DNA from: Klebsiella phage VB_KpP_HS106 | Length of the DNA: 64,000 bases | Sequence record: OP764672.1 | Direction: 5' to 3' (one strand) | In this document: one piece after another, positions 1-64,000 of the stretch | Layout: each line of letters starts with the position of its first letter | Position numbering within the stretch: the stretch's first letter is position 1 | The notes under the pieces: generated by a model | Database searches by the model: none | What the model was told of the DNA's origin: nothing | The model's input: only the letters and a program-made list of their open reading frames with translations | Made by a program: the position numbers and the translations under genes

Positions 1-353
1 CCTCCGTTTCAAAACTTGTGGCAAACTTACTCTCTGGCGTATGTCAGCCTAACTCTGTACTACTTCCTGTATACAGTAAGTTACTGATAAGCCAGTCCAG
101 ATTAATCTATATATCAATTCTGAATATGCTTATAACAAAATGATATAAGACAAACCACTTGACACAGTGTTACTATCTCACTCAATCCCTTAACACAATC
201 CCTCACTTAACCCACTCCAGTCATCACATAGCTATAGATCTATTCTATGTAGAATCACCAGTTATCTCCGTACATCCTACCGGTGTACTCCGATAACATT
301 CACTCAGTACCGTGACCAGTTAACTTATATAGGGAATGGAGAGAATTGAGTGT

Positions 354-461
354 CAAATTACTACTTTCAATCTAATTTACAATTACATCATAACTATCCC
401 TATACTCACCCTATATCTTATCATCCACCTACCTCATACCTAATCACACCTATACTCTACA
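354..461 (+). repeat. 108-nt completely G-free tract (CA/T-only) with repeated cctatactc / cctatatct units
   Basis: Direct reading: no G between 354 and 461. cctatactc occurs twice. Confidence 0.8.
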
Positions 462-497
462 GTTATAGGTACATATACCCACAATAACATTAGTGGT

Positions 498-514
498 ATT
501 ACCCACAGGGTAAT
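498..514 (+). promoter_or_regulatory. Hairpin attaccc-aca-gggtaat (7-bp stem, 3-nt loop): candidate vRNAP hairpin promoter ~40 nt upstream of the first early ORF
   Basis: Perfect inverted repeat. CCC-NNN-GGG loop closure is shared with the hairpins at 5061, 5188, 10184 and 10528. N4 vRNAP uses 3-nt-loop hairpin promoters. Confidence 0.35.
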
Positions 515-552
515 GTATAGAAGTGTTCACTTAACCTAATGGAGTATTAACT

Positions 553-933
553 ATGCATTGCTATCACTGTGGTAAAGAGATTGTACGTAATGAAGACGGT
601 ATCACTCTAGACAACCTGAATTGGTCACACCATGAATGTATGGTGAGTAATGCCGTCCGTAACATGGACGATGAAGAGTGGACAATGCCTAAACCACTCA
701 CTGTATTTGATGGTAAGCCAGTAGCTGGTACTACACCACATCAACTGTGGGAAGCTATTCAACATGGTGCGATTGTCTGCACCTCTATCAGTAAAAGTAT
801 TGCCATGCTGCGTCCTGCTGGCTCAGATGAAACTTGCTATGTGTTCTGGGATGAGTGTGAGCAAATGTCTATGCCTTATGCATCTCAGAGTGATGCAAGT
901 GAAGCATTCAGCTTCTACTGTGCCAACCTGTAA
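553..933 (+). CDS. Early hypothetical protein with N-terminal Cys/His zinc-ribbon-like motif (CYHCGK...HHEC)
   Basis: ORF with GGAG RBS 8 nt upstream. Motifs CxxC and HxxC. Confidence 0.5.
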   Translation: MHCYHCGKEIVRNEDGITLDNLNWSHHECMVSNAVRNMDDEEWTMPKPLTVFDGKPVAGTTPHQLWEAIQHGAIVCTSISKSIAMLRPAGSDETCYVFWDECEQMSMPYASQSDASEAFSFYCANL

Positions 934-939
934 TTAATA

Positions 940-958
940 AGCCCAGCTAGTCTGGGCT
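940..958 (+). terminator. Hairpin agcccag-ctagt-ctgggct (AGCCC/GGGCT family) without a T-run
   Basis: 7-bp perfect stem immediately after the stop at 933. Confidence 0.4.
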
Positions 959-984
959 ATTACTAACCTATTGGAGTACTAACT

Positions 985-1269
985 ATGCGTGTTATTAAAA
1001 CCTCCGTAATGTTCTTCCCTGCTGACCCTTTTGTAGTTAACGAAACCACTAAACGTATCGGTTTCCCTGATGACCTGATTCAACCTGCTCAATGGTGTGT
1101 AGCTATTGAATTAGTAGTGGATAATAATCCCATGTCATCATCAATGCACCAGTATGCATTTACAGCCAAGCCTACATCCAAACAGGTACGTCGTTGTAAG
1201 CGTATAGCTATCAGTGAGCATGAGCGTGAATTAGCCCAGTTCATGACTGATTATCCACATTGGTTCTAA
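985..1269 (+). CDS. Early hypothetical protein
   Basis: ORF. Its RBS/start region is near-identical to that of the 553 ORF. Confidence 0.45.
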   Translation: MRVIKTSVMFFPADPFVVNETTKRIGFPDDLIQPAQWCVAIELVVDNNPMSSSMHQYAFTAKPTSKQVRRCKRIAISEHERELAQFMTDYPHWF

Positions 1270-1281
1270 CCCTATTTATTA

Positions 1282-1301
1282 AGCCCTGTGAAACCAGGGC
1301 T
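1282..1301 (+). terminator. Hairpin agccctg-tgaaac-cagggct (AGCCC/GGGCT family), no T-run
   Basis: Perfect 7-bp stem just after the stop at 1269. Confidence 0.4.
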
Positions 1302-1334
1302 ATTAATCAATATGCCAAATTAGAGGATTAAATC

Positions 1335-1526
1335 ATGCAAGTAATCAAATTCCATGAATTAGAAGATGGTACTCAGTTCATGTTTGCCCAGACATGGGCA
1401 TATGGTGACCGTAATGTATGGCAGAAAGCCGCAGAAGATGGTGATAACCATAACTGTGTGCTCATCAAAGATAGTAATAAAGTCAGCTTTGCTGGTCATA
1501 ATACTTTAGTAATCCCTGTTCATTAA
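1335..1526 (+). CDS. Early hypothetical protein (63 aa)
   Basis: ORF with AGAGGA RBS. Followed by the conserved TAAACCAGAGGT intergenic motif. Confidence 0.4.
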   Translation: MQVIKFHELEDGTQFMFAQTWAYGDRNVWQKAAEDGDNHNCVLIKDSNKVSFAGHNTLVIPVH

Positions 1527-1541
1527 ACCAGAGGTGTAATC

Positions 1542-1916
1542 ATGAATGTACTATTCCCTGTTAAGTTAATGTCCATCCTTGAGAGACTGAAAGACAATGC
1601 CAAATGGCAGAGTCAACTACATTATGCACAACATAATTACAATGAGTACTACCCAAAGGATGGTATGACCCGTGTGGCTTTAATGTCACCACAGTTGATG
1701 CATATCATCCCTAATGTGCTCATTACTCCTGAATATTTCCGTGTTCGTCTTGCCTACACTCCTGACTTTCTGAGAGTTAAGTATATAACTCTGGAAATCT
1801 ATGATGTGAATGGCAAGCTGTTACAGACTGTGCCCCACAGTGACTGGAATACTCTGTTATCCCTGGCAATTGAAACAGAGATGCTGGAAATACTCCTTAA
1901 TATCAACCCATGGTAA
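1542..1916 (+). CDS. Early hypothetical protein (124 aa)
   Basis: ORF preceded by TAAACCAGAGGTG. Confidence 0.45.
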   Translation: MNVLFPVKLMSILERLKDNAKWQSQLHYAQHNYNEYYPKDGMTRVALMSPQLMHIIPNVLITPEYFRVRLAYTPDFLRVKYITLEIYDVNGKLLQTVPHSDWNTLLSLAIETEMLEILLNINPW

Positions 1917-1929
1917 ACCAGAGGTAATT

Positions 1930-2202
1930 ATGGATCTTGAATTAGAGCTACATCGTAAAGCTGTCAAAGAAGCATCATATCCACATATCACTCGTAGACT
2001 AGTTCAAGACCAATTAGGTCAGCAGTGGTATGTCAACCGTATTGAAATAACCATCATGGGTGAAGAGTTCTATCACGTTAAATCAGAGATTAAAGGTGAG
2101 AAAGATAAGCTGTATGTATTACTGCTTAATATGCTCAAACATATCAAAGATGGTGGTGTGCTCAATCTTGAGCACTGGAAACGTATCGAATATACATATT
2201 AA
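1930..2202 (+). CDS. Early hypothetical protein (90 aa; start placed at the ATG after the second TAAACCAGAGGT motif)
   Basis: The internal ATG at 1930 has the GAGGT RBS. The longer 1810 start overlaps the preceding gene. Confidence 0.45.
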   Translation: MDLELELHRKAVKEASYPHITRRLVQDQLGQQWYVNRIEITIMGEEFYHVKSEIKGEKDKLYVLLLNMLKHIKDGGVLNLEHWKRIEYTY

Positions 2203-2207
2203 ACAAT

Positions 2208-2225
2208 AGCCCTCACTGGAGGGCT
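2208..2225 (+). terminator. Hairpin agccctc-actg-gagggct (AGCCC/GGGCT family)
   Basis: Perfect 7-bp stem after the stop at 2202. Confidence 0.4.
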
Positions 2226-2282
2226 TAGTTTATTAACGTGTTCTCCGAACACTCTTGTGAATCGGTCTACTGGAGACAGGGG

Positions 2283-2498
2283 ATGAAAACATACACTTTA
2301 GAAGAAGCCAGATTAATGCATAGCATAGGTATACGTATGCGATGTTTAGGTAGAGGTATACCCTCATTTATTAACCCTAAAACAATGTTAATGGTTACCA
2401 CTGAAACTATGGAATGTTATGCCTATGAAGGCACCTTCTATGGGGATATTCGTATATACCCATCTCATTGTATATGGGAGATAGCAGATGACATTTAA
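2283..2498 (+). CDS. Small early protein, member 1 of a six-gene tandem paralog array (A-L-x-x-G-C/V-K ... W-E-I/V motifs)
   Basis: ATG with GGAGACAGGGG RBS. Shares the C-terminal WEI motif and the LG..MRCLG N-terminal motif with the following five ORFs. Confidence 0.45.
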   Translation: MKTYTLEEARLMHSIGIRMRCLGRGIPSFINPKTMLMVTTETMECYAYEGTFYGDIRIYPSHCIWEIADDI

Positions 2499-2703
2499 CG
2501 AAGCCAGAGCTGCATTAGCTATTGGGTGTAAAATTACTAACTATACCATCTGGAGTCCTGATAGATATATTTACCTAGAAGGATCCATGTTAATCAACGA
2601 AAGAGGTATCCCTTTTATACCTTTAAATAGTCTTGAACATATAATGTTTCTAGGATGCTGGGAGATCCATCATGAGCAAACTAACAACAGAGAAGGAAAT
2701 TAA
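2488..2703 (+). CDS. Tandem paralog 2 (EARAALAIGCKI...WEIHHE)
   Basis: Overlaps neighbours at start and stop. Motif shared across the array. Confidence 0.55.
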   Translation: MTFNEARAALAIGCKITNYTIWSPDRYIYLEGSMLINERGIPFIPLNSLEHIMFLGCWEIHHEQTNNREGN

Positions 2704-2899
2704 AACAGCATTATCTATAGGCTGTAAGTTACATCATAGTACCTGGGCTTCTCATGCTTATATCTACTGTAAAGGCTCCGATGTATATGTTGAATCTGGT
2801 AATAGAATTGGAACTACAGATAATGTGGAACTTAGGGTTTCAAACATAGGACATTGGGAGATATATCATGAAAACCAAGGAAGCAATACTAGCTCTTAA
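2672..2899 (+). CDS. Tandem paralog 3 (EIKTALSIGCKL...WEIYHE)
   Basis: Shared motif. Overlapping starts and stops. Confidence 0.55.
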   Translation: MSKLTTEKEIKTALSIGCKLHHSTWASHAYIYCKGSDVYVESGNRIGTTDNVELRVSNIGHWEIYHENQGSNTSS

Positions 2900-3071
2900 A
2901 CTAGGATGTAAAGTCAGGAGTATTAACTGGAGGAGAGGTGAATACATAGAACTGGAAACCAGTACTGGAATGTGCATAGATGAACGTAAATTAAACCACC
3001 TACATATTGATGAAATCGCTATTTGTCATGATCCATTAACAAAGTGGGAGTTATTCAATGACAACAGCTGA
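2868..3071 (+). CDS. Tandem paralog 4 (EAILALKLGCKV...WELF)
   Basis: Shared motif. Confidence 0.55.
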   Translation: MKTKEAILALKLGCKVRSINWRRGEYIELETSTGMCIDERKLNHLHIDEIAICHDPLTKWELFNDNS

Positions 3072-3249
3072 AGCATTGCTTGCAATGAAGATAGGATGCA
3101 GGATCAGAGCTGACTGGATGAAGCCAGAACTATTCTATTACATCAAAGGAGATAATGTATGTTGTGATAATACTATACCTCCTGGACTTATTAAAGTATC
3201 CGAATTCTGCTCATTCTTTGATGACTCTCATGATTGGTACATTGTATGA
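3058..3249 (+). CDS. Tandem paralog 5 (EALLAMKIGCRI...DWYIV)
   Basis: Shared motif. Confidence 0.55.
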   Translation: MTTAEALLAMKIGCRIRADWMKPELFYYIKGDNVCCDNTIPPGLIKVSEFCSFFDDSHDWYIV

Positions 3250-3455
3250 ATGCTAAAGAAGCAGTATTGATGCTGAAATTAGGGGTTAAGCTAAAAAGAC
3301 CTTATTGGGAAGGTGAAACATATATAATCTTGGGGCCTAATGACACAATATGTCTAAAGTCCCCTGATGGGGATGTCACCAAAGATACAGTAGAAGGGTT
3401 TCTAACTCAAAAATGGACAGATTGGGAGGTATATTGTCCACAGGACAATAAATGA
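3246..3455 (+). CDS. Tandem paralog 6 (EAVLMLKLGVKL...WEVY)
   Basis: ATGA start/stop overlap with paralog 5. Shared motif. Confidence 0.55.
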   Translation: MNAKEAVLMLKLGVKLKRPYWEGETYIILGPNDTICLKSPDGDVTKDTVEGFLTQKWTDWEVYCPQDNK

Positions 3456-3521
3456 ATATGTTACTACTTGCTTACATATCTGGTTTTATCCTAATCCTCT
3501 ATTTACTATGGGAACATTACT

Positions 3522-3860
3522 ATGAGTAAAATAATTTATGTCTATGCACCTGCTATGCAAAAGTGTATTCATATCCGTGTTACTGATGCATGGCTCAAGA
3601 AAGTAAAGATGGCTTTAGCCATTGGTATTACCCTTGATGGATACTGTGTTGATGGTTCACGTATCAAACGTAAGAACCAGAGAAATATATCCAGCACTCG
3701 TGCAGATACTGATGATATGTTTAAAGGATACGATGTATTCCTTAATAAACATGGTGTATGGGAATTCAAAAAGTATGTACCTAAACAAAGATTCCACGGT
3801 GTAGTAAGTGGACGGTGGTCAAGTAGTGCTGGAAGCATCCAAAACTTACCCAAGGAATAA
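3522..3860 (+). CDS. Early protein with L7/L12-CTD-like motif (KVKMALAIGITLDG), family member
   Basis: Motif [IVL]K.[IV]....A[IL]G[IL] is shared by nine ORFs. Confidence 0.5.
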   Translation: MSKIIYVYAPAMQKCIHIRVTDAWLKKVKMALAIGITLDGYCVDGSRIKRKNQRNISSTRADTDDMFKGYDVFLNKHGVWEFKKYVPKQRFHGVVSGRWSSSAGSIQNLPKE

Positions 3861-3862
3861 CT

Positions 3863-4138
3863 ATGTTAATAGAATTAAGTATGTTAACTACTTCCCTGCG
3901 TTCTTGGGAATATGTAGATAAACAACCACCTGTCTATTCAATATCAGATAGTGAGATTAAGAAAGCTAAGATACAACATAGCATTGGTATCACTGAACCA
4001 AGAGTTAATGTGTCTAAGCTGCGTATTAAAATGGGTGAAAAAGCATCCATTAAAAATGTGCTATTCCTCAACAATACTAAAGCTATGAGGCTTTATAAAG
4101 ACGAAGAAGGTTTCTACCTTAAGGAGATAGACTGGTGA
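3863..4138 (+). CDS. Early protein with L7/L12-CTD-like motif (IKKAKIQHSIGITEPR)
   Basis: Family motif. Tight spacing from the previous gene. Confidence 0.5.
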   Translation: MLIELSMLTTSLRSWEYVDKQPPVYSISDSEIKKAKIQHSIGITEPRVNVSKLRIKMGEKASIKNVLFLNNTKAMRLYKDEEGFYLKEIDW

Positions 4139-4263
4139 AATACTTCGCAATCATTTCATTCTTCTGTAATGAGAACTTCAACAATGCACTCAATGTAATT
4201 GAGCAATATAAACCTGTATTAACCCAGGAGGAGTATGACTGGTTAATATCAGTATGGGGGTAA
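4135..4263 (+). CDS. Possible 42-aa gap-filling ORF with a GTG start overlapping the upstream stop (GTGA)
   Basis: Only a GTG start is available. It fills the 126-nt gap between flanking genes exactly. Confidence 0.2.
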   Translation: MKYFAIISFFCNENFNNALNVIEQYKPVLTQEEYDWLISVWG

Positions 4264-4264
4264 T

Positions 4265-4519
4265 ATGAGCTACTATGCTGTATTTGGGGATATTCACCCC
4301 TCACTAATGGTTAGAGTAGATGAAGCTGAAATTAAAGCTATTCAAACTAAACTAGCCATTGGTATTAAACCAGAGGACATAAGACTACAGAACAAGATGC
4401 GTGATGGTAGCAGAAATCTGGGGACTCAAGATTATCTAATTCTCAATGATACTGAGTACGCTATTATAAGCAAAGGTCAGTATCTGTGTCTGGAGAGACT
4501 GGACAATGACTACTTCTAA
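4265..4519 (+). CDS. Early protein with L7/L12-CTD-like motif (IKAIQTKLAIGIKPEDIRL)
   Basis: Family motif. Confidence 0.5.
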   Translation: MSYYAVFGDIHPSLMVRVDEAEIKAIQTKLAIGIKPEDIRLQNKMRDGSRNLGTQDYLILNDTEYAIISKGQYLCLERLDNDYF

Positions 4520-4546
4520 CCAAGTATTTAACTGGCATTCTAAGAG

Positions 4547-4801
4547 ATGCTAGGTGAAGGGACTATATCTTATTATAGTGACTTCAACATTGGCATTAAT
4601 GCCACTATTACTATCACCAAATTCAATGTAGCACTGGAGAAGTTCCCACGTATTGCAGTGGTAGACTTCCCAGCTTCGCTAGATGGTTTTTATAAAAAGA
4701 ACTTCACTATCAGAGTAGATATGCGTGAAATTAAAGCTCTGATGGCTAAAGTAGCCATTGGAGTCCCAGTTATCCTTGAACAACGGATCTCATTCTCATG
4801 A
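4547..4801 (+). CDS. Early protein with L7/L12-CTD-like motif (IKALMAKVAIGVPVILE)
   Basis: Family motif. Confidence 0.5.
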   Translation: MLGEGTISYYSDFNIGINATITITKFNVALEKFPRIAVVDFPASLDGFYKKNFTIRVDMREIKALMAKVAIGVPVILEQRISFS

Positions 4802-5058
4802 TCGATGTAAATATTACACTGGAACAATGCCAGCTGGCTTATGAAGGTGGTATGGATGAGTTAGCTCTGAAGCTATTCACCCGTGCTGTAAGCCATTTGT
4901 GTGCAAATGTGGATGAGACTGAAGCACTCAATGTAGTAGCTGAAATCCTCACTGAAGACTGTATTGATACTCTTCATGAATATCAGGCTCTCATTATCTC
5001 TGATCCGGCAGAACATGCTGCTTATGAAGATATCATCTCGTCCATCTTTCTTATTTAA
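4798..5058 (+). CDS. Acidic early hypothetical protein; its 3' end lies in copy 1 of the 127-bp duplication
   Basis: ORF with ATGA overlap to the upstream gene. Confidence 0.45.
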   Translation: MIDVNITLEQCQLAYEGGMDELALKLFTRAVSHLCANVDETEALNVVAEILTEDCIDTLHEYQALIISDPAEHAAYEDIISSIFLI

Positions 5059-5060
5059 GA

Positions 5061-5079
5061 CATTGCCCACAGGGCAATG
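5061..5079 (+). promoter_or_regulatory. Hairpin cattgccc-aca-gggcaatg (8-bp stem, 3-nt loop), copy 1: candidate vRNAP promoter
   Basis: Same cccacaggg core as the hairpin at 498-514. Confidence 0.35.
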
Positions 5080-5187
5080 AATGCAAAGGCAATCCTGCCT
5101 GTTCGAATATCAGGCTCTCATTATCTCTGATCCGGCAGAACATGCTGCTTATGAAGATATCATCTCGTCCATCTTTCTTATTTAAGA

Positions 5188-5206
5188 CATTGCCCACAGG
5201 GCAATG
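5188..5206 (+). promoter_or_regulatory. Hairpin cattgccc-aca-gggcaatg, copy 2, ~60 nt upstream of the codon-optimised gene at 5268
   Basis: Identical to copy 1. Confidence 0.35.
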
Positions 5207-5267
5207 AATGCAAAGGCAATCCTGCCTGTTCGTTCTTCATTTCATATTAACTATCGAGGTATTTATC

Positions 5268-5558
5268 ATGGCTTTTCAGAAAAACACTGCTGCAAGCAAC
5301 ACTTCCAATTCCTCTGCTAACAACGCTGCTGCTCCTGCCGAGCGTAACGTTGGTGGCTATCTGAACATCGGCGTCAAAGGCCGTGATGGTCAGGTTCGTC
5401 GTCTGGGCCAGGGTGGCCGTGGCATCGCTCTGCGTGAAGATCACCCGGTTGAAGGTGCAGTACTAACCTTCCTGCGTGAGCACGGCGTAGAAGCCCTCTC
5501 AGAGCGTCTGGTAATCACCTTTGGTGATGCTAAGGCACTGGAAAACTTCGAACTGTAA
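5268..5558 (+). CDS. Early protein (96 aa) with codon usage typical of highly expressed genes (CGT/CTG/GGC/AAC/GAA), Ala/Asn/Ser-rich N-terminus
   Basis: ATG with GAGGT RBS. The longer 5208 start lies inside the duplication. Codon bias is visibly different from neighbouring ORFs. Confidence 0.55.
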   Translation: MAFQKNTAASNTSNSSANNAAAPAERNVGGYLNIGVKGRDGQVRRLGQGGRGIALREDHPVEGAVLTFLREHGVEALSERLVITFGDAKALENFEL

Positions 5559-5565
5559 TCCATAT

Positions 5566-5584
5566 GCCCAGCCTTGTGCTGGGC
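5566..5584 (+). terminator. Hairpin gcccagc-cttgt-gctgggc followed by tattta
   Basis: Perfect 7-bp stem after the stop at 5558. Confidence 0.4.
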
Positions 5585-5604
5585 TATTTAATTGAGGATA
5601 TACC

Positions 5605-5955
5605 ATGGCTAAAGAGAAAAACTGGAATGACCGTTGGGGTAATGAAGCTAAATCACGTAGACGAGGCTCCAGATATCGTTGGAGTATTAAAGAGTTTCAG
5701 GATACTGATACCTCTACTCATATTGCCAGTAAAGGCAGTAATAGCAGTCTCTGTGTGCTTATCACTAAGACTCTGGTTAAGCAGATACTGATGCGTAAAG
5801 CACTGGGATTAAAAGAATTTAGACTGAATAAGATGATCACCTGTAATGGTGAACAGCTGCCTAAATATCCTATGCCCAATGTGCTGATAAACCAGAGTAT
5901 CTGGGTATCTGCCAAGTATATCAACAAAGACATATGGGAGTTCTATCTTGAATGA
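5605..5955 (+). CDS. Early protein with L7/L12-CTD-like motif (ILMRKALGLKEFRL)
   Basis: Family motif. GAGGA RBS. Confidence 0.5.
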   Translation: MAKEKNWNDRWGNEAKSRRRGSRYRWSIKEFQDTDTSTHIASKGSNSSLCVLITKTLVKQILMRKALGLKEFRLNKMITCNGEQLPKYPMPNVLINQSIWVSAKYINKDIWEFYLE

Positions 5956-6253
5956 TTCATGGGAAGGCCTTGTAGGCAAGAGTATTACTTCTGGCTTTGA
6001 TGGACATGTATATATCGTCCTTGAAGAGTCATGGCTTAAACAACTCCGTACCCAGTATATGCTGGGTATTAAGGAACCTTTACTCAGGCTTCCGGGAGTA
6101 ATAGGTAAGTACAAAACCAACAGTGAGTACAGGCTTAATACTGGTTACTTCCCTGAAGGGATAGCTAGTTCTAAACCAAGAATAATAGCTGACAGGATCA
6201 ATGAACCTGGCTGTGAATGGCAATTACGAGTAGTAAGAGGAGTTAACGGATGA
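5948..6253 (+). CDS. Early protein with L7/L12-CTD-like motif (LKQLRTQYMLGIKEPLLRL)
   Basis: Family motif. Confidence 0.5.
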   Translation: MNDSWEGLVGKSITSGFDGHVYIVLEESWLKQLRTQYMLGIKEPLLRLPGVIGKYKTNSEYRLNTGYFPEGIASSKPRIIADRINEPGCEWQLRVVRGVNG

Positions 6254-6528
6254 CTGCTGAACTTAAACCAGCAAAATTACATACTTACTGTAAGTTTTGC
6301 AAAGCTAATGGTGTTAAACGTGTAGCTAACTGGATGAGCAAATATGCTCCCAGAGGTGGCATGAGAGACACCTACAAGCATTATGCATGTACTGAACATA
6401 AACACCTCATTGAGGATACCGATCCTAACAGGACTCGTGTGGCTGAAAATGCTGAACTGGCTAAAGCCAGAAAAGAAGTGGATGACCACATGACAGAAGC
6501 TGACTATCAAACATGGGGAAGATTGTAA
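6250..6528 (+). CDS. Small Cys/His-rich (zinc-ribbon-like) protein
   Basis: CKFCK...YACTEHKH motifs. ATGA overlap upstream. Confidence 0.45.
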   Translation: MTAELKPAKLHTYCKFCKANGVKRVANWMSKYAPRGGMRDTYKHYACTEHKHLIEDTDPNRTRVAENAELAKARKEVDDHMTEADYQTWGRL

Positions 6529-7535
6529 TGCAACATAAATGGTTACCAGTTGAGGAACTTCAGGCCATCAACGAACGTCAGTTCAACAGGAAACATATTG
6601 ATGGTTATATCCGTAAAGAGCTGTTTGAAGACCCTGAATGTAACCTTTTAGATAAGGTAGAACAGGGTGTATCTCTGTTAAACCAGTGGCTCGAAGGTCA
6701 GTATTATGACTCTAAAGCTGTACGCCTTAACCACCTCAAATCCCTTGATCTGGAAGCCATTGTGAAAGAAGTGTTCGTGGGAATCATGTATTTCCCTGAA
6801 CCTACTCCAATGGTCAACGTAGTAGGCCAGCTGGCTTCCAGACTGGGTTTCGATGATAAACGTGACAGCATTCAGACTATGGCTGAAATAGTAGCTGTCC
6901 TCACGGATACTGACGTATATGACATTAACAAGCCTCATCCTAAAGCATCTCTGTATATCGTTAGCAATATTGGGTTGCCTGACCAGTTGGCTCAATTCAT
7001 TGAGCGTTCGTGTTATTTACCACCACTGGTTTGCCCACCCAAGAAGCTTACCCATAACATGGATACTCCTTACCTTACTTATTCATCTGATAGCCTTATT
7101 CTAGGGGGATCATTCAATCACCATAACGAGGATATCTGTCTGGATGTAATCAACAGCCGTAATGCTGTGCCTTACTCTCTGGACATAGAATTCCTCTGTA
7201 ACTATGAGGAAGAACCTACATTTGATCTCAATGAGATCGATGAAGAGAAGCTCCAGAAACACCGTAAGAAACCTCTCACACCGTGGGAGAAGGCTGATCT
7301 GGTACGTAAACAGAAAGACAACTGGATGCGTTATAAACGCCAGTCGTACTACTTCTATAGCCTGATGGCAAACCAGGGTAATGAGTTCTACTTTGGCAAC
7401 AAGGTAGACAAACGTGGACGTATCTATACCCAGGGTTATCACATCAACCTTCAAGGCACTCCCTTCAAGAAAGCCAGTTTAAACTTTGCCAATAAAGAGC
7501 AAGTAACTGGTGTGCCTGATGAATTTAAACTTTAA
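6528..7535 (+). CDS. N4 RNAPII-like small subunit: N-terminal half of a T7-like single-subunit RNA polymerase
   Basis: DKRGRIYTQGYHINLQGTPFKKASL matches T7 RNAP DWRGRVYAVSMFNPQGNDMTKGLL. The start is taken at the TAATG overlap with a GGGGAAG RBS. Confidence 0.8.
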   Translation: MQHKWLPVEELQAINERQFNRKHIDGYIRKELFEDPECNLLDKVEQGVSLLNQWLEGQYYDSKAVRLNHLKSLDLEAIVKEVFVGIMYFPEPTPMVNVVGQLASRLGFDDKRDSIQTMAEIVAVLTDTDVYDINKPHPKASLYIVSNIGLPDQLAQFIERSCYLPPLVCPPKKLTHNMDTPYLTYSSDSLILGGSFNHHNEDICLDVINSRNAVPYSLDIEFLCNYEEEPTFDLNEIDEEKLQKHRKKPLTPWEKADLVRKQKDNWMRYKRQSYYFYSLMANQGNEFYFGNKVDKRGRIYTQGYHINLQGTPFKKASLNFANKEQVTGVPDEFKL

Positions 7536-7552
7536 ATAGAGAGACTTAACTA

Positions 7553-8827
7553 ATGGTAATCAACACTGCTTATGGCCCAAACTTCAAATATATGTCTGGT
7601 TGGGAATATATGTGCATCGACGTAGCCAACTACTACGGACTGGACAAGAAACTGTTCGAAGAACGTATTCAGTGGGTGTACGACAACATCAAGGATCTGG
7701 AATCCAAAGTGCAGGATGCTGAAACCCCTGAGCTGTACCATAAAGCTGTCATGACTTTACGTCGTGTACAGCATGGGGAAGCTGTAGGCAATATCACCTA
7801 TTGGGATGGCTGCTGCTCTGGCATCCAGATTATGAGTGCCCTCACAGGCTGTGAGAAGGGTGCTTACAACACTGGTTGTATTGACCCAGAGAAACGTATG
7901 GATGCCTACAGCAACACCACAGACGCCATGAATGGCGTTCTGAAGCGTAAAGGTCTGGATAGTATCCAAGTACCTCGTAGCCATATCAAACAAGCTGTAA
8001 TGACCTCTGGTTACGGTTCTAAGGCTGTGCCTAAGAAGGTATTCGGTGAGGGCGAGATGCTGGACTACTTCTACGAAGCAGCCCACATCATCGCTCCTGG
8101 TGCGTTCAACCTCATGGATGAACTCCTGGGTTCCTGGCGTCCTTATGCTCTGGAACACGTTCTGGAGCTGCCTGATGGCTTCATTGCTAAGATGAAAGTC
8201 ATGGAAACTCTGGAAACCAGAATTGAAGTAGACGAGCTTGATCATGCTACTTTCACCATGGAATACAAAGAGAACCGGGGTACAGAGAAAGGCCGTGCTA
8301 ACGTAGCCAATACCATTCACTGCTGTGATGCCTACTTGCTGCGTGAACTGGAGCGTCTGTGCAACTATGATCCAGAGCTGGTAGCAGAGGCGCAGAAGAT
8401 GCTGGAAGCACGCCTACTGGCTCATAGCATGGGTATGCAGGCTGAAGAAGCTACTGATGATATGGTACGTCGTATCCGTCTGTGGGACGAGAATAAGCAG
8501 TCTTCTATGGTTATTCTCAACGATATCAACTGGAGCAACTACATGCAGTTACCTATCGACTTAGCTCGTGATGTAATGCGTAAAGTTAACTTCATGCTGA
8601 CTTACAAACCATTCCCTGTGGCTACTGTTCACGATGCCTTCGGATCCCACCCAAACAACTGTAACGAAGTACGGTACTGGTACAAAGAGATGCTGGCAGA
8701 ATTCGCTGATAGCACCATTCTACAATCTCTGATGAACCAGCTATATCAAACTACTGACGGTGTGTATACCAAGTTGTCTAACAACCTCGGAGATAAGATA
8801 CGTGGATCCAACTATGCTCTTTCATAG
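7553..8827 (+). CDS. N4 RNAPII-like large subunit: C-terminal catalytic half of a T7-like RNA polymerase
   Basis: DGCCSGIQIMSALTG matches T7 DGSCSGIQHFSAM (motif A). TVHDAFGSHP matches IHDSFGT (motif C). Confidence 0.85.
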   Translation: MVINTAYGPNFKYMSGWEYMCIDVANYYGLDKKLFEERIQWVYDNIKDLESKVQDAETPELYHKAVMTLRRVQHGEAVGNITYWDGCCSGIQIMSALTGCEKGAYNTGCIDPEKRMDAYSNTTDAMNGVLKRKGLDSIQVPRSHIKQAVMTSGYGSKAVPKKVFGEGEMLDYFYEAAHIIAPGAFNLMDELLGSWRPYALEHVLELPDGFIAKMKVMETLETRIEVDELDHATFTMEYKENRGTEKGRANVANTIHCCDAYLLRELERLCNYDPELVAEAQKMLEARLLAHSMGMQAEEATDDMVRRIRLWDENKQSSMVILNDINWSNYMQLPIDLARDVMRKVNFMLTYKPFPVATVHDAFGSHPNNCNEVRYWYKEMLAEFADSTILQSLMNQLYQTTDGVYTKLSNNLGDKIRGSNYALS

Positions 8828-8857
8828 TATGATTCTTACTCATTTGAGGAGAATACT

Positions 8858-9298
8858 ATGGCTAGTGTAGATGAGTACATGAAGCTCAACTCCCCCTTGC
8901 AGAAGCGGGGGGAGGAGCTACAGAAACAAAGCAGTAAAAGCTGGGAAGCATTAGGTAATCCCACCAGCATTTCAGAGTATCTGGATGCTGTGGGTAAACT
9001 TGCTGCCCAGCAAAAAGCAGTATATGACTCCAGCCAACCACCTGTAGTTTCACAGCTATGGAGAAACCTGAATCCAGCTACATCAATTCCTGACGCTATA
9101 GGTAACTTCTATAATGCCAGTCAGAATGATGACTATGTGGGAATGGGTGTAGCAGCAGCTACAGGTATTCCATTCATCCCGGCTTTCAAAGTATTGAAAG
9201 CTATTAACCCACTGATGAAACTTGATTTAGCTAAATCAGGGGCCAGAGCAGTTACCAATGAGTTAGGTAGTCGATTAAGTGACTACTTCAGTGAATAA
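8858..9298 (+). CDS. Hypothetical protein (146 aa)
   Basis: ORF with GAGGAG RBS, followed by a strong terminator. Confidence 0.5.
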   Translation: MASVDEYMKLNSPLQKRGEELQKQSSKSWEALGNPTSISEYLDAVGKLAAQQKAVYDSSQPPVVSQLWRNLNPATSIPDAIGNFYNASQNDDYVGMGVAAATGIPFIPAFKVLKAINPLMKLDLAKSGARAVTNELGSRLSDYFSE

Positions 9299-9304
9299 CT
9301 AAAG

Positions 9305-9334
9305 ACCTACCCTTCGGGGTAGGTTTCTTTTTTT
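9305..9334 (+). terminator. Rho-independent terminator acctaccc-ttcg-gggtaggt + TTCTTTTTTT
   Basis: GC-rich 8-bp stem with a T-run. Confidence 0.8.
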
Positions 9335-9344
9335 AAGGAATACT

Positions 9345-9566
9345 ATGGCTACTTACAACACTCCCAATGCTCGCTATGTACCACTAGAGCTGGTTAAGTT
9401 AATCAAAACCAGAGCAGCTATTGGGCTTAAAGAAGCACGATTGGAGATTCAGTATGATGATCCAATGAATCCTACAATACCCCAAGGTGTACCCCCAGGA
9501 ACCCATTGTAGTGCTCACAGAAGCCTGAAAACCAACATGATCATATGGGAGGCTAAATGGCCGTAA
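9345..9566 (+). CDS. Small protein with the clearest L7/L12 C-terminal-domain-like segment (LVKLIKTRAAIGLKEARLEI)
   Basis: Compare E. coli RplL [21 protein letters not shown]. Confidence 0.55.
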   Translation: MATYNTPNARYVPLELVKLIKTRAAIGLKEARLEIQYDDPMNPTIPQGVPPGTHCSAHRSLKTNMIIWEAKWP

Positions 9567-9805
9567 CAGGGTATGTGTACCCACAAGTGGTGATACCAGT
9601 TGCTCTGTATAGACTGGTTAAAACCAGAAGTGCTGTAGGACTCACAGAGGCTGAAATAGTCTTACCTATAGGGTGTGAATTAGGATCCTACAACGAGGAG
9701 GATCTACCCGAAGAGTTTGCTACTTGGGAAACTTTGCAAAAGTACCAAGTGATCATGGGCGAAACAGTAGCGTTTAAACAGTGGAATGCAATATGGACAC
9801 GATAA
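9557..9805 (+). CDS. Small protein with L7/L12-CTD-like segment (LYRLVKTRSAVGLTEAEIVL)
   Basis: Family motif. Confidence 0.5.
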   Translation: MAVTGYVYPQVVIPVALYRLVKTRSAVGLTEAEIVLPIGCELGSYNEEDLPEEFATWETLQKYQVIMGETVAFKQWNAIWTR

Positions 9806-10185
9806 AGTACATGGTGCCAAGAGGTACTGTTAAGAGAATCAAAACAGCTAATGCCATAGGCATACAAGAGCTGGAGCTGAAGCCAGTTACTGTCATTGCA
9901 GCAGTAGAAGGGCAATTTGAAGTCATACATAAAAATTCCATACCAGGAATTGAAATGGACTTAGAGTCTGCCCCACTAGGCTGGATCTACTGGAAACCAG
10001 GCAACGAGGAGCAACCTGTGTACAACTCTATGAAGATGTTAGAGGAAGTGCTTAGAAGACAGGAAATAAACAACCCTAAACAATTTATTAGTGATCGGTC
10101 TATTCGGGAGATTAAAAGTACATCTGACATAGCTGATGCTTTTAACTTCTTCAATAAAATATATAGCGATAATACTAAGCTTTGA
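9781..10185 (+). CDS. Protein with L7/L12-CTD-like segment (VKRIKTANAIGIQELELK)
   Basis: Family motif. Confidence 0.5.
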   Translation: MECNMDTIKYMVPRGTVKRIKTANAIGIQELELKPVTVIAAVEGQFEVIHKNSIPGIEMDLESAPLGWIYWKPGNEEQPVYNSMKMLEEVLRRQEINNPKQFISDRSIREIKSTSDIADAFNFFNKIYSDNTKL

Positions 10186-10200
10186 TGCCCTCCGGGCATC
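10184..10200 (+). promoter_or_regulatory. Hairpin gatgccc-tcc-gggcatc (7-bp stem, 3-nt loop TCC, i.e. GGA on the template strand)
   Basis: Perfect inverted repeat overlapping the stop at 10185. Its loop is identical to the GGA loop of the N4 P2 promoter, recalled from the literature. Confidence 0.3.
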
Positions 10201-10236
10201 TTTGCGAGTGTTTCCGTCAACGGTAAAGAGGATCCT

Positions 10237-10521
10237 ATGGACGCAAATCAAGCAGCAGCTTTCATTAATAAATTTCCTGGTTTCATCGCAGAGGTGCCCA
10301 CTGCTGGGCATGTAGCGGTTAAATCAGTGTTCTGGGCAGGTAAACTCATGTACTTTCCAACCAAAGGCACAGTTGATGCTAATGGTGTTCAGGCATTAAC
10401 TGATGTCTCAAAACATATTGAGTTTCTTAAAGAGCAGAAAGGTGGAATAGGTACAGCACATATTATTTTATGTGCTCTTACTGTAGAAAACTTTCATAAG
10501 TATATGTTGAAGTGGGCTTAA
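10237..10521 (+). CDS. Hypothetical protein (94 aa)
   Basis: ORF with AGAGGA RBS. Confidence 0.45.
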   Translation: MDANQAAAFINKFPGFIAEVPTAGHVAVKSVFWAGKLMYFPTKGTVDANGVQALTDVSKHIEFLKEQKGGIGTAHIILCALTVENFHKYMLKWA

Positions 10522-10527
10522 GCTTTT

Positions 10528-10542
10528 GTGACCTCCGGTCAC
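10528..10542 (+). promoter_or_regulatory. Hairpin gtgacc-tcc-ggtcac (6-bp stem, 3-nt loop TCC)
   Basis: Perfect inverted repeat 7 nt after the stop. Same loop as the hairpin at 10184. Confidence 0.3.
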
Positions 10543-10698
10543 TTCTGTGAGTCGCTCGACTCATTACCATCACTTAATTCTTATCTATGCCTTTGGCAGG
10601 GGAGCCAGTCTCCCCACATTTTCATTGGATTACAGTGCTTTGTATCTTTACAAACCAGTGTGATTCACATAGTGTTAATCACCTAGACAGGAGGAACT

Positions 10699-10851
10699 AT
10701 GAAGCAATTCATGTGGTTTATCTTGTCGCTACTGTTTCTGTACCGCCTTGTGTCAGAGACAGTCTCGTTACTCGTTCAAACGCCCGTAACGGCGATCCTG
10801 CTAGTGAGTCTGAAGACTCGACCAGCGCACATTCGAGGGATGTGTAGATAG
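10699..10851 (+). CDS. Small (50 aa) hydrophobic protein with a perfect AGGAGG Shine-Dalgarno
   Basis: ATG 7 nt after AGGAGGA. Predicted TM helix MWFILSLLFLYRLV. Not in the supplied track (<60 aa). Confidence 0.4.
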   Translation: MKQFMWFILSLLFLYRLVSETVSLLVQTPVTAILLVSLKTRPAHIRGMCR

Positions 10852-10876
10852 CGACAAAACAAGGCATACTCGAAAT

Positions 10877-10904
10877 AGCCCACTCAATGTAGTGGGCTTT
10901 TTCA
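10877..10904 (+). terminator. Rho-independent terminator agcccact-caatgt-agtgggct + TTTTT
   Basis: 8-bp stem with a T-run. Confidence 0.75.
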
Positions 10905-10935
10905 TACCTTAAGATCAGTAGTTCAGAGTGTTCCA

Positions 10936-10957
10936 GTAGTACTTCTTAGTACTACTA
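10936..10957. promoter_or_regulatory. Perfect 9-bp inverted repeat agtagtact-tctt-agtactact (operator-like) in the early/middle intergenic region
   Basis: Direct reading. Lies in a ~215-nt non-coding gap. Confidence 0.35.
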
Positions 10958-11069
10958 GTACGCTTTCAACCTGTATTATAAATTTACCGAAAATCCCCAT
11001 TTTGACTAAAGTAAACTATAGGCTAACGGGGTTTAAGACAGTCTTAACCTATGTCCTAAAGAGGCTCTC

Positions 11070-11318
11070 ATGATCTATGTATTAATTGCTTTAGCCATTT
11101 GCTGTATCAACTTTATCTGGTGGACACACCTGGTAAGGATCTCAAAAGCTGAACTGGAAAAAGCTGAGTATGAGTACGAAGCTACCCAGACAGTTAAAGC
11201 ACATCTACGCCTCTGTGGTTATGAGGCAAAACTTCACCGTCAACAAATGTGGCAAGGGTTCTGGGGAATCACAGCATTCATCTGCGCCCTTGTCTGGAGC
11301 TGTATGTACAATGGATAA
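11070..11318 (+). CDS. Membrane protein (two hydrophobic segments)
   Basis: ORF with hydrophobic N-terminus IYVLIALAICCINFIWW. Confidence 0.45.
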   Translation: MIYVLIALAICCINFIWWTHLVRISKAELEKAEYEYEATQTVKAHLRLCGYEAKLHRQQMWQGFWGITAFICALVWSCMYNG

Positions 11319-11472
11319 AAATGAAATCATCAAAACGATGAAAGACTTCGATGAAGCTATCGATAAAGCGGAAGCTGAGGTAGCTCGTCTGCAAGAACTT
11401 CGTCGTGAGTTCATCAACCAATACAACCTGAATAAGGAAACCAGTAATGAAGACATGGTGGATCAATCGTGA
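11311..11472 (+). CDS. Small coiled-coil protein (53 aa; ATGGATAA overlap with the upstream stop)
   Basis: The internal ATG of the longer 11170 ORF is chosen because the upstream part overlaps the 11070 gene. Confidence 0.35.
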   Translation: MDKNEIIKTMKDFDEAIDKAEAEVARLQELRREFINQYNLNKETSNEDMVDQS

Positions 11473-12109
11473 TCCTGAAACCCATGCCTACCTTCCTGAA
11501 TGCCGATCCATAAGCCAGAGTAATTCCTATACCAAACATGAACCTGGGTTCAGAGGATCACCTCGGCTCATAGAGACTAATAAAAGTGCTAAACACGCAT
11601 TAACTCTATGGCGACAAGGTAGATGGGGTATGCACTGGGAAGATGGTATTGATGTGTATGAAAGTAAACCTCACCGTGAAAACCTTCCAATGGAGACAGT
11701 CGAAGTGACTCTTCAACGCTGCCTTGATGGCAAACCTATGGTATTCGTATTCGGATCCAACGAAGCAGGTATCCACGGTGCTGGTGCTGCTAAAACAGCC
11801 CTACAGCTCTATGGTGCTGTACTGGGTAAAGGTCATGGTCACTATGGCAATAGCTATGCCCTGCCTACTAAGTCCCCTGGCTTACGCACCCTACGTGGTC
11901 AGGTTATCCATGAGTACGTGGATACCTTCCTGGCTTATGCACAGGAACATGGCGAACTGAACTTCATGGTCACTCGTGTGGGATGTGGTCTTGCTGGCTT
12001 AAAAGACAGCGACATTGCTCCTATGTTCAAAAATGCCCCAGATAACTGCTATTTCGATAAGGTCTGGGAAGAGTATTTAATCAACCCTAAAGTATGGGGG
12101 ACTTTTTGA
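11447..12109 (+). CDS. Protein with Gly-rich Rossmann-like motifs (VFVFGSNEAGIHGAGAA ... TRVGCGLAG); possibly SLOG/DUF4326-like nucleotide-processing enzyme
   Basis: Motifs read directly from the translation. The family assignment is inferred only. Confidence 0.4.
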   Translation: MKTWWINRDPETHAYLPECRSISQSNSYTKHEPGFRGSPRLIETNKSAKHALTLWRQGRWGMHWEDGIDVYESKPHRENLPMETVEVTLQRCLDGKPMVFVFGSNEAGIHGAGAAKTALQLYGAVLGKGHGHYGNSYALPTKSPGLRTLRGQVIHEYVDTFLAYAQEHGELNFMVTRVGCGLAGLKDSDIAPMFKNAPDNCYFDKVWEEYLINPKVWGTF

Positions 12110-12300
12110 AAAAGTCAGAAATTGCTCTGATGAAGAAGCTACTCACTACTTACAAAGATGAACTTCTTCAAAAGGCATGTGAGTTTAATCCTCCCAATAG
12201 GGAGTTAGCTCACTTGTCTAATAAAGTAAAAAATGCAGTACTCGACATTAATGATGCTGAGTGCTTATTAAAAAAGTTAAAAAATAAGGAATCCAAATGA
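12094..12300 (+). CDS. Hypothetical small protein
   Basis: ORF overlapping its neighbours. Confidence 0.35.
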   Translation: MGDFLKKSEIALMKKLLTTYKDELLQKACEFNPPNRELAHLSNKVKNAVLDINDAECLLKKLKNKESK

Positions 12301-12839
12301 CAGGTATCAACTCTGCCGAACTTTTGGCTATGGCTCGTGAAGGTTACTGTATGCACCAGATCTCCGCAGTATCCGGGGTTAAAATGGAAACTGTACGGGG
12401 CATTCTCCGTGCTGCAAACCAGAATGGTGAATTTGATGCTGCCTTGCATCTGTCACCTACTAAACGCCACTTGTTCCATAACCCTGCAATGATGGCTTCT
12501 CGTGCCTATATGTACCCTCAAGTACCTCCTATGGACTATGGCAAGCTGGAAGAACGTATCCATGCTCTTATGGCTTCTGGTGAAAATGTCTGGGGTAACC
12601 CAGAAGTTAAATCAGCAAAGCCTAAACTGACTCCTACAGAGTATCTGAAAGTAGCTCAGGATACTGCTGCCATTCTGGCTGCTAAAAAATCACTGGAAAA
12701 GACTAAAGAAGTAGTCGATTCCATCAACCCATTAACCTATGTCCAACACCTGGAAGATGAAGATCTGATGTATCTGCTTCAGGTGGGGATGACCGAACTG
12801 CAAAAACGCTATTATGGAAAAGATGAAGCCAGTAGTTAA
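12297..12839 (+). CDS. Hypothetical protein with possible N-terminal HTH
   Basis: ATGA overlap upstream. Segment ELLAMAREGYCMHQISAVSGV. Confidence 0.45.
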   Translation: MTGINSAELLAMAREGYCMHQISAVSGVKMETVRGILRAANQNGEFDAALHLSPTKRHLFHNPAMMASRAYMYPQVPPMDYGKLEERIHALMASGENVWGNPEVKSAKPKLTPTEYLKVAQDTAAILAAKKSLEKTKEVVDSINPLTYVQHLEDEDLMYLLQVGMTELQKRYYGKDEASS

Positions 12840-12973
12840 TAGCCTCTATCCCACAGCCGACAGTCTGGACGATGCAATGAATCGTGCTAAAGCCAGTCTG
12901 TACGGCTGCTCCCCTAACGATGTACATGCTGCTGTCATGTGCTACCACAACACCCTGATCAAAGAGATGCTCA

Positions 12974-13342
12974 ATGCTCGACAAGATACTGGAGGAACTT
13001 CCCAACCGTAGGGAAGAAATACTCCAGCGTGTATTTGAACGAGTAGATATCAAAGATCTAGGCTTTAAACTTGAAGGCTTACCAAGCCCTTGCTTCATAT
13101 GGACTGGCCCTGATTCAGGAACTGGACGTGGTGGAGGCTATGGGCGTATGAGTCTCAATAGCCAGACTGTAGCTACTCACCTCGTTGTATATACCCACTT
13201 CTACGGCTATATCCCATCCAAGAAGCAGATAGACCATAAGTGTCGTAATCGCTTGTGCTGTAACCCAGCACACCTGGAAATGGTAAGCCAGAAAGAAAAC
13301 CAAAAAAGAAAGGTTGCACATATTAAAGGAACCAAGAAATGA
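12974..13342 (+). CDS. HNH homing endonuclease
   Basis: HNH motif DHKCRNRLCCNPAHLE. Confidence 0.7.
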   Translation: MLDKILEELPNRREEILQRVFERVDIKDLGFKLEGLPSPCFIWTGPDSGTGRGGGYGRMSLNSQTVATHLVVYTHFYGYIPSKKQIDHKCRNRLCCNPAHLEMVSQKENQKRKVAHIKGTKK

Positions 13343-13527
13343 AAGAAGATTGCTTTTTTGCTTTCGTGGCTGGTGGTGTCCTTGGTGTGATAATCATGGG
13401 TTTACTTATGTCCTATGTTGGCCCCAACTCCAAAGACAAGGTTGATGCCCGTAAAGCTGAATGTGAGCTTAACATTCCCCGTAACCAAAGCTGCATAATG
13501 CAGTTTGTCCCAGAGAAATCAAAATGA
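13339..13527 (+). CDS. Small membrane protein
   Basis: TM segment FFAFVAGGVLGVIIMGLLM. Confidence 0.4.
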   Translation: MKEDCFFAFVAGGVLGVIIMGLLMSYVGPNSKDKVDARKAECELNIPRNQSCIMQFVPEKSK

Positions 13528-13769
13528 AAAAGTTACTATTACTTTGTATTGCTGGTGTACTACTGGCTGGATGTACTGATGCTGAACAAGCTGCTCTGCT
13601 CTCTTATGGTAGTAAAACCAAAGTAGAATGCTGGTCAGGTGGTCAGAAAATCTTCGACGACGAATCGACTGGTAAAGTTACCATCGATCAGTCTGGTATT
13701 TACTACAAGTCAGTTAAAACAGGCAATCTGGTACACACCTACGCTGACTGTATTATCAGTCAAGAGTAA
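13524..13769 (+). CDS. Lipoprotein (signal peptide + lipobox LLAGC)
   Basis: N-terminus MKKLLLLCIAGVLLAGCTD. Confidence 0.6.
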   Translation: MKKLLLLCIAGVLLAGCTDAEQAALLSYGSKTKVECWSGGQKIFDDESTGKVTIDQSGIYYKSVKTGNLVHTYADCIISQE

Positions 13770-13836
13770 CTTCCTAAACCTGGTTTCATGTAAGCCAGGT
13801 TTGTGAATGTCACTCATAACCCATTAAGGAATTCCT

Positions 13837-14076
13837 ATGTTCGATGTTGCATTAGCAATTGGTGTCACTATTGACACTACCCCAGAAATTACTGTTCAAG
13901 TGATCCTTGATGGTGTGCCTATCATGGATCCCCAAGTCATTACTGCTCAGGTAATGTCTGCTGTATCAAACAAGATCCTTGCCCAAGGTGGTAAGGGTAT
14001 CGGTTACATGATCAATCAAGACGGCAGCTTAGGCGACCGTATTAAATTCACCGCATCTAAAGTAGAGACTATCTAA
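13837..14076 (+). CDS. Hypothetical protein
   Basis: ORF with GGAA RBS. Confidence 0.4.
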   Translation: MFDVALAIGVTIDTTPEITVQVILDGVPIMDPQVITAQVMSAVSNKILAQGGKGIGYMINQDGSLGDRIKFTASKVETI

Positions 14077-14077
14077 C

Positions 14078-15130
14078 ATGGCAACGACTCTGACAACTCC
14101 GCTCGACATTTCCAAAGCTGCTACTACCGTAGCCCACATCATGAAGCAAGGTCTTGTACCAATGCTGTATGGTGCTCCTGGTTTCGGTAAATCCTCTATT
14201 GCACAGGAAGTAGCTGATACCTACAACCTGCTGCTGATCGATCTCCGTCTGGCTGGTATGGAACCAGTAGACATGAATGGCGTACTGGGCTTCAACGAAG
14301 ACAAGTCCAAAGGTAAATATATCCCTCTGGATGAAATCCCACTGGAAGGCGATCCTATCCCGGTCAACCCTAAAACTGGCAAACAGTATGCTGGTTTCCT
14401 GGTACTGCTGGACGAACTGACCTCTGCTGCTGACGATACCAAAGCTGCAAGCTACAAGTTCATTCTGGACAAGAAAGTAGGACAGAAACACGTACACAAA
14501 CGTATGTGGATCATGGCTGCTGGTAACCGTGAAGACGACGGTGCAATTGCATCCTCTTTGGGTACTGCTCTGGGTTCTCGTGTGGTTAACCTGACCATCA
14601 AAGAAAACCTTAAGTACTGGTTGAAGCTGTTCACTGCAACTCTGGATCCTCGTATTGTGGCATTCCTCAACTACGAGCCAGATGCATTTAACAAATTCAA
14701 CCCGGATGCTAACGAGTATACCCATGCGTGTGCTCGTACCTGGTCTATGCTGTCCAAACTCATCACCCCGCTGGAATCTATTGATGGCTGGGAACCGATG
14801 ATCGACGGCACTGTAGGTGTGGCTACTGGACGCAGCTTCCGTACCTTCGTTACCTACTTCTCCAAAGTAGTAACTATGGATCAGATTCTCAAAGATCCTG
14901 AAGGTGCTCGTATCCCAACTAACGAACCATCCTGGATGTATGCCCTTACTGGTGTACTGGCTCGTGGTGTAGCTGAAGATAACATTGCTAAAGCAATGAC
15001 CTTCATTGAGCGTATGCCAGCGTCCTACCAGGTGATCTCCATGCGTAGCATCATTGCACGTAACCCTAAACTCGGCAGTAATGTTGAGGTAAGCAACTGG
15101 TGCACTCGCCACGCTGACGAACTTTTCTAA
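14078..15130 (+). CDS. MoxR-like AAA+ ATPase
   Basis: Walker A GAPGFGKS, Walker B LVLLDELT, arginine region. Confidence 0.7.
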   Translation: MATTLTTPLDISKAATTVAHIMKQGLVPMLYGAPGFGKSSIAQEVADTYNLLLIDLRLAGMEPVDMNGVLGFNEDKSKGKYIPLDEIPLEGDPIPVNPKTGKQYAGFLVLLDELTSAADDTKAASYKFILDKKVGQKHVHKRMWIMAAGNREDDGAIASSLGTALGSRVVNLTIKENLKYWLKLFTATLDPRIVAFLNYEPDAFNKFNPDANEYTHACARTWSMLSKLITPLESIDGWEPMIDGTVGVATGRSFRTFVTYFSKVVTMDQILKDPEGARIPTNEPSWMYALTGVLARGVAEDNIAKAMTFIERMPASYQVISMRSIIARNPKLGSNVEVSNWCTRHADELF

Positions 15131-15139
15131 GGAATTACA

Positions 15140-16321
15140 ATGTCACCACTTGAGAAGATCCTCGACAAAGCCTTTACTACTCTGGCTTTGGATGAGAAGT
15201 ATGTGTTCTGGGCTTCAATGATCCTCAGATTAAAACATAAGGAAGTGCCCGCTGGGCACCCTTGTGATTCTGCTTACACGGATTCTTTAACCGTGTATTA
15301 CAACCAGAAATTCATGGAGATGCTCAAACCTGCTGAACACCCTTTTGTGGTGGCTCACGAAGTTGGGCATATTGTGCATGAACACTGCACTACTTTCCCT
15401 GGCGATCTGGATGAAGATCTGTGGAACCAGGCTGGTGACTATGTAATCAACCTGGAACTGAAAAAGTCTGGAATGCCAATGCCTACAACTATTAAGGTAC
15501 TGGTAGACTCCCGCTTTGATGGCATGACCACCATGCAGGTATACCGAATTCTTCAACAGGAAGAGGCTAAGAATCCAGGCACTCACAAGGGTAAGAACCC
15601 TATGCCTGATTTCAATAAACAGCCTCTGACTCAAGAAGATCAGGAAAGCCAGAAACAGCAAATTGATAGCATCTTATTAGGTGCTAACATGGCAGCTGAA
15701 ATGGCTGAGGCAAACCAGACTGGTAAACAGTTTGGGCGTGGTACTAAGGATATGGCTCGCCGTATTGAGGATCTCCTGAATCCCCCAATTCCATGGCAGC
15801 ACTATCTGAAGATCTTCTGTGAGAAGGTCACACGTAAGCCTGGTCGTACCTGGTCACGTCTTCGTCGTCGTATGCTGGTACACGATATCACTGCTCCAGA
15901 ACGCCGTGGTAAGTCCCTGGGACGTATTTCATGGGCTATTGACGTATCTGGTTCCATTGGAAAGAAAGAGTTCACCATCTTCTTAGGTGGTGTCTATCAG
16001 GTACTGAAACTGTTTAAACCCGACGAAATAAAGCTGTATCAGTTTGATACTGATATCAAGGATATCTCCCGGATCTGTACAGTGCGTGATCTGCTCAATG
16101 TTAAATTCAGTGGTGGTGGTGGTACTTGTATCGACAGTACTATTGAAGACTTCGCCCGTGATAAAGCATCACTGGGGATGTTCATCCTGACTGATGGTTA
16201 CCTCAGCCAGCACAATCTGGTAGATCCTAAACGTCCTGTAATCTGGTTCGTTTATGATAACCCCAACTTTGTACCAAAATTTGGCAAAGTGGTTCACTTT
16301 ACAATGGAAGGGCTTGTATAG
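15140..16321 (+). CDS. von Willebrand factor A domain protein with N-terminal HExxH metallopeptidase-like motif
   Basis: MIDAS motif AIDVSGSIG. HEVGHIVHEH motif. Confidence 0.65.
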   Translation: MSPLEKILDKAFTTLALDEKYVFWASMILRLKHKEVPAGHPCDSAYTDSLTVYYNQKFMEMLKPAEHPFVVAHEVGHIVHEHCTTFPGDLDEDLWNQAGDYVINLELKKSGMPMPTTIKVLVDSRFDGMTTMQVYRILQQEEAKNPGTHKGKNPMPDFNKQPLTQEDQESQKQQIDSILLGANMAAEMAEANQTGKQFGRGTKDMARRIEDLLNPPIPWQHYLKIFCEKVTRKPGRTWSRLRRRMLVHDITAPERRGKSLGRISWAIDVSGSIGKKEFTIFLGGVYQVLKLFKPDEIKLYQFDTDIKDISRICTVRDLLNVKFSGGGGTCIDSTIEDFARDKASLGMFILTDGYLSQHNLVDPKRPVIWFVYDNPNFVPKFGKVVHFTMEGLV

Positions 16322-16345
16322 AAGCCCCCTTAACCAGGAGCATTT

Positions 16346-17743
16346 ATGCAGCTATCCCAAGGCCAACAGAAAGCCTGTGAGTTCATCACGGACTTTCTGC
16401 TTAACAAACATCAACCTCATGATATCTATGTCCCCCGCTTTAAGGGGGATGAAGATCCCATGATATTCAACAGTAATCAGGTAATGGTTTTATCTGGTGC
16501 TGCTGGTACAGGTAAAACCACCGTCATTAAGTATGTGCTTGAACATCTGGAAAAAGTACAGAAGACGATGGAAGCACTAGGGATTAAAGTGCAGCGTAAC
16601 CCCCGTACTGAATTCACAGCTACCACCAATAAGGCTGCTGAAGCTTTCGAACATGCTATGGGATGTACTGCAAAAACAATCCATAGCTTGCTTCGTCTGG
16701 GCATGGAAGAAGATCCTAAGACTTATAAGGATGTTCTCGTATCCCATAAACCAGATGAGTTGCTGTGGAATACCTTCGTCTTTGTCGATGAAGCCAGCTA
16801 CATCGATATGACCTTGTTAGAGCATATCTATATGAAGCTGGGTAAAGGCACCAAAGTAATCTTCATGGGTGATAAAGCCCAATGTAAGACTGCTGAAGGT
16901 GACTTGCCTGTATTCGAAGAAGGGCGCTTCCCCATGGTCGAGTTAACTCAGATCATGAGACAGTCTGATGATAGCCCTGTACAGGCATTATCTAAGCGTC
17001 TGCGTCAATGGGTGCTTGAAGGTGGCCCTACACCTCCATGTAATGTGGATGGTAAGAACATCATCTGGGTAGAACGTAGTAAGTTCGAAGCAGGGATGAT
17101 CAGGGATATGTCCCGTGATGAATGGGAATACTCCACCAGCAAATTCCTGGCCTTTACCAACAAGCGAGTGAACGAAGTAAACCATAAGATTTATTCTCAG
17201 GTTACTGGCTCTCAGACACTCAGAGAAGGTGACTATGCGATCTGTAACAGCTATGTAGGTGGCATCAAGAATGTCCTCCCTGCTATCGGCACAGACCGCC
17301 TAGTTTACCTTACTGGTTTGGAACCAGATAAAGAATTGGGTGAAGCAGGTCACTGGGTTTATACCGACCGTAACCGTAAAGGTTCCAAGGACTTTAAATC
17401 AGGGGAAATAGTCCAAGCTTATTTCATGCCCAATGACAAAAAGGCTAAAGATAAGCTATTACGTCGTTTCTCCAAAAAGCTTCAGGAAATGGTTTTTGCA
17501 GAAAATCCTGAAGAATTCACCAAGATCAAAAATGCTTTGGATAAGGTTAAGAATACCTGGATCGATCTGCGTCCAGTGTTTGGATGCACTATCCATAAAG
17601 CACAAGGTTCTACCTTCCGCCGTGTCTATGTGGACTTGGGTGATCTCAACCGTTGCCGGGATATCGATCAGTTAAGGCGACTGCTTTACGTAGCTATTTC
17701 TCGTGCTCGTTTGCAGGTAGTACTTACCGGAGACATACCATGA
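16346..17743 (+). CDS. SF1 DNA helicase (Dda/RecD-like)
   Basis: Walker A GAAGTGKTT, Walker B FVDEAS, motif VI IHKAQGSTF. Confidence 0.8.
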   Translation: MQLSQGQQKACEFITDFLLNKHQPHDIYVPRFKGDEDPMIFNSNQVMVLSGAAGTGKTTVIKYVLEHLEKVQKTMEALGIKVQRNPRTEFTATTNKAAEAFEHAMGCTAKTIHSLLRLGMEEDPKTYKDVLVSHKPDELLWNTFVFVDEASYIDMTLLEHIYMKLGKGTKVIFMGDKAQCKTAEGDLPVFEEGRFPMVELTQIMRQSDDSPVQALSKRLRQWVLEGGPTPPCNVDGKNIIWVERSKFEAGMIRDMSRDEWEYSTSKFLAFTNKRVNEVNHKIYSQVTGSQTLREGDYAICNSYVGGIKNVLPAIGTDRLVYLTGLEPDKELGEAGHWVYTDRNRKGSKDFKSGEIVQAYFMPNDKKAKDKLLRRFSKKLQEMVFAENPEEFTKIKNALDKVKNTWIDLRPVFGCTIHKAQGSTFRRVYVDLGDLNRCRDIDQLRRLLYVAISRARLQVVLTGDIP

Positions 17744-18261
17744 TAATTAAGACCACTGAAATGGATCTTTTTTGTCGATGTTTCAAACAGGCTATGTTTG
17801 ATAAAGCCAAAAAAGACTTTAAAGTTTGGGTGCTTGAGGAAATAGTACCTAAGCACAAAGCTTTAACAGGCTCTGTGTATTTCACGAGAAACGGGGAGCA
17901 TTATCCAGCTTACATACTGGACGATGCACCTGTAATTCAACTACACCCTTCATTATGTGAAGCCTTTGACGAACGATATGATCAGTTACGTCAAATGGAA
18001 GAGCTTGAGGGTAATTACTACGAATATCTCCTGAGGGATCTCGTAGCTAATAGTGGCAGTCTATCTGACTTTTATGTCCTTCTGCCTGAAGCTATGCATG
18101 AAACCATCAGATCACTAGGATTAAAAACTCATGATGAACCCACTTCGGTATCTTCAGAGCAAATCGTAGAATTCCGTAAAGAACATGCAAAAGCAATCTC
18201 AATGTTTAAACGTCGTAAAACGATGGAAAGCATTGGGGTTAACAAAGGATCAATCATATGA
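17740..18261 (+). CDS. Hypothetical protein (ATGA-coupled to the helicase)
   Basis: The internal ATG overlaps the helicase stop. Confidence 0.45.
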   Translation: MIIKTTEMDLFCRCFKQAMFDKAKKDFKVWVLEEIVPKHKALTGSVYFTRNGEHYPAYILDDAPVIQLHPSLCEAFDERYDQLRQMEELEGNYYEYLLRDLVANSGSLSDFYVLLPEAMHETIRSLGLKTHDEPTSVSSEQIVEFRKEHAKAISMFKRRKTMESIGVNKGSII

Positions 18262-18614
18262 AAACTGAAATTAAAGTAGGTGAGTACACTGTTATTCACG
18301 AAAATGGTACTAATTTTCATGCTTTGCGCCATGGTGAACAATGGCGAGATCTTACCGGGGATAATCTGGTATTAGCTTTGGTTAGCCGCATCGAACAGTT
18401 GGAAAAGCTATGGCTTGAGCCAACTGAACAGATGGTCAATGCTGGTTTAGCTGAAATTCAAATCTGGTTAGATAACCTGAGTGAACTTCGTATTAACCAA
18501 GAAGGTAGCAATGGTTATATTGACCCGGAATTGGTAACTGACGAAGAAGCTTCTGATGCTGCTGTATTCACTCTGCAAGCTATGGCAAGCAAGCTGCCTA
18601 AAGAGCCTGAGTAA
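18258..18614 (+). CDS. Hypothetical protein
   Basis: ATGA overlap upstream. Confidence 0.45.
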   Translation: MKTEIKVGEYTVIHENGTNFHALRHGEQWRDLTGDNLVLALVSRIEQLEKLWLEPTEQMVNAGLAEIQIWLDNLSELRINQEGSNGYIDPELVTDEEASDAAVFTLQAMASKLPKEPE

Positions 18615-18982
18615 TGGCCTCATCAATTAGGAGGCCATGGGCTAAAGAAGAAAAAAGCTTCCTGATTGATAATTACCTACGTGGTATGCCCATTAAAAGA
18701 CTTGCTGTCTGTTTGGGGAGATCTGTTAACTCAATAGACTCTGCAATCCGGGTGCTTGGACTTTCTGAATTGCGTAAAGAGATCAGAGATGAAACCAGAA
18801 TTAAAATCCTGGATTATCTCTTTGATCACACGCTGGAACAGGCCGAAGCTCACTTTAATATCTCCCATCGTCTTGCCAGACGAATAGCTGATAGCTATCC
18901 GGGAGGACTCAAAAACCTACGTTTTGAAAGGAAAAGAAATGCCGCTCTCGAAGCAACAAGTCATCTTCCTCAAGATGGCTAA
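18614..18982 (+). CDS. Hypothetical protein with possible HTH
   Basis: TAATG overlap upstream. Confidence 0.4.
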   Translation: MASSIRRPWAKEEKSFLIDNYLRGMPIKRLAVCLGRSVNSIDSAIRVLGLSELRKEIRDETRIKILDYLFDHTLEQAEAHFNISHRLARRIADSYPGGLKNLRFERKRNAALEATSHLPQDG

Positions 18983-19118
18983 GTCTGGTACTGCCCCTCG
19001 TTCTAATAAAAACCGTACAGGAACTGCTTTAGCTAAAGCTGGCCTTATCAAGTTTAATCAGATGTATGGCTGGCACCTCACGCCACAAGGCATTGAAGCC
19101 TTAAATCAAGCTGCCTAA
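18924..19118 (+). CDS. Hypothetical small protein
   Basis: ORF followed by a terminator. Confidence 0.35.
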   Translation: MKGKEMPLSKQQVIFLKMAKSGTAPRSNKNRTGTALAKAGLIKFNQMYGWHLTPQGIEALNQAA

Positions 19119-19125
19119 CAAATAA

Positions 19126-19150
19126 GCCAGATTTATTCTGGCTTTTTCTT
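19126..19150 (+). terminator. Rho-independent terminator agccaga-tttat-tctggct + TTTTTCTT
   Basis: 7-bp stem with a T-run. Confidence 0.75.
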
Positions 19151-19188
19151 ATTAAAAGTCTTAGTAAATCTTACTTGAGGATATTCAA

Positions 19189-21666
19189 ATGCAAGTTGCG
19201 GATATGCAAAACAAATCGACCTCTGCCTCTCTGGGTGCTGGGGAAACTCTCGCTGTATCCATGGTAGAGGATGCTGCATTTCTGATGATGCTGTCATCTA
19301 ACCTGTATTCAAACCAGCTTCTGGCAGCTATTCGTGAGCCGCTGTGCAACGCATGGGATGCTAACATCGAAGCTGGTACTACCGATCAACCCCTGAAGAT
19401 CTCCATCACTAATGATGGTGAACTGATCATTCAGGATAGTGGTCTGGGTATCCCCCCAGAGAAGATCGCCCAAATCTATGGCACTTATGGTGCTTCCACC
19501 AAGCGTAACGATAGCAAGACTACTGGTGGCTTTGGTCTGGGCAGTAAAGCTCCATGGGCACTTGTGGATGCCTTCCGTGTAACCTCTGAATACAACGGAA
19601 CCAAGACAGTCTATAACATGGCTCGTTCAGTAGTGGAGAACCAAGGCAAACCAGGTATTACACCTATGGTTAGCGTTCCTACTACTCGTTCTGGTTTAAC
19701 TGTCAGCTTCCGTTTAACCCTAGATCAAGCTCAGACAGCTCATACCTATCTGAAGTATCTGGTTATGCATGGTGAAATGAATGCAGAGCTCAGTTGGATG
19801 GGTGGCGAATTTGAGCCTCTGGATAAACTGGGGATGTCCCATGAACCGGGTTCTTGGAATATAGATGATGATGTTTGGTACAACAAGTACATGGGTAACC
19901 ACAGAATCTTTGTGCGCTATGGTGCTGTTATCTACCCAATGCTGTTTACAGAAGCTACCAGCAAAGCTACTGGGATGCTCTCAGAGTTTATGGAAATCGT
20001 TGGTATTCAACGTCTACTGGTTCAAGCAGCTCCTGATACTCTGGCGTTAACACCAGCTCGTGAAGCACTCTCCAGCCAGAAACTAACTGAAGATGGCTTG
20101 ACTGATCTATGTGTTCAGCTAGTTGCAAACATGGAAAAGGATATCATTGCCAAGATTCCATCTTCTATTGCTGCTACTTGCAATCGTATGCGTGAAGGTA
20201 AATTTTCTAATGGGCAACCTGCTATTGGCAGTCCTGCCAATATTATGGAGGAAATCCAACCTACTGTAGTCAAACGTTATCTGGGTAGCAATCTGGGGTC
20301 TTCTATTCGTAGGAAGTACTGGAAAGAACTCAAAGAAGCCGAACATGTTGGCTTTAAAAAGTTATACCAGTTTACTAAACCAGACTGGGTACATGCTAAT
20401 CAGGCTCTGTGGGACTTACGCAAAGCTACCACATATGGCAATCTCAGAACCCGTGAAGCTATCTATGCATTCCTTCGCAAACATACCATCAAACGTATTA
20501 TGCGAGGTATTGCTGGAGCTGATTTTATTTCGGTTAAGAGCTTACGTTTCAGTACCCAGGAAAATACCTGGTGGGGCCGTAATGTCTATAGCGATGGCTT
20601 TATGCGTCGTATCCCATTCTCTGGAACTCAGATCGTAACTTACCTTGAAAACCAGGTGGTGTTTCTCACTTCCCGTTTGAAAGGTATTGCTGCGAGTAAG
20701 TCTGCCTACGACGGATACGTGCAAGGGACTTCCAACGCTGCATGGGCACTGAAAGTGGATCCACGAGCTAAAGCTGCTGATATTGCTGTTGTCACTGCAA
20801 AGCTGGAAAAGCTTGGGTTTACTGTAGTGGATCTAACCCCAGGAGTAGAGTGGGATCCAGCCTATCGGGAAATTCTCGAAGCAAAGGAAAAGCGTGAGAA
20901 GAAAGCCAAGATTAAAGCTGAAAAACCAGGCAATAATCTGGGAACTGTCTCTGCTTATCTGAAGAATGGTAACTGGAAACTTAAAGGTGAAATTACTGCC
21001 TGTAAAGATCCAAGTCAGGTAAACCAGAATCCTAAGTATTTTATCTCTATTGATGATATTCATAGGGGTATGCTGGGAAGCTTTATTCATCTGAAGGATG
21101 CTACTCCAGAAGACTTGTTTGATGGGGTAGTTGTTCGCAATGGTATTGAACGTCGTATGGCTGAAAATCGTGGTGCTATTGACGTGGATGCTTACTTTAT
21201 ACCGCGTGTTAAGCAAGTGGTACTAAGCAAAGCATTTGCAAAGTATGTCACCAAAGAACGCCAGAAAGCCTTGGCTACTCAGCATCGTATCTCATCTCAG
21301 GATATCAAGCTGTGTACTAAACTCGGCATTAAACTGCCTGGTTTGGAGAAGCTACGGTACGATCCTTACTTTGAGCGTATTCTCAGCCTTACTCCATCTA
21401 CAGTAGCTGTTTATGCTTATACTCCAGAAGAGTATGAGAAGTTCAATGCAGATGAAAATTGGGATCCTATCCAAACCATCATGCGGGGTAGGCTGGAAGA
21501 GTTACCCTTTATCAAGAAATTGAAAGTGCTGCGTAGAGACGCTATGTTACGTGCCCTTGGGCATGGTGATGGTAGTGTCCTTCAGTGGCTCATTCAATAC
21601 CCAGAGCGGGCTTCTGCTCTGAAAACCATCGTTTTAAGTGCACTCAAAAACGGAACTAAATCATGA
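19189..21666 (+). CDS. rIIA: rIIA-like protein with N-terminal GHKL ATPase domain
   Basis: GHKL N-box EPLCNAWDA, G1 box DSGLGI, G2 box GGFGLGSKA. rIIA/rIIB homologs are known in N4. Confidence 0.6.
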   Translation: MQVADMQNKSTSASLGAGETLAVSMVEDAAFLMMLSSNLYSNQLLAAIREPLCNAWDANIEAGTTDQPLKISITNDGELIIQDSGLGIPPEKIAQIYGTYGASTKRNDSKTTGGFGLGSKAPWALVDAFRVTSEYNGTKTVYNMARSVVENQGKPGITPMVSVPTTRSGLTVSFRLTLDQAQTAHTYLKYLVMHGEMNAELSWMGGEFEPLDKLGMSHEPGSWNIDDDVWYNKYMGNHRIFVRYGAVIYPMLFTEATSKATGMLSEFMEIVGIQRLLVQAAPDTLALTPAREALSSQKLTEDGLTDLCVQLVANMEKDIIAKIPSSIAATCNRMREGKFSNGQPAIGSPANIMEEIQPTVVKRYLGSNLGSSIRRKYWKELKEAEHVGFKKLYQFTKPDWVHANQALWDLRKATTYGNLRTREAIYAFLRKHTIKRIMRGIAGADFISVKSLRFSTQENTWWGRNVYSDGFMRRIPFSGTQIVTYLENQVVFLTSRLKGIAASKSAYDGYVQGTSNAAWALKVDPRAKAADIAVVTAKLEKLGFTVVDLTPGVEWDPAYREILEAKEKREKKAKIKAEKPGNNLGTVSAYLKNGNWKLKGEITACKDPSQVNQNPKYFISIDDIHRGMLGSFIHLKDATPEDLFDGVVVRNGIERRMAENRGAIDVDAYFIPRVKQVVLSKAFAKYVTKERQKALATQHRISSQDIKLCTKLGIKLPGLEKLRYDPYFERILSLTPSTVAVYAYTPEEYEKFNADENWDPIQTIMRGRLEELPFIKKLKVLRRDAMLRALGHGDGSVLQWLIQYPERASALKTIVLSALKNGTKS

Positions 21667-23513
21667 AAAAATTAGTGACCATCGTAGGAATCTCTGTCGA
21701 TGCTCAGAATGCTGTCCTCTATTTAGAGGATGGCAGTACTGTGACCATTGCACAGGGTGATCCTCGTTTGCCGATCATCGTCGAAACAGCTAAAAAGTAC
21801 ATCCCTGTGGATGGCTCTGCGGTTGTAGACATTGCAGAACCTGTCAAGGTACGCAATGAATTTAAAGAAACTGAAGAAGGCACTGGGGGGCTTATCAAGT
21901 TCTTCCGTGTTGCCAAAAGTTTCGTCAAAAAGTTCATAGACACTGAATCCCCTGAAAAGGTGGATGAAGCTGTTGCTCATATCTCGCCACTGGAACTGGG
22001 TATTAAACCAGGCCAGACTATTCTGGATATGGAAGAAGCAGATGACACCACTTATGCTCTGGAAGCTCAACCTGCGGCTGTAGAAGCAGCAGAGGAAGCC
22101 CCTGTAGCTGAAGAGGTGAAACCTGTTGAGATGACCAACGATCAGAAAATCGAACTGGCTACAGCCCGTATGCGTGAGCTTGCAGGCAAAGGCAGTACTG
22201 TTGATGATCCTGATTTCCACAAACCAATCACGGATGAGGATCCTGACACTATTGTGGCAGTCAATACTCAGACGGGTAGTGTGATTCCTCATGCTCATAA
22301 GCTATCATCTCAGATGAAAGCAGCAAGTAAGCTGAAGGATTTCCGTGGTTTCGTAAACTTCCTGAACCGTCTGGAACCTGTCCTGAAAGATCGTGGGCAC
22401 TCTGCTGAAGACCTGATGAAGTTCATCGAACATGGTGACCTTCCTATTGCAGATGACGGCTGTATCGTTATCTACAAACGTCTCAAAGAGAAGCATGGTA
22501 CTTTCGTGGATGTTCACTCTGGGAACATCAAACAGAACGTGGGTTCCTATGTCTTCATGCGTCCGGGTCTGGTAGATCCTAACCGTCGTCAGGATTGCTC
22601 CAATGGCCTACACGTAGCTTCCCTGGGTTATCTCAGCAGCTTCTCTGGCAACGTTACTGTGATGGCTAAAGTACGTCCTGAAGACGTATTTGCTGTACCA
22701 GAATACAGCCACACTAAAATGCGGGTATGTGGTTATCACATTCTTGCTGTGCTGCCTGAAAGTCTGCGTGGGCATGTTAACAGTGGTGGTTCTATCTCTT
22801 CTATTCCAGAAGGTAAAGAGCTGCTGAATAAAGTTCTGCGTGGTGCTCATGTAGGCATCACTGAACTGGTTGAAGTAGGCGGTCACAATGGTAGTAATGT
22901 GACTTACACCAAGGTCGAAAATACTGAAGCAGTGAAAGCTGAAGAAGTACAAGTAGATCTGGTTAAAGAAACATTGGAACAGTCTGATCTGACAGAAGCA
23001 GCCCCTGTTGAAAAAGCAGCACCAGTGCTGGCTACTGATCTGAAGGAGTCTGCTCCATTTGTTGCCCCTGAGATCAAGAAGACTAAAATTGACCTCCTTT
23101 GGGAGCAATTTGAAGCTGCTTATCTGGCTGAAGATCTGGCTACTGCCCAGAAGTTTGCAGAGGAATTAATCTCTGCCAAACAGAAAGCTAAGAAAGGCTG
23201 GGCTAAACTGGGCATCTCTGCTGGAGATGCAGAGCTGATCCTATCCATTCGTGAAGCCAGTGATATCAAAGTCACTACTCCTGAAACAAAAGCTGAATCC
23301 CCAGCTAAACCAGAAGGTAAGGCTATGACAGTCAAAGAGCAGGCACAAGAGCTGTACCGTGTCTTCAAAGAGACTAAAGCCAAAGGTAACCGTGCTGACA
23401 CCAAAGATGCAGCAGGGGAACTTCAATTCTTCATGTCCTCTCGTAAGAAAGGGCCAAAAGCATTCGGACTTGATCCGAAAGTCAGTGAAGAATTGAAAAC
23501 CTGGCTTAAGTAG
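21663..23513 (+). CDS. rIIB: rIIB-like protein (acidic, A/E/K-rich); assigned by position and composition
   Basis: ATGA-coupled to the rIIA-like gene. Confidence 0.35.
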   Translation: MKKLVTIVGISVDAQNAVLYLEDGSTVTIAQGDPRLPIIVETAKKYIPVDGSAVVDIAEPVKVRNEFKETEEGTGGLIKFFRVAKSFVKKFIDTESPEKVDEAVAHISPLELGIKPGQTILDMEEADDTTYALEAQPAAVEAAEEAPVAEEVKPVEMTNDQKIELATARMRELAGKGSTVDDPDFHKPITDEDPDTIVAVNTQTGSVIPHAHKLSSQMKAASKLKDFRGFVNFLNRLEPVLKDRGHSAEDLMKFIEHGDLPIADDGCIVIYKRLKEKHGTFVDVHSGNIKQNVGSYVFMRPGLVDPNRRQDCSNGLHVASLGYLSSFSGNVTVMAKVRPEDVFAVPEYSHTKMRVCGYHILAVLPESLRGHVNSGGSISSIPEGKELLNKVLRGAHVGITELVEVGGHNGSNVTYTKVENTEAVKAEEVQVDLVKETLEQSDLTEAAPVEKAAPVLATDLKESAPFVAPEIKKTKIDLLWEQFEAAYLAEDLATAQKFAEELISAKQKAKKGWAKLGISAGDAELILSIREASDIKVTTPETKAESPAKPEGKAMTVKEQAQELYRVFKETKAKGNRADTKDAAGELQFFMSSRKKGPKAFGLDPKVSEELKTWLK

Positions 23514-23518
23514 TACCG

Positions 23519-23542
23519 AGGGGCTGCGGCCCCTCTTCTTTC
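23519..23542 (+). terminator. Terminator gaggggc-tgcg-gcccctc + TTCTTT
   Basis: GC stem with a T-rich tail. Confidence 0.6.
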
Positions 23543-23565
23543 GTATGCCACTAGAGAGGTAGGCT

Positions 23566-26190
23566 ATGCGTCATATAATGTTCGCTCATAAACCTGAATT
23601 CGAGACAGCAATACTCATCAAAGAGTCTGCTTTCTATCAGGATCAGATTGAGCGTCACTACGTTAACCCTTTAGTCGAAGCTGGCTATGCCAAAGAGAAT
23701 ATTCTGGCGTTTTCGCTGGAGTATGAATCCAATGGCAAAGCACCAGCTAAGTTCTGTAAAGATTATCTGGCTAAAATTCTCCCACAGCTAAAGAAGATGG
23801 GTGTTAAGTACATTTACTGTGCTGACTCCACTTACTTTAAATGTCTGGTTAAGAATGCCAAGATCGATGCAATGATCGGTTATGGCACTCCCTGTTCAAT
23901 ACCGGGGTATGAGGATATCGAGATACTGGTAGGTATTAACTATCAGGCTCTACTCTATAACCCAAACCAGGCAGATAAGCTGGAAATGTCTGTGCAAGCC
24001 TTAGCAGGTAAGGTAACCAATAGCTACAAAGCTTTGGGTGCTGATATACTGAAATGGGCCTTGTATCCCCAAACTGAAAAGGAAATTGACGAGGCATTTG
24101 CCAAGTTAATGACCTACCCTAAGCTGACCTGTGATATCGAAACTTTTAGTCTTGATATCTTTACTGCTGGTATCGGTACTATTGCTTTCAGCCCTGATAA
24201 CACAGGCGGTATAGCATTTACCTGTGATCTTGCAGTAAGTGAAGGGGAAAACTACCGTTGGTTTAACGAAGGCTTTCGTATTAAGCTGCGTAAGTTCTTT
24301 GAGGAATATAAGGGTAACCTGAAATTCCACAGGGCTAACTTTGATACCAAAGTACTGATCTATAACCTCTGGATGAAAGATCCCCTGGATAATGAAGGTT
24401 TACTGCGTGGCCTGGATTGTCTCTATCGAGATTGTGATGATACTCGCATCATTGCTTATCTCGCACTGAACAATACTGCAAAGAATGAACTGAGCTTGAA
24501 ACAGCTTGCTCATGAATTTGCAGGTAACTGGGCTATGTCTGACATTACCAATATCCTGGTGATCCCCCTGCCTGAACTGCTTCGCTATAACATCATCGAT
24601 ACCATGTCTACCTGGTATGTCTATAACAAGTATTACCCTGTTATGGTTCGTGATATGCAGCTTGAGCTGTATAAATACCTGATGATGCCAAGCCAGAAGA
24701 CAATCACTCAGATTGAACTTACTGGTATGCCTATGATCCCTGCTATGGTGAACAAGGCAGAGAAGCAATTACAGGAACTGCATGATCGAAGCCTTGAAAC
24801 TTTGTATGCACACCCCCTGGTTCAAAAAGCAGAAATGCTTATTCAAACCAGAGCAATGGAAGCTAAGAATGCCACTTTGAAGACTAAACAGTATCCTCTC
24901 AGTGCTTTCAGTCACCTTAAGTTCAACCCCAATAGTGGCAACCATCTGATCACTTTATTGTATGAAGTGATGAAACTTCCTGTGCTGGACAGGACCAAAA
25001 CCAAGCAACCATCTACGGCTGGTGCAACACTTAAGAAGCTGGAAAACCATGCTACTGAAAGTGGAAAGATAGTACTCAAAACTCTTCGTGAGTTTGGGGA
25101 TGGTGAGAAGATCCTCACCAGTTTTATACCCACCTTTAAAAATGCCTTTAACAAAGGCAATGGAAGATCTTACCTGCATGGTAACTTCAACCTGGGTGGT
25201 ACAGTATCAGGGCGATTAAGCTCATCGGATCCAAACCTACAGCAGCTACCTTCTGGGAGTACCTTCGGTAAACTCATCAAGAAATGCTTTGCTGCACCTG
25301 ATGGTTGGGTATTCGGTGGAGCAGACTTTAATGCCCTGGAAGACCGTATCAACGCACTGTTAACGCAAGATCCTAACAAGGTCAAAGTGTTTACGGATGG
25401 CTTTGACGGCCACTCATTACGTGCTGTGGGCTATTGGGGAGCCAAGTTAATGCCGGATATCGACATTAATGATCCAGCTTCTGTAAACCAGATAGCTGAG
25501 AAGGATCACCCATACTACCCGTTACGTAATAAGTCAAAAGCACCAAGCTTTGCACTCCAGTATCAGGGCACCTGGATTACTCTGGTTAAGAACTGTGGTT
25601 TCTCTGAAGAAGAAGCCAAAGAAACTGAAGCCAGTTTCCATGCTCTATATGCTGTATCTGGTGAATGGGTTAAAGAACGTATCAGACAAGCCTGTAACGA
25701 TGGCTATGCCACTGCTGCCTTTGGGCTGCGTATTCGTACCCCGCTCCTTGCACGTTCGATCCTGGATACTACCAAGACGCTACGTGAAGCTGAAGCTGAG
25801 GGACGTACATTGGGCAATGCTATCTCAGGTCAGTCCTATGGGCTGTTAACCAACCGTGCTGCTAATGAGTTCATGGAACGAGTATGGGCGTCAGAGTTTC
25901 GTTATGACATTCTGCCTGTGGCTCTAATTCATGATGCCATCTATGTACTGATGCGTAACAACGTAAGGGTAATCAAGTTTGTTAATGACAATCTGATTGA
26001 GTGTATGGCATGGAAAGGTTTACCTGAAATTGCCGATCCACGAATCCCTTTGCCGGCTGAACTGGACTTGTACTACCCCAACTGGGCCAATGCTATCACT
26101 CTGCCTAATAACCTGGCAGAAGATGATATAAAGCCCTTTGTGGCTAAAGCACTGGATAAGCTAAAACAAAAAGAGGCATCACATGCATAG
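23566..26190 (+). CDS. Family A DNA polymerase with 3'-5' exonuclease domain
   Basis: Exo I DIETFSLD. Motif A GADFNALEDR, motif B RNKSKAPSFALQYQG, motif C LIHDAIY. Confidence 0.9.
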   Translation: MRHIMFAHKPEFETAILIKESAFYQDQIERHYVNPLVEAGYAKENILAFSLEYESNGKAPAKFCKDYLAKILPQLKKMGVKYIYCADSTYFKCLVKNAKIDAMIGYGTPCSIPGYEDIEILVGINYQALLYNPNQADKLEMSVQALAGKVTNSYKALGADILKWALYPQTEKEIDEAFAKLMTYPKLTCDIETFSLDIFTAGIGTIAFSPDNTGGIAFTCDLAVSEGENYRWFNEGFRIKLRKFFEEYKGNLKFHRANFDTKVLIYNLWMKDPLDNEGLLRGLDCLYRDCDDTRIIAYLALNNTAKNELSLKQLAHEFAGNWAMSDITNILVIPLPELLRYNIIDTMSTWYVYNKYYPVMVRDMQLELYKYLMMPSQKTITQIELTGMPMIPAMVNKAEKQLQELHDRSLETLYAHPLVQKAEMLIQTRAMEAKNATLKTKQYPLSAFSHLKFNPNSGNHLITLLYEVMKLPVLDRTKTKQPSTAGATLKKLENHATESGKIVLKTLREFGDGEKILTSFIPTFKNAFNKGNGRSYLHGNFNLGGTVSGRLSSSDPNLQQLPSGSTFGKLIKKCFAAPDGWVFGGADFNALEDRINALLTQDPNKVKVFTDGFDGHSLRAVGYWGAKLMPDIDINDPASVNQIAEKDHPYYPLRNKSKAPSFALQYQGTWITLVKNCGFSEEEAKETEASFHALYAVSGEWVKERIRQACNDGYATAAFGLRIRTPLLARSILDTTKTLREAEAEGRTLGNAISGQSYGLLTNRAANEFMERVWASEFRYDILPVALIHDAIYVLMRNNVRVIKFVNDNLIECMAWKGLPEIADPRIPLPAELDLYYPNWANAITLPNNLAEDDIKPFVAKALDKLKQKEASHA

Positions 26191-26683
26191 ACTGATCTTC
26201 TGTGATCTGGATGGTGTGCTGAACGGTAACAGTGAGTTCCGAAAGCAGTACATCCCCAAAGATCCCTCAAACCAGCATGATTGGATTGAGTGGCATAAGG
26301 CTTGGGTATTCGAGCCACTGAATCTTCAAGGTATTGATATGGTGAAGTCTCTGCTTACTCAGGATGCTTTCCTGATTAGCTTGTCTAACCGTAGCAAACT
26401 TCTGGATAAAGAAACGAATACTCGTTTCAAAGAAGAGGGTAATCTCACCTTCGATCTGATCCATAACCGGAGTGAAAACCTGGGGGGCAGTGCACCTGAC
26501 TTTAAACTTGAAGCTATGCTGTCCTTAATTCCAATGTTCTGTATGGGTGCCTCGACTACGATGGACAAAGTGGAAATTTTCCTGATTGATGATGACAAAT
26601 CTGTCATCAATAAAATCAGAAAAAATCTGCCCAATGTCACAGCTATCCTGGTTCCCAAGTTTAGTGTAGAAGAACCATGGTAA
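26183..26683 (+). CDS. HAD-superfamily phosphatase
   Basis: Motif I FCDLDGVL and motif IV IDDDKS. Confidence 0.5.
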   Translation: MHRLIFCDLDGVLNGNSEFRKQYIPKDPSNQHDWIEWHKAWVFEPLNLQGIDMVKSLLTQDAFLISLSNRSKLLDKETNTRFKEEGNLTFDLIHNRSENLGGSAPDFKLEAMLSLIPMFCMGASTTMDKVEIFLIDDDKSVINKIRKNLPNVTAILVPKFSVEEPW

Positions 26684-27051
26684 AACTTTCCATTGAACTC
26701 AAGTACCTTAAACCAGAATTAGGGTTATACCTTGAATGCCCTGAGAACATCACATCACTGGCAAGCCAGTTGATTATGGGTGCTCCAGTGGCTGAAAGTG
26801 TGTATCAATGCACTGGTTTCTGGACGTTGCTTAATGGTCAGCTGTACTTTCTAAACCAGAAAGTCACATTGGTACAAGAAGAACCTGATAAGGCTATCTT
26901 TGTTGAGAATCTTAAAGGTATTACTAAAGGTCTTCATGAGATTAACTTTAGTCGTCTACGTCTTCGTAACCATAACCAGAAAGGGTTCATGAAAGCGATC
27001 AACGCCAAATTTGCTAGTTTATGGTCAGATAATTCTGAGCATTCAAAGTAA
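26677..27051 (+). CDS. Hypothetical protein
   Basis: ORF overlapping the upstream stop. Confidence 0.45.
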   Translation: MVKLSIELKYLKPELGLYLECPENITSLASQLIMGAPVAESVYQCTGFWTLLNGQLYFLNQKVTLVQEEPDKAIFVENLKGITKGLHEINFSRLRLRNHNQKGFMKAINAKFASLWSDNSEHSK

Positions 27052-27077
27052 ATTACGTTACAATCCATTTCATGTAA

Positions 27078-27419
27078 GTGAATTGGAGTAGTGTCATGAC
27101 CCCAGACCAGCAACAGAACTTTTATGTTCAGCTACTGGGTGCTCTCCTGATTAGTACTGTCAGTGGTGCAATCTCCGTTGGGAGACGAATCCTACGCTAT
27201 GGTCAGGTAACCTTCGTTGCAGCAGCTACAGAAATGTCAGCAGCTCTACTCGCAGGCTATTTGGCATGGGATGCCTACCCTGTAGTGGCAAGTCAGTTGC
27301 CTACTGGGATTACGCAACCCATATTCACTTCAGCATCTGCCTATCTGGGAATTAAGATCTTCCAGTATGTGGAGAGGCTGTTTGAAGGCAAGACGTCCTA
27401 CACAGGTTCACCTAAGTAA
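27078..27419 (+). CDS. Membrane protein
   Basis: Hydrophobic segments. Confidence 0.45.
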   Translation: MNWSSVMTPDQQQNFYVQLLGALLISTVSGAISVGRRILRYGQVTFVAAATEMSAALLAGYLAWDAYPVVASQLPTGITQPIFTSASAYLGIKIFQYVERLFEGKTSYTGSPK

Positions 27420-27423
27420 CCTC

Positions 27424-27447
27424 AAGCCCTCTTCGGAGGGCTTTTTA
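27424..27447 (+). terminator. Rho-independent terminator aagccctc-ttcg-gagggctt + TTTTT
   Basis: Perfect stem with a T-run. Confidence 0.8.
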
Positions 27448-27460
27448 ATTGGAGGGAATC

Positions 27461-27799
27461 ATGCAAATTACTGCAATGGATCTAACTACTATTGCAGGTA
27501 TTATCATCCTGCTAAATAACAGAGAAGTAGGGGTAGAGGTAGACAATACTTTTACAACGTTCAATGATCAGTTCATTGAAGAAAACAAAAAAGTAGTCAC
27601 ATTCCAAACACCAAGGGATAGTTGGTTTTGTCCTTTTGATCAGGTAATTGAACTAAACGAGCAGGGTGAGGGAATTGTGTCACTTACTGAAGGGGATGCC
27701 TGGGACACTTATGGTGACGTTGAGTTATCTATTAAAGTTGAAGTATTAGTCCCTTTAACTGCTGAAATTTTACTCAAAAAGAGGATAGGAATTTTATGA
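27461..27799 (+). CDS. Hypothetical protein
   Basis: ATG preceded by a GGAGGG RBS. Confidence 0.5.
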   Translation: MQITAMDLTTIAGIIILLNNREVGVEVDNTFTTFNDQFIEENKKVVTFQTPRDSWFCPFDQVIELNEQGEGIVSLTEGDAWDTYGDVELSIKVEVLVPLTAEILLKKRIGIL

Positions 27800-27912
27800 G
27801 CTTTCGCGGAAAAGTCTGGAGTATCATAGCAATCTTGCTGATTGCTTTCTGGTGGTTGGCTTATCAAGCCTACGATCTTGTTCTGACTCTGTTAACACTG
27901 GTGCTGAAATGA
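27796..27912 (+). CDS. Tiny (38 aa) membrane protein, ATGA-coupled both upstream and downstream
   Basis: ORF MSFRGKVWSIIAILLIAFWWLAYQAYDLVLTLLTLVLK. Confidence 0.4.
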   Translation: MSFRGKVWSIIAILLIAFWWLAYQAYDLVLTLLTLVLK

Positions 27913-28715
27913 AACCATGGCTTAAGTGGGCAGGTGGTAAGTATCGCCAGCTTCCCCAAATCCAACCATTCTTAGTTGGTAATCGTCTCATTGAACCTTT
28001 TGTGGGTGCAGGATCAGTATTTATGAATGCTGGTTTCGATAAGGTGGCTATCAATGATGTAAATCCTGATTTATGCCAGCTCTACTTAGCCCTCATCCAT
28101 AATGGTGATTATGTGTTGAACCAGGCAAAGAAACTGCATGAATGGTGTAACTCAGAAGCTCGCTACAATCAGCTCAGAGCTAACTTTAACAGTGGCAAGT
28201 TCAATTCCCTGTCTAAAGCTGTGTTCTTCCTGGTGCTCAATCGTACTGGCTTTAATGGCCTATGTCGTTACAACAAGAAAAAGGAATTCAATGTTCCTTG
28301 GGGCCAGAAAGAACAACCTTACTTCCCTGAACAGGAACTCAGAGATTTCATCAATTCTGGTTTGAAACCAACAGTAGCAAACACAGACTTCATGTTATTT
28401 ATGAACACTGCTCAAGAAGGTAATGTTGTATTTTGTGATCCACCTTATGAGCCAATGCCTAAACATCAGGGGTTCACAAGCTATAGTGGCACCAGCTTCA
28501 AGTGGGGAGATCAGAAACGTCTGGTAGGTAAAGCTCTTGAGCTTAAAGCCAGAGGTGTAAGAGTGGTCATTACGAATAGCAGTGCTCCACGCTTAGTTGA
28601 TCTCTACACCAAAGCTGGTTTTGACATTCACCCATTAACTGCAACTCGTAGTATCTCAGCTAAGGCTGAATCACGAGAAGTGGTAAAAGATATCATTGCT
28701 GTTCTGAAACCATGA
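27909..28715 (+). CDS. dam: Dam-type DNA N6-adenine methyltransferase
   Basis: KWAGGK and DPPY motifs. Confidence 0.85.
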   Translation: MKPWLKWAGGKYRQLPQIQPFLVGNRLIEPFVGAGSVFMNAGFDKVAINDVNPDLCQLYLALIHNGDYVLNQAKKLHEWCNSEARYNQLRANFNSGKFNSLSKAVFFLVLNRTGFNGLCRYNKKKEFNVPWGQKEQPYFPEQELRDFINSGLKPTVANTDFMLFMNTAQEGNVVFCDPPYEPMPKHQGFTSYSGTSFKWGDQKRLVGKALELKARGVRVVITNSSAPRLVDLYTKAGFDIHPLTATRSISAKAESREVVKDIIAVLKP

Positions 28716-28942
28716 TTATCAGTTCAACCTTTAACATCTGTCCAATATGTGGGATCGAACGTAGTAAACGTGTGCATTCTAAATGCTCTAAGATCCTCCA
28801 GAAACGTGCTCAGAACCCTGCTGTACAGGCTGAGTACGCAACCATTCGTAGAAATGCCCGAGGCTATGACAGAAATGAGGTAGTGCATACTAACCGCATT
28901 AGTCGTATCAGGGCTGCAACTCACAGGATTGCCTCTCTATGA
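28712..28942 (+). CDS. Small Cys-rich protein
   Basis: CPICG...HSKC motif. Confidence 0.4.
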   Translation: MIISSTFNICPICGIERSKRVHSKCSKILQKRAQNPAVQAEYATIRRNARGYDRNEVVHTNRISRIRAATHRIASL

Positions 28943-29130
28943 AACCAGAAACCATTAAGGCTGTAGTAACATTTGTCTTTCGTGACAAATCTTCAATGAG
29001 GATAGGGACTGACTCTATTAAGGAAAGTGCTCATGCTTACCATATTGGTAATCTGGTCTTCCCTTTTAAGTTTATCTACGATGCAACATTGCAGGATCCT
29101 GATAATGTCTTAGGGCTTACAGGGCAATAA
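28939..29130 (+). CDS. Hypothetical small protein
   Basis: ATGA-coupled to the upstream gene. Confidence 0.35.
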   Translation: MKPETIKAVVTFVFRDKSSMRIGTDSIKESAHAYHIGNLVFPFKFIYDATLQDPDNVLGLTGQ

Positions 29131-29152
29131 AAAAGCCCCCAACTGGGGGCTT
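29126..29152 (-). terminator. Terminator for the minus-strand module: agccccc-aact-gggggct with a T-run on the minus strand
   Basis: A-run on the + side of the stem. Confidence 0.65.
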
Positions 29153-29169
29153 ATTCATGCTGGTAGCTA

Positions 29170-29613
29170 TTAACCACCAGCTTCAGTGACAGTCACTACA
29201 CAGGTAGTGGACTGAATCTCTTTACCAGCTGCGTCATAGACTTCAGCATGGTAAGAACCAGCCATATCCAGGGTAGCTGCACCGAGGTTAAGGGTAGAAC
29301 TACCCAGGGTCTGGATAGCAGAGCCACCTTTAAACCAGGTAACACTGTACGGTGCAACACCACCAGCAGGAACTACTTTCAGTTCCAGTGCAGCGCCTTC
29401 AGTAACAGTTTTGGTAGCAGTCAGATCAGTAGTCAGACTCAGAGCTGCTGGCTTAGTGTAAGCAGCACCAGTGATATCTTTAGATTGAGCAGCGGCTACA
29501 TCAGCAGGCACTTTAGCCATACCACCCATTTTCAGGGGGATAAAATCATAGCCTTGTGCCAGCACATCATCGGTAGTGACAACACCAGCACCGATAGAGG
29601 GGACTTTAGACAT
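29170..29613 (-). CDS. Ig-like (Big_2-like) domain protein
   Basis: Beta-rich pattern TVTEGAALELKV...YSVTWFKGG...AGSYHAEV. Confidence 0.5.
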   Translation of the reverse strand: MSKVPSIGAGVVTTDDVLAQGYDFIPLKMGGMAKVPADVAAAQSKDITGAAYTKPAALSLTTDLTATKTVTEGAALELKVVPAGGVAPYSVTWFKGGSAIQTLGSSTLNLGAATLDMAGSYHAEVYDAAGKEIQSTTCVVTVTEAGG

Positions 29614-29664
29614 AGGTGTTTCCTCTTCATGAAAAGTCTAGTTAATGTACATCATTCTACTGGT

Positions 29665-29940
29665 TTATACGAAATAAACCAACTTAGTATTACTTGCCTG
29701 ATTGGATGGAGTCGTAGGCTTTTTCACAGGTGAATCCAGCACTACTGGCTTGGTCGGCGTATTCAGCCAACTGTCTGTTTCGTTCGAGAGATTTTTCGAG
29801 CACGTTGGCAAGCAGATCGAGGGCTTCTCTGGCTGTCTTGCCTCTTTGGGTAGTGCCGGAATCTTCGGAGCTGGTGTCGGCAAGTAAACGGTTGATCCGT
29901 TGCTGCAACCTACCAATAGAAGCATTGGCACTATCAGCAT
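29665..29940 (-). CDS. o-spanin (Rz1-like lipoprotein), overlapping the i-spanin in a different frame
   Basis: MLIVPMLLLVGC lipobox, Pro-rich. Extends 25 nt past the Rz stop. Confidence 0.55.
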   Translation of the reverse strand: MLIVPMLLLVGCSNGSTVYLPTPAPKIPALPKEARQPEKPSICLPTCSKNLSNETDSWLNTPTKPVVLDSPVKKPTTPSNQASNTKLVYFV

Positions 29941-30199
29941 CAGAGCGAGCTTGTGCGAGGTCTTTAGCCCCTTGCTGTGCGATTGCATCAACATTGTTTT
30001 GGTACTCCCATTCTTTGACTCTGGCCTCCTGAGTAGCTTTGGCAGAAGCATCACTATACTCCTGCTTCAAACCAGAATACTTAGCAGACCAGTGGTTATC
30101 AGTTACAACATAGGTTAAGTAACAAGCCCCGGCAAGTAAAGCCAGGGCCAGAACAGAACCTAACAAAACAGCATACTGTTTAATTAGATCCTTTATCAT
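29690..30199 (-). CDS. i-spanin (Rz-like)
   Basis: N-terminal TM with a periplasmic coiled coil. AGGAGA RBS. Confidence 0.65.
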   Translation of the reverse strand: MIKDLIKQYAVLLGSVLALALLAGACYLTYVVTDNHWSAKYSGLKQEYSDASAKATQEARVKEWEYQNNVDAIAQQGAKDLAQARSDADSANASIGRLQQRINRLLADTSSEDSGTTQRGKTAREALDLLANVLEKSLERNRQLAEYADQASSAGFTCEKAYDSIQSGK

Positions 30200-30401
30200 T
30201 AGGCTTCTCCTGAGAAACCAGACGAGCAACTATAGCTGAGATCCCCAGGAAAGTTGTCAGTCCAGCAAGAGCATGTGGAGGCAGTGAATCTTTGAACTCC
30301 TGTGGGAAGTATCCCCAGATTTCAGGAAGTGCAACGATCACTACCATAATATGAATAGAATACCACTTCCATGCTGACTTCCAGTTTTCTACAAGTTTCA
30401 T
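30180..30401 (-). CDS. Holin-like small membrane protein
   Basis: Two hydrophobic segments. ATGA-coupled to the endolysin gene. Confidence 0.45.
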   Translation of the reverse strand: MKLVENWKSAWKWYSIHIMVVIVALPEIWGYFPQEFKDSLPPHALAGLTTFLGISAIVARLVSQEKPNDKGSN

Positions 30402-30871
30402 GCTACTTTGCCTCCGAATTTTTTAAAGACTGAAACCAGAGTAGACATCTTGTGTTCAAACTGTCCATACCCAGCTCCTGGTAAGGATGCCCAACGAGAT
30501 CGACACTTGTTAATAGCAACTTCGATACGACCAGCTTCGATATCTTCAAGTGCTTTACACTCTTTGATTAGCTGGATAGCAATTTTGTCCTGATCTTCAG
30601 GCCAGAAGCCTTTAAGCCCCAGAATCTTTTTATAAGCCACGGCATACTTATAAAGGATCTGATAACGCCCGGCAGCAGTGGACTTCAAACCTTTGTTATT
30701 TACAGTGACTAGCACATTAGGATGCTTACTGTAATCGGTAAAGATTTTAGGTTCACCCCCAATACCATTAACAATTACATCATAACCATTGTTCTTGGTG
30801 TACTTACTCGTACTGGTTCCTTCAGATACTGAAAGCATCCCTAAGAATGCTGATACTTGCTTACTAATCAT
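30398..30871 (-). CDS. Endolysin, lambda R-like lytic transglycosylase
   Basis: Near-colinear match to lambda R (FLGMLSVSEGT...GYDVIV...TAAGRYQ...WASLPGAGYGQFEHK). Confidence 0.85.
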   Translation of the reverse strand: MISKQVSAFLGMLSVSEGTSTSKYTKNNGYDVIVNGIGGEPKIFTDYSKHPNVLVTVNNKGLKSTAAGRYQILYKYAVAYKKILGLKGFWPEDQDKIAIQLIKECKALEDIEAGRIEVAINKCRSRWASLPGAGYGQFEHKMSTLVSVFKKFGGKVA

Positions 30872-30885
30872 ATAAGTATTCCTCA

Positions 30886-30908
30886 TTAAAAAGCCCCCGA
30901 AGGGGCTT
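30886..30908 (-). terminator. Hairpin aagcccc-cgaa-ggggctt with a T-run on the minus strand, between the tailspike and endolysin genes
   Basis: Perfect stem. The minus-strand sequence reads CTTTTTAATG. Confidence 0.5.
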
Positions 30909-30913
30909 ATAAG

Positions 30914-31066
30914 TTAAGTAGAAGGTTCAATTAGAGTTTCTTCAGAAGCCTTCCAACCTAGGGCATAAAGAGCATACTGTTGATCCTCATCAACTTCTAC
31001 ATATTCTGCTTCGCTACCGTCTTCATTGGTAGCAACCCCTTGCATATATAATTTAATCTTAGCCAT
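30914..31066 (-). CDS. Possible small acidic protein (50 aa) between the tailspike and endolysin genes
   Basis: ATG with AAGGT RBS 8 nt after the tailspike stop. Confidence 0.3.
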   Translation of the reverse strand: MAKIKLYMQGVATNEDGSEAEYVEVDEDQQYALYALGWKASEETLIEPST

Positions 31067-31074
31067 GATATACC

Positions 31075-32982
31075 TTATGCAGCATCTGCAATGATAGTAG
31101 TGGTTTTAGCAGGGAAAGTTACAGAAGCATTTATAGCTTGAGTTTTCTTAGCCCAGGCAGCCCCAGTATACCCATCCATGTACAAGTTACCATTTAAAGT
31201 AGGTGCATAGGCTGCTCCAGGCCCATCTATAGAGACATTTCCCCAGTAGAGGTTAGTGGCCCCTGTCCCAATAATAGAGATAGGAGCTGCGGTTCCTTGT
31301 TTATTTTTCAAGGAAACTTTACCTAGTCGAGGGGCAATATCCGACTGAACCAGAATAGCAGTACCAAATACCCTTTCAATGCTTATCTCATCTACTTGAG
31401 CTGCTGCACTGAATCTAACAATGGTATTAGTTACCGCAGAAGTTGTAGCTATTAAAGATAGCTTACGAACTTTACATGCTCTTGCAAACTCAACAGATAC
31501 CCCACCTTGCTGGTTATTCATCTGGGCAATGTATATCTCACCAATGGTAATTCCAGCGGTGTTTAGATAAACATCGTTATTGAGGGTACTTGCCCCATGC
31601 AAGTAGATACCCTCAATATCCACACGCTCAATAGCACTATTCGAAGAATCTGTAGCACTAATAAGCCCAGCACCAGCAACAGCCATTTTACTTCTGGCAC
31701 TAAATTTACCCATTTGAATATCAGAACACCCTGCATTTAAACCAATGCCGGAGTAAATATCTTTAGCTTTAATATTCCCTATCTGGCCATTGGTGACATT
31801 TAACCATAGCATTCCACCAGATAAATTTGCATTAAAGTTATCGGTCCAATGGCTACCTAGACTAATAACGCCTCCAATTGACACATTAGAAGCATTTATA
31901 CTAAGACCACCTGCGCCAACATAGTTACCAACAACATTAAGTATAGTAACATTACTGGCCGGGACTCCATCAGCACCTGCTGAAATAGCAACACCACGGG
32001 GTTCCCCAGGTTTACCTTCTGCTTTCTTACTAATCTCATCCGCATTGGTTGCTTGAATACAACCTACGTAATTGTAAGTTAAACCATCAATATAAACATT
32101 AGACCCTTTGCTTATAATCGCATCACCAGAACACCAATCCACAGACGTATTCAACATAGTATTATAACCAGTCAAACCATCCTTGGGGTCAGAATAACAA
32201 GAAATAACAGAATCTCGTATTTGACTACCTCCTGTAGTTCCATAGGCTAAAGCTCTGCCATACATACGCATTACTTTACCCAAATTTTCACCCTTAATAT
32301 TGAATGCAAAACCATATGCATAGCTAAGAGCCATTGCAGATACTACCTGATTCCATACAGAATCTCTGTTAGCAAAACCGATTACAGTGAAGTCGTAAAA
32401 ATTATATCCATATTTGATGATTTGAGTAGTGGTAACATTTAGGCCGGTGTACTGAACAAAAGGTTCATAAGCGCCATTGGTAATAAAGGTACAGCCATTA
32501 CCCTTGATTTTTCTACGTTCACCATTAACGTAACCAGAAACATAAGGCAATTTTACCTGTGAACTATTAATTACATATTTACCAGAGGATTCAAATACTA
32601 AGTCTAATCCCAGGTACTTAGTAGCATCAGCTGCTCGTTGAATAGCAGCAGTGTCATCAGTAACACCATCACCCACAGCACCATAGTTTTTTACATAAAT
32701 AGCCTCAGTAGTTTTTACAGGATATAAAGTGAAGCTTCCTGCTGTAGTGGTCAGAATTAGGGAATCATTCTGAATCTCCCAAGTTACAGGAGTCCCTGTG
32801 GCATTCTGAGTTAACCAACTGGTTTGAGTTAAAGGTTCATAGAGAACCACAGAATCAGTCACAGGTGTAGAAGTACTTAAGTAGCTAACTTGTGATTTTT
32901 TAATTCCGTAAAGTCGAGCTATAGCATCTTTATTGGTTTGTTTAGCCACTGGTCCAGTGGGTTGTGTAAACATCTTATTCAT
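31075..32982 (-). CDS. Tailspike/tail fibre with pectate-lyase-fold (right-handed beta-helix) depolymerase domain
   Basis: Motif YVKNYGAVGDGVTDDTAAIQRAADA and repeated G/N-rich beta-helix strands. Confidence 0.7.
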   Translation of the reverse strand: MNKMFTQPTGPVAKQTNKDAIARLYGIKKSQVSYLSTSTPVTDSVVLYEPLTQTSWLTQNATGTPVTWEIQNDSLILTTTAGSFTLYPVKTTEAIYVKNYGAVGDGVTDDTAAIQRAADATKYLGLDLVFESSGKYVINSSQVKLPYVSGYVNGERRKIKGNGCTFITNGAYEPFVQYTGLNVTTTQIIKYGYNFYDFTVIGFANRDSVWNQVVSAMALSYAYGFAFNIKGENLGKVMRMYGRALAYGTTGGSQIRDSVISCYSDPKDGLTGYNTMLNTSVDWCSGDAIISKGSNVYIDGLTYNYVGCIQATNADEISKKAEGKPGEPRGVAISAGADGVPASNVTILNVVGNYVGAGGLSINASNVSIGGVISLGSHWTDNFNANLSGGMLWLNVTNGQIGNIKAKDIYSGIGLNAGCSDIQMGKFSARSKMAVAGAGLISATDSSNSAIERVDIEGIYLHGASTLNNDVYLNTAGITIGEIYIAQMNNQQGGVSVEFARACKVRKLSLIATTSAVTNTIVRFSAAAQVDEISIERVFGTAILVQSDIAPRLGKVSLKNKQGTAAPISIIGTGATNLYWGNVSIDGPGAAYAPTLNGNLYMDGYTGAAWAKKTQAINASVTFPAKTTTIIADAA

Positions 32983-33001
32983 GGGTTAATCCTCATGTTG
33001 T

Positions 33002-33031
33002 AGTTTTAAAACTCCCCACCGAAGTGGGGAG
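33002..33031 (-). terminator. Minus-strand terminator ctcccca-ccgaag-tggggag with TTTTAAAA
   Basis: 7-bp stem with a T-run on the minus strand. Confidence 0.5.
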
Positions 33032-33058
33032 GTAAAAGCTGGTTCAGTAATACGCATA

Positions 33059-35731
33059 TCAAATGCACATACTGAGAGACATAATTAATCCCCCAACTCT
33101 AAGCTGTGATGGTGAGACGTTCCATGCAGTTCCGTTTGCAATATCAACAAATTTGAAGGTTATCAACCCGTTAGTCACTGATGAGATTGATAGTCCTGAC
33201 AGATTGCGCGGAACGCTTACTGTACCTACCTGAGAAGCCCCATTCATAACATTTAAGGTATCTACTGCCGCCGGGGGTCGGGACACCCCGCCCCATGTTG
33301 TTATGTTGTGAACCGGCATTGTCGAACTCTGAGTAAGAACATGCGTTGGAATATTTACGAATTTCATATTAAAGCTGGTGGCTGAAGTATCAACTGCGGA
33401 AAACACAACATTAAGATACACATCCAGAGATTGACCTCGCCTTACATATTTTACAGTTCCACTGTGGGATGTCACACCATTGAAAACAACATGTGTTGCT
33501 GCATCTGTAGACCACGTATCAATGTACTGGTGCAGGTATGCCCCGGAGAGGTTGTCTATATAGTTCTGAAAGAAATCCTGTTTTTTGTTAGCATAAGTTA
33601 TTGCATTTGTATCATCAAAAATCGCTCCGTCATGACAGGTCAGATATCCTATCTTATGCTGGTTTCTTCCATCCTTATAGTGTGCAATTCTGCATTTTTT
33701 AACTTTTTGGGCGTCTTTATAGAGTAGAAACATGTAGTTAGAGATCATGCTTTCATATCCGACAAAGATGGTGCCATATCCCATATAAATATCATTTGTG
33801 TCATCAAACACTGCTGCTACATCATACCCCGTTGTTTCAGGAGTATCACAGTAATAGTATCCAACATAAGATGATGTGCCCATAAACAGCCCAGCCAGCA
33901 TAGTCCCCCAGCGGTAGCCATCAGCATTAGGGTCTGTAGAAATTAGAGCCGGTAATCCCCAGCAGTGGATTGTTCCAAAGTAACTAAAGTCACCAGTCCA
34001 GGCACCTCTCGCGTATTTTATGCATTTTAACTTGTCAATTTTTGTATCTGCACCAGCATTGTAAAAACCATATGCCTTAGAGTATTTGTCGTCATTACTT
34101 GGTCTAGCTCTCACGTAGCACTCGACCATATCTCCACGCATTGCCCCTTTTTCTTTTGCAATGTATACCCCACCATACTGAAAACCAGCAGTGTATATAT
34201 AGCCATGTGTAATATATTCCATTACACACAAGCCTTTACCATCAAATGGTGAAGTGCGAGGAGCACCGCGCATCAAATCATCAAGGCTTGTAGACAACTT
34301 TAAATTTTTTATATTGGTGTAAGCATCCGTAGTAGTACCTCGATATGCCCCCTGCACCCAAGCGTACCCACCATAAGTTGTCTCAAGATTTGTTGCATCT
34401 GTCATGACAACATAACCAGAAAAATCAATAATTATTCCGGTTGGAGCTATAACTGACTGCCCAACAAGGGTAACTCCTGATTGTGTCAGTAGCACACGGT
34501 GAGTAGCAGAGTAATTTAAGGCATTCATTAACTGTTCATGACACTCTGTGGAACCAGTAGGGTCACAACCAAACATTGTTACGTCAACTCTATTATCTGG
34601 TAAGACTCTTCGCCAAAACCAGTTGCTATTTACTATGCAGTTAATACCGCCATCTTCAACCGCTGATCCTTTAACCGCCTCGTAGAAACCGAAACCAAAA
34701 TTAGCACCAGAATTGAAACTTGACAGTGTGATTATTTCACCAGCAAATTTTGGAGTGACTGTCTTTAAGTTAGCGTAAGAGTCGACAATTCTCGTTGTCG
34801 AAGTTAACTTCCAAGCAAACTCAGAAATTCCACCAGTTGAATCTGGTGTAGATCCCTCTGGTATAACTTTCGGTAGCTCTCCCCCCCACAAATAGCATTG
34901 TCCACCAGCAACATGCCAAACCACATCTTTACTTGTGTTAACGGTAGCCCCTTCCTCGAAGCTACCATCAACCAGATTAAGCCCAGCGTCTGCGATATGG
35001 CGTTTCCACTGCTCACGGGTATTGACAGTATTATTAGATAAAGCCTCTTCCACAGTGATGCCCGCCAGGGTGCCTACATTATTAGCCCCAGCATTAGAAG
35101 CTAGAATTAAAGGAAATGATGTGGGATCATCACTACTATAAACATCACAGATAGCAGTAACAAGAATAAACCCTTCTTCAGCCTCGGCAATAGCATCAGC
35201 GGTGATCCCCTCAGCCAGTGTAATGGTTCTAGTGACTTTATCAAAAGTAAAACCATACCCTACATCCTGCCGTGCAGAAGCAACGTAGATAGATCGCACA
35301 TTAAACACAGTCTCAGTCTCAGTCAAAACCAGAGTATTAGTAGGAGTACTAACCTCAAAATAAACTGGTTTAGTCTGTAATGCTGAGATTTGTTCCTCAA
35401 GAAGATCCTGAGCCTGTTCAAGCCGTTCTGCTGTTTCTTCAAGTACAACCGCAGTATTTGTTACAGAGGATGCAGCTTGAGTTGCTGTACCCGCAGCCGT
35501 CTCAGCATTCGTCTGGCTCTGTGCTGCCGCACTCGCAGACTCTACTGCTTTGGCTGCTTCCTTAGCAGCATCAGCAGCACTCTGAGCAGCATTATTTTCA
35601 TATTGCTCCAGATTCTCTTTTTCGAAAGCAAGTGCATCATTTACTGCTTGCTGGATCTCGTTATGAGATGTGCAGGAATTGCAGCTATTGTGCTTATGCC
35701 CACCACATCCACATCCATTATAATGACTCAT
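33059..35731 (-). CDS. Large tail fibre protein (890 aa) with N-terminal Cys/His cluster and coiled-coil shaft
   Basis: N-terminus MSHYNGCGCGGHKHNSCNSCTSH, Ala/Gln-rich coiled region, beta-rich C-terminus. Confidence 0.5.
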   Translation of the reverse strand: MSHYNGCGCGGHKHNSCNSCTSHNEIQQAVNDALAFEKENLEQYENNAAQSAADAAKEAAKAVESASAAAQSQTNAETAAGTATQAASSVTNTAVVLEETAERLEQAQDLLEEQISALQTKPVYFEVSTPTNTLVLTETETVFNVRSIYVASARQDVGYGFTFDKVTRTITLAEGITADAIAEAEEGFILVTAICDVYSSDDPTSFPLILASNAGANNVGTLAGITVEEALSNNTVNTREQWKRHIADAGLNLVDGSFEEGATVNTSKDVVWHVAGGQCYLWGGELPKVIPEGSTPDSTGGISEFAWKLTSTTRIVDSYANLKTVTPKFAGEIITLSSFNSGANFGFGFYEAVKGSAVEDGGINCIVNSNWFWRRVLPDNRVDVTMFGCDPTGSTECHEQLMNALNYSATHRVLLTQSGVTLVGQSVIAPTGIIIDFSGYVVMTDATNLETTYGGYAWVQGAYRGTTTDAYTNIKNLKLSTSLDDLMRGAPRTSPFDGKGLCVMEYITHGYIYTAGFQYGGVYIAKEKGAMRGDMVECYVRARPSNDDKYSKAYGFYNAGADTKIDKLKCIKYARGAWTGDFSYFGTIHCWGLPALISTDPNADGYRWGTMLAGLFMGTSSYVGYYYCDTPETTGYDVAAVFDDTNDIYMGYGTIFVGYESMISNYMFLLYKDAQKVKKCRIAHYKDGRNQHKIGYLTCHDGAIFDDTNAITYANKKQDFFQNYIDNLSGAYLHQYIDTWSTDAATHVVFNGVTSHSGTVKYVRRGQSLDVYLNVVFSAVDTSATSFNMKFVNIPTHVLTQSSTMPVHNITTWGGVSRPPAAVDTLNVMNGASQVGTVSVPRNLSGLSISSVTNGLITFKFVDIANGTAWNVSPSQLRVGGLIMSLSMCI

Positions 35732-35740
35732 ATAATCACC

Positions 35741-36439
35741 TTAAGCTGTTTGAGTGCCAACAACCACACCAGCAGTATCACTTGTAGGGTTGCCTTCAAA
35801 AATACGAAGTTTACCATTGGCATCTACCCAAAGGGTATATCCACCTAATTTCAACTTATTCTGTAAGTTGATAGCCTGAATTTTGACGATAGCCTCTTGA
35901 AGGCTAGTCCAAAGAGTAGTCATATCAGACAGCATCTGATTAACCTGAGTTCGGTCAACCTGGGTAGCCTGAGCATTAGTGGTGGAGGTTGCTTCACTAG
36001 CAGCAGCAGCTGTTGCAGATCCAGCAGCTTCAGTAGCACTGGTTTCAGCTTCACTTGCAGCTTCCACAGCAGCTACTTTTGCAGCAATGATTTGCTGAAG
36101 GATAGTATCCGCATACTTATCATTTGAATCAGCTTTAGTGACGATCAAGTCTTCAAAAGCAACAGGATAGTCTACAGCAGGGACATAGAATAAAAACTGC
36201 CCTGGCATTGACTCATCATCATCTGAATACGTTAAATAGTATGGATAGGGTAAAGGCCACAGAGCCATGGCAATATAGCCTTGGTTATCTGTTTTAAATA
36301 CCATTTCCGTATCTTCAACAATACCTGCAAAACCAGACCAGAACCCTGCACGTAAAGGCTTGACTGTCACACAGGTGTTAGTCATTGGGGTTCCGTTAGG
36401 ATTTTTCAGGTAAAGGTTAACTTGTGTAGTGTTACTCAT
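35741..36439 (-). CDS. Tail fibre-associated protein (232 aa)
   Basis: First gene of the minus-strand tail module. Ala/Ser/Thr-rich linker. Confidence 0.4.
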   Translation of the reverse strand: MSNTTQVNLYLKNPNGTPMTNTCVTVKPLRAGFWSGFAGIVEDTEMVFKTDNQGYIAMALWPLPYPYYLTYSDDDESMPGQFLFYVPAVDYPVAFEDLIVTKADSNDKYADTILQQIIAAKVAAVEAASEAETSATEAAGSATAAAASEATSTTNAQATQVDRTQVNQMLSDMTTLWTSLQEAIVKIQAINLQNKLKLGGYTLWVDANGKLRIFEGNPTSDTAGVVVGTQTA

Positions 36440-36528
36440 ATGTAACCCCCTATAGAAAGATTCCCTAGATAGTAAACTATTTTAGGATCAATGGGCAGAT
36501 AGTGCCCTTAATTAACTGAGGACTCAAA

Positions 36529-37287
36529 ATGACTCAACAAGTCGCTGAATACATCGATCACATGGGAGATGATCAACGTGTAGTAGATGTAGCTCGTATC
36601 TCATTTGGCCCCCTGAAGAAGGTAACTACCCCTAAACAGGATGCCAGTCTTATCCGTTTTCTGGCTAATGGTGTAACCAGTAAGGATAAAGAAACAATCC
36701 TTAATCTCATTGCTACTGGTTTTGACCGTGAAGACTATAATGGTATCGGTGATGCTGAGGAGCTGTATAATCAGATCCGTCATCAGGCTGTACACTGGAC
36801 ACCATTCGCCCATACTGCAATCACGTTGCGTATGAAGGCTCCAATTCCTATTCGTACCCAGTGCTTCAAGCATAAACAGGGTCTGGTTGAGAATGAGGAA
36901 TCTCGTCGTTACATCAGTGTTACTCCTGAGATCTTTATCCCTGAATTCCGACAGAAACCAGAAGGCTCAATCAAGCAGGGCAGTGCTGGTATCCATAAAG
37001 CAAATGACTTCTGGAAAGGTGTATACAAAGAAGCTACAAACAGAGCTGTGGGTACTTATATGAACATGCTTGAAGATGGCATTGCTCCTGAGCAAGCACG
37101 TTTCGTACTGCCTCAAGGTGCCATGGTTAACTGGATTTGGACAGGTAACCTGTTAGCCTTTGCTAACTTCTTCAACAAGCGATCTGATTCCCATGCACAG
37201 CAGGAAATTCAGGATCTGGCCCATGCTGTAGCAGCTATTGTGGAACCTCTGTTCCCGGTTAGCTGGGCAGCACTCACCAAGTCATAA
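36529..37287 (+). CDS. thyX: Flavin-dependent thymidylate synthase ThyX
   Basis: NFFNKRSDSHAQQEIQDLAHAVAAIV matches T. maritima ThyX [26 protein letters not shown]. Confidence 0.85.
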   Translation: MTQQVAEYIDHMGDDQRVVDVARISFGPLKKVTTPKQDASLIRFLANGVTSKDKETILNLIATGFDREDYNGIGDAEELYNQIRHQAVHWTPFAHTAITLRMKAPIPIRTQCFKHKQGLVENEESRRYISVTPEIFIPEFRQKPEGSIKQGSAGIHKANDFWKGVYKEATNRAVGTYMNMLEDGIAPEQARFVLPQGAMVNWIWTGNLLAFANFFNKRSDSHAQQEIQDLAHAVAAIVEPLFPVSWAALTKS

Positions 37288-37373
37288 TGGTTAAATAACC
37301 AGATTACAGAATCCGGGGAAGTGAGTTATGCTCACTACCCTTTTCAACCAACTCAATATTCTTTGGGTAAATT

Positions 37374-38438
37374 ATGACTAAACCTCTCTCACGTATAGAG
37401 ACTCCAACAGAGTCTTACGTCATCGACTACCCCCAAGCTATCGAAGCAGCCACCAGCCAGATGGCTATATTCTGGCCTGCTGAAGAACTGGGTGTAGAGG
37501 AAGACGTTGGTGATTTCCATAACAAGCTAACTGAAGGTGAACGTGAAGGTATCCTCACTCTCCAAACTGTTCTGACTCAGTATGAGTTAATGATCGGTGG
37601 TGAAGAGATGTGGGGTGGACGTATTCAACGTCTATTCCCTCGCCCTCACATTCAACGTGCCTGTGCTGTATTCGCTATGGTTGAACTGAACTCTCATGCC
37701 CCATTCTATGATCTGATTAATCAGTCATTGGATCTGGCTACAGATGAGTTCTATACCACCTGGAAGCGTGATGAAGATCTATCCAAGCATATTGCATGGA
37801 TAGATGAACAAGCGTCTTCTGGTGATGCTCTGGAAGCTACAGCAGCATTAGCATTCCTTGAAGGTGTGATGTTGTTCTCAGCATTTGCATTCTTTAAATC
37901 ATTCAGCCGTCCTGGCTTTAAGTTGATCCCCCACTTTGTGGCAGGTATCGACGGTTCAGCCAAAGATGAGAACTATCACAGCATGTTCTCTGCCTGGCTT
38001 CATAACACCTGTAAAAAGGAACGTATTGAAGCTGGCAATATGGATGAAGCCAAACAAGAAGCATTAGCTGATGCTATCTGGAAGATGGCTAAAGATGTTC
38101 ATGATCATGAGTTCGCTATGATCGAACGTATCTTTGCCAAGGCTCCTGAAACCATCCGTGTAGTAACCAAAGAAGAAATGCAGCACTTCATTCGTGATCG
38201 GGTGAACGTGGTGCTTAATCGTCTGGGTATGCCGAACATGTTCGAGCAAGAGTCAGGCGTTATTTCCAGCTGGTTCTATACCTCCTTGTCTTCCTATAAG
38301 TTTGCAGATTTCTTTGCTGGTACTCAGTTGCAGTACACCCGTAACTGGGCCAAGCATAAACTGGGCTTTAACCAGAACTTAGCTAATGAGCTAATTGGTG
38401 CCCGTGATCTGTCAGCCTTATTGAAACCAGGAGAGTAA
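37374..38438 (+). CDS. nrdB: Ribonucleotide reductase small (beta) subunit
   Basis: AFLEGVMLFSAFAFF and ENYHS di-iron/radical-site motifs. Confidence 0.75.
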   Translation: MTKPLSRIETPTESYVIDYPQAIEAATSQMAIFWPAEELGVEEDVGDFHNKLTEGEREGILTLQTVLTQYELMIGGEEMWGGRIQRLFPRPHIQRACAVFAMVELNSHAPFYDLINQSLDLATDEFYTTWKRDEDLSKHIAWIDEQASSGDALEATAALAFLEGVMLFSAFAFFKSFSRPGFKLIPHFVAGIDGSAKDENYHSMFSAWLHNTCKKERIEAGNMDEAKQEALADAIWKMAKDVHDHEFAMIERIFAKAPETIRVVTKEEMQHFIRDRVNVVLNRLGMPNMFEQESGVISSWFYTSLSSYKFADFFAGTQLQYTRNWAKHKLGFNQNLANELIGARDLSALLKPGE

Positions 38439-38440
38439 GC

Positions 38441-40171
38441 ATGTCGTTTAAACCTACAGGAGTAGAGACTTCAGTCGCTACTGAGTTCGAAGCACTTAGT
38501 GCCGAGCGTAAGAAGTTACAAGCACAGGGTTTACTCCCTGATTGGTATACAACTCAAGCATGGCAAATGTTCAAGAGTAAGTACATCGTCGAAAGTGAAG
38601 GCTCATTAAGAGCACGTCACCAGAAGATTGCACACACTCTGGCACGTCATGTACCACAGCTTTATCGTGGTGAGCTTGAGAAAGCATTCTTTGATCTTAT
38701 GTGGAATGGCATCTTGTCACCTGCTACACCAGCACTGGCTAATACAGGAACTGATCGTGGTATGCCTGTGTCCTGCTCTGGGCAGGTAGTGGCAGATAGC
38801 ATTGATGGTTTCTACTCAGCCTTAAGAGAGACTGCAATCCTGTCCAAATATGGATTTGGTACTTCAGCAGACTTCTCGGATATTCGTCCTCGTGGTGCCA
38901 AGATCAGCACTGGTGGCGTTGCCAATGGTGCTAAAGAAGTTATTGATGACTTCTTCACTTGTACCAGTAAGGTAAGCCAGGGTGGTAACAGACGTGGTTC
39001 TGTTGGTGCTTACCTCGATATCGAGCATGGGGATTTCTATGAGTGCCTTAACTCATTAAAGACCGATCCCAATGGCAAGAACTATGGCTGGATCATTAAA
39101 GATTGTTTCACTGAGAAACTGAAAGCTGGGGATGCAGAAGCAAACCAGCGATTCGAAGATGCTGTGCATGTCAAAATGCTGACAGGTAAAGGTTATCTGT
39201 ACTTCATCGACAAGGCTAACCGCCATCGTCCTGCAATGTACAAAGACCGTGACCTGATGCTTAAGGCAAGCAACCTGTGTACCGAAATAATGCTGCATTC
39301 ATCCAAGGATCTGACCTATAGCTGTATCCTGTCCTCACTGAACCTGGTTCACTGGGATAAGATTAAAACCAGTAAGGCAGTATTCTATTCCACTATCTTC
39401 CTGGACTGCTTGTGCTCAGAGTTCATCGAAGTTAGTGATGGTATTGAAGGCTTAGAGAAAGTACGAGACTTCACCATCAAAGGCCGAGCAATTGGCTTAG
39501 GTGTAATGGGACTCAGTACTTATTTCCAGTCGAAACGTATCCCTTACGAGTCACTGGAAGCTCAGTTTATCGATCAGGAGATCTTCAAGCATATCCATGA
39601 TGAAAGCCTCAAAGCTTCTCAGTGGATGGCTGAAGTCATGGGTGAACCAGAGTGGTGTAAAGGCCATGGTGTACGTAACACTCACCGTACAGCCATTGCA
39701 CCTACTAAGAGTACAGCCCTGTTAATGGGTGGTGTATCTGAATCCTGGTTCCCGGATCCTGGAATGGTATTCGAAGCCAGCTCTGCTGCTGGGCAACTCA
39801 GTCGCATCGTGCCTGAGATCTACAAACTCATGCAGGAGCGTGGAGTTTACTCAGCAGAAACCATAGACGATATCATTAACCATGTAGGCTCAGTACAACA
39901 CGTTGACTGGCTTAATGACCATGAGAAGCAGGTATTTAAGACTGCCTTTGAAATGGATCAACGAGTCCTGTTACGTCGTGCCAGCCTACGTCAGAAACAT
40001 ATCTGCCAAGGTCAGTCACTGAACTTCTTCGTACCTGAAGATGGCTCAGAAGATCTGATCTCAGAGTTAATGACCCGTTGTGTACTGGATGAAGAAATCC
40101 TGTCTGTTTACTACGTCTACTCACGAAGTGGTGTGGTTGTTAAGGATGAATGCTTAAGCTGCCAAGCTTAA
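38441..40171 (+). CDS. nrdA: Ribonucleotide reductase large (alpha) subunit (short form, no obvious ATP cone)
   Basis: Active-site motif NLCTEI. Confidence 0.75.
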   Translation: MSFKPTGVETSVATEFEALSAERKKLQAQGLLPDWYTTQAWQMFKSKYIVESEGSLRARHQKIAHTLARHVPQLYRGELEKAFFDLMWNGILSPATPALANTGTDRGMPVSCSGQVVADSIDGFYSALRETAILSKYGFGTSADFSDIRPRGAKISTGGVANGAKEVIDDFFTCTSKVSQGGNRRGSVGAYLDIEHGDFYECLNSLKTDPNGKNYGWIIKDCFTEKLKAGDAEANQRFEDAVHVKMLTGKGYLYFIDKANRHRPAMYKDRDLMLKASNLCTEIMLHSSKDLTYSCILSSLNLVHWDKIKTSKAVFYSTIFLDCLCSEFIEVSDGIEGLEKVRDFTIKGRAIGLGVMGLSTYFQSKRIPYESLEAQFIDQEIFKHIHDESLKASQWMAEVMGEPEWCKGHGVRNTHRTAIAPTKSTALLMGGVSESWFPDPGMVFEASSAAGQLSRIVPEIYKLMQERGVYSAETIDDIINHVGSVQHVDWLNDHEKQVFKTAFEMDQRVLLRRASLRQKHICQGQSLNFFVPEDGSEDLISELMTRCVLDEEILSVYYVYSRSGVVVKDECLSCQA

Positions 40172-40228
40172 GTGTTTTGTGGGGTGCCCTTCCGGGCACT
40201 CTATGAATTCTTTGCAAAGGAAATCCAA

Positions 40229-40708
40229 ATGAACAAAAAGCATTTAAAACGGGATCTGAAGTATGCCCAAGCAGCACTTCATGATGCTAAAAACTGTTTG
40301 AAAATGTCTGTTGCTGAAAGGAAAAAAGCATTCTGGAGATCTCAGGTTAAAAATTATGAGATCCAAGTAGTTGAACTTACTGCACAGCTTGGAGCCCTTA
40401 AACCTAAACCAGCAGGTAAAACAGTCAGTGCCCCTAAGGTACTGCTGGCAGCTGCTGGCCATTTAGAGGATCGTGCAGTCACCTATGACAATGCTCAAGG
40501 TGAACGTTCCATTCCGTTGGTCATTGAGCTGTTCAATAAGATTCGCGGTAAGGATCTTACCCCGGCTGATGGGTGGCTCATTCAAGTCCTACTGAAAATC
40601 GTCCGGGCAAACCAGGGTGATTTTAAGCTGGATAACTTTGAAGATCTGGCAGCATATGCAGCCTTGTGGGGTGAGGAATCAGCTAATGATTTACACAAAC
40701 AACACTAA
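40229..40708 (+). CDS. Hypothetical protein
   Basis: ATG with AAGGAAA RBS. Confidence 0.45.
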   Translation: MNKKHLKRDLKYAQAALHDAKNCLKMSVAERKKAFWRSQVKNYEIQVVELTAQLGALKPKPAGKTVSAPKVLLAAAGHLEDRAVTYDNAQGERSIPLVIELFNKIRGKDLTPADGWLIQVLLKIVRANQGDFKLDNFEDLAAYAALWGEESANDLHKQH

Positions 40709-41660
40709 GATCCCGTTATCTATGGCAGTGTTCCTGGCTACTGATCACTATGATTATATCCCTGGAACCTTCTCAGCAACCAAACTACTGAAGCCAATTC
40801 GTCAGTTGATCCTAACTCCCCGTGTTCCTCCAGAGCTGCAAACAGCTGACCTGGAAGACCTCGTAGCTTCTCGTATGGGTACAGCCATTCACTCAGGTAT
40901 CGAACTGGCTTGGTCACCTGAAAACTTCCCTAAAGCTATGGAGAAGTTAGGCTACTCACCTGACCTGATTGCCAAGGTTAAGGTGAACCCTAAGCCATGG
41001 GAACTGAAGGCCGGGGATATTCCAGTGTACATGGAAATCCGATCTGAGAAAGAAGTCATGGGTTACCGTGTTACTGGTAAGTTTGACTTCGTAGGTAATG
41101 GTGCCTTAGAGGACTTTAAGTCCACTTCAACCTTCAGCTATATGAAGGGTAGTAAGGATCTGGACTATGCCCTGCAAGGTAGTATCTATCGCTGGCTTAA
41201 TCCAGATATCATTACTAAAGATGTAATGTCTATCCAGTTTATCTTTACTGACTGGCAGCGTGCTCAAGCCAGAGCTAACCCTAACTACCCACAGCGTAAG
41301 ACTGAAACCAAACGTTATCAGTTGCTCTCTCTGGAAGAAACTCAGAAGTATGTTGAAGGTCGTATTGCCCTGTATGAGAAGTATAAACAGGCTAAAGACG
41401 AAGACATTCCTGAGTGTACTGACGAGGAGTTGTGGCGTGATGCTCCGGTCTGGAAGTACTACAAGAACCCAGCCAACATGACCCGATCAACCAAAAACTT
41501 TGACACTGAGGCTGAAGCTTACAAGCGTCTGGCTGATGATGGCAACGTGGGTATGATCGTGCATAACCCTGGTCAAGTTAAAGCTTGTGCATACTGCCCA
41601 GCCTTTCCAATCTGTAAACAAAAAGATGAGCTAATTCGTTCTGGTCATCTCGAAGTATAA
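40686..41660 (+). CDS. PD-(D/E)xK nuclease with C-terminal Cas4/AddB-like Fe-S cysteine cluster (C...CxxCx5C)
   Basis: GKFDFV...LEDFKS and CAYCPAFPIC. GAGGAA RBS. Confidence 0.55.
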   Translation: MIYTNNTKIPLSMAVFLATDHYDYIPGTFSATKLLKPIRQLILTPRVPPELQTADLEDLVASRMGTAIHSGIELAWSPENFPKAMEKLGYSPDLIAKVKVNPKPWELKAGDIPVYMEIRSEKEVMGYRVTGKFDFVGNGALEDFKSTSTFSYMKGSKDLDYALQGSIYRWLNPDIITKDVMSIQFIFTDWQRAQARANPNYPQRKTETKRYQLLSLEETQKYVEGRIALYEKYKQAKDEDIPECTDEELWRDAPVWKYYKNPANMTRSTKNFDTEAEAYKRLADDGNVGMIVHNPGQVKACAYCPAFPICKQKDELIRSGHLEV

Positions 41661-41668
41661 GGACAAGT

Positions 41669-43828
41669 ATGATCTCCATCAAACCAGTGAGTGAGATGAA
41701 ATATCATCCCACCAGTGAGAAGATCGTTGATTTTCTCAATGCTAAAACCCTTAACGAAGAACGACTCTTTTTCAGGGTAGTTCTGGCTTACTACTGGGGT
41801 GTAATGGCCTCGTCTATGCGAGCAGTCATTAAAGGGTATGATCGTAACGATCTGCCTATCAATATCTACGCTCTGAACCTGTCTCCATCAGGTACTGGTA
41901 AAGGCTATTCCACCAGCCTGATCGAACGTGAATTGCTTGCAGGATTCCGTGAACGATTCCTGGAAGTAACTTTCCCTACAGTAGCTGAACAGAACATGTT
42001 TGAGCTTGCTCAGAAACGTGCTCAACGTAAATCCACAGCATCTAATCTGGTTGATCCAGAGGATGAGCTGGAAAAGGTACGTAAAGAGTTTGAAAGCTTA
42101 GGCAGCTTGCTGTTTAGCTTTGACTCTGCAACTACCCCAGCTGTTAAGCAAATGCGTCATAAGCTTCTTATGGGCAATGCTGGTGGTGTGAATTTACAGA
42201 TCGATGAAATCGGTGCAAACCTAGTAGGTCAGACTGAGGTACTGGATACATTCCTGGAACTCTATGACCTTGGTTTAGTAAAAGATAAGTTGATCAAGTC
42301 ATCTGCTGAAAACGTTCGCCACGAGAAACTTGTGGGTGGTACACCAACTAACATGTTGTTGTTTGGTACACCAACCAAGTTGTTTGATGGAGATGTAACT
42401 GAAAAGCGTTTGTATGACATGCTGGAAATGGGGTATGCACGTCGTTGTCACTTTGGATTCCTGCTTAAAGCTAAGAAACCAGAAGGGATAACTGCTGACG
42501 ATATCCTGAAACAAATGTTTGATGCCAATGCTGATACCTTCATCACTGATCTGGGTAAAAAACTGGAGAAGCTTGCAGACATTTCCAACCTGCGAAAAGC
42601 TATCACCATCCCTCGTGATGTGCTGAAAAATATCATCCAGTATCGTCTGGACTGTGAAGCCAAAAGCAAACAGTACAACGAGTATCAAACCATTCAGAAA
42701 AGTGAAATGGAGAACCGGTTCTTCAAATGCATGAAATTGGCTGCTGCCTATGCCTTTGTCGATGGTTCACCTGTGCTCTCTCAGGATCACCTGGAGAATG
42801 CCATTAAGCTTACTGAAGAATGTGGTGAAGCCTTTGCCAAGCTGCTTACGCCTGAACGTAACTATGCCAAGTTGGCTAAGTATTTAGCTGATGTGGGCAC
42901 AGACGTTACCCTGGCTGACATGGATGAGGATCTGCCTTACTTCCGTGGTGGTAAAAACCAGAAGGATGAGATGATTAACCTGGCTATTGCCTATGGTTAT
43001 AAAAACAACATCATTGTGAAGCGAAGCTACACTGATGGCATCTTATTCCTGAGTGGTGAATCTCTGAAACCAACTAACCTTGATGAGATGATCTTGTCAT
43101 ACAGCAAGGATTTAACCACTGGTTTCGTACCTAAAGACGTACCATTCGATCAACTGCACAGACTGGTAAATCAGCCTGATCTTCACTGGCTGACCCATAA
43201 AGTGATGAACGGTTATCGTAATGAAGAGAATGCCATTCCTGGCTTTAACCTTCTGGTTATTGATGTGGATGGAACCTGTCAGCTGTCGACAGCTAAGTTA
43301 CTGCTGAAAGACTATAAGGCTCTGTATTACACCACTAAACGACATACCGAAGAAACTAACCGTTTCCGTATCATTCTGCCTATCAACTATGAGCTGAAGC
43401 TGGATGCCAAAGACTACAAGGAGTTTTATAACAACGTCCTTGAAGGCTTGCCATTTGAAGCTGATGACTCTTGTGCTCACCGTTCTAAGAAATGGTTAAC
43501 GCACAAAGGGCATTATGAGTATACGGATGGCCAGCTATTCGATGTACTCCCCTTCATTCCTAAAACCAGTAAGAACGAGGATCGTAAGCAAATGCTTACT
43601 GATCAACATCAACTGGATAATTTGGAACGTTGGGTACTTAACAACACTGGTGATGGTAACCGGAATAAGCAGTTGTTCAACTATGCCATGGTACTGGTAG
43701 ATGCAGGATTCTCTCTGGATCGTATCAGAAGCCAGGTGAAGGATCTGAACAACAAGCTTCCCGGTAAGCTGGACGAAAGTGAGATTGATGGCAGCATCAT
43801 GCTCACCATTGCCAAGAAAGTTAAGTAA
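41669..43828 (+). CDS. Replication protein: N-terminal P-loop NTPase and C-terminal primase-polymerase-like domain
   Basis: NLSPSGTGKGYS P-loop. FNLLVIDVDG. Confidence 0.5.
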   Translation: MISIKPVSEMKYHPTSEKIVDFLNAKTLNEERLFFRVVLAYYWGVMASSMRAVIKGYDRNDLPINIYALNLSPSGTGKGYSTSLIERELLAGFRERFLEVTFPTVAEQNMFELAQKRAQRKSTASNLVDPEDELEKVRKEFESLGSLLFSFDSATTPAVKQMRHKLLMGNAGGVNLQIDEIGANLVGQTEVLDTFLELYDLGLVKDKLIKSSAENVRHEKLVGGTPTNMLLFGTPTKLFDGDVTEKRLYDMLEMGYARRCHFGFLLKAKKPEGITADDILKQMFDANADTFITDLGKKLEKLADISNLRKAITIPRDVLKNIIQYRLDCEAKSKQYNEYQTIQKSEMENRFFKCMKLAAAYAFVDGSPVLSQDHLENAIKLTEECGEAFAKLLTPERNYAKLAKYLADVGTDVTLADMDEDLPYFRGGKNQKDEMINLAIAYGYKNNIIVKRSYTDGILFLSGESLKPTNLDEMILSYSKDLTTGFVPKDVPFDQLHRLVNQPDLHWLTHKVMNGYRNEENAIPGFNLLVIDVDGTCQLSTAKLLLKDYKALYYTTKRHTEETNRFRIILPINYELKLDAKDYKEFYNNVLEGLPFEADDSCAHRSKKWLTHKGHYEYTDGQLFDVLPFIPKTSKNEDRKQMLTDQHQLDNLERWVLNNTGDGNRNKQLFNYAMVLVDAGFSLDRIRSQVKDLNNKLPGKLDESEIDGSIMLTIAKKVK

Positions 43829-43897
43829 TTGTGTGTTGGGGAACTTCCGTTCCCTTTGTGGGTTTGCCCCTTCGGGGGCATTTCAAAAGAGGTAATT

Positions 43898-44629
43898 ATG
43901 TCCGAACAAATCAGCGTTAATGACAACCTGGTGCTGCTTGTAGGTAAATCAGCAAGTGGTAAATCGCGTTCACTGAAGAACCTGAAGAACCCGGAAGGTG
44001 TGCTGTACCTTAACTGTGAATCAGGTAAAAAGCTGCCTTTCAAATCAGGCTTCATAGAACGTACCATTGCACATTGGAGTGTACTCCCTAAAGCTTTTCA
44101 GTGGGCTGAAACCCAACCGAATATTCACACCATTGTAGTCGATTCACTGACGTACTACATGGATATGGTAGAGAGCCAGCTCGTACTTACTAGCTCAAAT
44201 ACCCAAGCTGCATGGGGCCAATTTGCCCAGCAGTTCAAACACCTGATGCAGGTGCTGGTAGCCACGTCTACCAAGAATGTGATCTTCTTAGCTCACACGA
44301 AGGATGAAGTTAACGATGACATGGTTCGTGAAACCTGTGTACCTGTTAAAGGGGCACTGAAGAACCAGGGTATTGAGTCATACTTCAGTCTGGTTATTGC
44401 CTGTAAGAAAGTGAAGCTTACGGATCTGGAAGATTACCAGAACGGATTACTTCACATTAACGAGCGTGAGGAGATGCTCGGGTACAAGCATGTTTACCAG
44501 ACCCAGGTTACTAAGAACACCATTAACGAGCGTTTACGTGGCCCAGAGGACTTATTTGATATCAAGGAAACCTTCATCGATAATGACATGCAGTTGGTCT
44601 TAGACCGTTTGCATGAGTATTACGCATGA
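43898..44629 (+). CDS. P-loop ATPase (AAA_24/Sak4-like)
   Basis: Walker A LLVGKSASGKS. AAGAGGTAA RBS at the internal ATG. Confidence 0.5.
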   Translation: MSEQISVNDNLVLLVGKSASGKSRSLKNLKNPEGVLYLNCESGKKLPFKSGFIERTIAHWSVLPKAFQWAETQPNIHTIVVDSLTYYMDMVESQLVLTSSNTQAAWGQFAQQFKHLMQVLVATSTKNVIFLAHTKDEVNDDMVRETCVPVKGALKNQGIESYFSLVIACKKVKLTDLEDYQNGLLHINEREEMLGYKHVYQTQVTKNTINERLRGPEDLFDIKETFIDNDMQLVLDRLHEYYA

Positions 44630-45156
44630 AAATTCCTAAAGAAGATCTCACCCTTGAAATGCTTGAGAAGGTACTAAAATATGATGCTCTTACTGGACAT
44701 CTTACTTGGATTAGCAAGTCTTGTAATAAGAGAATTGTTATCGGTAGTCGCGCTGGGAGTCTCCACAAGGCTAGCGGCTACCGCCATATAACAATCTTCG
44801 GCACTACCTATGGAGAGCATATCATCTGTTACTACATGTATAACAGGCAGTGGCCTAAAGGGCATGTAGACCACGATAACCATATTCGTGATGACAACAG
44901 AGCAGTAAATCTGAAAGACACTACGATGCTTCAGAATATGCGAAACAGGGGTGCTATCAGCAATACCATTACTGGTCACCAAGGTATTTGGTATTGCAAA
45001 CGTCGTGATCGCTATGTGGCAGAAATCACGATGAACCGTAAGAAGGTATGGCAACGTACCTTCAAGACAGCTAACGAAGCAGCTATCTGCCGGGCTGAAA
45101 AATTAATTGAATTAGGTTTCCATGAAAACCATGGCCTAGAAACAAAAGGTAACTAA
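44626..45156 (+). CDS. HNH homing endonuclease (second copy)
   Basis: HVDHDNHIRDDNRAVNL. ATGA-coupled. Confidence 0.7.
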   Translation: MKIPKEDLTLEMLEKVLKYDALTGHLTWISKSCNKRIVIGSRAGSLHKASGYRHITIFGTTYGEHIICYYMYNRQWPKGHVDHDNHIRDDNRAVNLKDTTMLQNMRNRGAISNTITGHQGIWYCKRRDRYVAEITMNRKKVWQRTFKTANEAAICRAEKLIELGFHENHGLETKGN

Positions 45157-45157
45157 C

Positions 45158-45898
45158 ATGTCTTATTTTGATTTTAACTATGATGCAGAAAAAGCAGTAG
45201 AAAAAGATACCCTGGGCACTGGTATGCGCATTCGTGACACTGACGTCTATCCGGGCATCATCAAACTGGCTTACATCACCAAGTCGGAAAAGTCCAAAGC
45301 TCAAGCCATGAACATCGAATTCGAAGATGATCACGGCATCTACAAAGAGCAGATCTGGTTCATGAACGGTCAGGGTAAAGTCGTCAATGACAAAGGCGAA
45401 TACACCAAAAACTTCCTGAAAGCTAACTCGATCTGTCTGCTGGCCTGCGGTAAGCCTCTGGTTAAACTGGAACCAGAAACCAAGACCATCAACCTGTATA
45501 ACTTCGAGAAGAAAGCCGAAGTTCCGACTGATGTTCCTATGCTGGTAGATCTGTGCGGTAAGCCAATCACCTTCGCTATCCAGCGTATTAAAGAGAACAA
45601 GCAGAAGAAAAATGACAGTGGCCAGTACGAGCCGATCAACGAAGCTCGTGAAATCAATGCCATTGCAAAAGTCTTCCGTAGCAAAGACGATAAGACTGAG
45701 CAGGAAATTCGTGGTAAGCAGGAAGTGGCTACTTTCAAAGATAAGTGGCTCGAAGCTAACAAAGGCCAGGTATGGGATCGCTTCAAAGAAGTGACTGGTC
45801 AGGGTAACGCTGGTGCTCCGGGTGGTAACTTTGCAGGTGCTGGCTTCAACCCAGGATCTGACAATGCCACCACTGGTGATGATCCGTTTACCATGTAA
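45158..45898 (+). CDS. Single-stranded DNA-binding protein (SSB-like: Gly/Asn-rich tail ending DDPF)
   Basis: C-terminal GNAGAPGGNFAGAGFNPGSDNATTGDDPFTM resembles the SSB linker and acidic tip. Highly expressed codon usage. Confidence 0.5.
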   Translation: MSYFDFNYDAEKAVEKDTLGTGMRIRDTDVYPGIIKLAYITKSEKSKAQAMNIEFEDDHGIYKEQIWFMNGQGKVVNDKGEYTKNFLKANSICLLACGKPLVKLEPETKTINLYNFEKKAEVPTDVPMLVDLCGKPITFAIQRIKENKQKKNDSGQYEPINEAREINAIAKVFRSKDDKTEQEIRGKQEVATFKDKWLEANKGQVWDRFKEVTGQGNAGAPGGNFAGAGFNPGSDNATTGDDPFTM

Positions 45899-45905
45899 TA
45901 ACTTA

Positions 45906-45926
45906 GCCCCCTAAACCAGGGGGCTT
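45906..45926 (+). terminator. Hairpin agccccct-aaacc-agggggct without a strong T-run
   Basis: Perfect 8-bp stem after the SSB gene. Confidence 0.4.
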
Positions 45927-45940
45927 ACTCTGAGGTTACC

Positions 45941-46264
45941 ATGACCCAAGATTCAACCGTAGTACAGGATCAACCTGAAAACATTCTGCCAGTAGAGAAC
46001 CATCTTCAGTTAGGTTTCCTGGTAGCAGATTGGCATCGTAACATCGGCCATCACCTGCTGGCTGTAATCCAAGCCCCGGACGATATCGATCTTAACGTCC
46101 AATTCGATGGTGCTGATCAACCCGAGTTGATTACTGATCCTCGTGAACGTGCTTTATTTAAACTGGGTGTAGAGTATGCTCTGAACCAGTTCTTAAATCT
46201 GCCTTTCACTATGGAAGAGGATCCTAATGAAGCTCAAACTACTGGGGATGGATCCGAGCTTTAG
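45941..46264 (+). CDS. Hypothetical acidic protein
   Basis: ORF with GAGG RBS. Confidence 0.4.
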   Translation: MTQDSTVVQDQPENILPVENHLQLGFLVADWHRNIGHHLLAVIQAPDDIDLNVQFDGADQPELITDPRERALFKLGVEYALNQFLNLPFTMEEDPNEAQTTGDGSEL

Positions 46265-46790
46265 CAACTGGGGACTGGCTGCAATGTTGTATGACACTGA
46301 AGCCAGATCTCTTAGTGTTGCCAAGCTGGATGTTATCCAACCACCTAAAGATAATTCCAAGCAAGTACGTAAATCTTCTCAGGATTTAGCCAGGGCTGAA
46401 TACCTGTTTGAGAAGGTAATGGGCTATATGCCTTACGTAGATGCCATCTGTATTGAAGTTCCTCATGGCAGTCAGAATGCGAGAGCTTCATTGGGTGCAG
46501 GTGCCTGTATTGGATTAATAGCAGCCATAAGAAACAGTCATGGGGCTAAACCTGTGATCTGTGTAAACGCTACTGAAACCAGGATGGAAATCACTGGTAA
46601 ATCCTCTGCAACAAAGCAGCAAGGTATTGATTGGGCATCTAGTTTATATCCTGATGCTAACTGGCCCAAACTTAAAGGCCAGATCATTGCCAGCAAAGCA
46701 GAGCACATGGCAGACGCTGTAGCAGCCGTACATGCTGGAATTAAAACTGAAACTTTCAAAATGCTAACCATGTTAGCTACTAAGGATTAA
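46227..46790 (+). CDS. RuvC-like Holliday junction resolvase
   Basis: LLGMDPSFSNWGLA, ICIEVP...QNARASLGAGACIG, EHMADAVAAVHAG. Confidence 0.6.
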   Translation: MKLKLLGMDPSFSNWGLAAMLYDTEARSLSVAKLDVIQPPKDNSKQVRKSSQDLARAEYLFEKVMGYMPYVDAICIEVPHGSQNARASLGAGACIGLIAAIRNSHGAKPVICVNATETRMEITGKSSATKQQGIDWASSLYPDANWPKLKGQIIASKAEHMADAVAAVHAGIKTETFKMLTMLATKD

Positions 46791-46792
46791 CT

Positions 46793-47464
46793 ATGCGTAT
46801 TTTGCTTTCTACTGAAGATCTGATCGAACTGGTAACCAAACATGCGTTTACCAGTCTAGTACCTACAGCCAAAGCAGCTGATGTTGAAGTGGGTATTCTG
46901 GATGGTCAGATCGTGGCAGCAGTAGCTGTAGGCGAAGATAACTTTCGCCTGAAGTCTGTTGCCGATCTTCAAGCTCCTCTGGTTTCTGGTGGCACACCTG
47001 TTGCTGAACAGGAAGAAGAGGAAGATCACGATGATGATACTCAGGAAGAGCAGGAAACTGACAAACCTGTTAAGCGTCGTAAACGCCGTACCAAGGCTGA
47101 AATCGAAGCTGATAAAGCTGCTGAAGAAGCCGCAGCACAGGCTGAAGTAGAAGCCGAAGCAGAAGTTCAAACTGAAAGTGAAGAAGATCTCTTTGCTGAA
47201 ACCAGTGATGCCGATAATGATGCTCCGTTCGACATTGACGAAGGTGCAAACCTGCGTGCTGAAAACGAGCTACTGCCAGAAGCTAAAGAAGCTGCCGTGG
47301 CTGAAGAAGTTGATCCGTTCGCAGATGCTGGCCTAGCTTCATCTGAAGGTGACGAGTTGTTTGCTCAGGCAGATACCCCGGTGACCAAGGTGGTTGAAAC
47401 CAGTGAAGCAGGCTTTGCTAAACCAGCAGACACTGAAGACGATCCGTTTGCTAACTTCGACTAA
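46793..47464 (+). CDS. Highly acidic Glu/Asp/Ala-rich protein with repeated D(P/L)F motifs (DLFAE, DAPFDIDE, DPFADAG, DELFAQ, DDPFANFD)
   Basis: Direct reading of the translation. Confidence 0.5.
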   Translation: MRILLSTEDLIELVTKHAFTSLVPTAKAADVEVGILDGQIVAAVAVGEDNFRLKSVADLQAPLVSGGTPVAEQEEEEDHDDDTQEEQETDKPVKRRKRRTKAEIEADKAAEEAAAQAEVEAEAEVQTESEEDLFAETSDADNDAPFDIDEGANLRAENELLPEAKEAAVAEEVDPFADAGLASSEGDELFAQADTPVTKVVETSEAGFAKPADTEDDPFANFD

Positions 47465-47474
47465 CAGGTGATCT

Positions 47475-47648
47475 ATGAGACACGTTATTAATGGCTTTAT
47501 TGGCCTGTTCTGTGTGATTGCAGCCATTGCTGTACTGGCTTTAATGAAGGTAGCTTTCTGGTTACTTAGCTTCTTCTGGTTCTTTGTGGCTGTAATTTTT
47601 ATTGCTTGCCTCATTGGAGCATTCATTCAGGAAAAGCGTGACTCATAA
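47475..47648 (+). CDS. Small (57 aa) membrane protein
   Basis: ATG ORF with two hydrophobic helices. Not in the track (<60 aa). Confidence 0.35.
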   Translation: MRHVINGFIGLFCVIAAIAVLALMKVAFWLLSFFWFFVAVIFIACLIGAFIQEKRDS

Positions 47649-47650
47649 AG

Positions 47651-47683
47651 CCAAAAAGAAGCCCCTCAATGAGGGGCTTTTTA
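47651..47683. terminator. Bidirectional terminator aagcccctc-aat-gaggggctt, flanked by T-runs on both strands, between the convergent replication and vRNAP genes
   Basis: 9-bp stem. TTTTT on the + strand and TTCTTTTT on the minus strand. Confidence 0.75.
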
Positions 47684-50600
47684 TTAGTTTGCCATTCTGA
47701 ACAAGTTCCAAGGCATTGGGATAGTCAAGATGCTGCTACCCTGCAATACAGAAGTTGAGAATGGGTTACCCAAGTTACGTGCAAACAAGGGTTCCATAGC
47801 ATCAGGTGCTGCTGAGAACTGCCCTGTGATAGCCATGTGTGCCATAACAGAGGCCGGGCGTTTGTCCATCAGGTAGAACATTGCACGTTGGATACGAATA
47901 CGATACTTCGTAAACATTGTGATCCCCATATCATCCAGATACTGGCGAGTAGCTGTAGCTGGAATGTCATAGTTAACAAAAGCATCAGAGGCACGTTGTA
48001 AAGCTTCAGTATGACTCAGACGATCTCTGGCATGTTCTGTCAGGTGTTTATACAGAGCATACTTAGCAGCAAAGTCACTGAACTGTGCAGCATCACTCAA
48101 GAATTTGTGAGGTGCAGTACCCTTGTCAATTACAGCCCAGCGAGCAGCTGTTACAGCAGAAGCTGGAAGGTGAGCAGATACCTCATTAAATTTCTTACGG
48201 ATCTTAGAACCATAAGTGTAACCATCAGCATCAGGCTGAACGTCTTCTACGATGGTAGGCATCATGCCTGCCTGAATAAACTTAGCCAGTGGGTTAGCAT
48301 TCAAGCGATCCTGAGTCTCATTGATCAGGGATTCCATCTGAGCAAAGTTACCAATACCAGCACGTTGCTGTTGCTGATACTTAAGTAGCAGTGAATACTG
48401 TTTACGGTAATCAATACCAGCAACGAGAGCAGTACGGATATCTTTAACCATGCGTACAGGGTTAACACCATAAGCAGCCAGCAAAGCAGTGTTGGACATA
48501 ATGTTACTGAACTGGGTTTTCAGATTACGAATAACGATCACGTCCTTATAGGTCTGCATAAATTCCTGAATACCACGCTCACCTTTAATTACGTAGGCTT
48601 TAGCCTTATCACCAAAAGCAGCTTCAAGTAAACCAGCAGCGACACCCTGAGCAATATTACGTTGCTCTGGATCTGCATCCAGGATATTAGCCAGAGAGTA
48701 CTTACGGAAGCCAAAGGTCAGGTTAACCAGATCATTACGAATGTACATACGATCACTACCCCACAGAGAGGCAGCTTTAATACGTGCTTCGTAGGGCATC
48801 ATTGCCCAGATCTCACGACCACGTTCAGAAGGTGCATCAGGCCCAATCTCAAAGTAAGCATTAGGATTCTTCAGGATATTAGCTGTAGAGTCTTCATGCA
48901 GAGCTTCCAGGATCTTAGCATTCTGGCTTGGAGCATCACCTTTATCGATATTCTGACCAGCTAAACGACCTACAAGATCAGCAAAGTCATTATTACGATC
49001 AAGGAAAGTATCACGAGTATTATGGGTAGCCATATAACGGAAGTCCATGATATGACCATCAGTGCTTAACACAGGCACTACATAGTTATCCTGAACTTGA
49101 GAAGGATCGAAGGCAGTGTGGGACAGTGCTTCACGTCCTCGCACGTCTGCGTAGGACGCTTGCCTTAACTGTTCTAACTCGTCAGCTCGAACACGATCAG
49201 CAACAGCACGATCCCCACTTAGGGAAGAACCTTTACGCTGGCTTCCAGTTAAGCTGAAAGTACCAGAGACGGTTCGTTGATACCCATTCTCTTTGGTCAC
49301 ATACAGCACACGTCCAGAGTGTTTTGACAAAGAGTCCTGGGACAGTGGGGATACTTTTTGATATCCCATGTTCACCAGTGCTGCTTCATCTGCACTCCCC
49401 GACTCAACCGCACGTAAGTCATGGTGAGGATTGGTATCTTCAGGCAGATAGCCTTTAATGCGAGACAACTGGTTACCAGCAAACAGCGTATTAGCAGAAT
49501 CCTCGATCAGGTTCGCATAAGTAGCCATCAGCATTTTAATGCCATTGTCTTTACCTCGTGCAAGCTCACGTTCCATTACAGCAGCAGTGCGAACACGGTT
49601 TTCAGTCTTGGTGTAGCTTAGAGCGTACATCGAAGCCAGAGCATCAATGGCGTTCACTTCATCAAGAGTCGGTTCGATACCTACTGTGGAATAGTGAGTA
49701 GCAGCTCCGGTAGCAATAGCTTTTGCATTCAGAACTAAATCACGTCCCAGGGTATTTCTGCCAGTAGCCATCCAGAATCCCAGAGCCTTGGCACGAATGA
49801 TCTTATCATTACCGTTAGCATACTGGCTAATGGTTTTCTCAAGCTTATTGATCTGTTGCTTACGGTAACCAGTATTAGAAACCAGTTTATGTAAGTTATT
49901 CAGGTTCATACCTTCAATGTGCAGCACAGACTGAAGATCAGTACGAAGCAGTGAATAAGTCATTGCTGTACGATCTTCTTTATTCAGGTCTTGCCCATTG
50001 TTATCAAACATCTCATTTAAGTTCTTAGCAGTAACAGCAGCTAAGGTTGCACGATCCTGTTCAATACGTTTAGTAGAACGTAACAGGGATTCATGCAGAG
50101 CACGAACATCATCAGCATTTGTTGCTTCAGTCAGAATGGAAGCCAGAGAACCTTCTGGAGTATTAGGGGCATTAAAGTCCCGGAACTCTTTGATAGTTTC
50201 TTTCAGGTTACCTAACTGATCACGAGCAGCCAAACCTGCAACTTTGCCCATAGCATTAAGAGCATTGTTGGAGGACTGATCAATACCAGTAGCTTTAACG
50301 ATTTTACCCAGGAACTGTTTAGACTTAGCAGCAGCCGTATCTAAGGCATTCTCTACTTTGTCGATCCCACCAGTAAGAATATTCATGGTGGTATCACGGT
50401 TCTTAAGTTCAATCTGGATCAGCTTTTCAGCTAGTGCTTGGGCACGAGCATTTGCAGCTTGCCCTTGATGGGTATTGGTCAACATACCAGAGACTGTATT
50501 AACAGCCTGGTTAAAGTAAGCAGTAGCTTGTTCAAAGGCAGTATTGCCAGAGTCCTTACCATCTTCCATCTGGAAGCCAAGTAAGTTACTGGTGTCTTCA

Positions 50601-53600
50601 TGCCCAATAGCCATAGCAACAAAACGAGACAGATGCTGGGACTCACCAGAGTCATTCGTTACATCAAACAGATAATTCCATTTCTGTTGAGCAGCTCGTT
50701 TTTCTGCTTGAGTTGCCTGATTCCAGTTTCCATTGTGGAAGTCTTCTGGTTTCAGGGATTGTTTGGCAGCTTGCCAGGTACGACGAATCTCACGGTTAAC
50801 TGGTGAAGTGAAACCAGAAGCCAGAGATTCAGATACAGCAGTCTCAATGGCCTCCACAGCAAAGGCTTCCTGATTAGTCAGTACAAACCCATTGCTCAGT
50901 GCTTCGGTGCTGACAGGGGCTTTCCCAGTGGCTACAGCCTCATTCCATACTTGACCAGGAGTGTAATTCTCATTGGCATTCTGGGTGACTCTTGAGCCTA
51001 AAGCACCGTAAAGCTGATCCGCTACAGTGGATATTACATTACGGAGGTTACCTGTGAATTGTGCTGAGTTAGTCTTGCCACCTGTTGAAGCCAGGTTATC
51101 AAAGATATCCACATGGCTGAACTTAGCTACCTGATCAGCAGCACTGTTAGTGTTACTCATAGGATGGCTAATGGAAGACACAGGACTTTGAATAGCAGCA
51201 GGGTTAATTGCTTGAACCAGATGTGCAGTATCGAAGGTCAGTGCTTCCAGTGCAGTAGTAACCCGAGCATTAACAGCTCGACCAGTTACAGCAGCAAAGA
51301 TGCCTGACATTTGATCCACAAACTGTTTAAAAGCAGTACCTAACCACCCACGGTTACGACCTGAAATTTCAGGTACACCAGTGATGGTATCAAGGTAACG
51401 TTGGAATTCCGGGTTAGTCATACCCCAGGAAATAAACTCATCCACGTTAGCCAAAGCAGGGGCAAACTGCTGAGTCAATTGAGGATCAGCTGAAACCAGC
51501 TTAGTCACTCTACCCATTAGCTTCTCTGTACGAGCCAGTACAGCTTTTACTTTTGGATTTGAATCAGCAGTAGCAATTGCACGTCCCAGAGCAATGTGAG
51601 TCATCTCATGCAGCAAGACTTCAGGTGAAGCCTCTTTGCTGAGTGACAGGTTAACCTGTGCAGTGTTCTTATCTTGATAAGACCATGCAATGGCATCACG
51701 GTTCTGGGGCAGTGACTGCCCCTTAACATTCTTAGGCATAGTCTGCCCATCCAGTACGTTCACCACAGCATCAGCTGGAATCAAACCAGAAATGAGGTTG
51801 TGGAGTTCGTTATACACTGGGTTAGCAAACTTACCTTTGGTACGAGCCATCACCTCAGAAGCTGACACAGAGCCTGTAGAGGCCGAAGCCTCATACAGGT
51901 ATTGTCTCATCTTGTCAGGATACTGGCTGGCTTCAGCCTTTGGGGCATTGCCCTTAGAGAACATGTCAGAGATACGTTGTAAGCCAGTAGCACGGCTACG
52001 TTTCAGACGTGCAATCTCGTCACCAATCTTCTTACGATCAGCATCAGTGATCAGATACTCGCCACCCTCAGTGCCATACTGGTTAACAGCATAGACTTCA
52101 GAGAGAGTTTCCAGTTTCTTAATATCACGATCATAAGCCTGGTTAAGGATTGTGTTCAGAGCAGCTTTCATGTTGCCCTTGAACTCTTTACCCAGAATCT
52201 TAGTCTTCATGGCATCCAGAGCTTTCTTAGCTGCAACCTTGTCATTGGTAGACAGGTTAGCATCAGCCAGACTACGAACTTCAGTCAGCAGTGCAGCAGC
52301 AGCCAGATGTTGAGGATGGTAAGAAACCACAGCATCAAACATAGCTTTGTTCTGGATACGAGCACCTTTCAACACATTGTCAGGAGACAGGATGTTAGCA
52401 TCATGCACATTCTGGCTTTCGATCTTGCTGATCACATCAGAGCTAATTGCAGCATCAGTACCCTGAGTAACGTTAGCACCCATAGCAACACCAGGATTGG
52501 TCAGCTTAGTCTCAGTCACAGTAGACTGGGTAGATTTATACCCACCTACCAGACCTTGACTCAGCAGCATCCCATTAGCATCCATTGCTGGTTTAGGGTT
52601 AGCAGCTTCTTTGAAGTAGATATCAATGCTGGTGGCAGGGGATTTAGCAGTAAAGGCTTTCTCCACCTTAGCCATTGGGTAACCAGAAGCTTTGGTATTC
52701 TCGGACAAGACACCAGTTGCAGATGGCATATTAGGAATCATGTTAGACAGTGTATCCAGATCTACCTGAGTGAGTCCTTCTAGTGGGGCACCCTTAGCAT
52801 CCACAGGGATTTTACCCTCAGCAATACGTTTCTTCAGCAGTGCAGCTTTAGCAGCATTGTAACGAAGGTTAGCCAGAGTAAAGGTAGTGTTAACCAGACT
52901 GGTATTAGCATCACGAGATGCAATGAAGTCAGCAGCAACCTCATTAACAGCAGTCTCTGTAGCAGATCCGCGAGTCTGAGAATCCACATCAATGATGCGT
53001 TTAGTTTGAGCTGGATTAAGGCTGAACTTAACCAGACCATCAGCAGTACGTGGTAGGTTCACTTTCTGGCCCAAAAGTACAGAAAGGTTTTTACTTACCT
53101 CAGCATAAGCCTTGGCAAAGTCTGCTTTGTTATTGCTTTTAGCCAGTGGGATCAGGGAACCGATCTTAGAGTAAACATCCTCTACAGTAGCTCGACCCAT
53201 AGCAGCTTTCAGTGCTGGAATACCAGCAGAGTAGTTGAATGGGGTAGCCAGAGTCTTGGCCTTAGAACGAGCACCATAACCAGTAGAGAAGTATTCTAGC
53301 GCCTGGATCTGACCTTGCTGACTGGCAGGTGCATTGGTTTTGTAATCAGCCCAATGCTGTCGCATAGCATCACCCAGCAGCTCGTAGTAATCCTGACCAC
53401 CCAACTCACGATAAGTAGGCATGTTGGTAATGTTGTCACCTTCACGGTAAATACCACCACGCTTCAGCAGATCGAAGTCAGCAGAGCCATTTAGGATATT
53501 GGTAAGGATAGGGCCGTTAGTAACACCATCTGACTCCATTTGAGCCAGTAGCTTAACGGAGGACTTACCAGACTCCAGAGCAGTAGCATACTGAGCCAGG

Positions 53601-56600
53601 TTATGCAGGGCAGCAAAAGACTGACCATTCATACCATACTCAGCCACAGCATTCTTAATGACGTTGGTATCAGCAGTAGTAGCTGAACCAGCGATCACTT
53701 TCTGCATGGCACGTACAGCCTTAATGTTCTCTGGTTTACGCAGGTAATTCTGGAAAGCAGGTAAGAAGGTAGCATAGGTCTGCTTATCAACAGACTTCAG
53801 TTTCTTACCATCAGCACCAATTACAGGGGCTTCTTCCATACCCTGAGCCAGAGATACGAGGAACAGGCCATATTGGGTAGGCTTACCCTCTGCATCCAGT
53901 ACAGCAGCATTAGGTTCGACTTTGATATCAACCTGGTGAGCACTTAAGCCACCCATAGCACGGTGAACTTTGGATCCTTGTGGGTTGAATTCCGAAGCCA
54001 GATCACCAATACGCTGGTTAGTCCAGACTTCCATAGGCATCCAGAAAGGCTTGTTACCAGTACGTGCAGCAAAGTCCATACCCATTTCGATAGAACGTTG
54101 GATATCAGCATTCTTGGCTTCACGACCTTTCTTGAAGATCTCCATTTCATTAGGTACATCAGCATCAGTACGTACACCAAAGATATGTTGCAGGGCAGCA
54201 TTATCTACAGTGGACATGGTTTGCATAGCACTTACCACACCCTGATCAATGGTGTAGTCATACTGCATAGCTTTACTGATACGAGCAGCCAAAACAGAAG
54301 GAACTTCACGGTTCATTTTACCGAAGACTTTCTGTTTGAAACCAGCAGGCTTAGTGGTCAGAACCTCACGTACAGCAGGATCATAACCAAACAGCTTAGA
54401 CATAAGGGAACGGGTATCTTTCATTCCATTCTTAATGTCAGAGATAGCTTCAATAGCTACTGGTTTACCCTCTGCATCAAAGTTACGTGCAGGACGGCTA
54501 AACACAATCTTGTGCTTGGCATCATTAGGGGAAACACCAAAGTCATTCTGGAAAGCCTGTGCAGCTTCTTTAGCCGACTGTTCATCCAGACCCATGATTT
54601 GCAGATCAAAGTACTCTTTAGCAGTCATTAAAGACTGTTCCATATAGCCATTGGAATACATGGCATGGAGAGCATAAGCACCCAAAGCATTCTGCAATTT
54701 GCTGGCACGGTTAGGATCAACATCAGCACGTTTAGCGAAGCCCATAGCCTGATAGATACGTTGACCCAGTTGGGACATGATCAAGTCTTGGCGATAGCCA
54801 ATATCAGCCATACGAGACATAGCTTGTGGAGTTAACTGATCTTCTTTAATACGCAGAGTTTTAGCTACTTCACCCTGGTTCAGGAACATCTTATCCCCAT
54901 TCTCACCAAGCCAGGAGAAGATACCTGCTGCAATACCAGTTTTAGTATTGGAGTCAAAGTTACCATTCTCATCCAGGATAAACTGAGCAAAGTCCTGATA
55001 ACGATACTCAGGGGCTTTAGTACGGATGATGTTATCCAGGTTAGATGTGATGTGATCGTGGAATTCCACAAACTGTTTCAGCAGAGCTTTCTGTTTAGCA
55101 CCTTCAGCTTTCGACTCACTGATATGCTGTTTCAGGAAACGGTTAACTTCAGTGAAGCTACCAGTATCCACAGCAGTTTTAAGAGTATTGATGAAGTCTT
55201 TCACTGCTACCAGTGGGCTACCAAAACCTGGACGAACTCGCTGATTGAAACCAGTAAGCACAAGGTTCTGTAAGCCTTTAGGTTCAGCCAAAGCTTTCTC
55301 ACGCAGAGCTTTCAGAGACTCACCAACTTTACCAAAGATACTCAAAGCACCATTAGCTACATTGTCTTGCTGAGTCTCAGTCAGGGTATCAGTGTTGGTA
55401 ACAACATCATCTACGTTAACTGGGGCAGTCTGTTGAGACTCTGAACCAGTAGACTCATTATCAATATCAGCCTGAGCATTCTCAGTTTGAGTAGCAGTCT
55501 CAGCCTGTGAACGTTGGATCTCATTCTCTTGAGCTTTAGGCTTAAAGGAGTCATCCAGTTTACGGTGAGGAGCATCAACCCCACGATTCTGGTTAGTAGC
55601 CAAATCAGCACGACGAGTCCACTCACGATCCAGAGCATCCAGGTTACGAGCCAGTACAGGATTAGTGTCAGAAGACATAGCTTGTTGAGTAGTAGCCATA
55701 ACCTTTTCCAGCGTTGCCTGATCCATTGCACGAATATCTCGTGTGGTCAGTGGGCTGATTGTGGGTTGTGCTTGTTGTTCTTGTGCTCCTGCCTCTCCTG
55801 CTACAGTAGCTGCACCCTCTGGCTGCGCCTCCGGGTTTGCTACTTGCTCAGTCGAGCCAGTCACATTTTGGTTAGTAGATGGGTTAGCAATACCTTCCAT
55901 ATACTGACGAGTGGCAGTGATAGCTTTGGCTTCATTAACGATATTGTTAACCAGACCAGTAGAGCCTTTGTGGATAGTAAAGCCACCATTCTTAGCCTGT
56001 GCTTTAGCATCCAGACGTTTGCCAGTATTCAACTCCCAACCATTAGAAGTTTTCAGGATCTGGTAAGACTTACCATTCTGTTTAGCTTCGTTCAGATACT
56101 GTTGAGCAATATCTGCTTTAGCAGTATGGGAAGTTTCAAAGTTATTGATACCAGTCATCAGGGACTGGATACGGTTAGTATCACCAGCCTGTACAGCAGT
56201 GTTAATACCCTGTTGGTAATCACCCAGTGACAGGTTATTAGAAGTGGATTTGAAGATCTCACTATTAACCTTAGAACCAGTCTTAACAGCATTCTCTGCA
56301 ACTTTGGCATCAGCTAATGCACGAAGCGTACCCAGTTCAGCAGGGGTAGCATTAATAGGAGCATTACGCACAAACTCTTGCAGGTCTTCATTGGTATAAG
56401 ACATTGGGTGACTGATAATGTCAGAAGCTGTCGGGTTCTCTGGTTTAGCTGTATTGGTATTCATACCAGTAGCTGATGAGAACTTGCCAAACTCAGACTT
56501 AGCCTGATCCAGTACTTCAGCAGAACGAGTAGCAGACTGTGCCAGTTCCTCCTGAGAAGGCAGGGCATCCAGTTGTTGCTGTGCAGCATCACGAGCTTCA

Positions 56601-58369
56601 GTCTGTTGAGCCAGGATAGTCTGTAACTGGTTAACAGCATCAGGATCTGCATTAGGATCGGTGCTGAGTTGATCCAGTCTTTCCTGAATAGCAGGAATAA
56701 ACTTACCAGCATCAGCAAGAGTACGTTCAGCAGTGGCCCTCTGGTTAATCATATCCAGTTTATTCTGGTGATCATTCTGAGCAGCATCCATAGCTGATTG
56801 AGCCTGAGATTGAATCTCAGCCTTCTGTTCATCAGTGGTAGCATCAGTGTTACGAGTCCACTCCATACCAGCACGACGAATTGCAGCAGCCGGGTTATAA
56901 CCTTCTGACTGAGGATTCATTAAGTCTTCTGGAGCGGTATTACGGGCAGCTTGACCTACAGGATCCTGGGTTTCAGTACGTTTCTGCATAGCCTGAGCAG
57001 CAGTATTGGCTACTTCACCAGCAGTACCAAGTGCAGCACGAGGAGCACCAAAACCAGTAGCAGCAGCAATCCCCTGGAAGAAAGCAACATCATTACCTTT
57101 GGTATCCCATTCGTTTTTACCTTTGGCATAGTTCTCCTCAATCTGGTTTTGAGCACCAGATACCAGACCTTCAGTTAAGGCGTTCTTAGCAAGGTCAACG
57201 GTAGGAGCAGCTACACGCGCAAGAGCAGCAGCAGCCGTAGAGCTGCGTGGTGCGATGCGCTGTGCTGCGTTCACCAGACGATCAGCAACTCCAGTAGGTA
57301 ATACTTTAGATCCTGGAAGCATAGCAGTACGGTTAATGACACTTTCTGCAAAGTTCAGAGCACCATCAACAACACCCAAACCAGTACCGATAGCTACATC
57401 TTTAGCTGTTGGAAGCTGACCATCAGAGGCTTTACGTTGGGTATCCAAGTACTGAGACAATACTGAACCACCCTGCATAGCAGAGGAAGCAATCATACCT
57501 GGAATACCACCAACCATATAAGGGGCAGACTCAACCATAGTCTGACCAGCAGCACCAGGGTTACGGGCAATAGCAGCTAAACCAGCAGCAAATTTATCAA
57601 GCCCTGATTTACCCTCAATTGATTTCTCAATATCAGCAGCAGCTTGCTGCATCTGAGTAGGGTTAGCCAGTTTCTCAAGATTGTCATAGCTACTCTGGTT
57701 TTGAGTCTTCTGACGTTCATTGATAGCATCCAGACGCTGACGAAGAGTCTGATTACCCATCTCTGGTACACCATATTGATTTACTTCAATAGGCTGTGTC
57801 CACCAGGCACCCTGACGATCTAACAGAGCATTATCAGCTTCAGTACCTTTACCTTCCTGAACACGACGATAAGCATCCAGTGCATCGTTAGGAATAGAAG
57901 CTTGATCCAGTACATTGCCTAGTGTTTTAAAAGTTTTATCTGTTTTACCTGCAAGACCGTTAACAGCATCAGTAAGAGCTTTGCCATAGTTAACAAAGGT
58001 AGAAGCTGCCCGATCAGTTATAGAAGATGTTTCAGGATCTAAGAAGTTGGTAGAAGACCAACCATAGTCTGAATCTTTTGCGGCTACCTGTTTAGCTAAT
58101 GCTGACTGTTCATTATTGATTCGTTTGAGTCGAGCAATTTCGCCTTCTTCCGTAGGATACATACCCTGTCCTGTGAGGTTATTCAGGATACGAGTAGAAG
58201 CATCATTCACACGTTGGGCGATAGTTGGTTGGGTAGGTGCAGGAAGTGCTTGAGCAGCTTCCTGACCTGTTACCTGTTGTGGGACAAGAAACTTGTCCAG
58301 AGGGGATGAGTTTTCACCAGCCATCTGAGAATTCCTTAATAGTATGGAGTCCTCAGATTGTAACCTCAT
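47684..58369 (-). CDS. Virion-encapsidated RNA polymerase (N4 gp50-like vRNAP, 3561 aa)
   Basis: Size. T7-like motifs: FNPQGS, motif B RSKAKTLATPFNYSAG, motif C VHDA. TAATG-coupled to the upstream gene. Confidence 0.9.
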   Translation of the reverse strand: MRLQSEDSILLRNSQMAGENSSPLDKFLVPQQVTGQEAAQALPAPTQPTIAQRVNDASTRILNNLTGQGMYPTEEGEIARLKRINNEQSALAKQVAAKDSDYGWSSTNFLDPETSSITDRAASTFVNYGKALTDAVNGLAGKTDKTFKTLGNVLDQASIPNDALDAYRRVQEGKGTEADNALLDRQGAWWTQPIEVNQYGVPEMGNQTLRQRLDAINERQKTQNQSSYDNLEKLANPTQMQQAAADIEKSIEGKSGLDKFAAGLAAIARNPGAAGQTMVESAPYMVGGIPGMIASSAMQGGSVLSQYLDTQRKASDGQLPTAKDVAIGTGLGVVDGALNFAESVINRTAMLPGSKVLPTGVADRLVNAAQRIAPRSSTAAAALARVAAPTVDLAKNALTEGLVSGAQNQIEENYAKGKNEWDTKGNDVAFFQGIAAATGFGAPRAALGTAGEVANTAAQAMQKRTETQDPVGQAARNTAPEDLMNPQSEGYNPAAAIRRAGMEWTRNTDATTDEQKAEIQSQAQSAMDAAQNDHQNKLDMINQRATAERTLADAGKFIPAIQERLDQLSTDPNADPDAVNQLQTILAQQTEARDAAQQQLDALPSQEELAQSATRSAEVLDQAKSEFGKFSSATGMNTNTAKPENPTASDIISHPMSYTNEDLQEFVRNAPINATPAELGTLRALADAKVAENAVKTGSKVNSEIFKSTSNNLSLGDYQQGINTAVQAGDTNRIQSLMTGINNFETSHTAKADIAQQYLNEAKQNGKSYQILKTSNGWELNTGKRLDAKAQAKNGGFTIHKGSTGLVNNIVNEAKAITATRQYMEGIANPSTNQNVTGSTEQVANPEAQPEGAATVAGEAGAQEQQAQPTISPLTTRDIRAMDQATLEKVMATTQQAMSSDTNPVLARNLDALDREWTRRADLATNQNRGVDAPHRKLDDSFKPKAQENEIQRSQAETATQTENAQADIDNESTGSESQQTAPVNVDDVVTNTDTLTETQQDNVANGALSIFGKVGESLKALREKALAEPKGLQNLVLTGFNQRVRPGFGSPLVAVKDFINTLKTAVDTGSFTEVNRFLKQHISESKAEGAKQKALLKQFVEFHDHITSNLDNIIRTKAPEYRYQDFAQFILDENGNFDSNTKTGIAAGIFSWLGENGDKMFLNQGEVAKTLRIKEDQLTPQAMSRMADIGYRQDLIMSQLGQRIYQAMGFAKRADVDPNRASKLQNALGAYALHAMYSNGYMEQSLMTAKEYFDLQIMGLDEQSAKEAAQAFQNDFGVSPNDAKHKIVFSRPARNFDAEGKPVAIEAISDIKNGMKDTRSLMSKLFGYDPAVREVLTTKPAGFKQKVFGKMNREVPSVLAARISKAMQYDYTIDQGVVSAMQTMSTVDNAALQHIFGVRTDADVPNEMEIFKKGREAKNADIQRSIEMGMDFAARTGNKPFWMPMEVWTNQRIGDLASEFNPQGSKVHRAMGGLSAHQVDIKVEPNAAVLDAEGKPTQYGLFLVSLAQGMEEAPVIGADGKKLKSVDKQTYATFLPAFQNYLRKPENIKAVRAMQKVIAGSATTADTNVIKNAVAEYGMNGQSFAALHNLAQYATALESGKSSVKLLAQMESDGVTNGPILTNILNGSADFDLLKRGGIYREGDNITNMPTYRELGGQDYYELLGDAMRQHWADYKTNAPASQQGQIQALEYFSTGYGARSKAKTLATPFNYSAGIPALKAAMGRATVEDVYSKIGSLIPLAKSNNKADFAKAYAEVSKNLSVLLGQKVNLPRTADGLVKFSLNPAQTKRIIDVDSQTRGSATETAVNEVAADFIASRDANTSLVNTTFTLANLRYNAAKAALLKKRIAEGKIPVDAKGAPLEGLTQVDLDTLSNMIPNMPSATGVLSENTKASGYPMAKVEKAFTAKSPATSIDIYFKEAANPKPAMDANGMLLSQGLVGGYKSTQSTVTETKLTNPGVAMGANVTQGTDAAISSDVISKIESQNVHDANILSPDNVLKGARIQNKAMFDAVVSYHPQHLAAAALLTEVRSLADANLSTNDKVAAKKALDAMKTKILGKEFKGNMKAALNTILNQAYDRDIKKLETLSEVYAVNQYGTEGGEYLITDADRKKIGDEIARLKRSRATGLQRISDMFSKGNAPKAEASQYPDKMRQYLYEASASTGSVSASEVMARTKGKFANPVYNELHNLISGLIPADAVVNVLDGQTMPKNVKGQSLPQNRDAIAWSYQDKNTAQVNLSLSKEASPEVLLHEMTHIALGRAIATADSNPKVKAVLARTEKLMGRVTKLVSADPQLTQQFAPALANVDEFISWGMTNPEFQRYLDTITGVPEISGRNRGWLGTAFKQFVDQMSGIFAAVTGRAVNARVTTALEALTFDTAHLVQAINPAAIQSPVSSISHPMSNTNSAADQVAKFSHVDIFDNLASTGGKTNSAQFTGNLRNVISTVADQLYGALGSRVTQNANENYTPGQVWNEAVATGKAPVSTEALSNGFVLTNQEAFAVEAIETAVSESLASGFTSPVNREIRRTWQAAKQSLKPEDFHNGNWNQATQAEKRAAQQKWNYLFDVTNDSGESQHLSRFVAMAIGHEDTSNLLGFQMEDGKDSGNTAFEQATAYFNQAVNTVSGMLTNTHQGQAANARAQALAEKLIQIELKNRDTTMNILTGGIDKVENALDTAAAKSKQFLGKIVKATGIDQSSNNALNAMGKVAGLAARDQLGNLKETIKEFRDFNAPNTPEGSLASILTEATNADDVRALHESLLRSTKRIEQDRATLAAVTAKNLNEMFDNNGQDLNKEDRTAMTYSLLRTDLQSVLHIEGMNLNNLHKLVSNTGYRKQQINKLEKTISQYANGNDKIIRAKALGFWMATGRNTLGRDLVLNAKAIATGAATHYSTVGIEPTLDEVNAIDALASMYALSYTKTENRVRTAAVMERELARGKDNGIKMLMATYANLIEDSANTLFAGNQLSRIKGYLPEDTNPHHDLRAVESGSADEAALVNMGYQKVSPLSQDSLSKHSGRVLYVTKENGYQRTVSGTFSLTGSQRKGSSLSGDRAVADRVRADELEQLRQASYADVRGREALSHTAFDPSQVQDNYVVPVLSTDGHIMDFRYMATHNTRDTFLDRNNDFADLVGRLAGQNIDKGDAPSQNAKILEALHEDSTANILKNPNAYFEIGPDAPSERGREIWAMMPYEARIKAASLWGSDRMYIRNDLVNLTFGFRKYSLANILDADPEQRNIAQGVAAGLLEAAFGDKAKAYVIKGERGIQEFMQTYKDVIVIRNLKTQFSNIMSNTALLAAYGVNPVRMVKDIRTALVAGIDYRKQYSLLLKYQQQQRAGIGNFAQMESLINETQDRLNANPLAKFIQAGMMPTIVEDVQPDADGYTYGSKIRKKFNEVSAHLPASAVTAARWAVIDKGTAPHKFLSDAAQFSDFAAKYALYKHLTEHARDRLSHTEALQRASDAFVNYDIPATATRQYLDDMGITMFTKYRIRIQRAMFYLMDKRPASVMAHMAITGQFSAAPDAMEPLFARNLGNPFSTSVLQGSSILTIPMPWNLFRMAN

Positions 58370-59445
58370 TACTGCTGTAAAAGTAAGGGCAGAAGCAGCT
58401 TATTTAAACGATCCCTTTGCTCTTGCATAACAGATTGCTGATCTTTTGCATCCTCTGCTTGCCGTGAAGTAATCTTCAGGGTATTTAAACGCTTCGTTGC
58501 ATCAGTCAGATACTTTGTAGCAGCATTTACAGTAGAAGTATCTCCCTTATCATCACGAGATCTTTCATTAGCAAGAGCACCATCAAGGATATTCATCTGT
58601 TGTTGTGGGTTGAGTGCTTTAAAAGCTGGCTGATCCTTTAAAGCATTAAAGATTCTATTAGAATCCCCATCTCTGCCCCAACTGCTAAACCAGGCATCAT
58701 TATTAGCATCAGCCCACCCAGAAACATTAAGCTTAGGGTTGTTTAAAGGATCCATAGCAACACGTTGTTGAGCATCCTGAGCATTAGCCTGTAAATCCCT
58801 GGCTTCAGACTTCCCCTGAATAACATTGCCCGTGTTAAGTAAACCAGGCAAAGCTTTCAGTAATGAATTACTTTGAGCTGCCCTTGCCTTAGCTGCTGCC
58901 TGAGTTGCAGCAAACTGAGCTTGACGCTGTGCCAGTTCAGACCGTTGAAGATTCAACTGCTGGTTTTTGATATCCCAATCAGAGGCAAACTTCAAAGCAT
59001 CTGAAGCATCACCCTGGAATTGTGACAAAATACCTTTAGCTGCATTCTGATCACCAGACATAACAGCTTGCATATAAGCACCCATTAATGGTGCATCATG
59101 CTGTGCAGTTTGAAGCTGGTTGAGCTTCATCTGGTTAGTTTGACGGCCTAACAAAGTATCTGGCATGGTTGCTGCCACTTCAGATACACGAGTGGGATCA
59201 ATGTCCCCTTGCCATACCAACTGTGCTACTTGCTGTTGACGTTGGGCCAGATCATTAGCATCTGTAGCCCCGGTGAGTAGTCCTACAGCCTGAGCTGTAT
59301 TACGACGTACTACCTCATCACGATACTGCCCCAGAGTGCCTTGCAGCCCCTGGAGAGCATTACCAATCTGCTGGTTTGCTGCCAGCAGTAATTGGTTAGA
59401 ACCAGCAAAGTTAGGTGCAGCAATTTGTTGCAGTCTAATAGCCAT
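58369..59445 (-). CDS. Virion protein (Gln/Ala/Asn-rich), N4 gp51 positional counterpart
   Basis: Synteny with the N4 late operon. Confidence 0.45.
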   Translation of the reverse strand: MAIRLQQIAAPNFAGSNQLLLAANQQIGNALQGLQGTLGQYRDEVVRRNTAQAVGLLTGATDANDLAQRQQQVAQLVWQGDIDPTRVSEVAATMPDTLLGRQTNQMKLNQLQTAQHDAPLMGAYMQAVMSGDQNAAKGILSQFQGDASDALKFASDWDIKNQQLNLQRSELAQRQAQFAATQAAAKARAAQSNSLLKALPGLLNTGNVIQGKSEARDLQANAQDAQQRVAMDPLNNPKLNVSGWADANNDAWFSSWGRDGDSNRIFNALKDQPAFKALNPQQQMNILDGALANERSRDDKGDTSTVNAATKYLTDATKRLNTLKITSRQAEDAKDQQSVMQEQRDRLNKLLLPLLLQQ

Positions 59446-59448
59446 GGT

Positions 59449-59874
59449 TTAGATCCCATATTTTTTCATATAGTCATCAACAGACTGATATGCATTAGGG
59501 TTACTGGCAACACGAGCAGCCTGACGATCTGCCAGAGAAGCATTGGTTAGCTTCTTATTGGCATCCCATTGTTTGTTAAACTGATCAAGCTGAGACTGGT
59601 ATTGCTTCTTGGCAAGACTCAGATTCTGGAAACCAAGGTAACCATTAAGCAAACTGGTTACACCACCCAGACCAAGCTGGCCCATCTGCAAACCAGACAT
59701 ATCGCCAGTACCACCCAGGATGCTATCCAGGAAGCTACCTGAACCACCTGAGCCAGTAAGGGAGGTATTGTTAAAAGTATTTGCTGAGTTGGTAAAACCA
59801 GTGCTCAGGGAATCCAGGGATGAGGACATAGACCCCTGATCCCACAGACTTGGATACATCGATAATCCAGCCAT
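59449..59874 (-). CDS. Small Gly/Ser-rich virion protein, N4 gp52 positional counterpart
   Basis: Synteny and composition. Confidence 0.4.
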   Translation of the reverse strand: MAGLSMYPSLWDQGSMSSSLDSLSTGFTNSANTFNNTSLTGSGGSGSFLDSILGGTGDMSGLQMGQLGLGGVTSLLNGYLGFQNLSLAKKQYQSQLDQFNKQWDANKKLTNASLADRQAARVASNPNAYQSVDDYMKKYGI

Positions 59875-59882
59875 TAGTCACC

Positions 59883-62597
59883 TCACATAAGTGGATTAAG
59901 TTCATCATCTGGAACAGTATACAGTTTTTGCTGCATAAACTGCATGATCTCTACAGAGGATGGTAAAGACAATGCCTGACTCAAGTACATATCAGGTAAC
60001 TGCAAAGCCAGTGCTCCAATGTTTGTATTCAAAGTACGGGCTATCATCTGATCAGCTGTTTCACCTAAGTTAACATAACCATTTGTAGCCTGGAGGAATA
60101 TCCAGTCAGATATAGTATTAGAACCCTGGTTTAACTCATCTTGAGCTTGCTGGAGTACTTCCTGTTTTTCTTCCAACTCTTTCTGAAGAGATCCCATTTT
60201 CTGTTGCATAGCTATCTGCTGACCTTTCATGGAAGCATCAGAGGCTTTAAATGCAATGTTAGAAATCTGCATTAGGTTTTTAGCAGTTAAGCTGAATGGC
60301 CCTGTAGTGCCAGAAAAATAAACATAACCACCATATACAGCAGCCACCACAGCCACCACAGTAGCCAGTATAGAAGCCCAGCTACCAAGCTTACTAAAGA
60401 CGTACTTACTCAGTAATGAGAAGGCTATCATCGTACCTGCGGCTGTGGCTACAGCAGTTAATGCACCAATTAAAGATAATGATGCACCCCCTGTCCACCA
60501 GGATACAGCCACAGCTATTACAACAGTCACTGCCTGAAATAGACCAGTCTGATACCATTTGGTTTTAACTGTGTACTCAGTACAGATTAATACTTGCAGA
60601 GCACGCGCATATAAAGTTTCACGGTCATGGGCAGAGAACAGTTTTCTAAATGCATGATCCAAAGGAACCATTAGCTGATCATGTTCATGACCTCGGGTTA
60701 TCTTGCTACCGCCCACACGAACGCTATGAGTTAACTCATATACCCTTACCTCTTCGTACTCGGTATCTGAGGTCTGGAGTTTGTAGAAATGGTAGGTCAT
60801 GGACTTAGTGCCATAAGTACCATCAGAATTTTTAGTGGGGATCACACCATCTTCTGCATAACCAGAAGTAACACTACCTTTGGGGCCAATAGAACCTGTG
60901 ATCTTGGCATAGCCAAGTAAGTCCATATTGTTGTAAGTAGCAATCTCAGTATCTTCAGATTTAACCATAGCACCAAGATGCATCTCATAGGTGTCTAAGT
61001 CTGAAGTGGGCACATCCTCAGATCCCCCAGTATTTCCTGAGTTGTCCCACATAGCCTCTGTATACTCAGGACGGATATTGCAAAGGGTATAGAAGTAATT
61101 AAATAGGTACTCCTGCTCTATAGCATTTTCAGTATTAGCAGGCACTTGCAAGATTAAAAGTACATCCCTGACTTTACTCAGTGAACTGAGACTTTCATAA
61201 ATCTGATCACCAACTTCAAGCCAGTTAAGCCCTAACTTTTTGCAGATTTTAACAGAAGTTTTATAGGCTTCCGTATCCTGGTAATCATCAGAGATTAAAC
61301 GCTTACCACCAAGTCTGTAGTAGATACGGGGGAAATGTTGACCAAAATCAGCTACTGTCGTACCTGTGATACCGTCCAGATCAGGATAAGAACCTGAACC
61401 ATACTGATAAGTGAAATACCCAATATGGGTAGTAGAACCATCAATCCACTGATAACAAACCATAAAATAGTCAGGACTATCATCGGTATCCTCCCCACTA
61501 GGATCTAACACAGCATTAGGGTCATAGTCCCCTGAGTCACTATCATCAAGTACAGTATCTGTATCAATGTCTTCATCTGCTGGGTTGTAGTCATAGATAC
61601 CAAAACCAGCATTGAAAAAAGCAATGACATTAACATTCACTGTTTTAGTTGTGATATGCCGAGATACTTCAGTCTCTACTATCGTGATTACACCCGTATC
61701 AGGATCGGTAGTTTCAGTGGTTTGAGTAGGGTCAGTCTGATCAGTCTCATTGGTAGAAGTTCCCACATCTACTGAGCTAATCACATCAGAAGGTAAGGTA
61801 AAACCGTTCCAGTCTGTAGTGTTGTTGGTGGTGTCTGAGGACTCTTCAGTAACTACATCATCGTATCCACCGGAGCCATTCGGGGTACGTACAGTGGTAG
61901 TTACCTTAGTGGTTTCTACGGTGGTAATTCGCTTAACCCCAGCAAAGCTAAAAGCATACTCAACACGGATATAATTGGAACCAGTAGAGCTAACCTCATC
62001 TGGTGTATCTACTCTGGTTAAGTCCTGCACCCTTGTAGGAGTGTAACCACTCTGGGGTGAGTATCCCCAATGCTGAAACATTACATCTTCAGCTCTTTCA
62101 CTGGTTTCAGGGGTGATAAAGTTAATAGCATTATGGAGATAGCAAGGAGTACCCAAAGCTGAGGATCGATCAGATAACTCATTAGACGTTGGGTTATAAC
62201 CTTGAGTAGAAATTAGCTGTTGCCACATAGCATGTCTGAAATTACCAGGCACAAACTGGCTATAAACATAGGTCAGATTTGATTGTCCTGTGAGAGTAAC
62301 CAGAACATCATTTAAGGACTCTGCCCCAGTAAAATCAGTAACAGCTACTGTAGATATGGTGGGTAAACCATAAGTGTACTTGCCTTTTGCTGCCCAACGA
62401 TAAGCAGCATCCCACTTAACATTGTTAGCAGACCACCCATACTCCAGCATCAGATCAGTTAATGATTTGGTGTTATCTTCGTCCAATACATAGGTAGTAA
62501 TAGCCTGCCCAATCACATCAGGTAAGTAGTCATCATTTATTAAACGGGAGTATGAAAAATCCCTGTATGTCTTTTTCTTGCCGCTAAAAAGTCCCAT
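59883..62597 (-). CDS. Large virion protein with a hydrophobic TM cluster and Thr/Asp-rich region (N4 gp53 position); possible ejection/internal protein
   Basis: Segment VTVVIAVAVSWWTGGASLSLIGALTAVATAAGTMIAF. Synteny. Confidence 0.45.
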   Translation of the reverse strand: MGLFSGKKKTYRDFSYSRLINDDYLPDVIGQAITTYVLDEDNTKSLTDLMLEYGWSANNVKWDAAYRWAAKGKYTYGLPTISTVAVTDFTGAESLNDVLVTLTGQSNLTYVYSQFVPGNFRHAMWQQLISTQGYNPTSNELSDRSSALGTPCYLHNAINFITPETSERAEDVMFQHWGYSPQSGYTPTRVQDLTRVDTPDEVSSTGSNYIRVEYAFSFAGVKRITTVETTKVTTTVRTPNGSGGYDDVVTEESSDTTNNTTDWNGFTLPSDVISSVDVGTSTNETDQTDPTQTTETTDPDTGVITIVETEVSRHITTKTVNVNVIAFFNAGFGIYDYNPADEDIDTDTVLDDSDSGDYDPNAVLDPSGEDTDDSPDYFMVCYQWIDGSTTHIGYFTYQYGSGSYPDLDGITGTTVADFGQHFPRIYYRLGGKRLISDDYQDTEAYKTSVKICKKLGLNWLEVGDQIYESLSSLSKVRDVLLILQVPANTENAIEQEYLFNYFYTLCNIRPEYTEAMWDNSGNTGGSEDVPTSDLDTYEMHLGAMVKSEDTEIATYNNMDLLGYAKITGSIGPKGSVTSGYAEDGVIPTKNSDGTYGTKSMTYHFYKLQTSDTEYEEVRVYELTHSVRVGGSKITRGHEHDQLMVPLDHAFRKLFSAHDRETLYARALQVLICTEYTVKTKWYQTGLFQAVTVVIAVAVSWWTGGASLSLIGALTAVATAAGTMIAFSLLSKYVFSKLGSWASILATVVAVVAAVYGGYVYFSGTTGPFSLTAKNLMQISNIAFKASDASMKGQQIAMQQKMGSLQKELEEKQEVLQQAQDELNQGSNTISDWIFLQATNGYVNLGETADQMIARTLNTNIGALALQLPDMYLSQALSLPSSVEIMQFMQQKLYTVPDDELNPLM

Positions 62598-62653
62598 GGT
62601 GACCTCATAAAAAAGAAGGGAGCACTAGGCTCCCTTTATGATATATCAGACTC

Positions 62654-63472
62654 TTAGGAAGGGGTAACAGTTACATCAATACCTGCTAAGAGTTTCTGGA
62701 TAGCTTTACCTACAGTAGCATCATCCAGCAGGTTAGTACTGTTGGCCGAGGTATCCTCGTCAGTCTGTCTACGCACGTTCCAGGTGTTTGACATAATCTG
62801 AGCAGCTTGCTGTTCAGCATTACGCTTATACCCATCTTTCTGTGCATTCATCAGTTCGACTTGAACATCGATAACAGAACCAGAACCAATGACAGTTGAG
62901 TCAGTCTGAGCTTTTTCAGTAATAGTTTTCTGAGCATAGTATTCAGTCTGTGCCTTCGCTTGTTCCACCTGCTCACGTAAGAGAGCAAGCTGTTCCCTCT
63001 GAACATCAATCTGGGCTTCCAATAGCTCAATTTGTTTATTGGCTTGCTCCAGTTGAGCTGGGTACAGGGAATTCAGTTGATAGTCTTTAAGCTCAGTATC
63101 TTTAGTGATGTTAGCCGTCTGAGCCTGGATCTGCTCAATCTCATACGGCGTTTTCTGCATCTGGTCATGGATCTGATCAATCTGAGCTTGGGTAAGATCA
63201 CTCTGCAATTCAAGCTGCTTAAACTCCAAAGCCTGGCGTTCTTTAGCCAAGAGAAATGAGATAGCAGCTTGCAGAGTAGAATCATAAGTTGCTGCATAGG
63301 TCTGCCCATAGGTAGGGCCAGTAATGCGGTTCTTCTCAAACTGTTCATTAAGTTGAACACGCATTGTTTGCAGCAGCTTATCCCAGACACCAGTACCTTT
63401 AAGATCAATAGTAGTAAGATCTGTGATATCCAGATCAGGAGCTACTACTGTATCAATGGTAATGTTAGTCAT
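62654..63472 (-). CDS. Coiled-coil virion/assembly protein (N4 gp54 position)
   Basis: Gln/Glu/Leu heptad-rich sequence. Synteny. Confidence 0.4.
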   Translation of the reverse strand: MTNITIDTVVAPDLDITDLTTIDLKGTGVWDKLLQTMRVQLNEQFEKNRITGPTYGQTYAATYDSTLQAAISFLLAKERQALEFKQLELQSDLTQAQIDQIHDQMQKTPYEIEQIQAQTANITKDTELKDYQLNSLYPAQLEQANKQIELLEAQIDVQREQLALLREQVEQAKAQTEYYAQKTITEKAQTDSTVIGSGSVIDVQVELMNAQKDGYKRNAEQQAAQIMSNTWNVRRQTDEDTSANSTNLLDDATVGKAIQKLLAGIDVTVTPS

Positions 63473-63481
63473 GGTTTATCC

Positions 63482-63964
63482 TTAGTCGTCCAGAGCACCA
63501 CGTTGCAGCTGACTAAGCGCCAGTTCATCCAGCTCTGCTTGGGTCAGTGGAGGCAGCTCAGTAATGGTATAGGCTGGAATAGATTTAGACACTCGAATAG
63601 TAGTGCCATATTTACCAGGTTTAGAAGCGAAGATCTGAACCTGTTTTTCACGCAGCATGTTTACCATGATACGAGGTAAATGGAATGGTTTATCAGGTTG
63701 GTTATATGGAACCAGTTTACGAATCTGGACACCAGCACCGTTGGATACACCCAACCATTCACCAGGCCACTCACGTTTATTTGGGTCATTACAGACGATC
63801 AGACAACGAACCAGAGCCATAGCTTCTTTATGCTTACGCTGGCGACGTTGTTCTTTGGTTTCCCCTTTAACAGGGCGTTCTTTTTCTTGAGGTTCCTGCC
63901 CTTCCATAACTTCTGCAATACGTGCAGCCAGTTTTTCAGAGCTGATATTAGGGTGGAAATCCAC
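63482..63964 (-). CDS. Hypothetical late protein (basic N-terminal region)
   Basis: ORF. Synteny with the late operon. Confidence 0.4.
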   Translation of the reverse strand: MDFHPNISSEKLAARIAEVMEGQEPQEKERPVKGETKEQRRQRKHKEAMALVRCLIVCNDPNKREWPGEWLGVSNGAGVQIRKLVPYNQPDKPFHLPRIMVNMLREKQVQIFASKPGKYGTTIRVSKSIPAYTITELPPLTQAELDELALSQLQRGALDD

Positions 63965-64000
63965 ACCTAGTTGGTTAGCTTGAGCTTCCAGTAATTCACG

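Follow-up and report, generated by a model that had tools for sequence, protein, structure and literature searches.

A conserved G-free hexamer array beside the predicted terminal repeat junction of the N4-like Klebsiella phage VB_KpP_HS106

Introduction

The terminal repetition of phage T7 is flanked by arrays of CCTAAAG-type repeats, which we take to be the elements known as SRL and SRR; the names are said to come from Dunn and Studier in 1983, and we know of no settled function for either array. In the T7 sequence the CCTAAAG-type repeats lie at approximately 175–345, just inside the 160-bp terminal repeat and before phiOL and A1, and related repeats precede the right copy of the terminal repeat. 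A secondary origin of T7 is located at phiOL, just after SRL. Repeated short elements around a cut site also serve in terminase recognition, as with the hexamers of P1 pac and the R sites of lambda cosB.

The vRNAP promoters of phage N4 are found in the leftmost part of its genome and are hairpins with a central purine in the template-strand loop, and early transcription in N4 requires gyrase, EcoSSB, and a topologically constrained end (PMC4496689). Entry of N4 DNA is known to pause, as a preliminary description of the DNA studied here had noted; only the first ~500 bp are admitted until vRNAP transcribes (PMC4496689).

Here we describe a long tract devoid of G at the left end of phage VB_KpP_HS106 (sequence record OP764672.1), an N4-like Klebsiella phage of the genus Efbeekayvirus (Schitoviridae). 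The window that we analysed is a stretch of 64,000 nucleotides of this genome, and coordinates are those of its plus strand unless another phage is named. We found no mention of the tract in the literature on these phages.

Genome terminus and terminal repeat

Bases 1–568 of the window match Efbeekayvirus Klebsiella N4-like phages at 81–89% identity (megablast), among them P184, FBKp27, BM327-1.1, BM327-1.2, Tribble, GADU21, Halo_KS_7, P19-618, K17alpha62, and cp20. One of these, phiKp27 (FBKp27), has a short direct terminal repeat (DTR) of 349 bp at 40,914–41,262, mapped with PhageTerm (PMC8386662, Table 1). Because position 40,914 of the FBKp27 record, the left edge of this repeat, pairs exactly with base 1 of the window (megablast), the window begins at the physical left terminus, which bears out the earlier view that this is the genome left end. 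The inner edge at 41,262 corresponds to window position 360 in the alignment of relatives, and conservation among them runs on through a sequence ending in GAGTGTCAAATTACTAC and stops 3–4 nt past that boundary. We infer from FBKp27 that the DTR of HS106 has its inner boundary at ~360, the right end of the genome being outside the window. The start of the P184 record was also considered as a physical end and rejected, as the two ends of that record show no match.

With the DTR ending at ~360, the G-free tract does not lie within the terminal repeat. Only 353–360, its first 8 bases, fall inside the FBKp27-derived DTR, so that the earlier suggestion of a terminal-repeat element fails; with the boundary placed by homology, the tract makes up the first ~100 bp of unique DNA after the repeat. 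The features of the region are collected in Table 1.

Table 1. Features at the left end of the VB_KpP_HS106 window.
Feature	Position	Strand	Remarks
Left direct terminal repeat	1–360	+	Predicted from homology to FBKp27; inner boundary ~360
Second G-free run, 50 nt, inside the DTR	170–219	+	AATCCCT repeats at 180–190 and 193–203; follows conserved TTGACA (159–164)
C-free purine-rich block adjoining the tract	325–353	+	29-nt C-free run; ties for fourth longest in the window
Variable left part of the G-free run, AT-rich	353–392	+	Spans the predicted DTR inner boundary; relatives carry G and indels
Conserved G-less core, 69 nt	393–461	+	Degenerate hexamers CTATAC/CTATCT in direct orientation
Inverted hexamer closing the array (TATAGG on + strand, CCTATA on − strand)	464–469	−	Motif and inverted-repeat search
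First vRNAP-type hairpin promoter candidate, ATTACCC-ACA-GGGTAAT	498–514	+	Perfect 7-bp stem, 3-nt loop; template loop TGT, central purine
First ORF after the terminal repeat, 126 aa	553–933	+	No Pfam family; GGAG at 541–544 precedes

Two further elements lie inside the repeat. A G-free run of 46–50 nt occupies the 170–219 site in all of the relatives compared; in the window it contains tandem ACTCAATCCCT/ACACAATCCCT units and comes directly after a TTGACACAG motif (159–219 for the whole region), and this motif is kept in the genus Cbunavirus too, with no conserved -10 element after it. At 261–297, ~65–100 nt from the inner end of the DTR, there is a stem-loop with no T-run following it. Its outer stem, GTTATC/GATAAC, is invariant, relatives differ in the inner stem by compensatory substitutions (A-T replaced by G-C in five sequences and by T-A in five), and 97.7% of cells are paired versus 28–39% when the stem is slid.

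Extent and anatomy of the G-free run

G is absent from the plus strand throughout 353–461, and the composition of this 109-nt run is A37 C35 T37 G0. This confirms the absence of G that had been described for 354–461 and extends the run by one base. It is the longest run missing any single base in the 64-kb window and about twice as long as the runner-up, the 50-nt G-free run at 170–219, which is likewise at the left end; all remaining single-base-free runs are 44 nt or shorter. Given the composition of the whole window, ~3e-8 such runs are expected, and given the local composition of the non-coding left end (G = 11.8%), ~8e-5. When bases 1–552 were shuffled 20,000 times the longest G-free run was 99 nt and never 109, and in 200 shuffles of the entire window the longest run lacking any one base was 59 nt.

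The repeats quoted in the preliminary description are present (CCTATACTC at 399–407 and 449–457, CCTATATCT at 410–418), and its placement of the tract in non-coding DNA, upstream of the first hairpin candidate, holds. We rejected coding potential, since the only ORFs that overlap the tract are of 35 and 45 aa and are broken by indels in relatives. The tract has no Rfam match at E ≤ 1, no tRNA was found anywhere in the 64-kb window, and Tandem Repeats Finder makes no call on the tract, because it is too degenerate.

The left boundary of the run is abrupt. The C-free block at 325–353 meets the G-free tract directly, so that strand composition flips sharply at 353. This block contains an inverted copy of the hexamer, TATAGGGA, at 328–335, where relatives have CCTATATAGG, a 10-bp palindrome, and inverted repeats pair 327–335 with 397–416. 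The G-free run itself has two parts. In the left one (353–392) the variants among relatives include A>G in 8 columns and T>C in 8 columns, and because relatives have G and indels here, the exact length of 109 nt is partly lineage-specific; only 393–461 is conserved and nearly G-free across relatives. The core has CCTATAC at 399 and 449, CCTATAT at 410, and CCTA at 428 and 439, and it includes three blocks that are invariant in 10–16 relatives, CCCTATA (409–415), ATACCTAA (436–443), and ACCTAT (448–453). Variants to G are rare in the core, with A>G in 3 columns versus T>C in 9, a difference that is not significant. Strict compositional selection against G was therefore rejected, the bias being weak and non-significant in the core and absent from the left part.

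Pooled over the clade, the CTATAC/CTATCT units are spaced by 6, 11–12, 17–18, and 23–24 nt, and the commonest 6-mer is CCTATA, with 28 occurrences in 10 tracts. The left-end cluster is the sole cluster of the hexamer motif in 64 kb. We considered TATAGG/CCTATA as a T7-like or middle-promoter family and rejected this, as the motif occurs 9 times per strand in 64 kb, is not enriched, and is clustered only at the left end.

The tract is also physically unusual. Folded as DNA, its single strands have minimum free energies (MFE) of -0.5 (plus) and -1.3 (minus) kcal/mol, compared with -10 to -11 kcal/mol for neighbouring stretches of about the same length. Among the 50-bp duplexes of the 64 kb only one is less stable than positions 355–404, and the same holds for 321–420 among the 100-bp duplexes; a low-stability duplex adjoining repeats, a feature of the origin type, is thus present. 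The composition is rut-like as well: a rut site calls for ~70 nt or more of unstructured RNA rich in C and poor in G, and the 109 nt here are 32% C and 0% G, with no structure predicted for the strand folded as DNA. The tract contains no vRNAP-type hairpin of its own (a 5–7-bp stem and a 3-nt loop with a central template-strand purine), whereas its neighbour at 498–514 does have these features.

Conservation among relatives

Comparison of related left ends, which had been proposed as a check on the tract, shows that it is kept in Efbeekayvirus and in a second genus, Cbunavirus, while low-stringency blastn matched the tract region in Efbeekayvirus only. For example, the Cbunavirus member Pectobacterium phage Possum (our locus L014), with an annotated DTR at 1–636, has a 105-nt G-free tract at 689–793 that is rich in CCTATAC/CTATCT units; hairpins with 3-nt loops come next, and after them the first post-DTR ORF. 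At Possum 810–826, ~20 nt past the tract, there is a copy of ACTATAGGGAG, a sequence that the class III promoter of T7 has at positions -7 to +4. This motif has TATAGGGA in common with window 328–335, and TATAGGGA is not enriched elsewhere in the window.

Among 80 IMG/VR loci retrieved with TerL, every locus with a TerL at least 72% identical and with enough upstream sequence has a G-free array on the early strand. These arrays are 56–167 nt long, lie ~2–2.6 kb upstream of TerL, are built of CTATAC/CTATCT units, and are followed by the first hairpin, with a gap of 34–45 nt in most members and a larger one in a few, including some with tracts split by one G. As array length varies three-fold, the copy number of the unit is not tightly constrained. 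Surveyed loci with TerL below 70% identity mostly have no tract, or have unrelated AT-rich runs. One IMG/VR contig of this sort (L054, TerL 56% identical) has a 65-nt early-strand G-free tract at 2745–2809 with three CCTAAAC units, close to the T7 heptamer CCTAAAG; it is intergenic and 4.2 kb from TerL.

No such tract is present in N4, IME11, or KP8, whose TerL proteins are 55–58% identical and whose gp69-like protein is 37% identical, and we therefore reject the tract as a general feature of the Schitoviridae; the array is confined to a single clade. Nor does the tract go with a different small terminase, a correlate that we rejected because N4 gp69 has a homologue in the ORF030 protein of FBKp27 (no Pfam family matched this gp69-like protein). 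In both N4 and IME11 the inner boundary of the DTR is inside the gp1 ORF, the IME11 termini having been mapped by sequencing. The proposal of a sequence-specific injection stop signal finds no support, as N4, the phage in which the ~500-bp pause was reported, lacks the tract.

A weaker form of the same layout occurs in Pylas (L098), a phage of another subfamily with a PhageTerm DTR at 1–769. A C-free block at 752–776 spans the end of the DTR and is followed by ~70 G-poor nt, a GTACC-TTC-GGTAC hairpin, and then an ORF. The left end of Pylas is itself almost G-free over 1–58, with G/C counts of 1/19 in the first 50 nt.

The edges of the DTR can be compared with the array in the two genera that have it. 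In the window the TTGACACAG marker belongs to the DTR and precedes the tract by 194 nt; in Possum it falls just beyond the annotated DTR, 45 nt ahead of the tract. The boundary thus follows the tract and not the marker. The inner DTR edge being within ~50 nt of the hexamer array in both genera is suggestive, the Cbunavirus DTRs being read-depth estimates. At the other edge, just outside the left cut in Efbeekayvirus, there is a terminator, a G-free tandem CATACACAATACACAT ×2, 27 nt, and the cut site before CCTCCGTTTC. The outer CATACACAATACACAT block is nearly invariant in 14 relatives (FBKp27, at 2436–2500 of locus L001, and 13 others), so that the Efbeekayvirus DTR has the order array-DTR-array, with a G-free array on each side. 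This second block is homologous between the genera, comprising in each a terminator, a G-free ACACAAT-type tandem repeat, and GGTGCGCT. The Possum homologue, at 461–520, is deep inside the annotated 636-bp DTR, and no array is found just outside the annotated left DTR edge of that phage. Since the block is outside the DTR in Efbeekayvirus and inside it in Possum, the left DTR edge differs between the genera; either it has shifted or one of the annotations is off.

The first hairpin promoter and the early region

The hairpin at 498–514 is kept in relatives and begins 37 nt after the end of the tract. The same ACA-loop hairpin recurs on the plus strand at 3432, 5061, and 5188, and none of these has a G-free flank, so that such a flank was rejected as a general feature of hairpin promoters. 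The copies at 5061 and 5188 belong to a perfect 127-bp tandem duplication at 4978–5232 (2.0 copies, 100% identity), each unit of which has a CATTGCCC-ACA-GGGCAATG hairpin promoter candidate; this is either a very recent early-promoter duplication or an assembly artefact. Just past it, 5301–5500 is a GC-rich island (GC 0.55–0.62 versus 0.44 for the window). No 100-bp duplex of the 64 kb is less stable than 3445–3544, which is directly downstream of the second ACA-loop hairpin (3432–3450).

No sigma-70-like site was found in 1–1400, compared with 4.8 ± 2.6 in dinucleotide shuffles, and this absence may reflect avoidance of host promoters in the first-entering DNA. A host promoter at the left end was rejected on this ground and because the conserved TTGACA has no conserved -10 element.

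Possible functions of the array

The reading that we favor, with a probability of only about 35%, is that the array is a protein-binding element forming part of a terminus-processing signal at the junction of the DTR and unique DNA, in a position like that of T7 SRL; of the roles put forward in the preliminary description, a packaging element or an array bound by protein is thus the one that we would retain. A cis-acting array of direct, G-less CTATAC/CTATCT hexamers would mark the left DTR/unique DNA junction and would offer multiple binding sites to a phage protein involved in the processing of genome ends. The likeliest candidate is the terminase complex at work on concatemers, with TerL and a gp69-like protein as its small subunit. 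Adjoining genomes in a concatemer have the DTR between them, and the right end of the outgoing genome must be cut at the inner edge of the DTR, which maps to ~360, where the C-free block with its inverted hexamer (328–335) meets the hexamers in direct orientation (398 onward). A protein occupying the array might position this right-end cut, or alternatively a nick that starts duplication of the DTR. The placement of the inner boundary, by homology only, between inverted and direct hexamers makes this a candidate for a pac- or cos-like adjacency. The sequences themselves show the run, its repeats, its conservation, and where it stands relative to a DTR boundary mapped in a relative; that the array is bound by protein at all, the identity of the protein, and the link to cutting we infer.

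Several observations point in this direction. The hexamer array is unique in 64 kb and has inverted copies on both of its flanks. The tract appears to adjoin the inner DTR boundary in two genera that differ in which part of the homologous sequence their DTRs span, and it persists although the non-coding DNA around it can no longer be aligned. A second G-free tandem array stands on the outer side of the Efbeekayvirus DTR and may be the counterpart of the outer array of T7, a phage with repeats on both sides of its terminal repetition, and the Pylas DTR end at 769 likewise falls at a switch from C-free to G-poor sequence. Against these must be set that N4, IME11, and KP8 have homologous TerL and gp69-like proteins but no array, and a terminase of the N4 type therefore does not need such an array in general. 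Moreover, the DTR boundary of the window is taken from a relative and those of Cbunavirus from read depth, Possum has no array just outside its annotated left edge, and the three-fold range in array length leaves the number of units loosely constrained. The distance to the first hairpin is also equally constant; as the tract is tied as closely to the hairpin as to the DTR edge, its position cannot distinguish a role in packaging from a role at the promoter.

It is possible, and nearly as likely as terminus processing, that the array is an upstream unwinding or anchoring accessory of the first vRNAP promoter. An easily melted, structure-free zone would aid extrusion of the hairpin at 498–514 on the first ~500 bp, either with supercoiling and EcoSSB acting on the zone or with an ejected or host protein anchoring the free end there. 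The short gap between tract and first 3-nt-loop hairpin in most members of both genera fits this well, as do the low stability of 355–404, the failure of either strand to fold, the G-poor spacer before the first post-DTR hairpin of Pylas, and the agreement between the hairpin position in the window and the ~500 bp that enter first in N4; the least stable 100-bp duplex also adjoins a hairpin, the second one. However, the hairpin candidates at 3432, 5061, and 5188 have no G-free tract upstream, and the first hairpin of N4 (~107–119) is preceded by DNA that is merely C-rich. Low duplex stability calls for A+T richness and not for an absence of G together with 32% C, and the conserved hexamers, the inverted flanking copies, and the outer array are left unexplained.

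It is more doubtful that the tract is a functionless (CCTATA)n microsatellite, degenerate in sequence, which slippage during replication has created and altered in length within non-coding DNA that the phage can spare, in which case it would be G-free only because its repeat unit has no G. The 56–167-nt range among relatives and a unit periodicity of ~6 nt would be expected of such a sequence; so would the free acceptance of G in the left 40 nt and the weak, non-significant bias against G in the core. Yet the same unit is found in the same place in genera whose TerL proteins are only 72–73% identical and between which the rest of the non-coding DNA cannot be aligned, 16 Efbeekayvirus sequences all have CCCTATA and ATACCTAA unchanged, and the tract stands in a fixed relation to the DTR edge and the hairpin.

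We consider somewhat less probable again a composite role, in which the array would be a docking site that ties the incoming left end to a membrane-bound ejectosome/vRNAP or to a host protein, closing a topological domain; gyrase would then supercoil the first ~500 bp, the first hairpin would extrude, and the same complex would later set the right-end cut by terminase. If true, this would explain the supercoiling of a linear N4-like end and would link genome entry with DTR formation.

That the tract is part of a replication origin, with iteron-like repeats and an unwinding zone beside an activating promoter, seems unlikely. The region does combine direct repeats with a duplex of low stability and a neighbouring promoter, the T7 record has phiOL at 405, right after the repeat array, and N4 replication reportedly needs vRNAP independently of early transcription (a finding attributed to Guinta et al. 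in 1986). Nonetheless, the hexamers are short for iterons, there is no known initiator candidate, no mapped origin was found in the literature on N4-like phages, and N4 has no tract. Least probable is a role in RNA, as a G-less, C-rich, unstructured leader that is a Rho-loading (rut) site or a host-RNAP leader starting from TTGACA, for while the composition would suit this and the upstream TTGACA is conserved in both genera, there is no sigma-70-like promoter in 1–1400, no conserved -10 follows TTGACA at a spacing of 16–18 nt, rut sites are not usually sequence-conserved or built of repeats, and the tract has no Rfam match.

The array bears on two questions in the biology of the N4-like phages, namely how the inner (right-end) boundary of the DTR is set and how a promoter on a just-injected linear end becomes supercoiled, and it sits between the two features concerned. 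Its conservation across genera, and a size that allows it to be deleted or transplanted, make it a handle on both the DTR boundary and end supercoiling. Genomes of Efbeekayvirus and Cbunavirus are often deposited in permuted form, and the switch from C-free to G-free sequence could help annotators to locate their DTR boundaries.

Comparison with known systems

N4 resembles the window in having a G-poor, non-coding left end (G 17 and C 38 in N4 1–100) that is the first part of the genome to enter, and in having 3-nt-loop hairpin promoters in the first kilobases. It differs in having neither a G-free tract nor a hexamer array, and in that its first hairpin and gp1 are inside the DTR, the inner boundary of which falls in coding sequence.

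The likeness to P1 pac and lambda cosB, which is one of analogy, is that clustered short repeats, including inverted copies, would flank the point at which a genome end is generated. The differences are that the homologous terminases of N4 and IME11 work without an array and that the end type here is a short exact DTR rather than headful or cos.

The closest comparison is with T7. With the window boundary placed by homology, both arrays follow immediately on the left terminal repeat and precede the first early promoters, and both consist of short oligomers repeated in one orientation with a strong excess of C over G on the early strand (the G/C counts per 50 nt over T7 151–350 are 6/16, 4/20, 6/11, and 8/14). 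A related array stands on the outer side of the repeat in T7, and in the Efbeekayvirus relatives that place is taken by the G-free CATACACAATACACAT ×2, which uses another motif (ACACAATACAC). The units themselves are different, a heptamer CCTAAAG in T7 and a G-less hexamer CTATAC/CTATCT here, with only a CCTA core in common; as the T7 unit contains a G, T7 has no long G-free run, the longest being 25 nt. The phages differ as well, T7 being a member of the Autographiviridae that uses host RNAP, whereas in the Schitoviridae hairpin promoters are read by an injected vRNAP. T7 already provides a known case of short-repeat arrays next to a terminal repeat, and what is new here is the G-less hexamer and its presence in a different family that uses an injected polymerase. 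That a podovirus family unrelated to that of T7 has an array at this position suggests that it may answer a general requirement of genomes with short DTRs, and it may also help in understanding SRL and SRR of T7.

What the first reader, a model, noticed from the sequence alone, without database searches (positions are those of the whole stretch)
498..514. Family of 3-nt-loop hairpins with CCC-NNN-GGG closure: candidate vRNAP promoters
Hairpins occur at 498-514 (attaccc-aca-gggtaat), 5061-5079 and 5188-5206 (cattgccc-aca-gggcaatg), 10184-10200 (gatgccc-tcc-gggcatc) and 10528-10542 (gtgacc-tcc-ggtcac). All have 6-8-bp stems and a 3-nt loop closed by CCC/GGG. On the template strand the loops read TGT or GGA, with a central purine. 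From memory, this fits the rule for N4 vRNAP hairpin promoters (5-7-bp stem, 3-nt loop, central purine, GGA in P2). The first three sit upstream of early genes. The last two follow stop codons, so they could instead be RNA-processing or termination signals.
Basis: partly seen in the sequence, partly recalled or inferred. Interest (0 to 1): 0.65.

Follow-up and report, generated by a model that had tools for sequence, protein, structure and literature searches.

The report
Two classes of phage hairpin promoters
The small DNA hairpins in the early region of this N4-like Klebsiella phage are very probably the single-stranded hairpin promoters used by the phage's own RNA polymerases; they form two distinct classes, both matching promoters already mapped by experiment in the related phage LUZ7, so this is a well-supported but expected feature.

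Summary
All five reported hairpins exist at the stated coordinates and are far more frequent than chance (5 CCC/GGG-closed hairpins against 0.11 expected). The window is an N4-like Klebsiella phage (Schitoviridae, Efbeekayvirus).

Class A has an ACA loop and a 7-8 bp stem: 498-514, 3432-3450 (new), 5061-5079 and 5188-5206. It has T at +12 and G at +13/+14 from the loop centre. It matches the strong early vRNAP promoters of phage LUZ7 (TSS 12-13 nt after the loop centre), including a tandem pair upstream of a Drc-family gene.

Class B has a TCC loop and a 6-7 bp stem: 2238-2252 (new), 10184-10200 and 10528-10542. It has G at +14. It matches LUZ7 PE7/PE8 almost base for base, and a model built from class B recovers LUZ7's mapped middle promoters. 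Four B-like variants lie at 15245, 20223, 40184 and 43839, all on the + strand.

The promoter reading is supported. CCC/GGG closure is not the defining feature, start sites are predicted 13-14 nt (not 10-12) after the loop, and class B may be read by RNAPII+Drc rather than vRNAP. This is a new member of a known kind.

The parts
498..514 (+). Class A hairpin promoter (ATTACCC-ACA-GGGTAAT). Predicted start at G520 (+14; T518 at +12). Precedes the ORF starting at 553.
   Evidence: Model R1 scores it 31.4 bits. Identical in P184, FBKp27, BM327 and Halo_KS_7. Orthologous to the annotated CB1_promoter_1, with which it shares the downstream sequence cacttaaccta.
3432..3450 (+). Predicted start at G3454 (+13). 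Precedes the ORF starting at 3522.
   Evidence: R1 scores it 34.8 bits. The hairpin is invariant in relatives while the flanks vary.
5061..5079 (+). Class A hairpin promoter, first copy (CATTGCCC-ACA-GGGCAATG). Predicted start at G5083 (+13).
   Evidence: R1 scores it 34.2 bits. Template-strand DNA hairpin energy is -8.2 kcal/mol, z = -4.4.
5188..5206 (+). Class A hairpin promoter, second copy. Predicted start at G5210. It lies 71 nt (loop centre to ATG) upstream of the Drc-family gene.
   Evidence: This tandem arrangement upstream of Drc parallels LUZ7 PE4/PE5.
4978..5232 (.). Perfect 127-bp tandem duplication (2.0 copies) that doubles the Drc promoter.
   Evidence: 100% match. The hairpin is single-copy in L001 and L003-L006.
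5268..5558 (+). Drc-family gene (96 aa), a homologue of the LUZ7 ssDNA-binding cofactor of RNAPII.
   Evidence: Matches phrog_6271 at 1e-12 over its full length. The same family holds LUZ7 Drc (5e-37) and CB1_20 (1e-39). It is 42% identical to CB1_20. The YLN motif aligns with Drc Y23.
5566..5584 (+). Terminator-like hairpin directly after the Drc-family gene. Analogous to LUZ7 terminator T7 after orf14.
   Evidence: LUZ7 T7 has 95% termination efficiency.
2208..2225 (+). Terminator-like hairpin immediately upstream of the class B site at 2238.
   Evidence: Annotated as a terminator in FBKp27.
2238..2252 (+). Predicted start at G2259 (+14). The next ATG is at 2283.
   Evidence: Model R2 scores it 37.8 bits. 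Near-identical to LUZ7 PE7/PE8 (GCGTTC-TCC-GAACGC; mapped TSS at +14). The Halo_KS_7 orthologue has three compensatory stem changes.
10184..10200 (+). Class B hairpin promoter (GATGCCC-TCC-GGGCATC). Predicted start at G10206 (+14). The next ATG is at 10237.
   Evidence: R2 scores it 33.7 bits. Not terminator-like. DNA hairpin energy is -7.1 kcal/mol, z = -5.6.
10528..10542 (+). Class B hairpin promoter (GTGACC-TCC-GGTCAC). Predicted start at G10549 (+14).
   Evidence: R2 scores it 35.8 bits. Conserved in FBKp27, P184, BM327 and Halo_KS_7.
15245..15259 (+). Possible class B variant (GTGCCC-GCT-GGGCAC, followed by CCTTGTGA), inside ORF 15140-16321.
   Evidence: R2 scores it 18.2 bits. It has the same stem as the 40184 hairpin. 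Also flagged as terminator-like. Weak evidence.
20223..20242 (+). Possible class B variant with a GTCC tetraloop (TATTGGCA-GTCC-TGCCAATA), inside ORF 19189-21666.
   Evidence: The loop matches LUZ7 PM1 (gtgcgc-GTCC-gcgcac). Weak evidence.
40184..40199 (+). Class-B-like hairpin in the middle region (GTGCCC-TTCC-GGGCAC). It lies 13 nt after the stop of the ribonucleotide reductase ORF and 30 nt before the ATG at 40229 (gp41-like gene).
   Evidence: R2 scores it 21.5 bits. The orthologous CB1 site, ATGCCC-TTCC-GGGCAT, lies upstream of CB1_65, with the outer stem pair changed on both sides.
43839..43854 (+). Class-B-like hairpin in the middle region (GGGAAC-TTCC-GTTCCC) at the junction between the gp43-like and gp44-like genes.
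   Evidence: R2 scores it 14.9 bits. The flanking genes are 52% and 61% identical to LUZ7 gp43-like and gp44-like. This is the junction that holds LUZ7 PM3/T41.
6513..8827 (+). The two RNAPII subunit genes (6513-7535 and 7553-8827). They lie downstream of all class A sites.
   Evidence: Pfam RNA_pol match at 1e-18. tblastn hits to N4-like RNAP2 proteins. Relatives carry RNA polymerase annotations.
47684..58369 (-). Giant virion RNA polymerase gene (3561 aa), the presumed reader of class A.
   Evidence: Catalytic motifs (DGVTNGP and the second catalytic Asp) align with N4 gp50 and LUZ7 vRNAP.

Best explanation
The hairpins are promoters of the N4 type. Under negative supercoiling the short inverted repeat extrudes as a cruciform. 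The hairpin on the template strand is bound by a phage-encoded single-subunit-type RNA polymerase. Transcription then starts at a fixed distance downstream, at a G.

There are two classes.

Class A has coding-strand loop ACA (template TGT) and a 7-8 bp stem, with start sites predicted at G520, G3454, G5083 and G5210. I take these to be the immediate-early promoters read by the injected virion RNA polymerase. They drive the first early gene and the Drc-family cofactor gene and, by read-through, the RNAPII genes.

Class B has coding-strand loop TCC (template GGA) and a 6-7 bp stem, with start sites predicted at G2259, G10206 and G10549. These are a second kind of hairpin promoter that heads the units at the early-to-middle boundary. 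TTCC- and GTCC-loop relatives lie further into the middle region. I think class B is most likely read by RNAPII with Drc (about 0.5). The alternative is weak recognition by vRNAP (about 0.4).

Shown here: the hairpins, their enrichment, their conservation and covariation, and their homology to mapped LUZ7 promoters. Inferred: extrusion, which polymerase reads which class, and the exact start sites.
For: 1. Enrichment and placement. Both classes are strongly enriched. The seven core sites lie in the first 10.6 kb, and all eleven sites, including the four class-B-like variants further along, read in the direction of early and middle transcription. TCC-containing loops on stems >=6 bp occur 6 times on the + strand and once on the - strand.

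2. Experimental reference. LUZ7 ONT-cappable-seq (Table S2 of bioRxiv 10.1101/2022.03.18.484859) maps 5' ends at G residues 12-13 nt after the loop centre of short-stem TTC/TAC hairpins (PE1, PE3, PE4, PE5). It maps 5' ends 14 nt after GCGTTC-TCC-GAACGC hairpins (PE7, PE8). Window class A has T at +12 in all four sites and G at +13 (+14 at the 498 site). Window class B has G at +14 in 3 of 3. Across window, CB1 and MIF8, T+12 is 11/11 and G+13 is 9/11 for class A. Across those three phages plus LUZ7 PE7/PE8, G+14 is 8/10 for class B. These downstream bases were not used to select the sites.

3. Positional orthology. The duplicated class A site precedes a Drc-family gene followed by a strong terminator. 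In LUZ7 the strongest tandem early pair PE4/PE5 precedes Drc, which is followed by T7. Two class B sites lie just after the RNAPII genes, like PE7/PE8. The 43839 hairpin lies at the gp43|gp44 junction, like PM3.

4. Covariation at an orthologous site. Window GTGTTC-TCC-GAACAC corresponds to Halo_KS_7 ATGCAC-TCC-GTGCAT. That is three double changes, with the loop and the next 17 nt identical. The Drc-upstream orthologues differ in stem sequence but all pair: CATTGCCC (window), GACGGCC (CB1) and GAATGGCC (MIF8).

5. Model validation. Model R2 was trained only on early-region TCC sites. Its top three hits in 50 kb of LUZ7 are the three mapped middle-promoter hairpins in that range, PM3, PM1 and PM2.

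6. CB1 authors independently annotated three hairpins as N4-like early promoters. All three are class A type.

7. The sites are not terminator-like, and sigma-70-like sites are depleted in 1-16000 (17 found against 38 +/- 6.5 expected).

8. Template-strand hairpin energies (-4.2 to -8.2 kcal/mol) match those of N4 P1-P3 (-3.7 to -7.2).
Against: - There are no transcript data for this phage or its genus.
- N4's specific determinants are not all met. -8G is absent in both classes. The start G is not at +11. Class A lacks -10G and the G..A loop ends that N4 needs for extrusion.
- No class A or B hairpin was found upstream of the first gene in P184 (positions 1-1126) or upstream of the window start in four other relatives. 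An N4-like promoter at the extreme left end is therefore not demonstrated, although CB1 has one at position 89.
- LUZ7 authors classed PE7/PE8 as early, which argues against RNAPII for class B.
- In LUZ7 the PM3 hairpin coincides with terminator T41 (3' end at 39374, TSS at 39375), so this hairpin type can also mark 3' ends.
- In CB1 the orthologue of the 40184 hairpin ends only 9 nt before the ATG. A start at +14 would leave almost no leader.
- The stem-pairing statistics are partly circular, because the sites were found by a hairpin scan.
Confidence: 0.8

Rival explanations
1. All seven hairpins, both classes, are read by the virion RNA polymerase. Class B would simply be a weaker or later-entering set of vRNAP promoters.
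For: - LUZ7 PE7/PE8 are class B type and were detected in the early sample and labelled early.
- The class B core C-TCC-G (template C-GGA-G) is identical to N4 P2 and P3, which are proven vRNAP promoters.
- In LUZ7 both classes have G-N-A template loops, compatible with one reader.
- Middle timing of similar hairpins could reflect late entry of distal DNA (inference from the N4 injection model, PMC4496689).
Against: - The two classes differ consistently in loop, minimum stem length and distance to the start G, across three genera.
- The class A loop changes with the clade (ACA, ATA, TAC/TTC) while the class B loop is invariant. That is easier to explain with two readers evolving at different rates.
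- The class B motif is the one found at all four LUZ7 middle TSS.
- PE7/PE8 are 40-230 times weaker than PE1 at 5 min, compatible with the onset of middle transcription.
Confidence: 0.4
2. The TCC-loop hairpins (class B) act at the RNA level or as transcription stops. They would be weak terminators, processing sites or 3'-end stabilisers of the upstream message, not promoters.
For: - 10184 and 10528 directly follow stop codons.
- A pyrimidine-rich stretch follows the stem.
- LUZ7 T41 (3' end 39374, 61% efficiency, predicted intrinsic terminator) is the same hairpin as PM3.
- The CB1 orthologue of the 40184 hairpin sits too close to the ATG for a normal leader.
Against: - None of the three core sites passes a terminator scan.
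- No 3' end is listed at the LUZ7 PE7/PE8 hairpins, whereas cap-enriched 5' ends are mapped 14 nt after them.
- G at +14 and A at +15 are conserved beyond the hairpin.
- At 2238 a conventional terminator hairpin already sits 13 nt upstream.
- All three sites lie 38-52 nt upstream of an ATG.
Confidence: 0.12
3. The class A elements are 17-19 bp palindromic operators bound as duplex DNA by a dimeric phage or host regulator, not extruded hairpins.
For: Within this genome the three class A palindromes share much sequence (ATTRYCC-ACA-GGRYAAT), as operators do. They overlap the regions just upstream of genes.
Against: - In CB1 and MIF8 the same class keeps the loop, the pairing and the T+12/G+13 signal, but the stems are unrelated in sequence (TTGGCC, ATAGTGC, CGCGC, GACGGCC, CGTGC).
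- The conserved downstream bases are asymmetric and always on the gene side.
- The LUZ7 counterparts are mapped start sites.
Confidence: 0.04

Closest known systems
Coliphage N4 virion-RNA-polymerase early promoters P1, P2 and P3
   Same: Both are short perfect inverted repeats with a 3-nt loop, a C:G closing pair and a central purine on the template strand. Both lie in the left part of the genome, oriented with the early genes. Hairpin energies are similar. The class B loop (coding TCC, template GGA) is identical to that of P2 and P3.
   Different: - N4 starts 11 nt after the loop centre. Here the conserved G is at +13 (class A) or +14 (class B).
- N4 requires template -8G. Here that position is C or T.
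- The class A loop is T-G-T on the template strand, so it lacks -10G and the G..A loop ends that N4 needs for extrusion.
- N4 has a single class and three sites.
- The vRNAP here shares only about 24% identity with N4 around the catalytic motif. [quoted passage not shown]
Pseudomonas phage LUZ7 hairpin promoters mapped by ONT-cappable-seq (early PE1-PE9, middle PM1-PM4; Putzeys et al. 2022)
   Same: - Both have a two-type layout.
- The strong early hairpins start at a G about 13 nt after the loop centre, and a tandem pair sits upstream of Drc.
- Hairpins with stems >=6 bp and TCC (or 4-nt) loops start 14-16 nt downstream. They sit after the RNAPII genes and at the gp43|gp44 junction.
- Window 2238-2252 differs from the PE7/PE8 hairpin at only two stem pairs.
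   Different: - The class A loop is ACA here, against TAC/TTC in LUZ7.
- Class A stems are 7-8 bp here, against 4-5 bp in LUZ7.
- One class B site (2238) lies inside the early region here.
- The tandem Drc promoter arises here from a recent 127-bp duplication, not from two diverged hairpins 33 nt apart.
- Nothing has been mapped experimentally in this phage.
Predicted hairpin promoters of Pectobacterium phage CB1 (Cbunavirus; Buttimer et al. 2018; annotated CB1_promoter_1 to 3)
   Same: CB1 has the same class A architecture (C:G-closed 3-nt loop with a central purine on the template strand, T+12, G+13). The positions are orthologous: upstream of the second gene, with a shared leader sequence, and upstream of the Drc-family gene CB1_20.
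   Different: The loop is ATA instead of ACA, and the stems are unrelated in sequence. The CB1 record does not annotate the class A sites at 89 and 6388, or the class B sites at 2942 and 10971.

Membership tests
N4 vRNAP early promoter (P1-P3 type) | Template-strand DNA hairpin with a 5-7 bp stem and a 3-nt loop | tested here: met
   Perfect stems of 7-8 bp (class A) and 6-7 bp (class B) with 3-nt loops. They fold as the minimum-energy structure of the template strand. The 8-bp stems slightly exceed the N4 range.
N4 vRNAP early promoter (P1-P3 type) | Purine (A/G) at the centre of the loop (-11) on the template strand | tested here: met
   Template loops are TGT (class A) and GGA (class B), so the centre is G in both (rule from PMC4496689).
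N4 vRNAP early promoter (P1-P3 type) | G:C loop-closing pair plus 5'G and 3'A of the loop (needed for extrusion), and -10G contact | tested here: inconclusive
   Class B (C-GGA-G) meets all of these. Class A (C-TGT-G) has the closing pair but neither the 5'G/3'A loop ends nor -10G.
N4 vRNAP early promoter (P1-P3 type) | -8G in the template-strand stem | tested here: not met
   The coding strand has G or A at this position, so the template strand has C or T, in all seven sites. N4 has G.
N4 vRNAP early promoter (P1-P3 type) | Start at template C (a G in the RNA) 11 nt downstream of the loop centre | tested here: not met
   The coding strand has T or A at +11. The conserved G is at +13/+14. N4 P1-P3 have GG at +11/+12.
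N4 vRNAP early promoter (P1-P3 type) | Dependence on gyrase supercoiling and host SSB, and binding by vRNAP | not testable with these tools
   Biochemical property. The vRNAP gene is present (47684-58369), but its hairpin-reading residues could not be aligned with N4.
LUZ7-type early hairpin promoters (PE1, PE3, PE4, PE5) | Stem >=4 bp, 3-nt loop, and a G start 13-14 nt downstream of the hairpin centre | tested here: met
   Class A has G at +13 in three of the four sites and at +14 at the 498 site, with T at +12 in all four.
LUZ7-type early hairpin promoters (PE1, PE3, PE4, PE5) | Tandem strong promoters upstream of the Drc gene, followed by an efficient terminator | tested here: met
   5061/5188 hairpins, then the Drc-family gene 5268-5558 (phrog_6271), then the terminator-like hairpin 5566-5584. 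Compare LUZ7 PE4/PE5, orf14 and T7.
LUZ7 TCC-loop hairpin promoters (PE7, PE8, PM1-PM4) | Stem >=6 bp, 3-4-nt loop containing TCC, and a G start 14-16 nt downstream | tested here: met
   Class B has 6-7 bp stems, a TCC loop and G at +14 in 3 of 3 sites. The 40184 and 43839 hairpins have TTCC loops. Model R2 recovers PM3, PM1 and PM2 as its top three hits.
LUZ7 TCC-loop hairpin promoters (PE7, PE8, PM1-PM4) | Primary 5'-triphosphate transcript ends at the predicted positions in this phage | not testable with these tools
   No transcriptome data are available for this phage or its genus. Literature searches found none.
Rho-independent (intrinsic) terminator | GC-rich hairpin followed directly by a run of T | tested here: not met
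   None of the seven core sites is reported by the terminator scan, while conventional terminators nearby are reported (2208-2225, 5566-5584, 9303-9326, 10877-10898). Only the weak variant at 15245 is flagged.

The most novel reading that the evidence does not exclude
The two hairpin classes are two separate promoter codes read by two different phage polymerases.

Class A would be a clade-specific vRNAP code. Its loop co-evolves with the fast-evolving vRNAP: ACA in Klebsiella Efbeekayvirus, ATA in Erwinia phage MIF8 and in Cbunavirus, TAC/TTC in Luzseptimavirus. It works without the G-N-A mini-hairpin that N4 needs for extrusion.

Class B would be the long-sought middle promoter of RNAPII+Drc. 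It is a TCC/TTCC-loop hairpin conserved across at least three genera and identical in its core to the vRNAP promoters of N4 itself. That would mean the same hairpin signal is used by different polymerases in different branches of the Schitoviridae.
Probability: 0.4. Interest if true: 0.6.

Novelty: new member of a known kind. Interest (0 to 1): 0.4.

Why it matters
Hairpin promoters are the hallmark of N4-like phages, but they have been mapped experimentally only in N4 and LUZ7. Genome records of Klebsiella N4-like phages, which are candidates for phage therapy, annotate only generic sigma-70-type promoters.

This analysis gives the likely early transcription map of the genus: seven core promoters with nucleotide-level start predictions, four candidate sites in the middle region, and their transcription units.

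It also shows that a two-class hairpin layout is shared by Efbeekayvirus, Cbunavirus and Luzseptimavirus. That turns the open question of what RNAPII+Drc recognises at middle promoters into a simple experiment. The recent tandem duplication of the Drc promoter is a small natural example of promoter amplification at the most highly expressed early gene.

Tried and rejected
1. Class B as ordinary terminators. Rejected for the core sites, because the terminator scan does not report them and LUZ7 has no 3' ends at PE7/PE8.

2. My own intermediate idea that LUZ7's TCC hairpins at 8245 and 9529 were its published middle promoters. This was wrong. Table S2 lists them as early PE7 and PE8. The middle promoters nevertheless carry the same loop.

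3. Transferring N4's hairpin-reading residues (K114, R119, W129, D901, R904) to this vRNAP. Direct BLAST aligns only the motif A region at 24% identity. A three-way alignment through LUZ7 aligns the catalytic aspartates and perhaps R119, but it puts W129 and D901/R904 in gaps. This is too unreliable to assign a polymerase.

4. A hairpin promoter at the extreme left end. None was found in P184 1-1126 or upstream of the window start in the other relatives. The physical end of these records is unknown.

5. Known RNA families or tRNAs in 1-16000. None found.

6. A solved structure for the Drc-like protein by sequence search. No hit.

7. FBKp27's annotated promoters. These are generic predictions that do not coincide with the hairpins.

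8. Primary N4 promoter papers (PMC317147, PMC1855362, PMC2639713). Not held. The 2015 review was used instead.

9. Class B in CB1's middle region. Only one weak hit, at the gp41-like gene, and none at the gp43|gp44 junction.
Full report
**Identity of the window.** The first 12 kb match Klebsiella N4-like phages of the genus Efbeekayvirus (P184, FBKp27, pKP-BM327, Halo_KS_7) at 86-93% identity. The window carries the two RNAPII subunit genes (6513-7535 and 7553-8827) and a 3561-aa virion RNA polymerase gene on the minus strand (47684-58369). By RNAPII sequence the phage is closest to Erwinia phage MIF8 and Pectobacterium phage CB1 (about 61%), then to the Pseudomonas LIT1 and LUZ7 groups (40-43%), and it is far from N4 itself (about 30%). 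LUZ7 is therefore a better experimental reference than N4.

**The observation.** A scan for perfect hairpins with a 3-nt loop found 40 with stems of 6 bp or more, against 18.9 +/- 4.4 in dinucleotide-preserving shuffles. It found 5 closed by CCC/GGG against 0.11 expected. No shuffle reached any observed count.

**Two classes, not one family.** Aligned on the loop centre, the sites split cleanly.

| | Class A | Class B |
|---|---|---|
| Loop centres | 506, 3441, 5070, 5197 | 2245, 10192, 10535 |
| Loop (coding strand) | ACA | TCC |
| Stem | 7-8 bp | 6-7 bp |
| Downstream signal | T at +12, G at +13 (+14 at the 506 site) | pyrimidine tract, then G at +12 and +14, A at +15 |

CCC/GGG closure is not the common denominator. 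Relatives close these hairpins with GC/GC, TC/GA or CT/AG.

Covariance models built for each class (R1 and R2) and run without filters over all 64 kb gave the following.
- R1 found only the four class A sites (31-35 bits; the next hit scored 13 bits).
- R2 found the three class B sites (34-38 bits) and then weaker + strand hits at 40177-40216 (21.5 bits), 15238-15276 (18.2 bits) and 43832-43871 (14.9 bits).

The 40184 and 43839 hairpins have 6-bp stems and TTCC loops, and they lie in intergenic gaps of the middle region. TCC-containing loops on stems of 6 bp or more occur six times on the + strand and once on the - strand.

**Comparison with relatives.** Each close relative has the same three class A and three class B sites in the early region (Halo_KS_7 has two class B), always on the transcribed strand. 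The hairpins are invariant while their flanks vary.

One orthologous site gives unbiased covariation. The window has GTGTTC-TCC-GAACAC where Halo_KS_7 has ATGCAC-TCC-GTGCAT. That is three double substitutions, with the loop and the next 17 nt unchanged.

The more distant CB1 and MIF8 have the same two-class layout.
- Class A there has an ATA loop: CB1 at 89, 869, 1784, 6388 and 6752; MIF8 at four sites.
- Class B there has a TCC loop: CB1 at 2942 and 10971; MIF8 at three sites, one with a hairpin identical to window 2238-2252.

Across the window, CB1 and MIF8, class A stem positions 1-5 pair in 11 of 11 sites, with up to four pair types per position. Across those three phages plus LUZ7 PE7/PE8, class B stem positions 1-6 pair in 10 of 10 sites, and pairing collapses at position 7. 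Because I selected the sites by a hairpin scan, this pairing is partly circular. The conserved loop, the conserved T+12/G+13 or G+14/A+15, the orientation and the positional orthology are independent of that selection.

**Experimental anchor.** ONT-cappable-seq of LUZ7 (Putzeys et al. 2022, PMC9163698; Table S2 of the bioRxiv version) maps primary 5' ends as follows.

| LUZ7 promoter | Hairpin | TSS offset from loop centre | Notes |
|---|---|---|---|
| PE1, PE3, PE4, PE5 | short stem, TTC or TAC loop | G at +12/+13 | very strong early; PE4/PE5 form a tandem pair 33 nt apart upstream of Drc (gp14) |
| PE7, PE8 | GCGTTC-TCC-GAACGC | G at +14 | just after the RNAPII genes; labelled early, but 40-230 times weaker than PE1 |
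| PM1-PM4 (middle) | stem >=6 bp, loop TCC or GTCC | +15 to +16 (PM2-PM4) | middle-stage TSS |

The window matches this picture point by point.
- The class A start geometry equals that of PE1, PE3 and PE5.
- The duplicated class A site precedes a 96-aa gene of the Drc family. It matches phrog_6271, which also holds LUZ7 Drc and CB1_20. It is 42% identical to CB1_20, and its YLN motif aligns with Drc Y23. A strong terminator-like hairpin follows it, as T7 follows Drc in LUZ7.
- Class B differs from the PE7/PE8 hairpin at two stem pairs and has its G at +14.
- Two class B sites sit just after the RNAPII genes.
- The 43839 hairpin occupies the gp43-like | gp44-like junction (52% and 61% protein identity), which holds PM3 in LUZ7.

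As a blind check, R2 contained no PM sequence. Its three best hits in the other 50 kb of LUZ7 were PM3, PM1 and PM2.

The CB1 authors had already annotated three hairpins as N4-like early promoters (PMC6027278). All three are class A.

**Mechanism.** The best-supported model is the N4 one (PMC4496689). Negative supercoiling extrudes the inverted repeat. The template-strand hairpin is recognised by a phage polymerase. Synthesis then starts at a fixed distance, set by the enzyme, at a G. Three results fit this model.
- Template-strand hairpin energies (-4.2 to -8.2 kcal/mol) equal those of N4 P1-P3.
- Sigma-70-like promoters are depleted in the region, and the hairpins are not terminator-like.
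- The layout is repeatedly terminator, then hairpin, then gene 38-81 nt downstream.

I assign class A to vRNAP for three reasons. It holds the positions of LUZ7's strongest immediate-early promoters. It lies upstream of the RNAPII genes. In CB1 it includes a site at nucleotide 89, inside the terminal repeat, where N4 has P1.

For class B the polymerase is open.
- For RNAPII+Drc: the motif is that of all four LUZ7 middle promoters, class B has its own stem length and start distance, and its loop is invariant across genera while the class A loop changes with the clade.
- For vRNAP: PE7/PE8 were detected early, and the class B core equals N4 P2/P3.

**Tests against N4's own rule.** The hairpin, the central purine and the closing pair are met. 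The G..A loop ends and -10G are met only by class B. -8G and the start at +11 are met by neither class. So these sites work like N4 promoters but are not members of the N4 P1-P3 sequence family. They belong with the LUZ7 and CB1 type. An attempt to read the vRNAP's specificity residues failed because of sequence divergence.

**Caveats.**
- There are no transcript data for this genus.
- In LUZ7 the PM3 hairpin is also terminator T41, with the 3' end one nucleotide before the TSS. Class B hairpins may therefore both stop and start transcripts, or some "starts" may be processing products.
- The CB1 orthologue of the 40184 hairpin (ATGCCC-TTCC-GGGCAT, upstream of the gp41-like gene) ends 9 nt before the ATG, which fits a promoter poorly.
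- The variants at 15245 and 20223 are intragenic and weak.
- No hairpin promoter was found at the far left end of the relatives' records.

**Verdict.** The promoter interpretation is supported in substance and corrected in detail: two classes, different spacing, and an uncertain polymerase for class B. This is a new member of a known kind of element. Its main added value is that the two-class layout is conserved across three genera, which gives a directly testable hypothesis for the middle promoters of Drc-type schitoviruses.

Noticed in passing
window 4978-5232: A perfect 127-bp tandem duplication (2.0 copies, 100% identical). It repeats the 3' end of ORF 4798-5058 together with the class A hairpin, producing two promoters 127 nt apart upstream of the Drc-family gene. 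Five close relatives have a single copy. It could be a recent adaptive promoter amplification or an assembly artefact.
   Followed up: partly
window 527-552 and 960-984: Two early genes (ATG at 553 and 985) share a nearly identical leader and ribosome-binding cassette: TAACCTAATGGAGTATTAACTATG and TAACCTATTGGAGTACTAACTATG. The same cacttaacctattg motif follows CB1_promoter_1, and a related copy lies at 203-221.
   Followed up: partly
window 5087-5100, 5214-5227 and 10548-10563: Small stem-loops lie right at or just after the predicted transcript starts: AGGCA-ATCC-TGCCT after the Drc promoter, and TGAGTC-GCTC-GACTCA at the 10549 start. The 12-mer GGCAATCCTGCC is shared with the region downstream of the CB1 hairpin at position 89. 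These are possibly 5'-terminal stabilising hairpins of early transcripts.
   Followed up: no
window 10560-11070: A gene-poor 0.5-kb stretch follows the class B site at 10528. It holds a terminator-like hairpin at 10599-10615, a 50-aa hydrophobic ORF (10699-10851) with a strong GGAGGA ribosome-binding site, and a terminator at 10877-10898. Bases 10711-10764 are 93% identical to otherwise unrelated 60-kb Klebsiella phages. There are no Rfam or tRNA matches.
   Followed up: partly
window 1-16000: Sigma-70-like promoter matches are depleted (17 found against 38.3 +/- 6.5 in shuffles). Terminator-like hairpins are enriched (24 against 9.8 +/- 2.7).
   Followed up: no
L008 (CB1) 89, 6388, 2942, 10971; L013 22423-22438: The CB1 record annotates three hairpin promoters. 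It also has unannotated class A hairpins at 89 (in the terminal repeat, upstream of gene 1) and at 6388, class B hairpins at 2942 and 10971, and a TTCC hairpin upstream of the gp41-like gene.
   Followed up: partly
LUZ7 record 39347-39385 (L012 25347-25385): In the published LUZ7 tables, terminator T41 (3' end at 39374) and middle promoter PM3 (TSS at 39375) are adjacent nucleotides at one TCC-loop hairpin. Either the hairpin terminates and initiates, or the 5' end is a processing product.
   Followed up: no
window 1-497: About 500 nt upstream of the first hairpin promoter contain no ORF of 50 aa or more on either strand. The region is rich in short direct repeats of TCACT(T/C)AA and CCTATA-like motifs. 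It possibly belongs to the terminal or packaging region.
   Followed up: no
window 19189-21666 and 38441-40171: The middle region encodes a GHKL-type ATPase-domain protein (HATPase_c, 825 aa) and a class I-like ribonucleotide reductase large subunit (576 aa).
   Followed up: no

Follow-up and report, generated by a model that had tools for sequence, protein, structure and literature searches.

A perfect 127-base tandem repeat upstream of a Drc-like gene in an Efbeekayvirus genome record: a probable assembler overlap that carries a putative N4-type hairpin promoter

Early region and structure of the repeat

The window analysed here is a stretch of 64,000 nucleotides of record OP764672.1. It comes from an N4-like Klebsiella phage (Schitoviridae, genus Efbeekayvirus) and shows 92-95% identity to phages P184, FBKp27, GADU21 and others. 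The published genome of this phage, vB_KpP_HS106 (OP764672), has 76,430 bp and a GC content of 44.0%, and is closest to P184; A5-miseq and SPAdes 3.12 were used for its assembly, and collinearity with published genomes for the ordering (PMC10466807). Small early genes, oriented rightward, fill the left 6.5 kb of the window, and are followed by the two subunits of the T7-like RNA polymerase II of the phage (RNAPII, 6513-7535 and 7553-8827).

Two tandem arrays of small paralogous early ORFs are found at 2488-3455 and 3522-4801. Five of these ORFs, with 63-75 aa, start with a common 'A..AL..G.K' motif, and several others, with 84-112 aa, carry an 'IK....LAIG' motif and give rise to direct repeats of ~375-400 bases. 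A Pfam scan of the array ORFs of the window gave no match at E ≤ 0.01, although for homologues from relatives PF11195 (Tad2-like) is weakly flagged. The locus studied here comprises the following features:

4798-5058, plus strand: early ORF of 86 aa, with its 3' end within the repeated unit and no family match
4978-5104, plus strand: copy 1 of the 127-base unit, made up of the 81-base 3' end of the 86-aa ORF, hairpin 1 (main), hairpin 2 (small) and 4 more bases
5061-5079, plus strand: ACA-loop (class A) hairpin CATTGCCC-ACA-GGGCAATG, copy 1, centred at 5070, a putative N4-type early promoter
5081-5185, plus strand: ORF of 34 aa, a product of the junction alone, whose ATG lies 3' of hairpin 1 and which reads in frame into the second tail of the 86-aa ORF
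5087-5100, plus strand: small hairpin AGGCAATCCTGCCT, copy 1, at the 5' end of the predicted transcript
5105-5231, plus strand: copy 2 of the 127-base unit, 100% identical to copy 1
5188-5206, plus strand: ACA-loop hairpin CATTGCCC-ACA-GGGCAATG, copy 2, centred at 5197, at the position that matches the single copy of relatives
5214-5227, plus strand: small hairpin AGGCAATCCTGCCT, copy 2, followed by GTTCGTTCTT, flagged as weakly terminator-like and invariant in relatives
5268-5558, plus strand: Drc-like gene of 96 aa, a putative ssDNA-binding cofactor of the phage RNA polymerase II (phrog_6271), with the highest codon optimisation
5566-5584, plus strand: GC-rich terminator-like hairpin, followed by TATTTAATT, which closes the Drc transcription unit

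The 86-aa ORF is annotated in relatives as a hypothetical CDS of 261 bases, and a Pfam search gave no match for it or for the neighbouring small ORFs. To describe the repeat we used two programs, which agree. Tandem Repeats Finder reports the stretch 4978-5232 with a period of 127, 2.0 copies, 100% matches, no indels and a score of 510, while the direct-repeat search gives 4978-5104 and 5105-5231 as copies with 100% identity, which abut with no spacer. As the repeated stretch has 255 bases, the register 4979-5105 and 5106-5232, in which the original prediction had placed a perfect duplication, is equally exact, and that part of the prediction is confirmed. The identity ends at both flanks, with no further matching base outside the 255-base stretch, and the unit is the sole direct repeat of at least 30 bases with high identity in the 64-kb window. 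A perfect match of 127 bases cannot have originated by chance. Two hairpins had also been predicted in each copy, and both are present, the main one at 5061-5079 and 5188-5206, and the small one at 5087-5100 and 5214-5227. Between the end of copy 2 and the ATG at 5268 there are 36 bases.

The Drc-like gene downstream of the repeat

The product of 5268-5558 is, by sequence comparison, a homologue of Drc. It matches phrog_6271 over residues 1-90 (E = 1e-12), the family that is also matched by Drc of LUZ7 (gp14; E = 5e-37), and hhalign gave E = 9e-4. Tyr31, which is invariant in 21 homologues, aligns with Tyr23 of Drc, a tyrosine needed for ssDNA binding (PMC7145618). The predicted structure of the protein is of moderate confidence (pLDDT 65), and searches of Pfam and of the PDB sequences gave no match. 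The PHROG label of the family, 'toxin', mirrors the toxicity of gp14 on expression (PMC7145618).

A GAGG ribosome-binding site is located 9 bases upstream of the ATG at 5268. The codons of the gene, which had been claimed to be strongly optimised, are indeed so: with an E. coli-type set of optimal codons, following the classical table, the optimal-codon fraction is 0.80 vs 0.50 ± 0.09, and the gene ranks first of the 92 ORFs with at least 80 aa. The hairpin at 5566-5584 that closes the transcription unit belongs to a terminator-like class, AGCCC...GGGCT followed by an ATT/TTT-rich stretch, which is also present at 940-958, 2208-2225 and ~1283-1303. These hairpins stand directly after early genes, and split the early region into short transcription units.

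The GenBank records of relatives differ in how this gene is annotated. The CDS has 351 bases in four records and 291 in two, and the product is named 'toxin', 'hypothetical protein' or 'ssDNA binding RNA polymerase cofactor binding protein'. The 351-base CDS begins at an ATG just past the promoter hairpin (5208 in the window) and not at the GAGG-preceded ATG (5268), and is annotated 60 bases too long. In a further record, OY979417.1 (phage K17alpha62), the feature table does not fit the underlying sequence: features for the virion RNA polymerase and for structural-protein pseudogenes overlie the early genes, as if the coordinates of the table had been displaced against the sequence.

Hairpin families and their reading as promoters

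The main hairpin of the unit has an 8-bp stem and a 3-nt loop, and begins 2 bases past the stop codon of the 86-aa ORF. Together with the small hairpin (5061-5079 and 5087-5100) it is predicted to form in single-stranded DNA, with −12.4 kcal/mol and z = −3.5, and none of 200 shuffled sequences folded equally well. Two other hairpins of the window belong to the same family:

498-514, plus strand: ACA-loop hairpin ATTACCC-ACA-GGGTAAT, centred at 506, with the ATG of the first gene (553) 47 bases downstream
3432-3450, plus strand: ACA-loop hairpin TATTGTCC-ACA-GGACAATA, centred at 3441, at the end of ORF 3234-3455 and 81 bases upstream of ATG 3522

The three hairpins have a common A..CC-ACA-GG..T core and an AATG-like motif downstream, and their stems are different yet complementary. 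All of them lie within the first 5.1 kb, in the orientation of the genes and 47-81 bases upstream of a start codon, and all are invariant at syntenic sites in all relatives. In an alignment of 26 distinct relatives the proportion of invariant columns is 80-88% from ~20 bases before the stop codon of the 86-aa ORF to the ATG of the Drc-like gene, vs 0-28% in the upstream ORF, so that the 5' leader downstream of the main hairpin is also strongly conserved. Pairing in the stems was 100%, and in 5 of 7 pairs both bases had changed, but this covariation was discounted as support because the sites had been picked for perfect stems. The support that is free of this circularity comes from the loop and flanks that the hairpins have in common, from their synteny and from their conservation.

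In the early promoters of phage N4, inverted repeats flank a GC-rich heptamer whose centre is at −11, and the element is recognised as a hairpin of the template strand, the 3-nt loop of which has a purine in the middle (PMC4496689). We located P1-P3 at 96, 565 and 4554 in the N4 sequence, and they have the same architecture as the ACA-loop hairpins: in both phages there are three early sites at the left end, with a GC-rich core, variable inverted repeats, a stem of 5-8 bp and a 3-nt loop, and the location of P2 before gp2 in N4 resembles that of the site found here directly before the RNAPII cofactor gene. The loop reads TGT on the template strand, and its central G provides the purine at −11 that the N4-type rule needs. 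In contrast, the top-strand loop is ACA here and TCC or TTC in N4, the stems are longer (7-8 bp vs 5-7 bp), and the cofactor belongs to the Drc family and is not gp2. The N4-specific template bases −10G, −8G and +1C are missing, and −10T, −8C and +1T are found at the 11-base spacing. The ACA-loop hairpin thus falls outside the promoter consensus of N4 itself, and represents a lineage-specific variant.

A further parallel is provided by LUZ7, where two early hairpin promoters, separated by 32-33 bases, precede Drc, and up to 64% of the phage transcripts come from this gene (PMC9163698). We observed these hairpins at 3669 and 3701, with TAC loops. Both phages have lineage-specific, conserved hairpin promoters (putative here) with a 3-nt loop directly upstream of the Drc gene. 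LUZ7 transcripts start on a G located 13-14 bases beyond the centre of the hairpin, and the window also has a G at +13/+14. The very high expression of Drc in LUZ7 has its counterpart here in what the codon usage suggests. The two LUZ7 hairpins have distinct sequences, AGACC-TAC-GGTCT and CAGGC-TAC-GCCTG, and were mapped by experiment, whereas in the window one sequence is copied along with 81 bases of the upstream gene, at a distance of 127 bases and in no relative. Three early hairpin promoters were also proposed in silico for the CB1-like N4-like phages of Pectobacterium, a Drc-encoding lineage (PMC6027278, Table S4). Their loops are again lineage-specific, TAT as in ACCGG-TAT-CCGGT (PMC6027278), and the sequence differs from that of the ACA-loop hairpins, both sets being predictions only. 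In the more distant Enterobacter phage SABI, whose DNA is not alignable with the window, we found two hairpins, AACGTGC-ATA-GCACGTT and AACGCGC-ATA-GCGCGTT. The second of them precedes the SABI homologue of the 5268 gene by 81 bases.

By analogy with these phages, the hairpin of a single copy is a credible early promoter, resembling the virion-RNA-polymerase promoters of N4. In the mechanism proposed, the hairpin would extrude from supercoiled DNA, and the injected virion RNA polymerase would recognise the template-strand hairpin, as at the N4 early promoters. Transcription would begin 11-13 bases beyond the loop centre, and the transcript, with the small stem-loop in its leader, would encode the Drc-type ssDNA-binding cofactor, on which middle transcription by the second phage RNA polymerase would depend, and end at the hairpin 5566-5584. 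Counted from the loop centre, the N4 rule places the start at 11 bases and the LUZ7 rule at 13-14 bases, on a G. The predicted start is then ~5081-5083 for copy 1 and ~5208-5210 for copy 2, the latter giving a leader of 58-60 nt to the ATG at 5268. We infer both the polymerase that uses the hairpin and the start site. The small hairpin at 5214-5227 is more likely a stem-loop of this 5' leader than a terminator. The putative early promoter that had been predicted in each unit is therefore supported for a single copy, as one of a small set of conserved hairpins in the leftmost part of an N4-like genome, and the proposal of a strong early promoter before a very highly expressed gene is likewise sound for the single copy, given the parallel with LUZ7 Drc (PMC9163698). 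The scheme itself is the known one of N4 and LUZ7, which reaches another genus and is unchanged there.

Host-type signals were also considered. No sigma-70 −35/−10 hexamers at a spacing of 16-18 bases are present inside 4978-5231, and a sigma-70 promoter reading of the main hairpin was rejected; one weak sigma-70-like site (9/12) is located at 5241-5269. In the region 1-9000 sigma-70-like matches are depleted, with 12 found vs 24.8 ± 4.4 in shuffled sequence, as would fit an early region that is not read by the host polymerase.

A second family of hairpins, with TCC or GCT loops, is also present in the window:

2238-2252: GTGTTC-TCC-GAACAC, centred at 2245
10184-10200: GATGCCC-TCC-GGGCATC, centred at 10192
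10528-10542: GTGACC-TCC-GGTCAC, centred at 10535
15245-15259: GTGCCC-GCT-GGGCAC, centred at 15252

These hairpins are intergenic, and downstream of each stands a YTTGYGA motif, with a G at a distance of 12 bases from the loop centre. Relatives conserve this family, and Enterobacter phage SABI has analogous sites at 3928, 10811 and 12319. Most sites lie beyond the RNAPII genes, and the middle promoters of LUZ7 are also GC-rich hairpins, on which grounds this family probably represents the middle promoters for RNAPII with Drc.

Two other readings of the hairpins have to be weighed against this one. The assignment of the two families could be reversed, the ACA-loop hairpins serving the second phage polymerase (RNAPII with Drc) and the TCC-loop hairpins the virion polymerase. 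TCC loops are those of N4 P2 and P3 and are conserved in a second genus, the G of this class sits 12 bases past the loop centre, and of the two classes it is the TCC one that agrees with the bases −10G and −12A of N4 recognition. Yet RNAPII needs Drc for its activity, so the Drc gene should itself be early, and the leftmost hairpin, before the first gene, is of the ACA class, with no TCC hairpin further left in P184 or in the Logan contig that spans the genome ends. Of the four TCC-class sites, three are located past the RNAPII genes, in a part of the genome expected to contain middle genes, and the GC-rich hairpins of the LUZ7 middle promoters point the same way, so that we regard the reversed assignment as possible but doubtful. 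It is very unlikely, on the other hand, that the main hairpin is a terminator or RNA-stability element of the upstream 86-aa gene and not a promoter. Its position 2 bases after the stop codon would suit such a role, it would form in RNA too, and the small hairpin, which has a T-rich tail, is flagged as weakly terminator-like; however, the main hairpin is followed by AATGCAAAGG and not by a T-run, for which reason an intrinsic terminator was rejected. In addition, the terminator-like sites of this genome (940-958, 2208-2225 and 5566-5584) form a distinct class, the family member at 498-514 precedes the first gene and has nothing to terminate, and an Rfam search of 4000-6500 gave no match even at E = 1.

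Origin and meaning of the duplication

A comparison with related genomes, which the original prediction had proposed, gave exactly one copy of the unit in each of the 31 related loci that were retrieved (10 from GenBank, 7 from IMG/VR, 13 from Logan and 1 from ENA). The gap between the stop codon and the Drc ATG is 82 bases in the relatives and 209 in the window, which corresponds to 82 + 127. A 40-mer spanning the junction was not found in viral, metagenome and genome collections, all three without the source genome. The microhomology at the junction is 1 base, i.e. at chance level, and the boundaries of the unit are arbitrary, its start being within an ORF and its end within the leader.

The maximum k of SPAdes is 127, other common assembler k values being 55, 77 and 99, and for a self-closing contig SPAdes writes the first k bases a second time at the end. 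Such untrimmed k-mer overlaps on circularly closed SPAdes contigs are known for phage genomes (PMC5923482, PMC8104045), and in one genome announcement 127-bp terminal repeats were removed and the phage genome was then re-opened (PMC8104045). We compared the first k with the last k bases of five sibling Efbeekayvirus GenBank records:

OP413827.1 (pKP-BM327-1.2), flagged circular: overlap of 127 bases
OP413831.1 (pKP-BM327-1.1), flagged circular: overlap of 127 bases
PQ133600.1 (P19-618), flagged linear: overlap of 77 bases
ON004963.2 (GADU21), flagged circular: no overlap
PP738785.1 (Tribble_ER49), flagged circular: no overlap

An exact terminal k-mer overlap has been kept in three of the five records, and untrimmed overlap is common within the Efbeekayvirus group. 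The stated genome lengths of these three records are too long by the corresponding amount. Reading OP413827.1 and OP413831.1 as circles, or re-opening them elsewhere, yields a perfect tandem duplication of 127 bases; both are flagged circular, and carry a false tandem duplication at the origin.

The length of the unit, the single copy in all 31 related loci, the near absence of microhomology and the overlaps in sibling records together indicate, with a probability of about 87%, that the 127-base duplication is an artefact of the assembly or of the record, and is absent from the phage genome itself. In the assembly history that we infer, the direct terminal repeats of N4-like phages would cause short-read assemblies to close into a circle, and SPAdes would leave its 127-base k-mer overlap at both ends of the self-closing contig. 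The overlap would have remained untrimmed when the sequence was re-opened elsewhere or read across the record origin, and the end and start of the contig would thereby have been placed head to tail at the join between 5104 and 5105, which is presumably the junction of the two ends of the original contig. The real genome would hold a single copy of the unit. The repeat has the characteristics of a SPAdes k-mer overlap, namely 127 bases, 100% identity, two copies, an arbitrary site and no counterpart in relatives, but differs in that the copies are arranged head to tail inside the sequence and not at its two ends. As the repeat is internal in the window, a re-opening or wrap-around step must be assumed. 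An origin in the terminal repeats themselves was rejected, since those of N4-like phages lie at the genome ends, several kb leftward, and have 400-650 bases.

The alternative is that the duplication is real, and that a very recent tandem event in this isolate doubled the hairpin promoter before the Drc-like gene and raised early expression. The repeat is present in the sequence as given, and a recent event is compatible with its perfect identity. Furthermore, LUZ7 has two tandem early hairpin promoters before Drc, its most expressed gene, so that an extra promoter could be advantageous and a selected doubling is biologically conceivable. However, a real event gives no reason for a length exactly equal to the SPAdes maximum k, a doubled unit occurs in 0 of 31 related loci, and the junction offers only 1 base of microhomology. 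The unit also takes in 81 coding bases and cuts the leader, with boundaries that respect no functional unit, and in three of the five sibling records a like overlap is an obvious end artefact. We therefore consider a real duplication unlikely, and find it rather improbable that the isolate was caught evolving the LUZ7-type tandem arrangement, through a genuine doubling of a virion-polymerase hairpin promoter. If the duplication were true, hairpin promoters would be amplifiable through simple tandem duplication. The doubled promoter that the original prediction had proposed for the genome is hence not upheld, and of the two origins it had offered for the perfect identity, a very recent event or an assembly artefact, the second is strongly favoured and the first is not.

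With the artefact as the preferred explanation, the duplication matters little as biology, and the practical point is one of data quality: where a short-read phage assembly shows a tandem repeat of 127 bases, an assembler overlap left untrimmed should be presumed until reads contradict this. In the window the consequences of such an overlap are a 34-aa ORF that is spurious and a 'double promoter' that is false, and at least three deposited Efbeekayvirus genomes have a like overlap at their ends. For the annotation of Efbeekayvirus genomes, the analysis provides a putative promoter family of three members with ACA loops and a second family of hairpins with TCC loops, and the gene that is often labelled 'toxin' or 'hypothetical' may be assigned, from its sequence relationships, as a Drc-type polymerase cofactor.

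Follow-up and report, generated by a model that had tools for sequence, protein, structure and literature searches.

A heterodimeric RNA polymerase II (RNAPII) is a defining and well-studied trait of N4-like phages, known from genetics, biochemistry and a crystal structure in coliphage N4 and from interaction data in Pseudomonas phage LUZ7. Middle promoters are GC-rich hairpins in LUZ7 and AT-rich sites in N4. The two N4 subunits, gp15 and gp16 (PDB 6DT7/6DT8/6DTA), pair up as a heterodimer, and each aligns with its own portion of T7 RNA polymerase (T7 RNAP), with no overlap between the two (PMC4496689). Biochemistry of the heterodimer with its SSB cofactor is known for N4 (PMC4496689) and LUZ7 (PMC7145618) only. 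In the LUZ7 cofactor, Drc (gp14; PDB 6QLC), residues Y23 and R37 have been highlighted for ssDNA binding, and phages resembling LUZ7, LIT1 and Pectobacterium CB1 are reported to carry Drc homologues (PMC7145618).

We compared these systems with a locus in the early left-end region of a 64-kb stretch of DNA (hereafter the window), which covers 64 kb of a ~76-kb Klebsiella phage genome. Two adjacent open reading frames, ORF1 and ORF2 (Table 1), almost certainly encode the small (gp15-like) and large (gp16-like) subunits of a heterodimeric T7-family RNA polymerase II, as judged from their sequences, and none of our observations speaks against this reading. Direct support comes from homology, collinearity with T7 RNAP, intact catalytic motifs, a genuine separation of the genes and the genomic context. 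Heterodimerization, expression timing, promoter type and cofactor use would follow by analogy with the biochemistry of N4 and LUZ7. The phage is a Klebsiella N4-like phage of the Schitoviridae, close to the Efbeekayvirus FBKp27. The polymerase genes are accompanied in the window by a giant virion RNA polymerase gene, an N4-like hallmark whose product is expected, as in N4, to transcribe the early genes, including those for RNAPII.

Table 1. Features of the RNAPII locus and related elements, with coordinates in the window.
Feature	Coordinates	Strand	Details
Candidate virion-RNAP early promoter hairpin TTGCCC-ACA-GGGCAA	5063..5077	+	second identical copy at 5190-5204
Drc-like gene, probable ssDNA-binding RNAPII cofactor	5268..5558	+	96 aa; PHROG, BLASTP, fold search
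Terminator-like hairpin directly 3' of Drc-like gene	5566..5584	+	
Predicted RNAPII small subunit gene (ORF1), N4 gp15 / LUZ7 gp20 homologue	6528..7535	+	335 aa
DX2GR motif DKRGRIY	7407..7427	+	ORF1 residues 294-300; T7 RNAP D421-Y427 (alignment with T7, N4, LUZ7)
TAA stop of small subunit gene (7533-7535) and 17-nt spacer (7536-7552)	7533..7552	+	ATAGAGAGACTTAACTA
Predicted RNAPII large (catalytic) subunit gene (ORF2), N4 gp16 / LUZ7 gp22 homologue	7553..8827	+	424 aa
Motif A WDGCCSGIQ	7802..7828	+	ORF2 residues 84-92; Asp = T7 D537
Motif B RSHIKQAVMTSGYGSK	7976..8023	+	ORF2 residues 142-157; Lys, Tyr = T7 K631, Y639
Specificity-loop region equivalent (approximate)	8180..8290	+	ORF2 ~210-245, concatenated alignment; identity low
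Motif C VHDAFG	8627..8644	+	ORF2 residues 359-364; Asp = T7 D812
Terminator-like hairpin with T run	9303..9326	+	
Giant virion RNA polymerase gene	47684..58369	-	3561 aa; phrog_2206 'virion RNA polymerase', E 0, 1735 bits

The preliminary description of this DNA had recognized in it the architecture of the N4 heterodimeric middle RNA polymerase, and homology searches bore this out. ORF1 matched the PHROG profile phrog_2166 'N4-like RNA polymerase' (E 5.6e-111) and, among PDB sequences, 6dt7_A 'RNAP1', which is N4 gp15 (E 6.8e-22), its residues 154-331 corresponding to gp15 108-268 of 269, that is, as far as the gp15 C-terminus. ORF2 matched phrog_2051 'RNA polymerase' (E 2.9e-137), Pfam PF00940 (67.9 bits, E 1e-18, above the gathering cut-off of 22) and, end to end, 6dt7_B 'RNAP2', which is N4 gp16 (E 1.5e-47; residues 16-424 to 6-404 of 404). 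The two PHROG matches and the Pfam match are well past anything that chance would give. A Pfam search with ORF1 alone gave no match. Homologues of the small subunit are encoded in 458 phage records, essentially all of them N4-like. An antisense ORF inside the large subunit gene (7757-8320, 187 aa) was dismissed as spurious, its Pfam matches being sub-threshold noise.

Both subunits are closer to LUZ7 than to N4. By BLASTP, the LUZ7 subunits are matched along their full length, at 44% identity for ORF1 (to gp20, residues 9-335) and 40% for ORF2 (to gp22), whereas identity to the N4 subunits is only about 30-31% (31% for ORF1 against gp15, over residues 114-326). The N-terminal domain of ORF1 resembles that of LUZ7 gp20 but not its counterpart in N4 gp15; the latter protein is 66 residues shorter (269 versus 335 aa), and the first ~113 residues of ORF1 do not align with it. 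The small subunit likely starts at ATG 6528, which overlaps the stop of the preceding gene (TAATG) and has GGGGAAG just 5' of it. An alternative in-frame ATG at 6513 would give a 340-aa reading, but orthologues from Pectobacterium and Kosakonia align with it from residue 6 onward. The FBKp27 annotation, 'RNA polymerase small subunit', likewise starts at the ATG that corresponds to 6528.

Comparison with T7 RNAP agreed with the earlier proposal that a T7-like polymerase is divided between these two adjacent ORFs. They total 759 aa (335 + 424) against 883 aa in T7 RNAP, in line with the ~760 aa first estimated, and the two halves cover contiguous, non-overlapping regions of the enzyme: BLASTP paired ORF1 166-321 with T7 270-447 and ORF2 16-157 with T7 456-642, and on the T7-type profile phrog_414 ORF1 covers positions 227-424 and ORF2 426-595. 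The subunit junction lies near T7 residue 454, as it does in N4 and LUZ7. For motif placement, the concatenated subunits of the window phage, N4 and LUZ7 were aligned with T7 RNAP; a MAFFT alignment of the seven unconcatenated proteins stacked small on large subunits and was meaningless.

In this alignment, motifs A and C fall in the second ORF, where they had been noted before. The block DKRGRIY...INLQGT does lie in the first ORF, as the preliminary description had stated, and runs from residue 294 onward; its reading as the specificity loop did not hold, for it corresponds to the DX2GR region (T7 421-441). The T7 specificity loop, which we take to be residues ~739-770, instead has its approximate equivalent in ORF2, and the conserved C-terminal foot is located there as well. 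The window enzyme belongs to the same fold family as T7 RNAP (gp1, PF00940), and the conserved elements follow one another in the same order: the DX2GR motif, motifs A, B and C, an equivalent of H784, and the C-terminal foot. Unlike T7 RNAP, it consists of two polypeptides and not one; most of the thumb and of the N-terminal domain is missing, as are several insertions in the fingers, and an insertion of ~80 aa, which N4 and LUZ7 also have, separates motif C from the H784 region. N4 RNAPII is likewise a minimal T7-family enzyme encoded by two adjacent early genes; its small subunit holds DX2GR, its large one holds A, B and C, and N4, too, encodes a giant virion RNAP.

The same locus is found at 91-95% nucleotide identity in 12 GenBank Klebsiella phages with RNAP small and large subunit annotations, among them vB_KpP_FBKp27, pKP-BM327-1.1, vB_KpnP_P184 and GADU21 (Schitoviridae, Efbeekayvirus and relatives). 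FBKp27, pKP-BM327-1.1 and others reach ~95% DNA identity to the window, and the small subunits of these relatives are 98-99% identical in amino acids. In most of them, the sequence 3' of the large subunit stop differs from ours. FBKp27 and several others also differ in carrying an extra ORF of 77 aa between the subunit genes.

Could the two ORFs nevertheless be a single gene? That a mistake in sequencing or assembly, or else recent pseudogenization by a mutation at 7533, split one T7-like gene is no more than a general possibility, and the window does contain one possible assembly artefact, a tandem duplication of 127 nt at 4978-5231. However, ORF1 and ORF2 are in different frames, and all three frames are stopped around the junction (7517, 7520, 7526 and 7547 in the frame of ORF2; 7533, 7551 and 7557 in that of ORF1). 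The stop and the 17-nt spacer, found as first described, are base-for-base identical in FBKp27; the 12 close relatives, N4 and LUZ7 all keep the split, and in some relatives an entire additional gene separates the halves; and N4 RNAPII was crystallized as two chains (6dt7 A and B). The comparative data already refute an error or mutation at 7533, whose likelihood we put at next to nothing. Programmed frameshifting or readthrough joining the ORFs into one polypeptide has the short spacer as the sole point in its favor, and we consider it just as vanishingly improbable. The last upstream stop in the frame of ORF2 (7547-7549) is 3' of the stop of ORF1 itself (7533-7535), so a shift would be needed beyond the point where ORF1 has already ended, and no single frameshift fuses the two. 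ORF2 also has its own ATG, preceded in the spacer by a weak Shine-Dalgarno-like AGAGAG run, the N4 homologues are separate chains, and FBKp27 has 223 nt with another ORF in between. With its own stop and start and its conservation in relatives, the separation into two genes is, at the level of sequence, confirmed as genuine.

The choice of cofactor is where the window phage appears to part from N4. That an N4-type polymerase would work with a gp2/gp1-type cofactor system is what the family prototype suggests, and the preliminary description had looked to a small upstream gene for a gp2-like partner. A cofactor-type gene does lie upstream, 970 nt before the small subunit gene, but its product is a homologue of Drc (LUZ7 gp14) and probably the ssDNA-binding cofactor of RNAPII. 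The 96-aa protein matched phrog_6271 over residues 1-90 (E 1e-12), the same PHROG that contains LUZ7 gp14 (E 5.2e-37). Its BLASTP match to Drc is weak (E 1e-4, ~32% identity over 69 residues); its Y31 and R45 align with Y23 and R37 of Drc and are invariant in 22 homologues. In a search with its AlphaFold model, which is of moderate confidence (mean pLDDT 65.8), Drc (6qlc) was the top fold match among 350,542 PDB chains, itself a weak one (probability 0.93, E 0.059, TM 0.43-0.49), and the annotation of the orthologue in GADU21 reads 'ssDNA binding RNA polymerase cofactor'. Neither phmmer against PDB sequences nor a Pfam search with this ORF gave a match, and BLASTP of N4 gp2 against it produced no alignment. 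Homologues of N4 gp1 and gp2 were not found by tblastn in the 64-kb window, where only noise at E > 3 appeared, outside the early region, and no upstream ORF tested matched phrog_4099, the PHROG of N4 gp2. Homologues of gp2 are very divergent and a remote one could be missed, or a gp2-like gene could sit in the other ~12 kb of the genome. With a Drc-family gene present instead and a small subunit whose N-terminal domain is of the LUZ7 type, we consider a gp2/gp1 system very unlikely here. The closest non-Klebsiella relatives of the window RNAPII are LUZ7-, LIT1- and CB1-like phages.

The surroundings of the Drc-like gene also recall LUZ7, where the Drc gene lies ahead of the polymerase genes, has a terminator-like hairpin behind it and is preceded by hairpin-type candidate early promoters in tandem (PMC9163698). 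The hairpins at 5063 and 5190, together with related ones at 499-513 and 3434-3448, may by analogy with N4 and LUZ7 be early promoters (PMC3715699, PMC9163698). The second identical copy comes from the perfect 127-nt tandem duplication, which lies upstream of the Drc-like gene and is absent from the close Klebsiella relatives compared. This duplication is an oddity and could be an assembly artefact. It mirrors the tandem early promoters that precede LUZ7 drc (PMC9163698), and the doubled candidate promoter may raise cofactor dosage. At the other end of the locus, the terminator-like hairpin with a T run probably ends the transcription unit to which the RNAPII genes belong. The ORFs at 5605-5955, 5948-6253 and 6250-6528 had no match in Pfam, and that at 8858-9298 only a sub-threshold one.

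Taken with what is known of N4 and LUZ7, these features suggest how the enzyme may act. The injected virion RNAP would transcribe the left-end early genes, among them the Drc-like gene and the two genes for RNAPII, and the two RNAPII polypeptides would associate into one polymerase. In that enzyme the N-terminal domain would come from ORF1, along with the DX2GR motif and a thumb that is truncated; ORF2 would bring the palm and fingers, carrying the catalytic motifs A, B and C, as well as the C-terminal foot and the counterpart of the specificity loop. A phage ssDNA-binding cofactor, of the Drc type and not N4 gp2, would then recruit the enzyme to locally single-stranded middle promoters, leading to transcription of the middle (replication) genes. 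We know of no reliable consensus for RNAPII middle promoters in the Klebsiella lineage.

The boundary between the subunit genes varies among these phages. LUZ7, which infects Pseudomonas and not Klebsiella, has a 107-aa ORF (gp21) in this position that is unrelated to the 77-aa ORF of FBKp27, N4 has a spacer of 47 nt compared with 17 nt in the window, and the intervening ORF of FBKp27 had no match in Pfam. The first codons of our large subunit (MVI-N) are, in FBKp27, those of this intervening ORF, and that suggests its precise removal or acquisition by recombination. That the boundary is a hotspot for insertion and loss of small genes is a speculative idea that we hold to be rather unlikely; if such boundary cassettes were mobile or modulated RNAPII, they could be relevant to the splitting of a single-chain T7-like RNAP.

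A two-subunit polymerase is already known in this group, and our finding is an ordinary one because close Klebsiella relatives carry the annotation. Its value lies in a correct annotation, in the assignment to Schitoviridae, in relabelling a motif from specificity loop to DX2GR, and in a placement that the Drc homologue supports: the Klebsiella lineage probably belongs to the Drc-using, and not the gp2-using, branch of N4-like phages.

The window is from an N4-like Klebsiella phage. Its closest classified relative belongs to Efbeekayvirus (Schitoviridae), and besides a virion RNA polymerase it encodes rIIA, DNA polymerase, primase and other N4-like genes. Within a left-end block of small plus-strand genes lie two adjacent ORFs, which the preliminary description read as a T7-like RNA polymerase split in two, as in N4 RNA polymerase II (RNAPII; gp15 and gp16). 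Database searches bear this out directly. ORF1, the small-subunit gene, matched phrog_2166 ('N4-like RNA polymerase', E 5.6e-111); its best solved structure was 6dt7_A ('RNAP1', N4 gp15; E 6.8e-22), in an alignment reaching the last residues of that chain, and a Pfam search gave no match. ORF2, the large-subunit gene, matched phrog_2051 ('RNA polymerase', E 2.9e-137) and Pfam PF00940 (67.9 bits, cut-off 22), and aligned end to end with its best solved structure, 6dt7_B ('RNAP2', N4 gp16; E 1.5e-47). 6DT7 is a crystal structure showing N4 RNAPII as a heterodimer. An ORF scan of the sequence also confirmed the coordinates, spacer and total length first described: ORF1 ends in TAA (7533-7535), 17 nt (ATAGAGAGACTTAACTA) precede the ORF2 ATG, and the combined product is 759 aa, versus 883 aa in T7 RNAP.

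Features of the RNAPII locus and its surroundings (positions in the window unless stated)
Feature	Position	Strand	Remarks
Candidate early promoter, TTACCC-ACA-GGGTAA	499-513	+	hairpin
Candidate early promoter, TTGTCC-ACA-GGACAA	3434-3448	+	hairpin
AIG-motif ORFs	3863-4138, 4265-4519, 4547-4801, 5948-6253, 9345-9566, 9557-9805, 9781-10185	+	shared motif
Candidate early promoter, TTGCCC-ACA-GGGCAA	5063-5077, 5190-5204	+	hairpin, two copies
Drc-like ORF, 96 aa	5268-5558		phrog_6271, BLASTP to Drc
Terminator-like hairpin	5566-5584
ORF, 92 aa	6250-6528	+	phrog_9585, function not assigned; CxxC...CxxH pattern
ORF1, small subunit, 335 aa	6513/6528-7535	+
Intervening ORF, 77 aa	FBKp27 7553-7786		223 nt; function not assigned; site in window 7536-7565
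ORF2, large subunit, 424 aa	7553-8827	+
ORF, 146 aa	8858-9298		no significant family match
Terminator-like hairpin	9303-9326
Virion RNA polymerase, 3561 aa	47684-58369	-	phrog_2206, E 0

The two products correspond to contiguous parts of one T7-type polymerase. On the T7-type profile phrog_414, ORF1 covers positions 227-424 and ORF2 426-595; by BLASTP, ORF1 residues 166-321 align to T7 RNAP 270-447 (E 4e-5) and ORF2 residues 16-157 to 456-642 (E 4e-8). When the concatenated subunits of the window, N4 and the Pseudomonas phage LUZ7 were aligned with T7 RNAP, the junction fell at T7 residue ~454 in all three. The motifs are intact. ORF1 carries PPLVCPPKKLT (T7 PCVVPPKPWT) and DKRGRIY...INLQGT (T7 DWRGRVY...FNPQGN, residues 421-441). 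The latter block, originally labelled the specificity loop, is instead the DX2GR motif. The T7 specificity loop comprises about residues 739-770, and ORF2 residues roughly 210-245 align to it in the concatenated alignment. Motifs A (WDGCCSGIQ; T7 D537) and C (VHDAFG; T7 D812) lie in ORF2, where they had been placed, together with motif B (RSHIKQAVMTSGYGSK; T7 K631 and Y639), the stretch NTIHCCDAY (T7 H784 region) and a C-terminal foot ending in NYALS, as compared with DFAFA in T7.

The separation of the genes is genuine. ORF1 and ORF2 occupy different reading frames, with stops at 7517, 7520, 7526 and 7547 in the ORF2 frame and at 7533, 7551 and 7557 in the ORF1 frame, so fusion by a single frameshift, a possibility raised in the preliminary description, or by readthrough is excluded. 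A single polymerase gene broken by mutation or error is ruled out as well, because an additional small ORF separates the subunit genes in both LUZ7 and the close relative FBKp27. FBKp27 has the same ORF1 stop and spacer. Across the locus, 12 Klebsiella phages in GenBank share 91-95% nucleotide identity with the window and have the genes annotated as RNA polymerase small and large subunits. Homologues of ORF1 occurred in 458 phage records, essentially all from N4-like phages (tblastn). The same two-gene organization is found in N4 (gp15/gp16, with a 47-nt spacer) and LUZ7 (gp20/gp22).

The intervening ORF of FBKp27, which had no Pfam or PHROG match, is present in several relatives and absent from the window, pKP-BM327-1.1 and Tribble_ER49; the 107-aa ORF in the same place in LUZ7 is unrelated. 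The large subunit begins with MVIN in the window, as does the extra ORF of FBKp27, while that phage's large subunit begins with MQIN, which suggests that recombination added or removed the ORF precisely. Most relatives cease to be similar just past the large-subunit stop codon, and ~8821-9330 is a mosaic breakpoint: the 146-aa ORF there is common only to the window and pKP-BM327-1.1, and FBKp27 has a 44-aa ORF and terminator instead.

ATG 6528 is the likely start of ORF1, since it overlaps the preceding stop (TAATG), is preceded by GGGGAAG, coincides with the onset of similarity in Pectobacterium and Kosakonia orthologues (residue 6 of the 340-aa reading) and is the start annotated in FBKp27. 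The overlap also suggests translational coupling with the 92-aa ORF upstream, for which a Pfam search returned no match. Seven small early plus-strand ORFs flanking the RNAPII genes have in common the motif h-K-x-h-K-x3-A-I-G-h-x-E ('K..K...AIG..E'). They may form a diverged paralogous family, function not assigned; phmmer support is weak and limited to neighbouring pairs (4265/4547, E 2e-4; 9345/9557, E 2e-5).

A gp2-like cofactor gene had been anticipated upstream, but no homologue of N4 gp1 or gp2 was detectable in the 64-kb window (tblastn E > 3). Present instead is an ORF whose product resembles the LUZ7 protein Drc, which serves that phage's RNAPII as an ssDNA-binding cofactor. The product falls in phrog_6271 (E 1e-12), the family of LUZ7 gp14 (E 5e-37), which is the crystallized Drc (6qlc_A; PMC7145618), and it matches Drc in pairwise BLASTP (E 1e-4). 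The two Drc residues highlighted for binding ssDNA, Y23 and R37 (PMC7145618), align to Y31 and R45, both invariant in 22 homologues. A moderately confident AlphaFold model (mean pLDDT 65.8; 75-86 at residues 30-90) had Drc (6qlc) as its top, though weak, whole-PDB match (E 0.059, probability 0.93, TM 0.43-0.49), and the GADU21 orthologue is annotated as an ssDNA-binding RNA polymerase cofactor. Similarity of the small subunit to LUZ7 gp20 extends along the whole protein (44%, residues 9-335), whereas that to N4 gp15 starts only at residue 114 (31%); this LUZ7-like form agrees with a Drc-type cofactor. The small-subunit N-terminal domain has been proposed to recruit the cofactor (Molodtsov and Murakami 2018, as cited in PMC7145618). 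Drc homologues have been reported in Litunavirus, Luzseptimavirus and Pectobacterium CB1-like phages (PMC7145618), which are also the nearest non-Klebsiella relatives of this RNAPII (tblastn with ORF1).

Four plus-strand hairpins are probable early promoters of the virion RNAP, by analogy with those of N4 and LUZ7 (PMC3715699, PMC9163698). They follow the form ATT(G/A)(C/T)CC-ACA-GG(G/A)(C/T)AAT; their flanks are conserved, and changes on one side of the stem are compensated on the other. There were 6 matches, versus 2.0 ± 1.6 in shuffles. Folding of the template strand gives a TGT loop on a stem of 7-8 bp, and a G stands 13-14 nt downstream of every loop centre, as described for LUZ7 (PMC9163698). 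A perfect 127-nt tandem duplication (4978-5104/5105-5231), which takes in the 3' end of ORF 4798-5058 and the hairpin-bearing intergenic stretch immediately before the Drc-like gene, doubles the hairpin there. This may be a real promoter duplication, like the two tandem early promoters preceding drc in LUZ7 (PMC9163698), or else an assembly artefact; 12/12 GenBank relatives have a single copy. Positions 1-11500 hold fewer sigma-70-like promoter matches than shuffles do (12 versus 31.9 ± 5.4) and more terminator-like hairpins (16 versus 6.7 ± 2.7), which fits an absence of transcription by host RNAP.

This RNAPII is a member of a well-characterized system in a lineage already deposited and annotated, and none of the features tested falls outside the family definition. 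It deviates from the N4 prototype only in having Drc in place of gp2/gp1, a difference that has itself been published. On the model of N4 and LUZ7, the early genes, among them both RNAPII genes and the Drc-like gene, would be transcribed by the injected virion RNAP; the two subunits would assemble into one minimal T7-type polymerase; and the Drc-like protein would coat DNA that is locally unwound at middle promoters and recruit RNAPII, which would then transcribe the middle genes.
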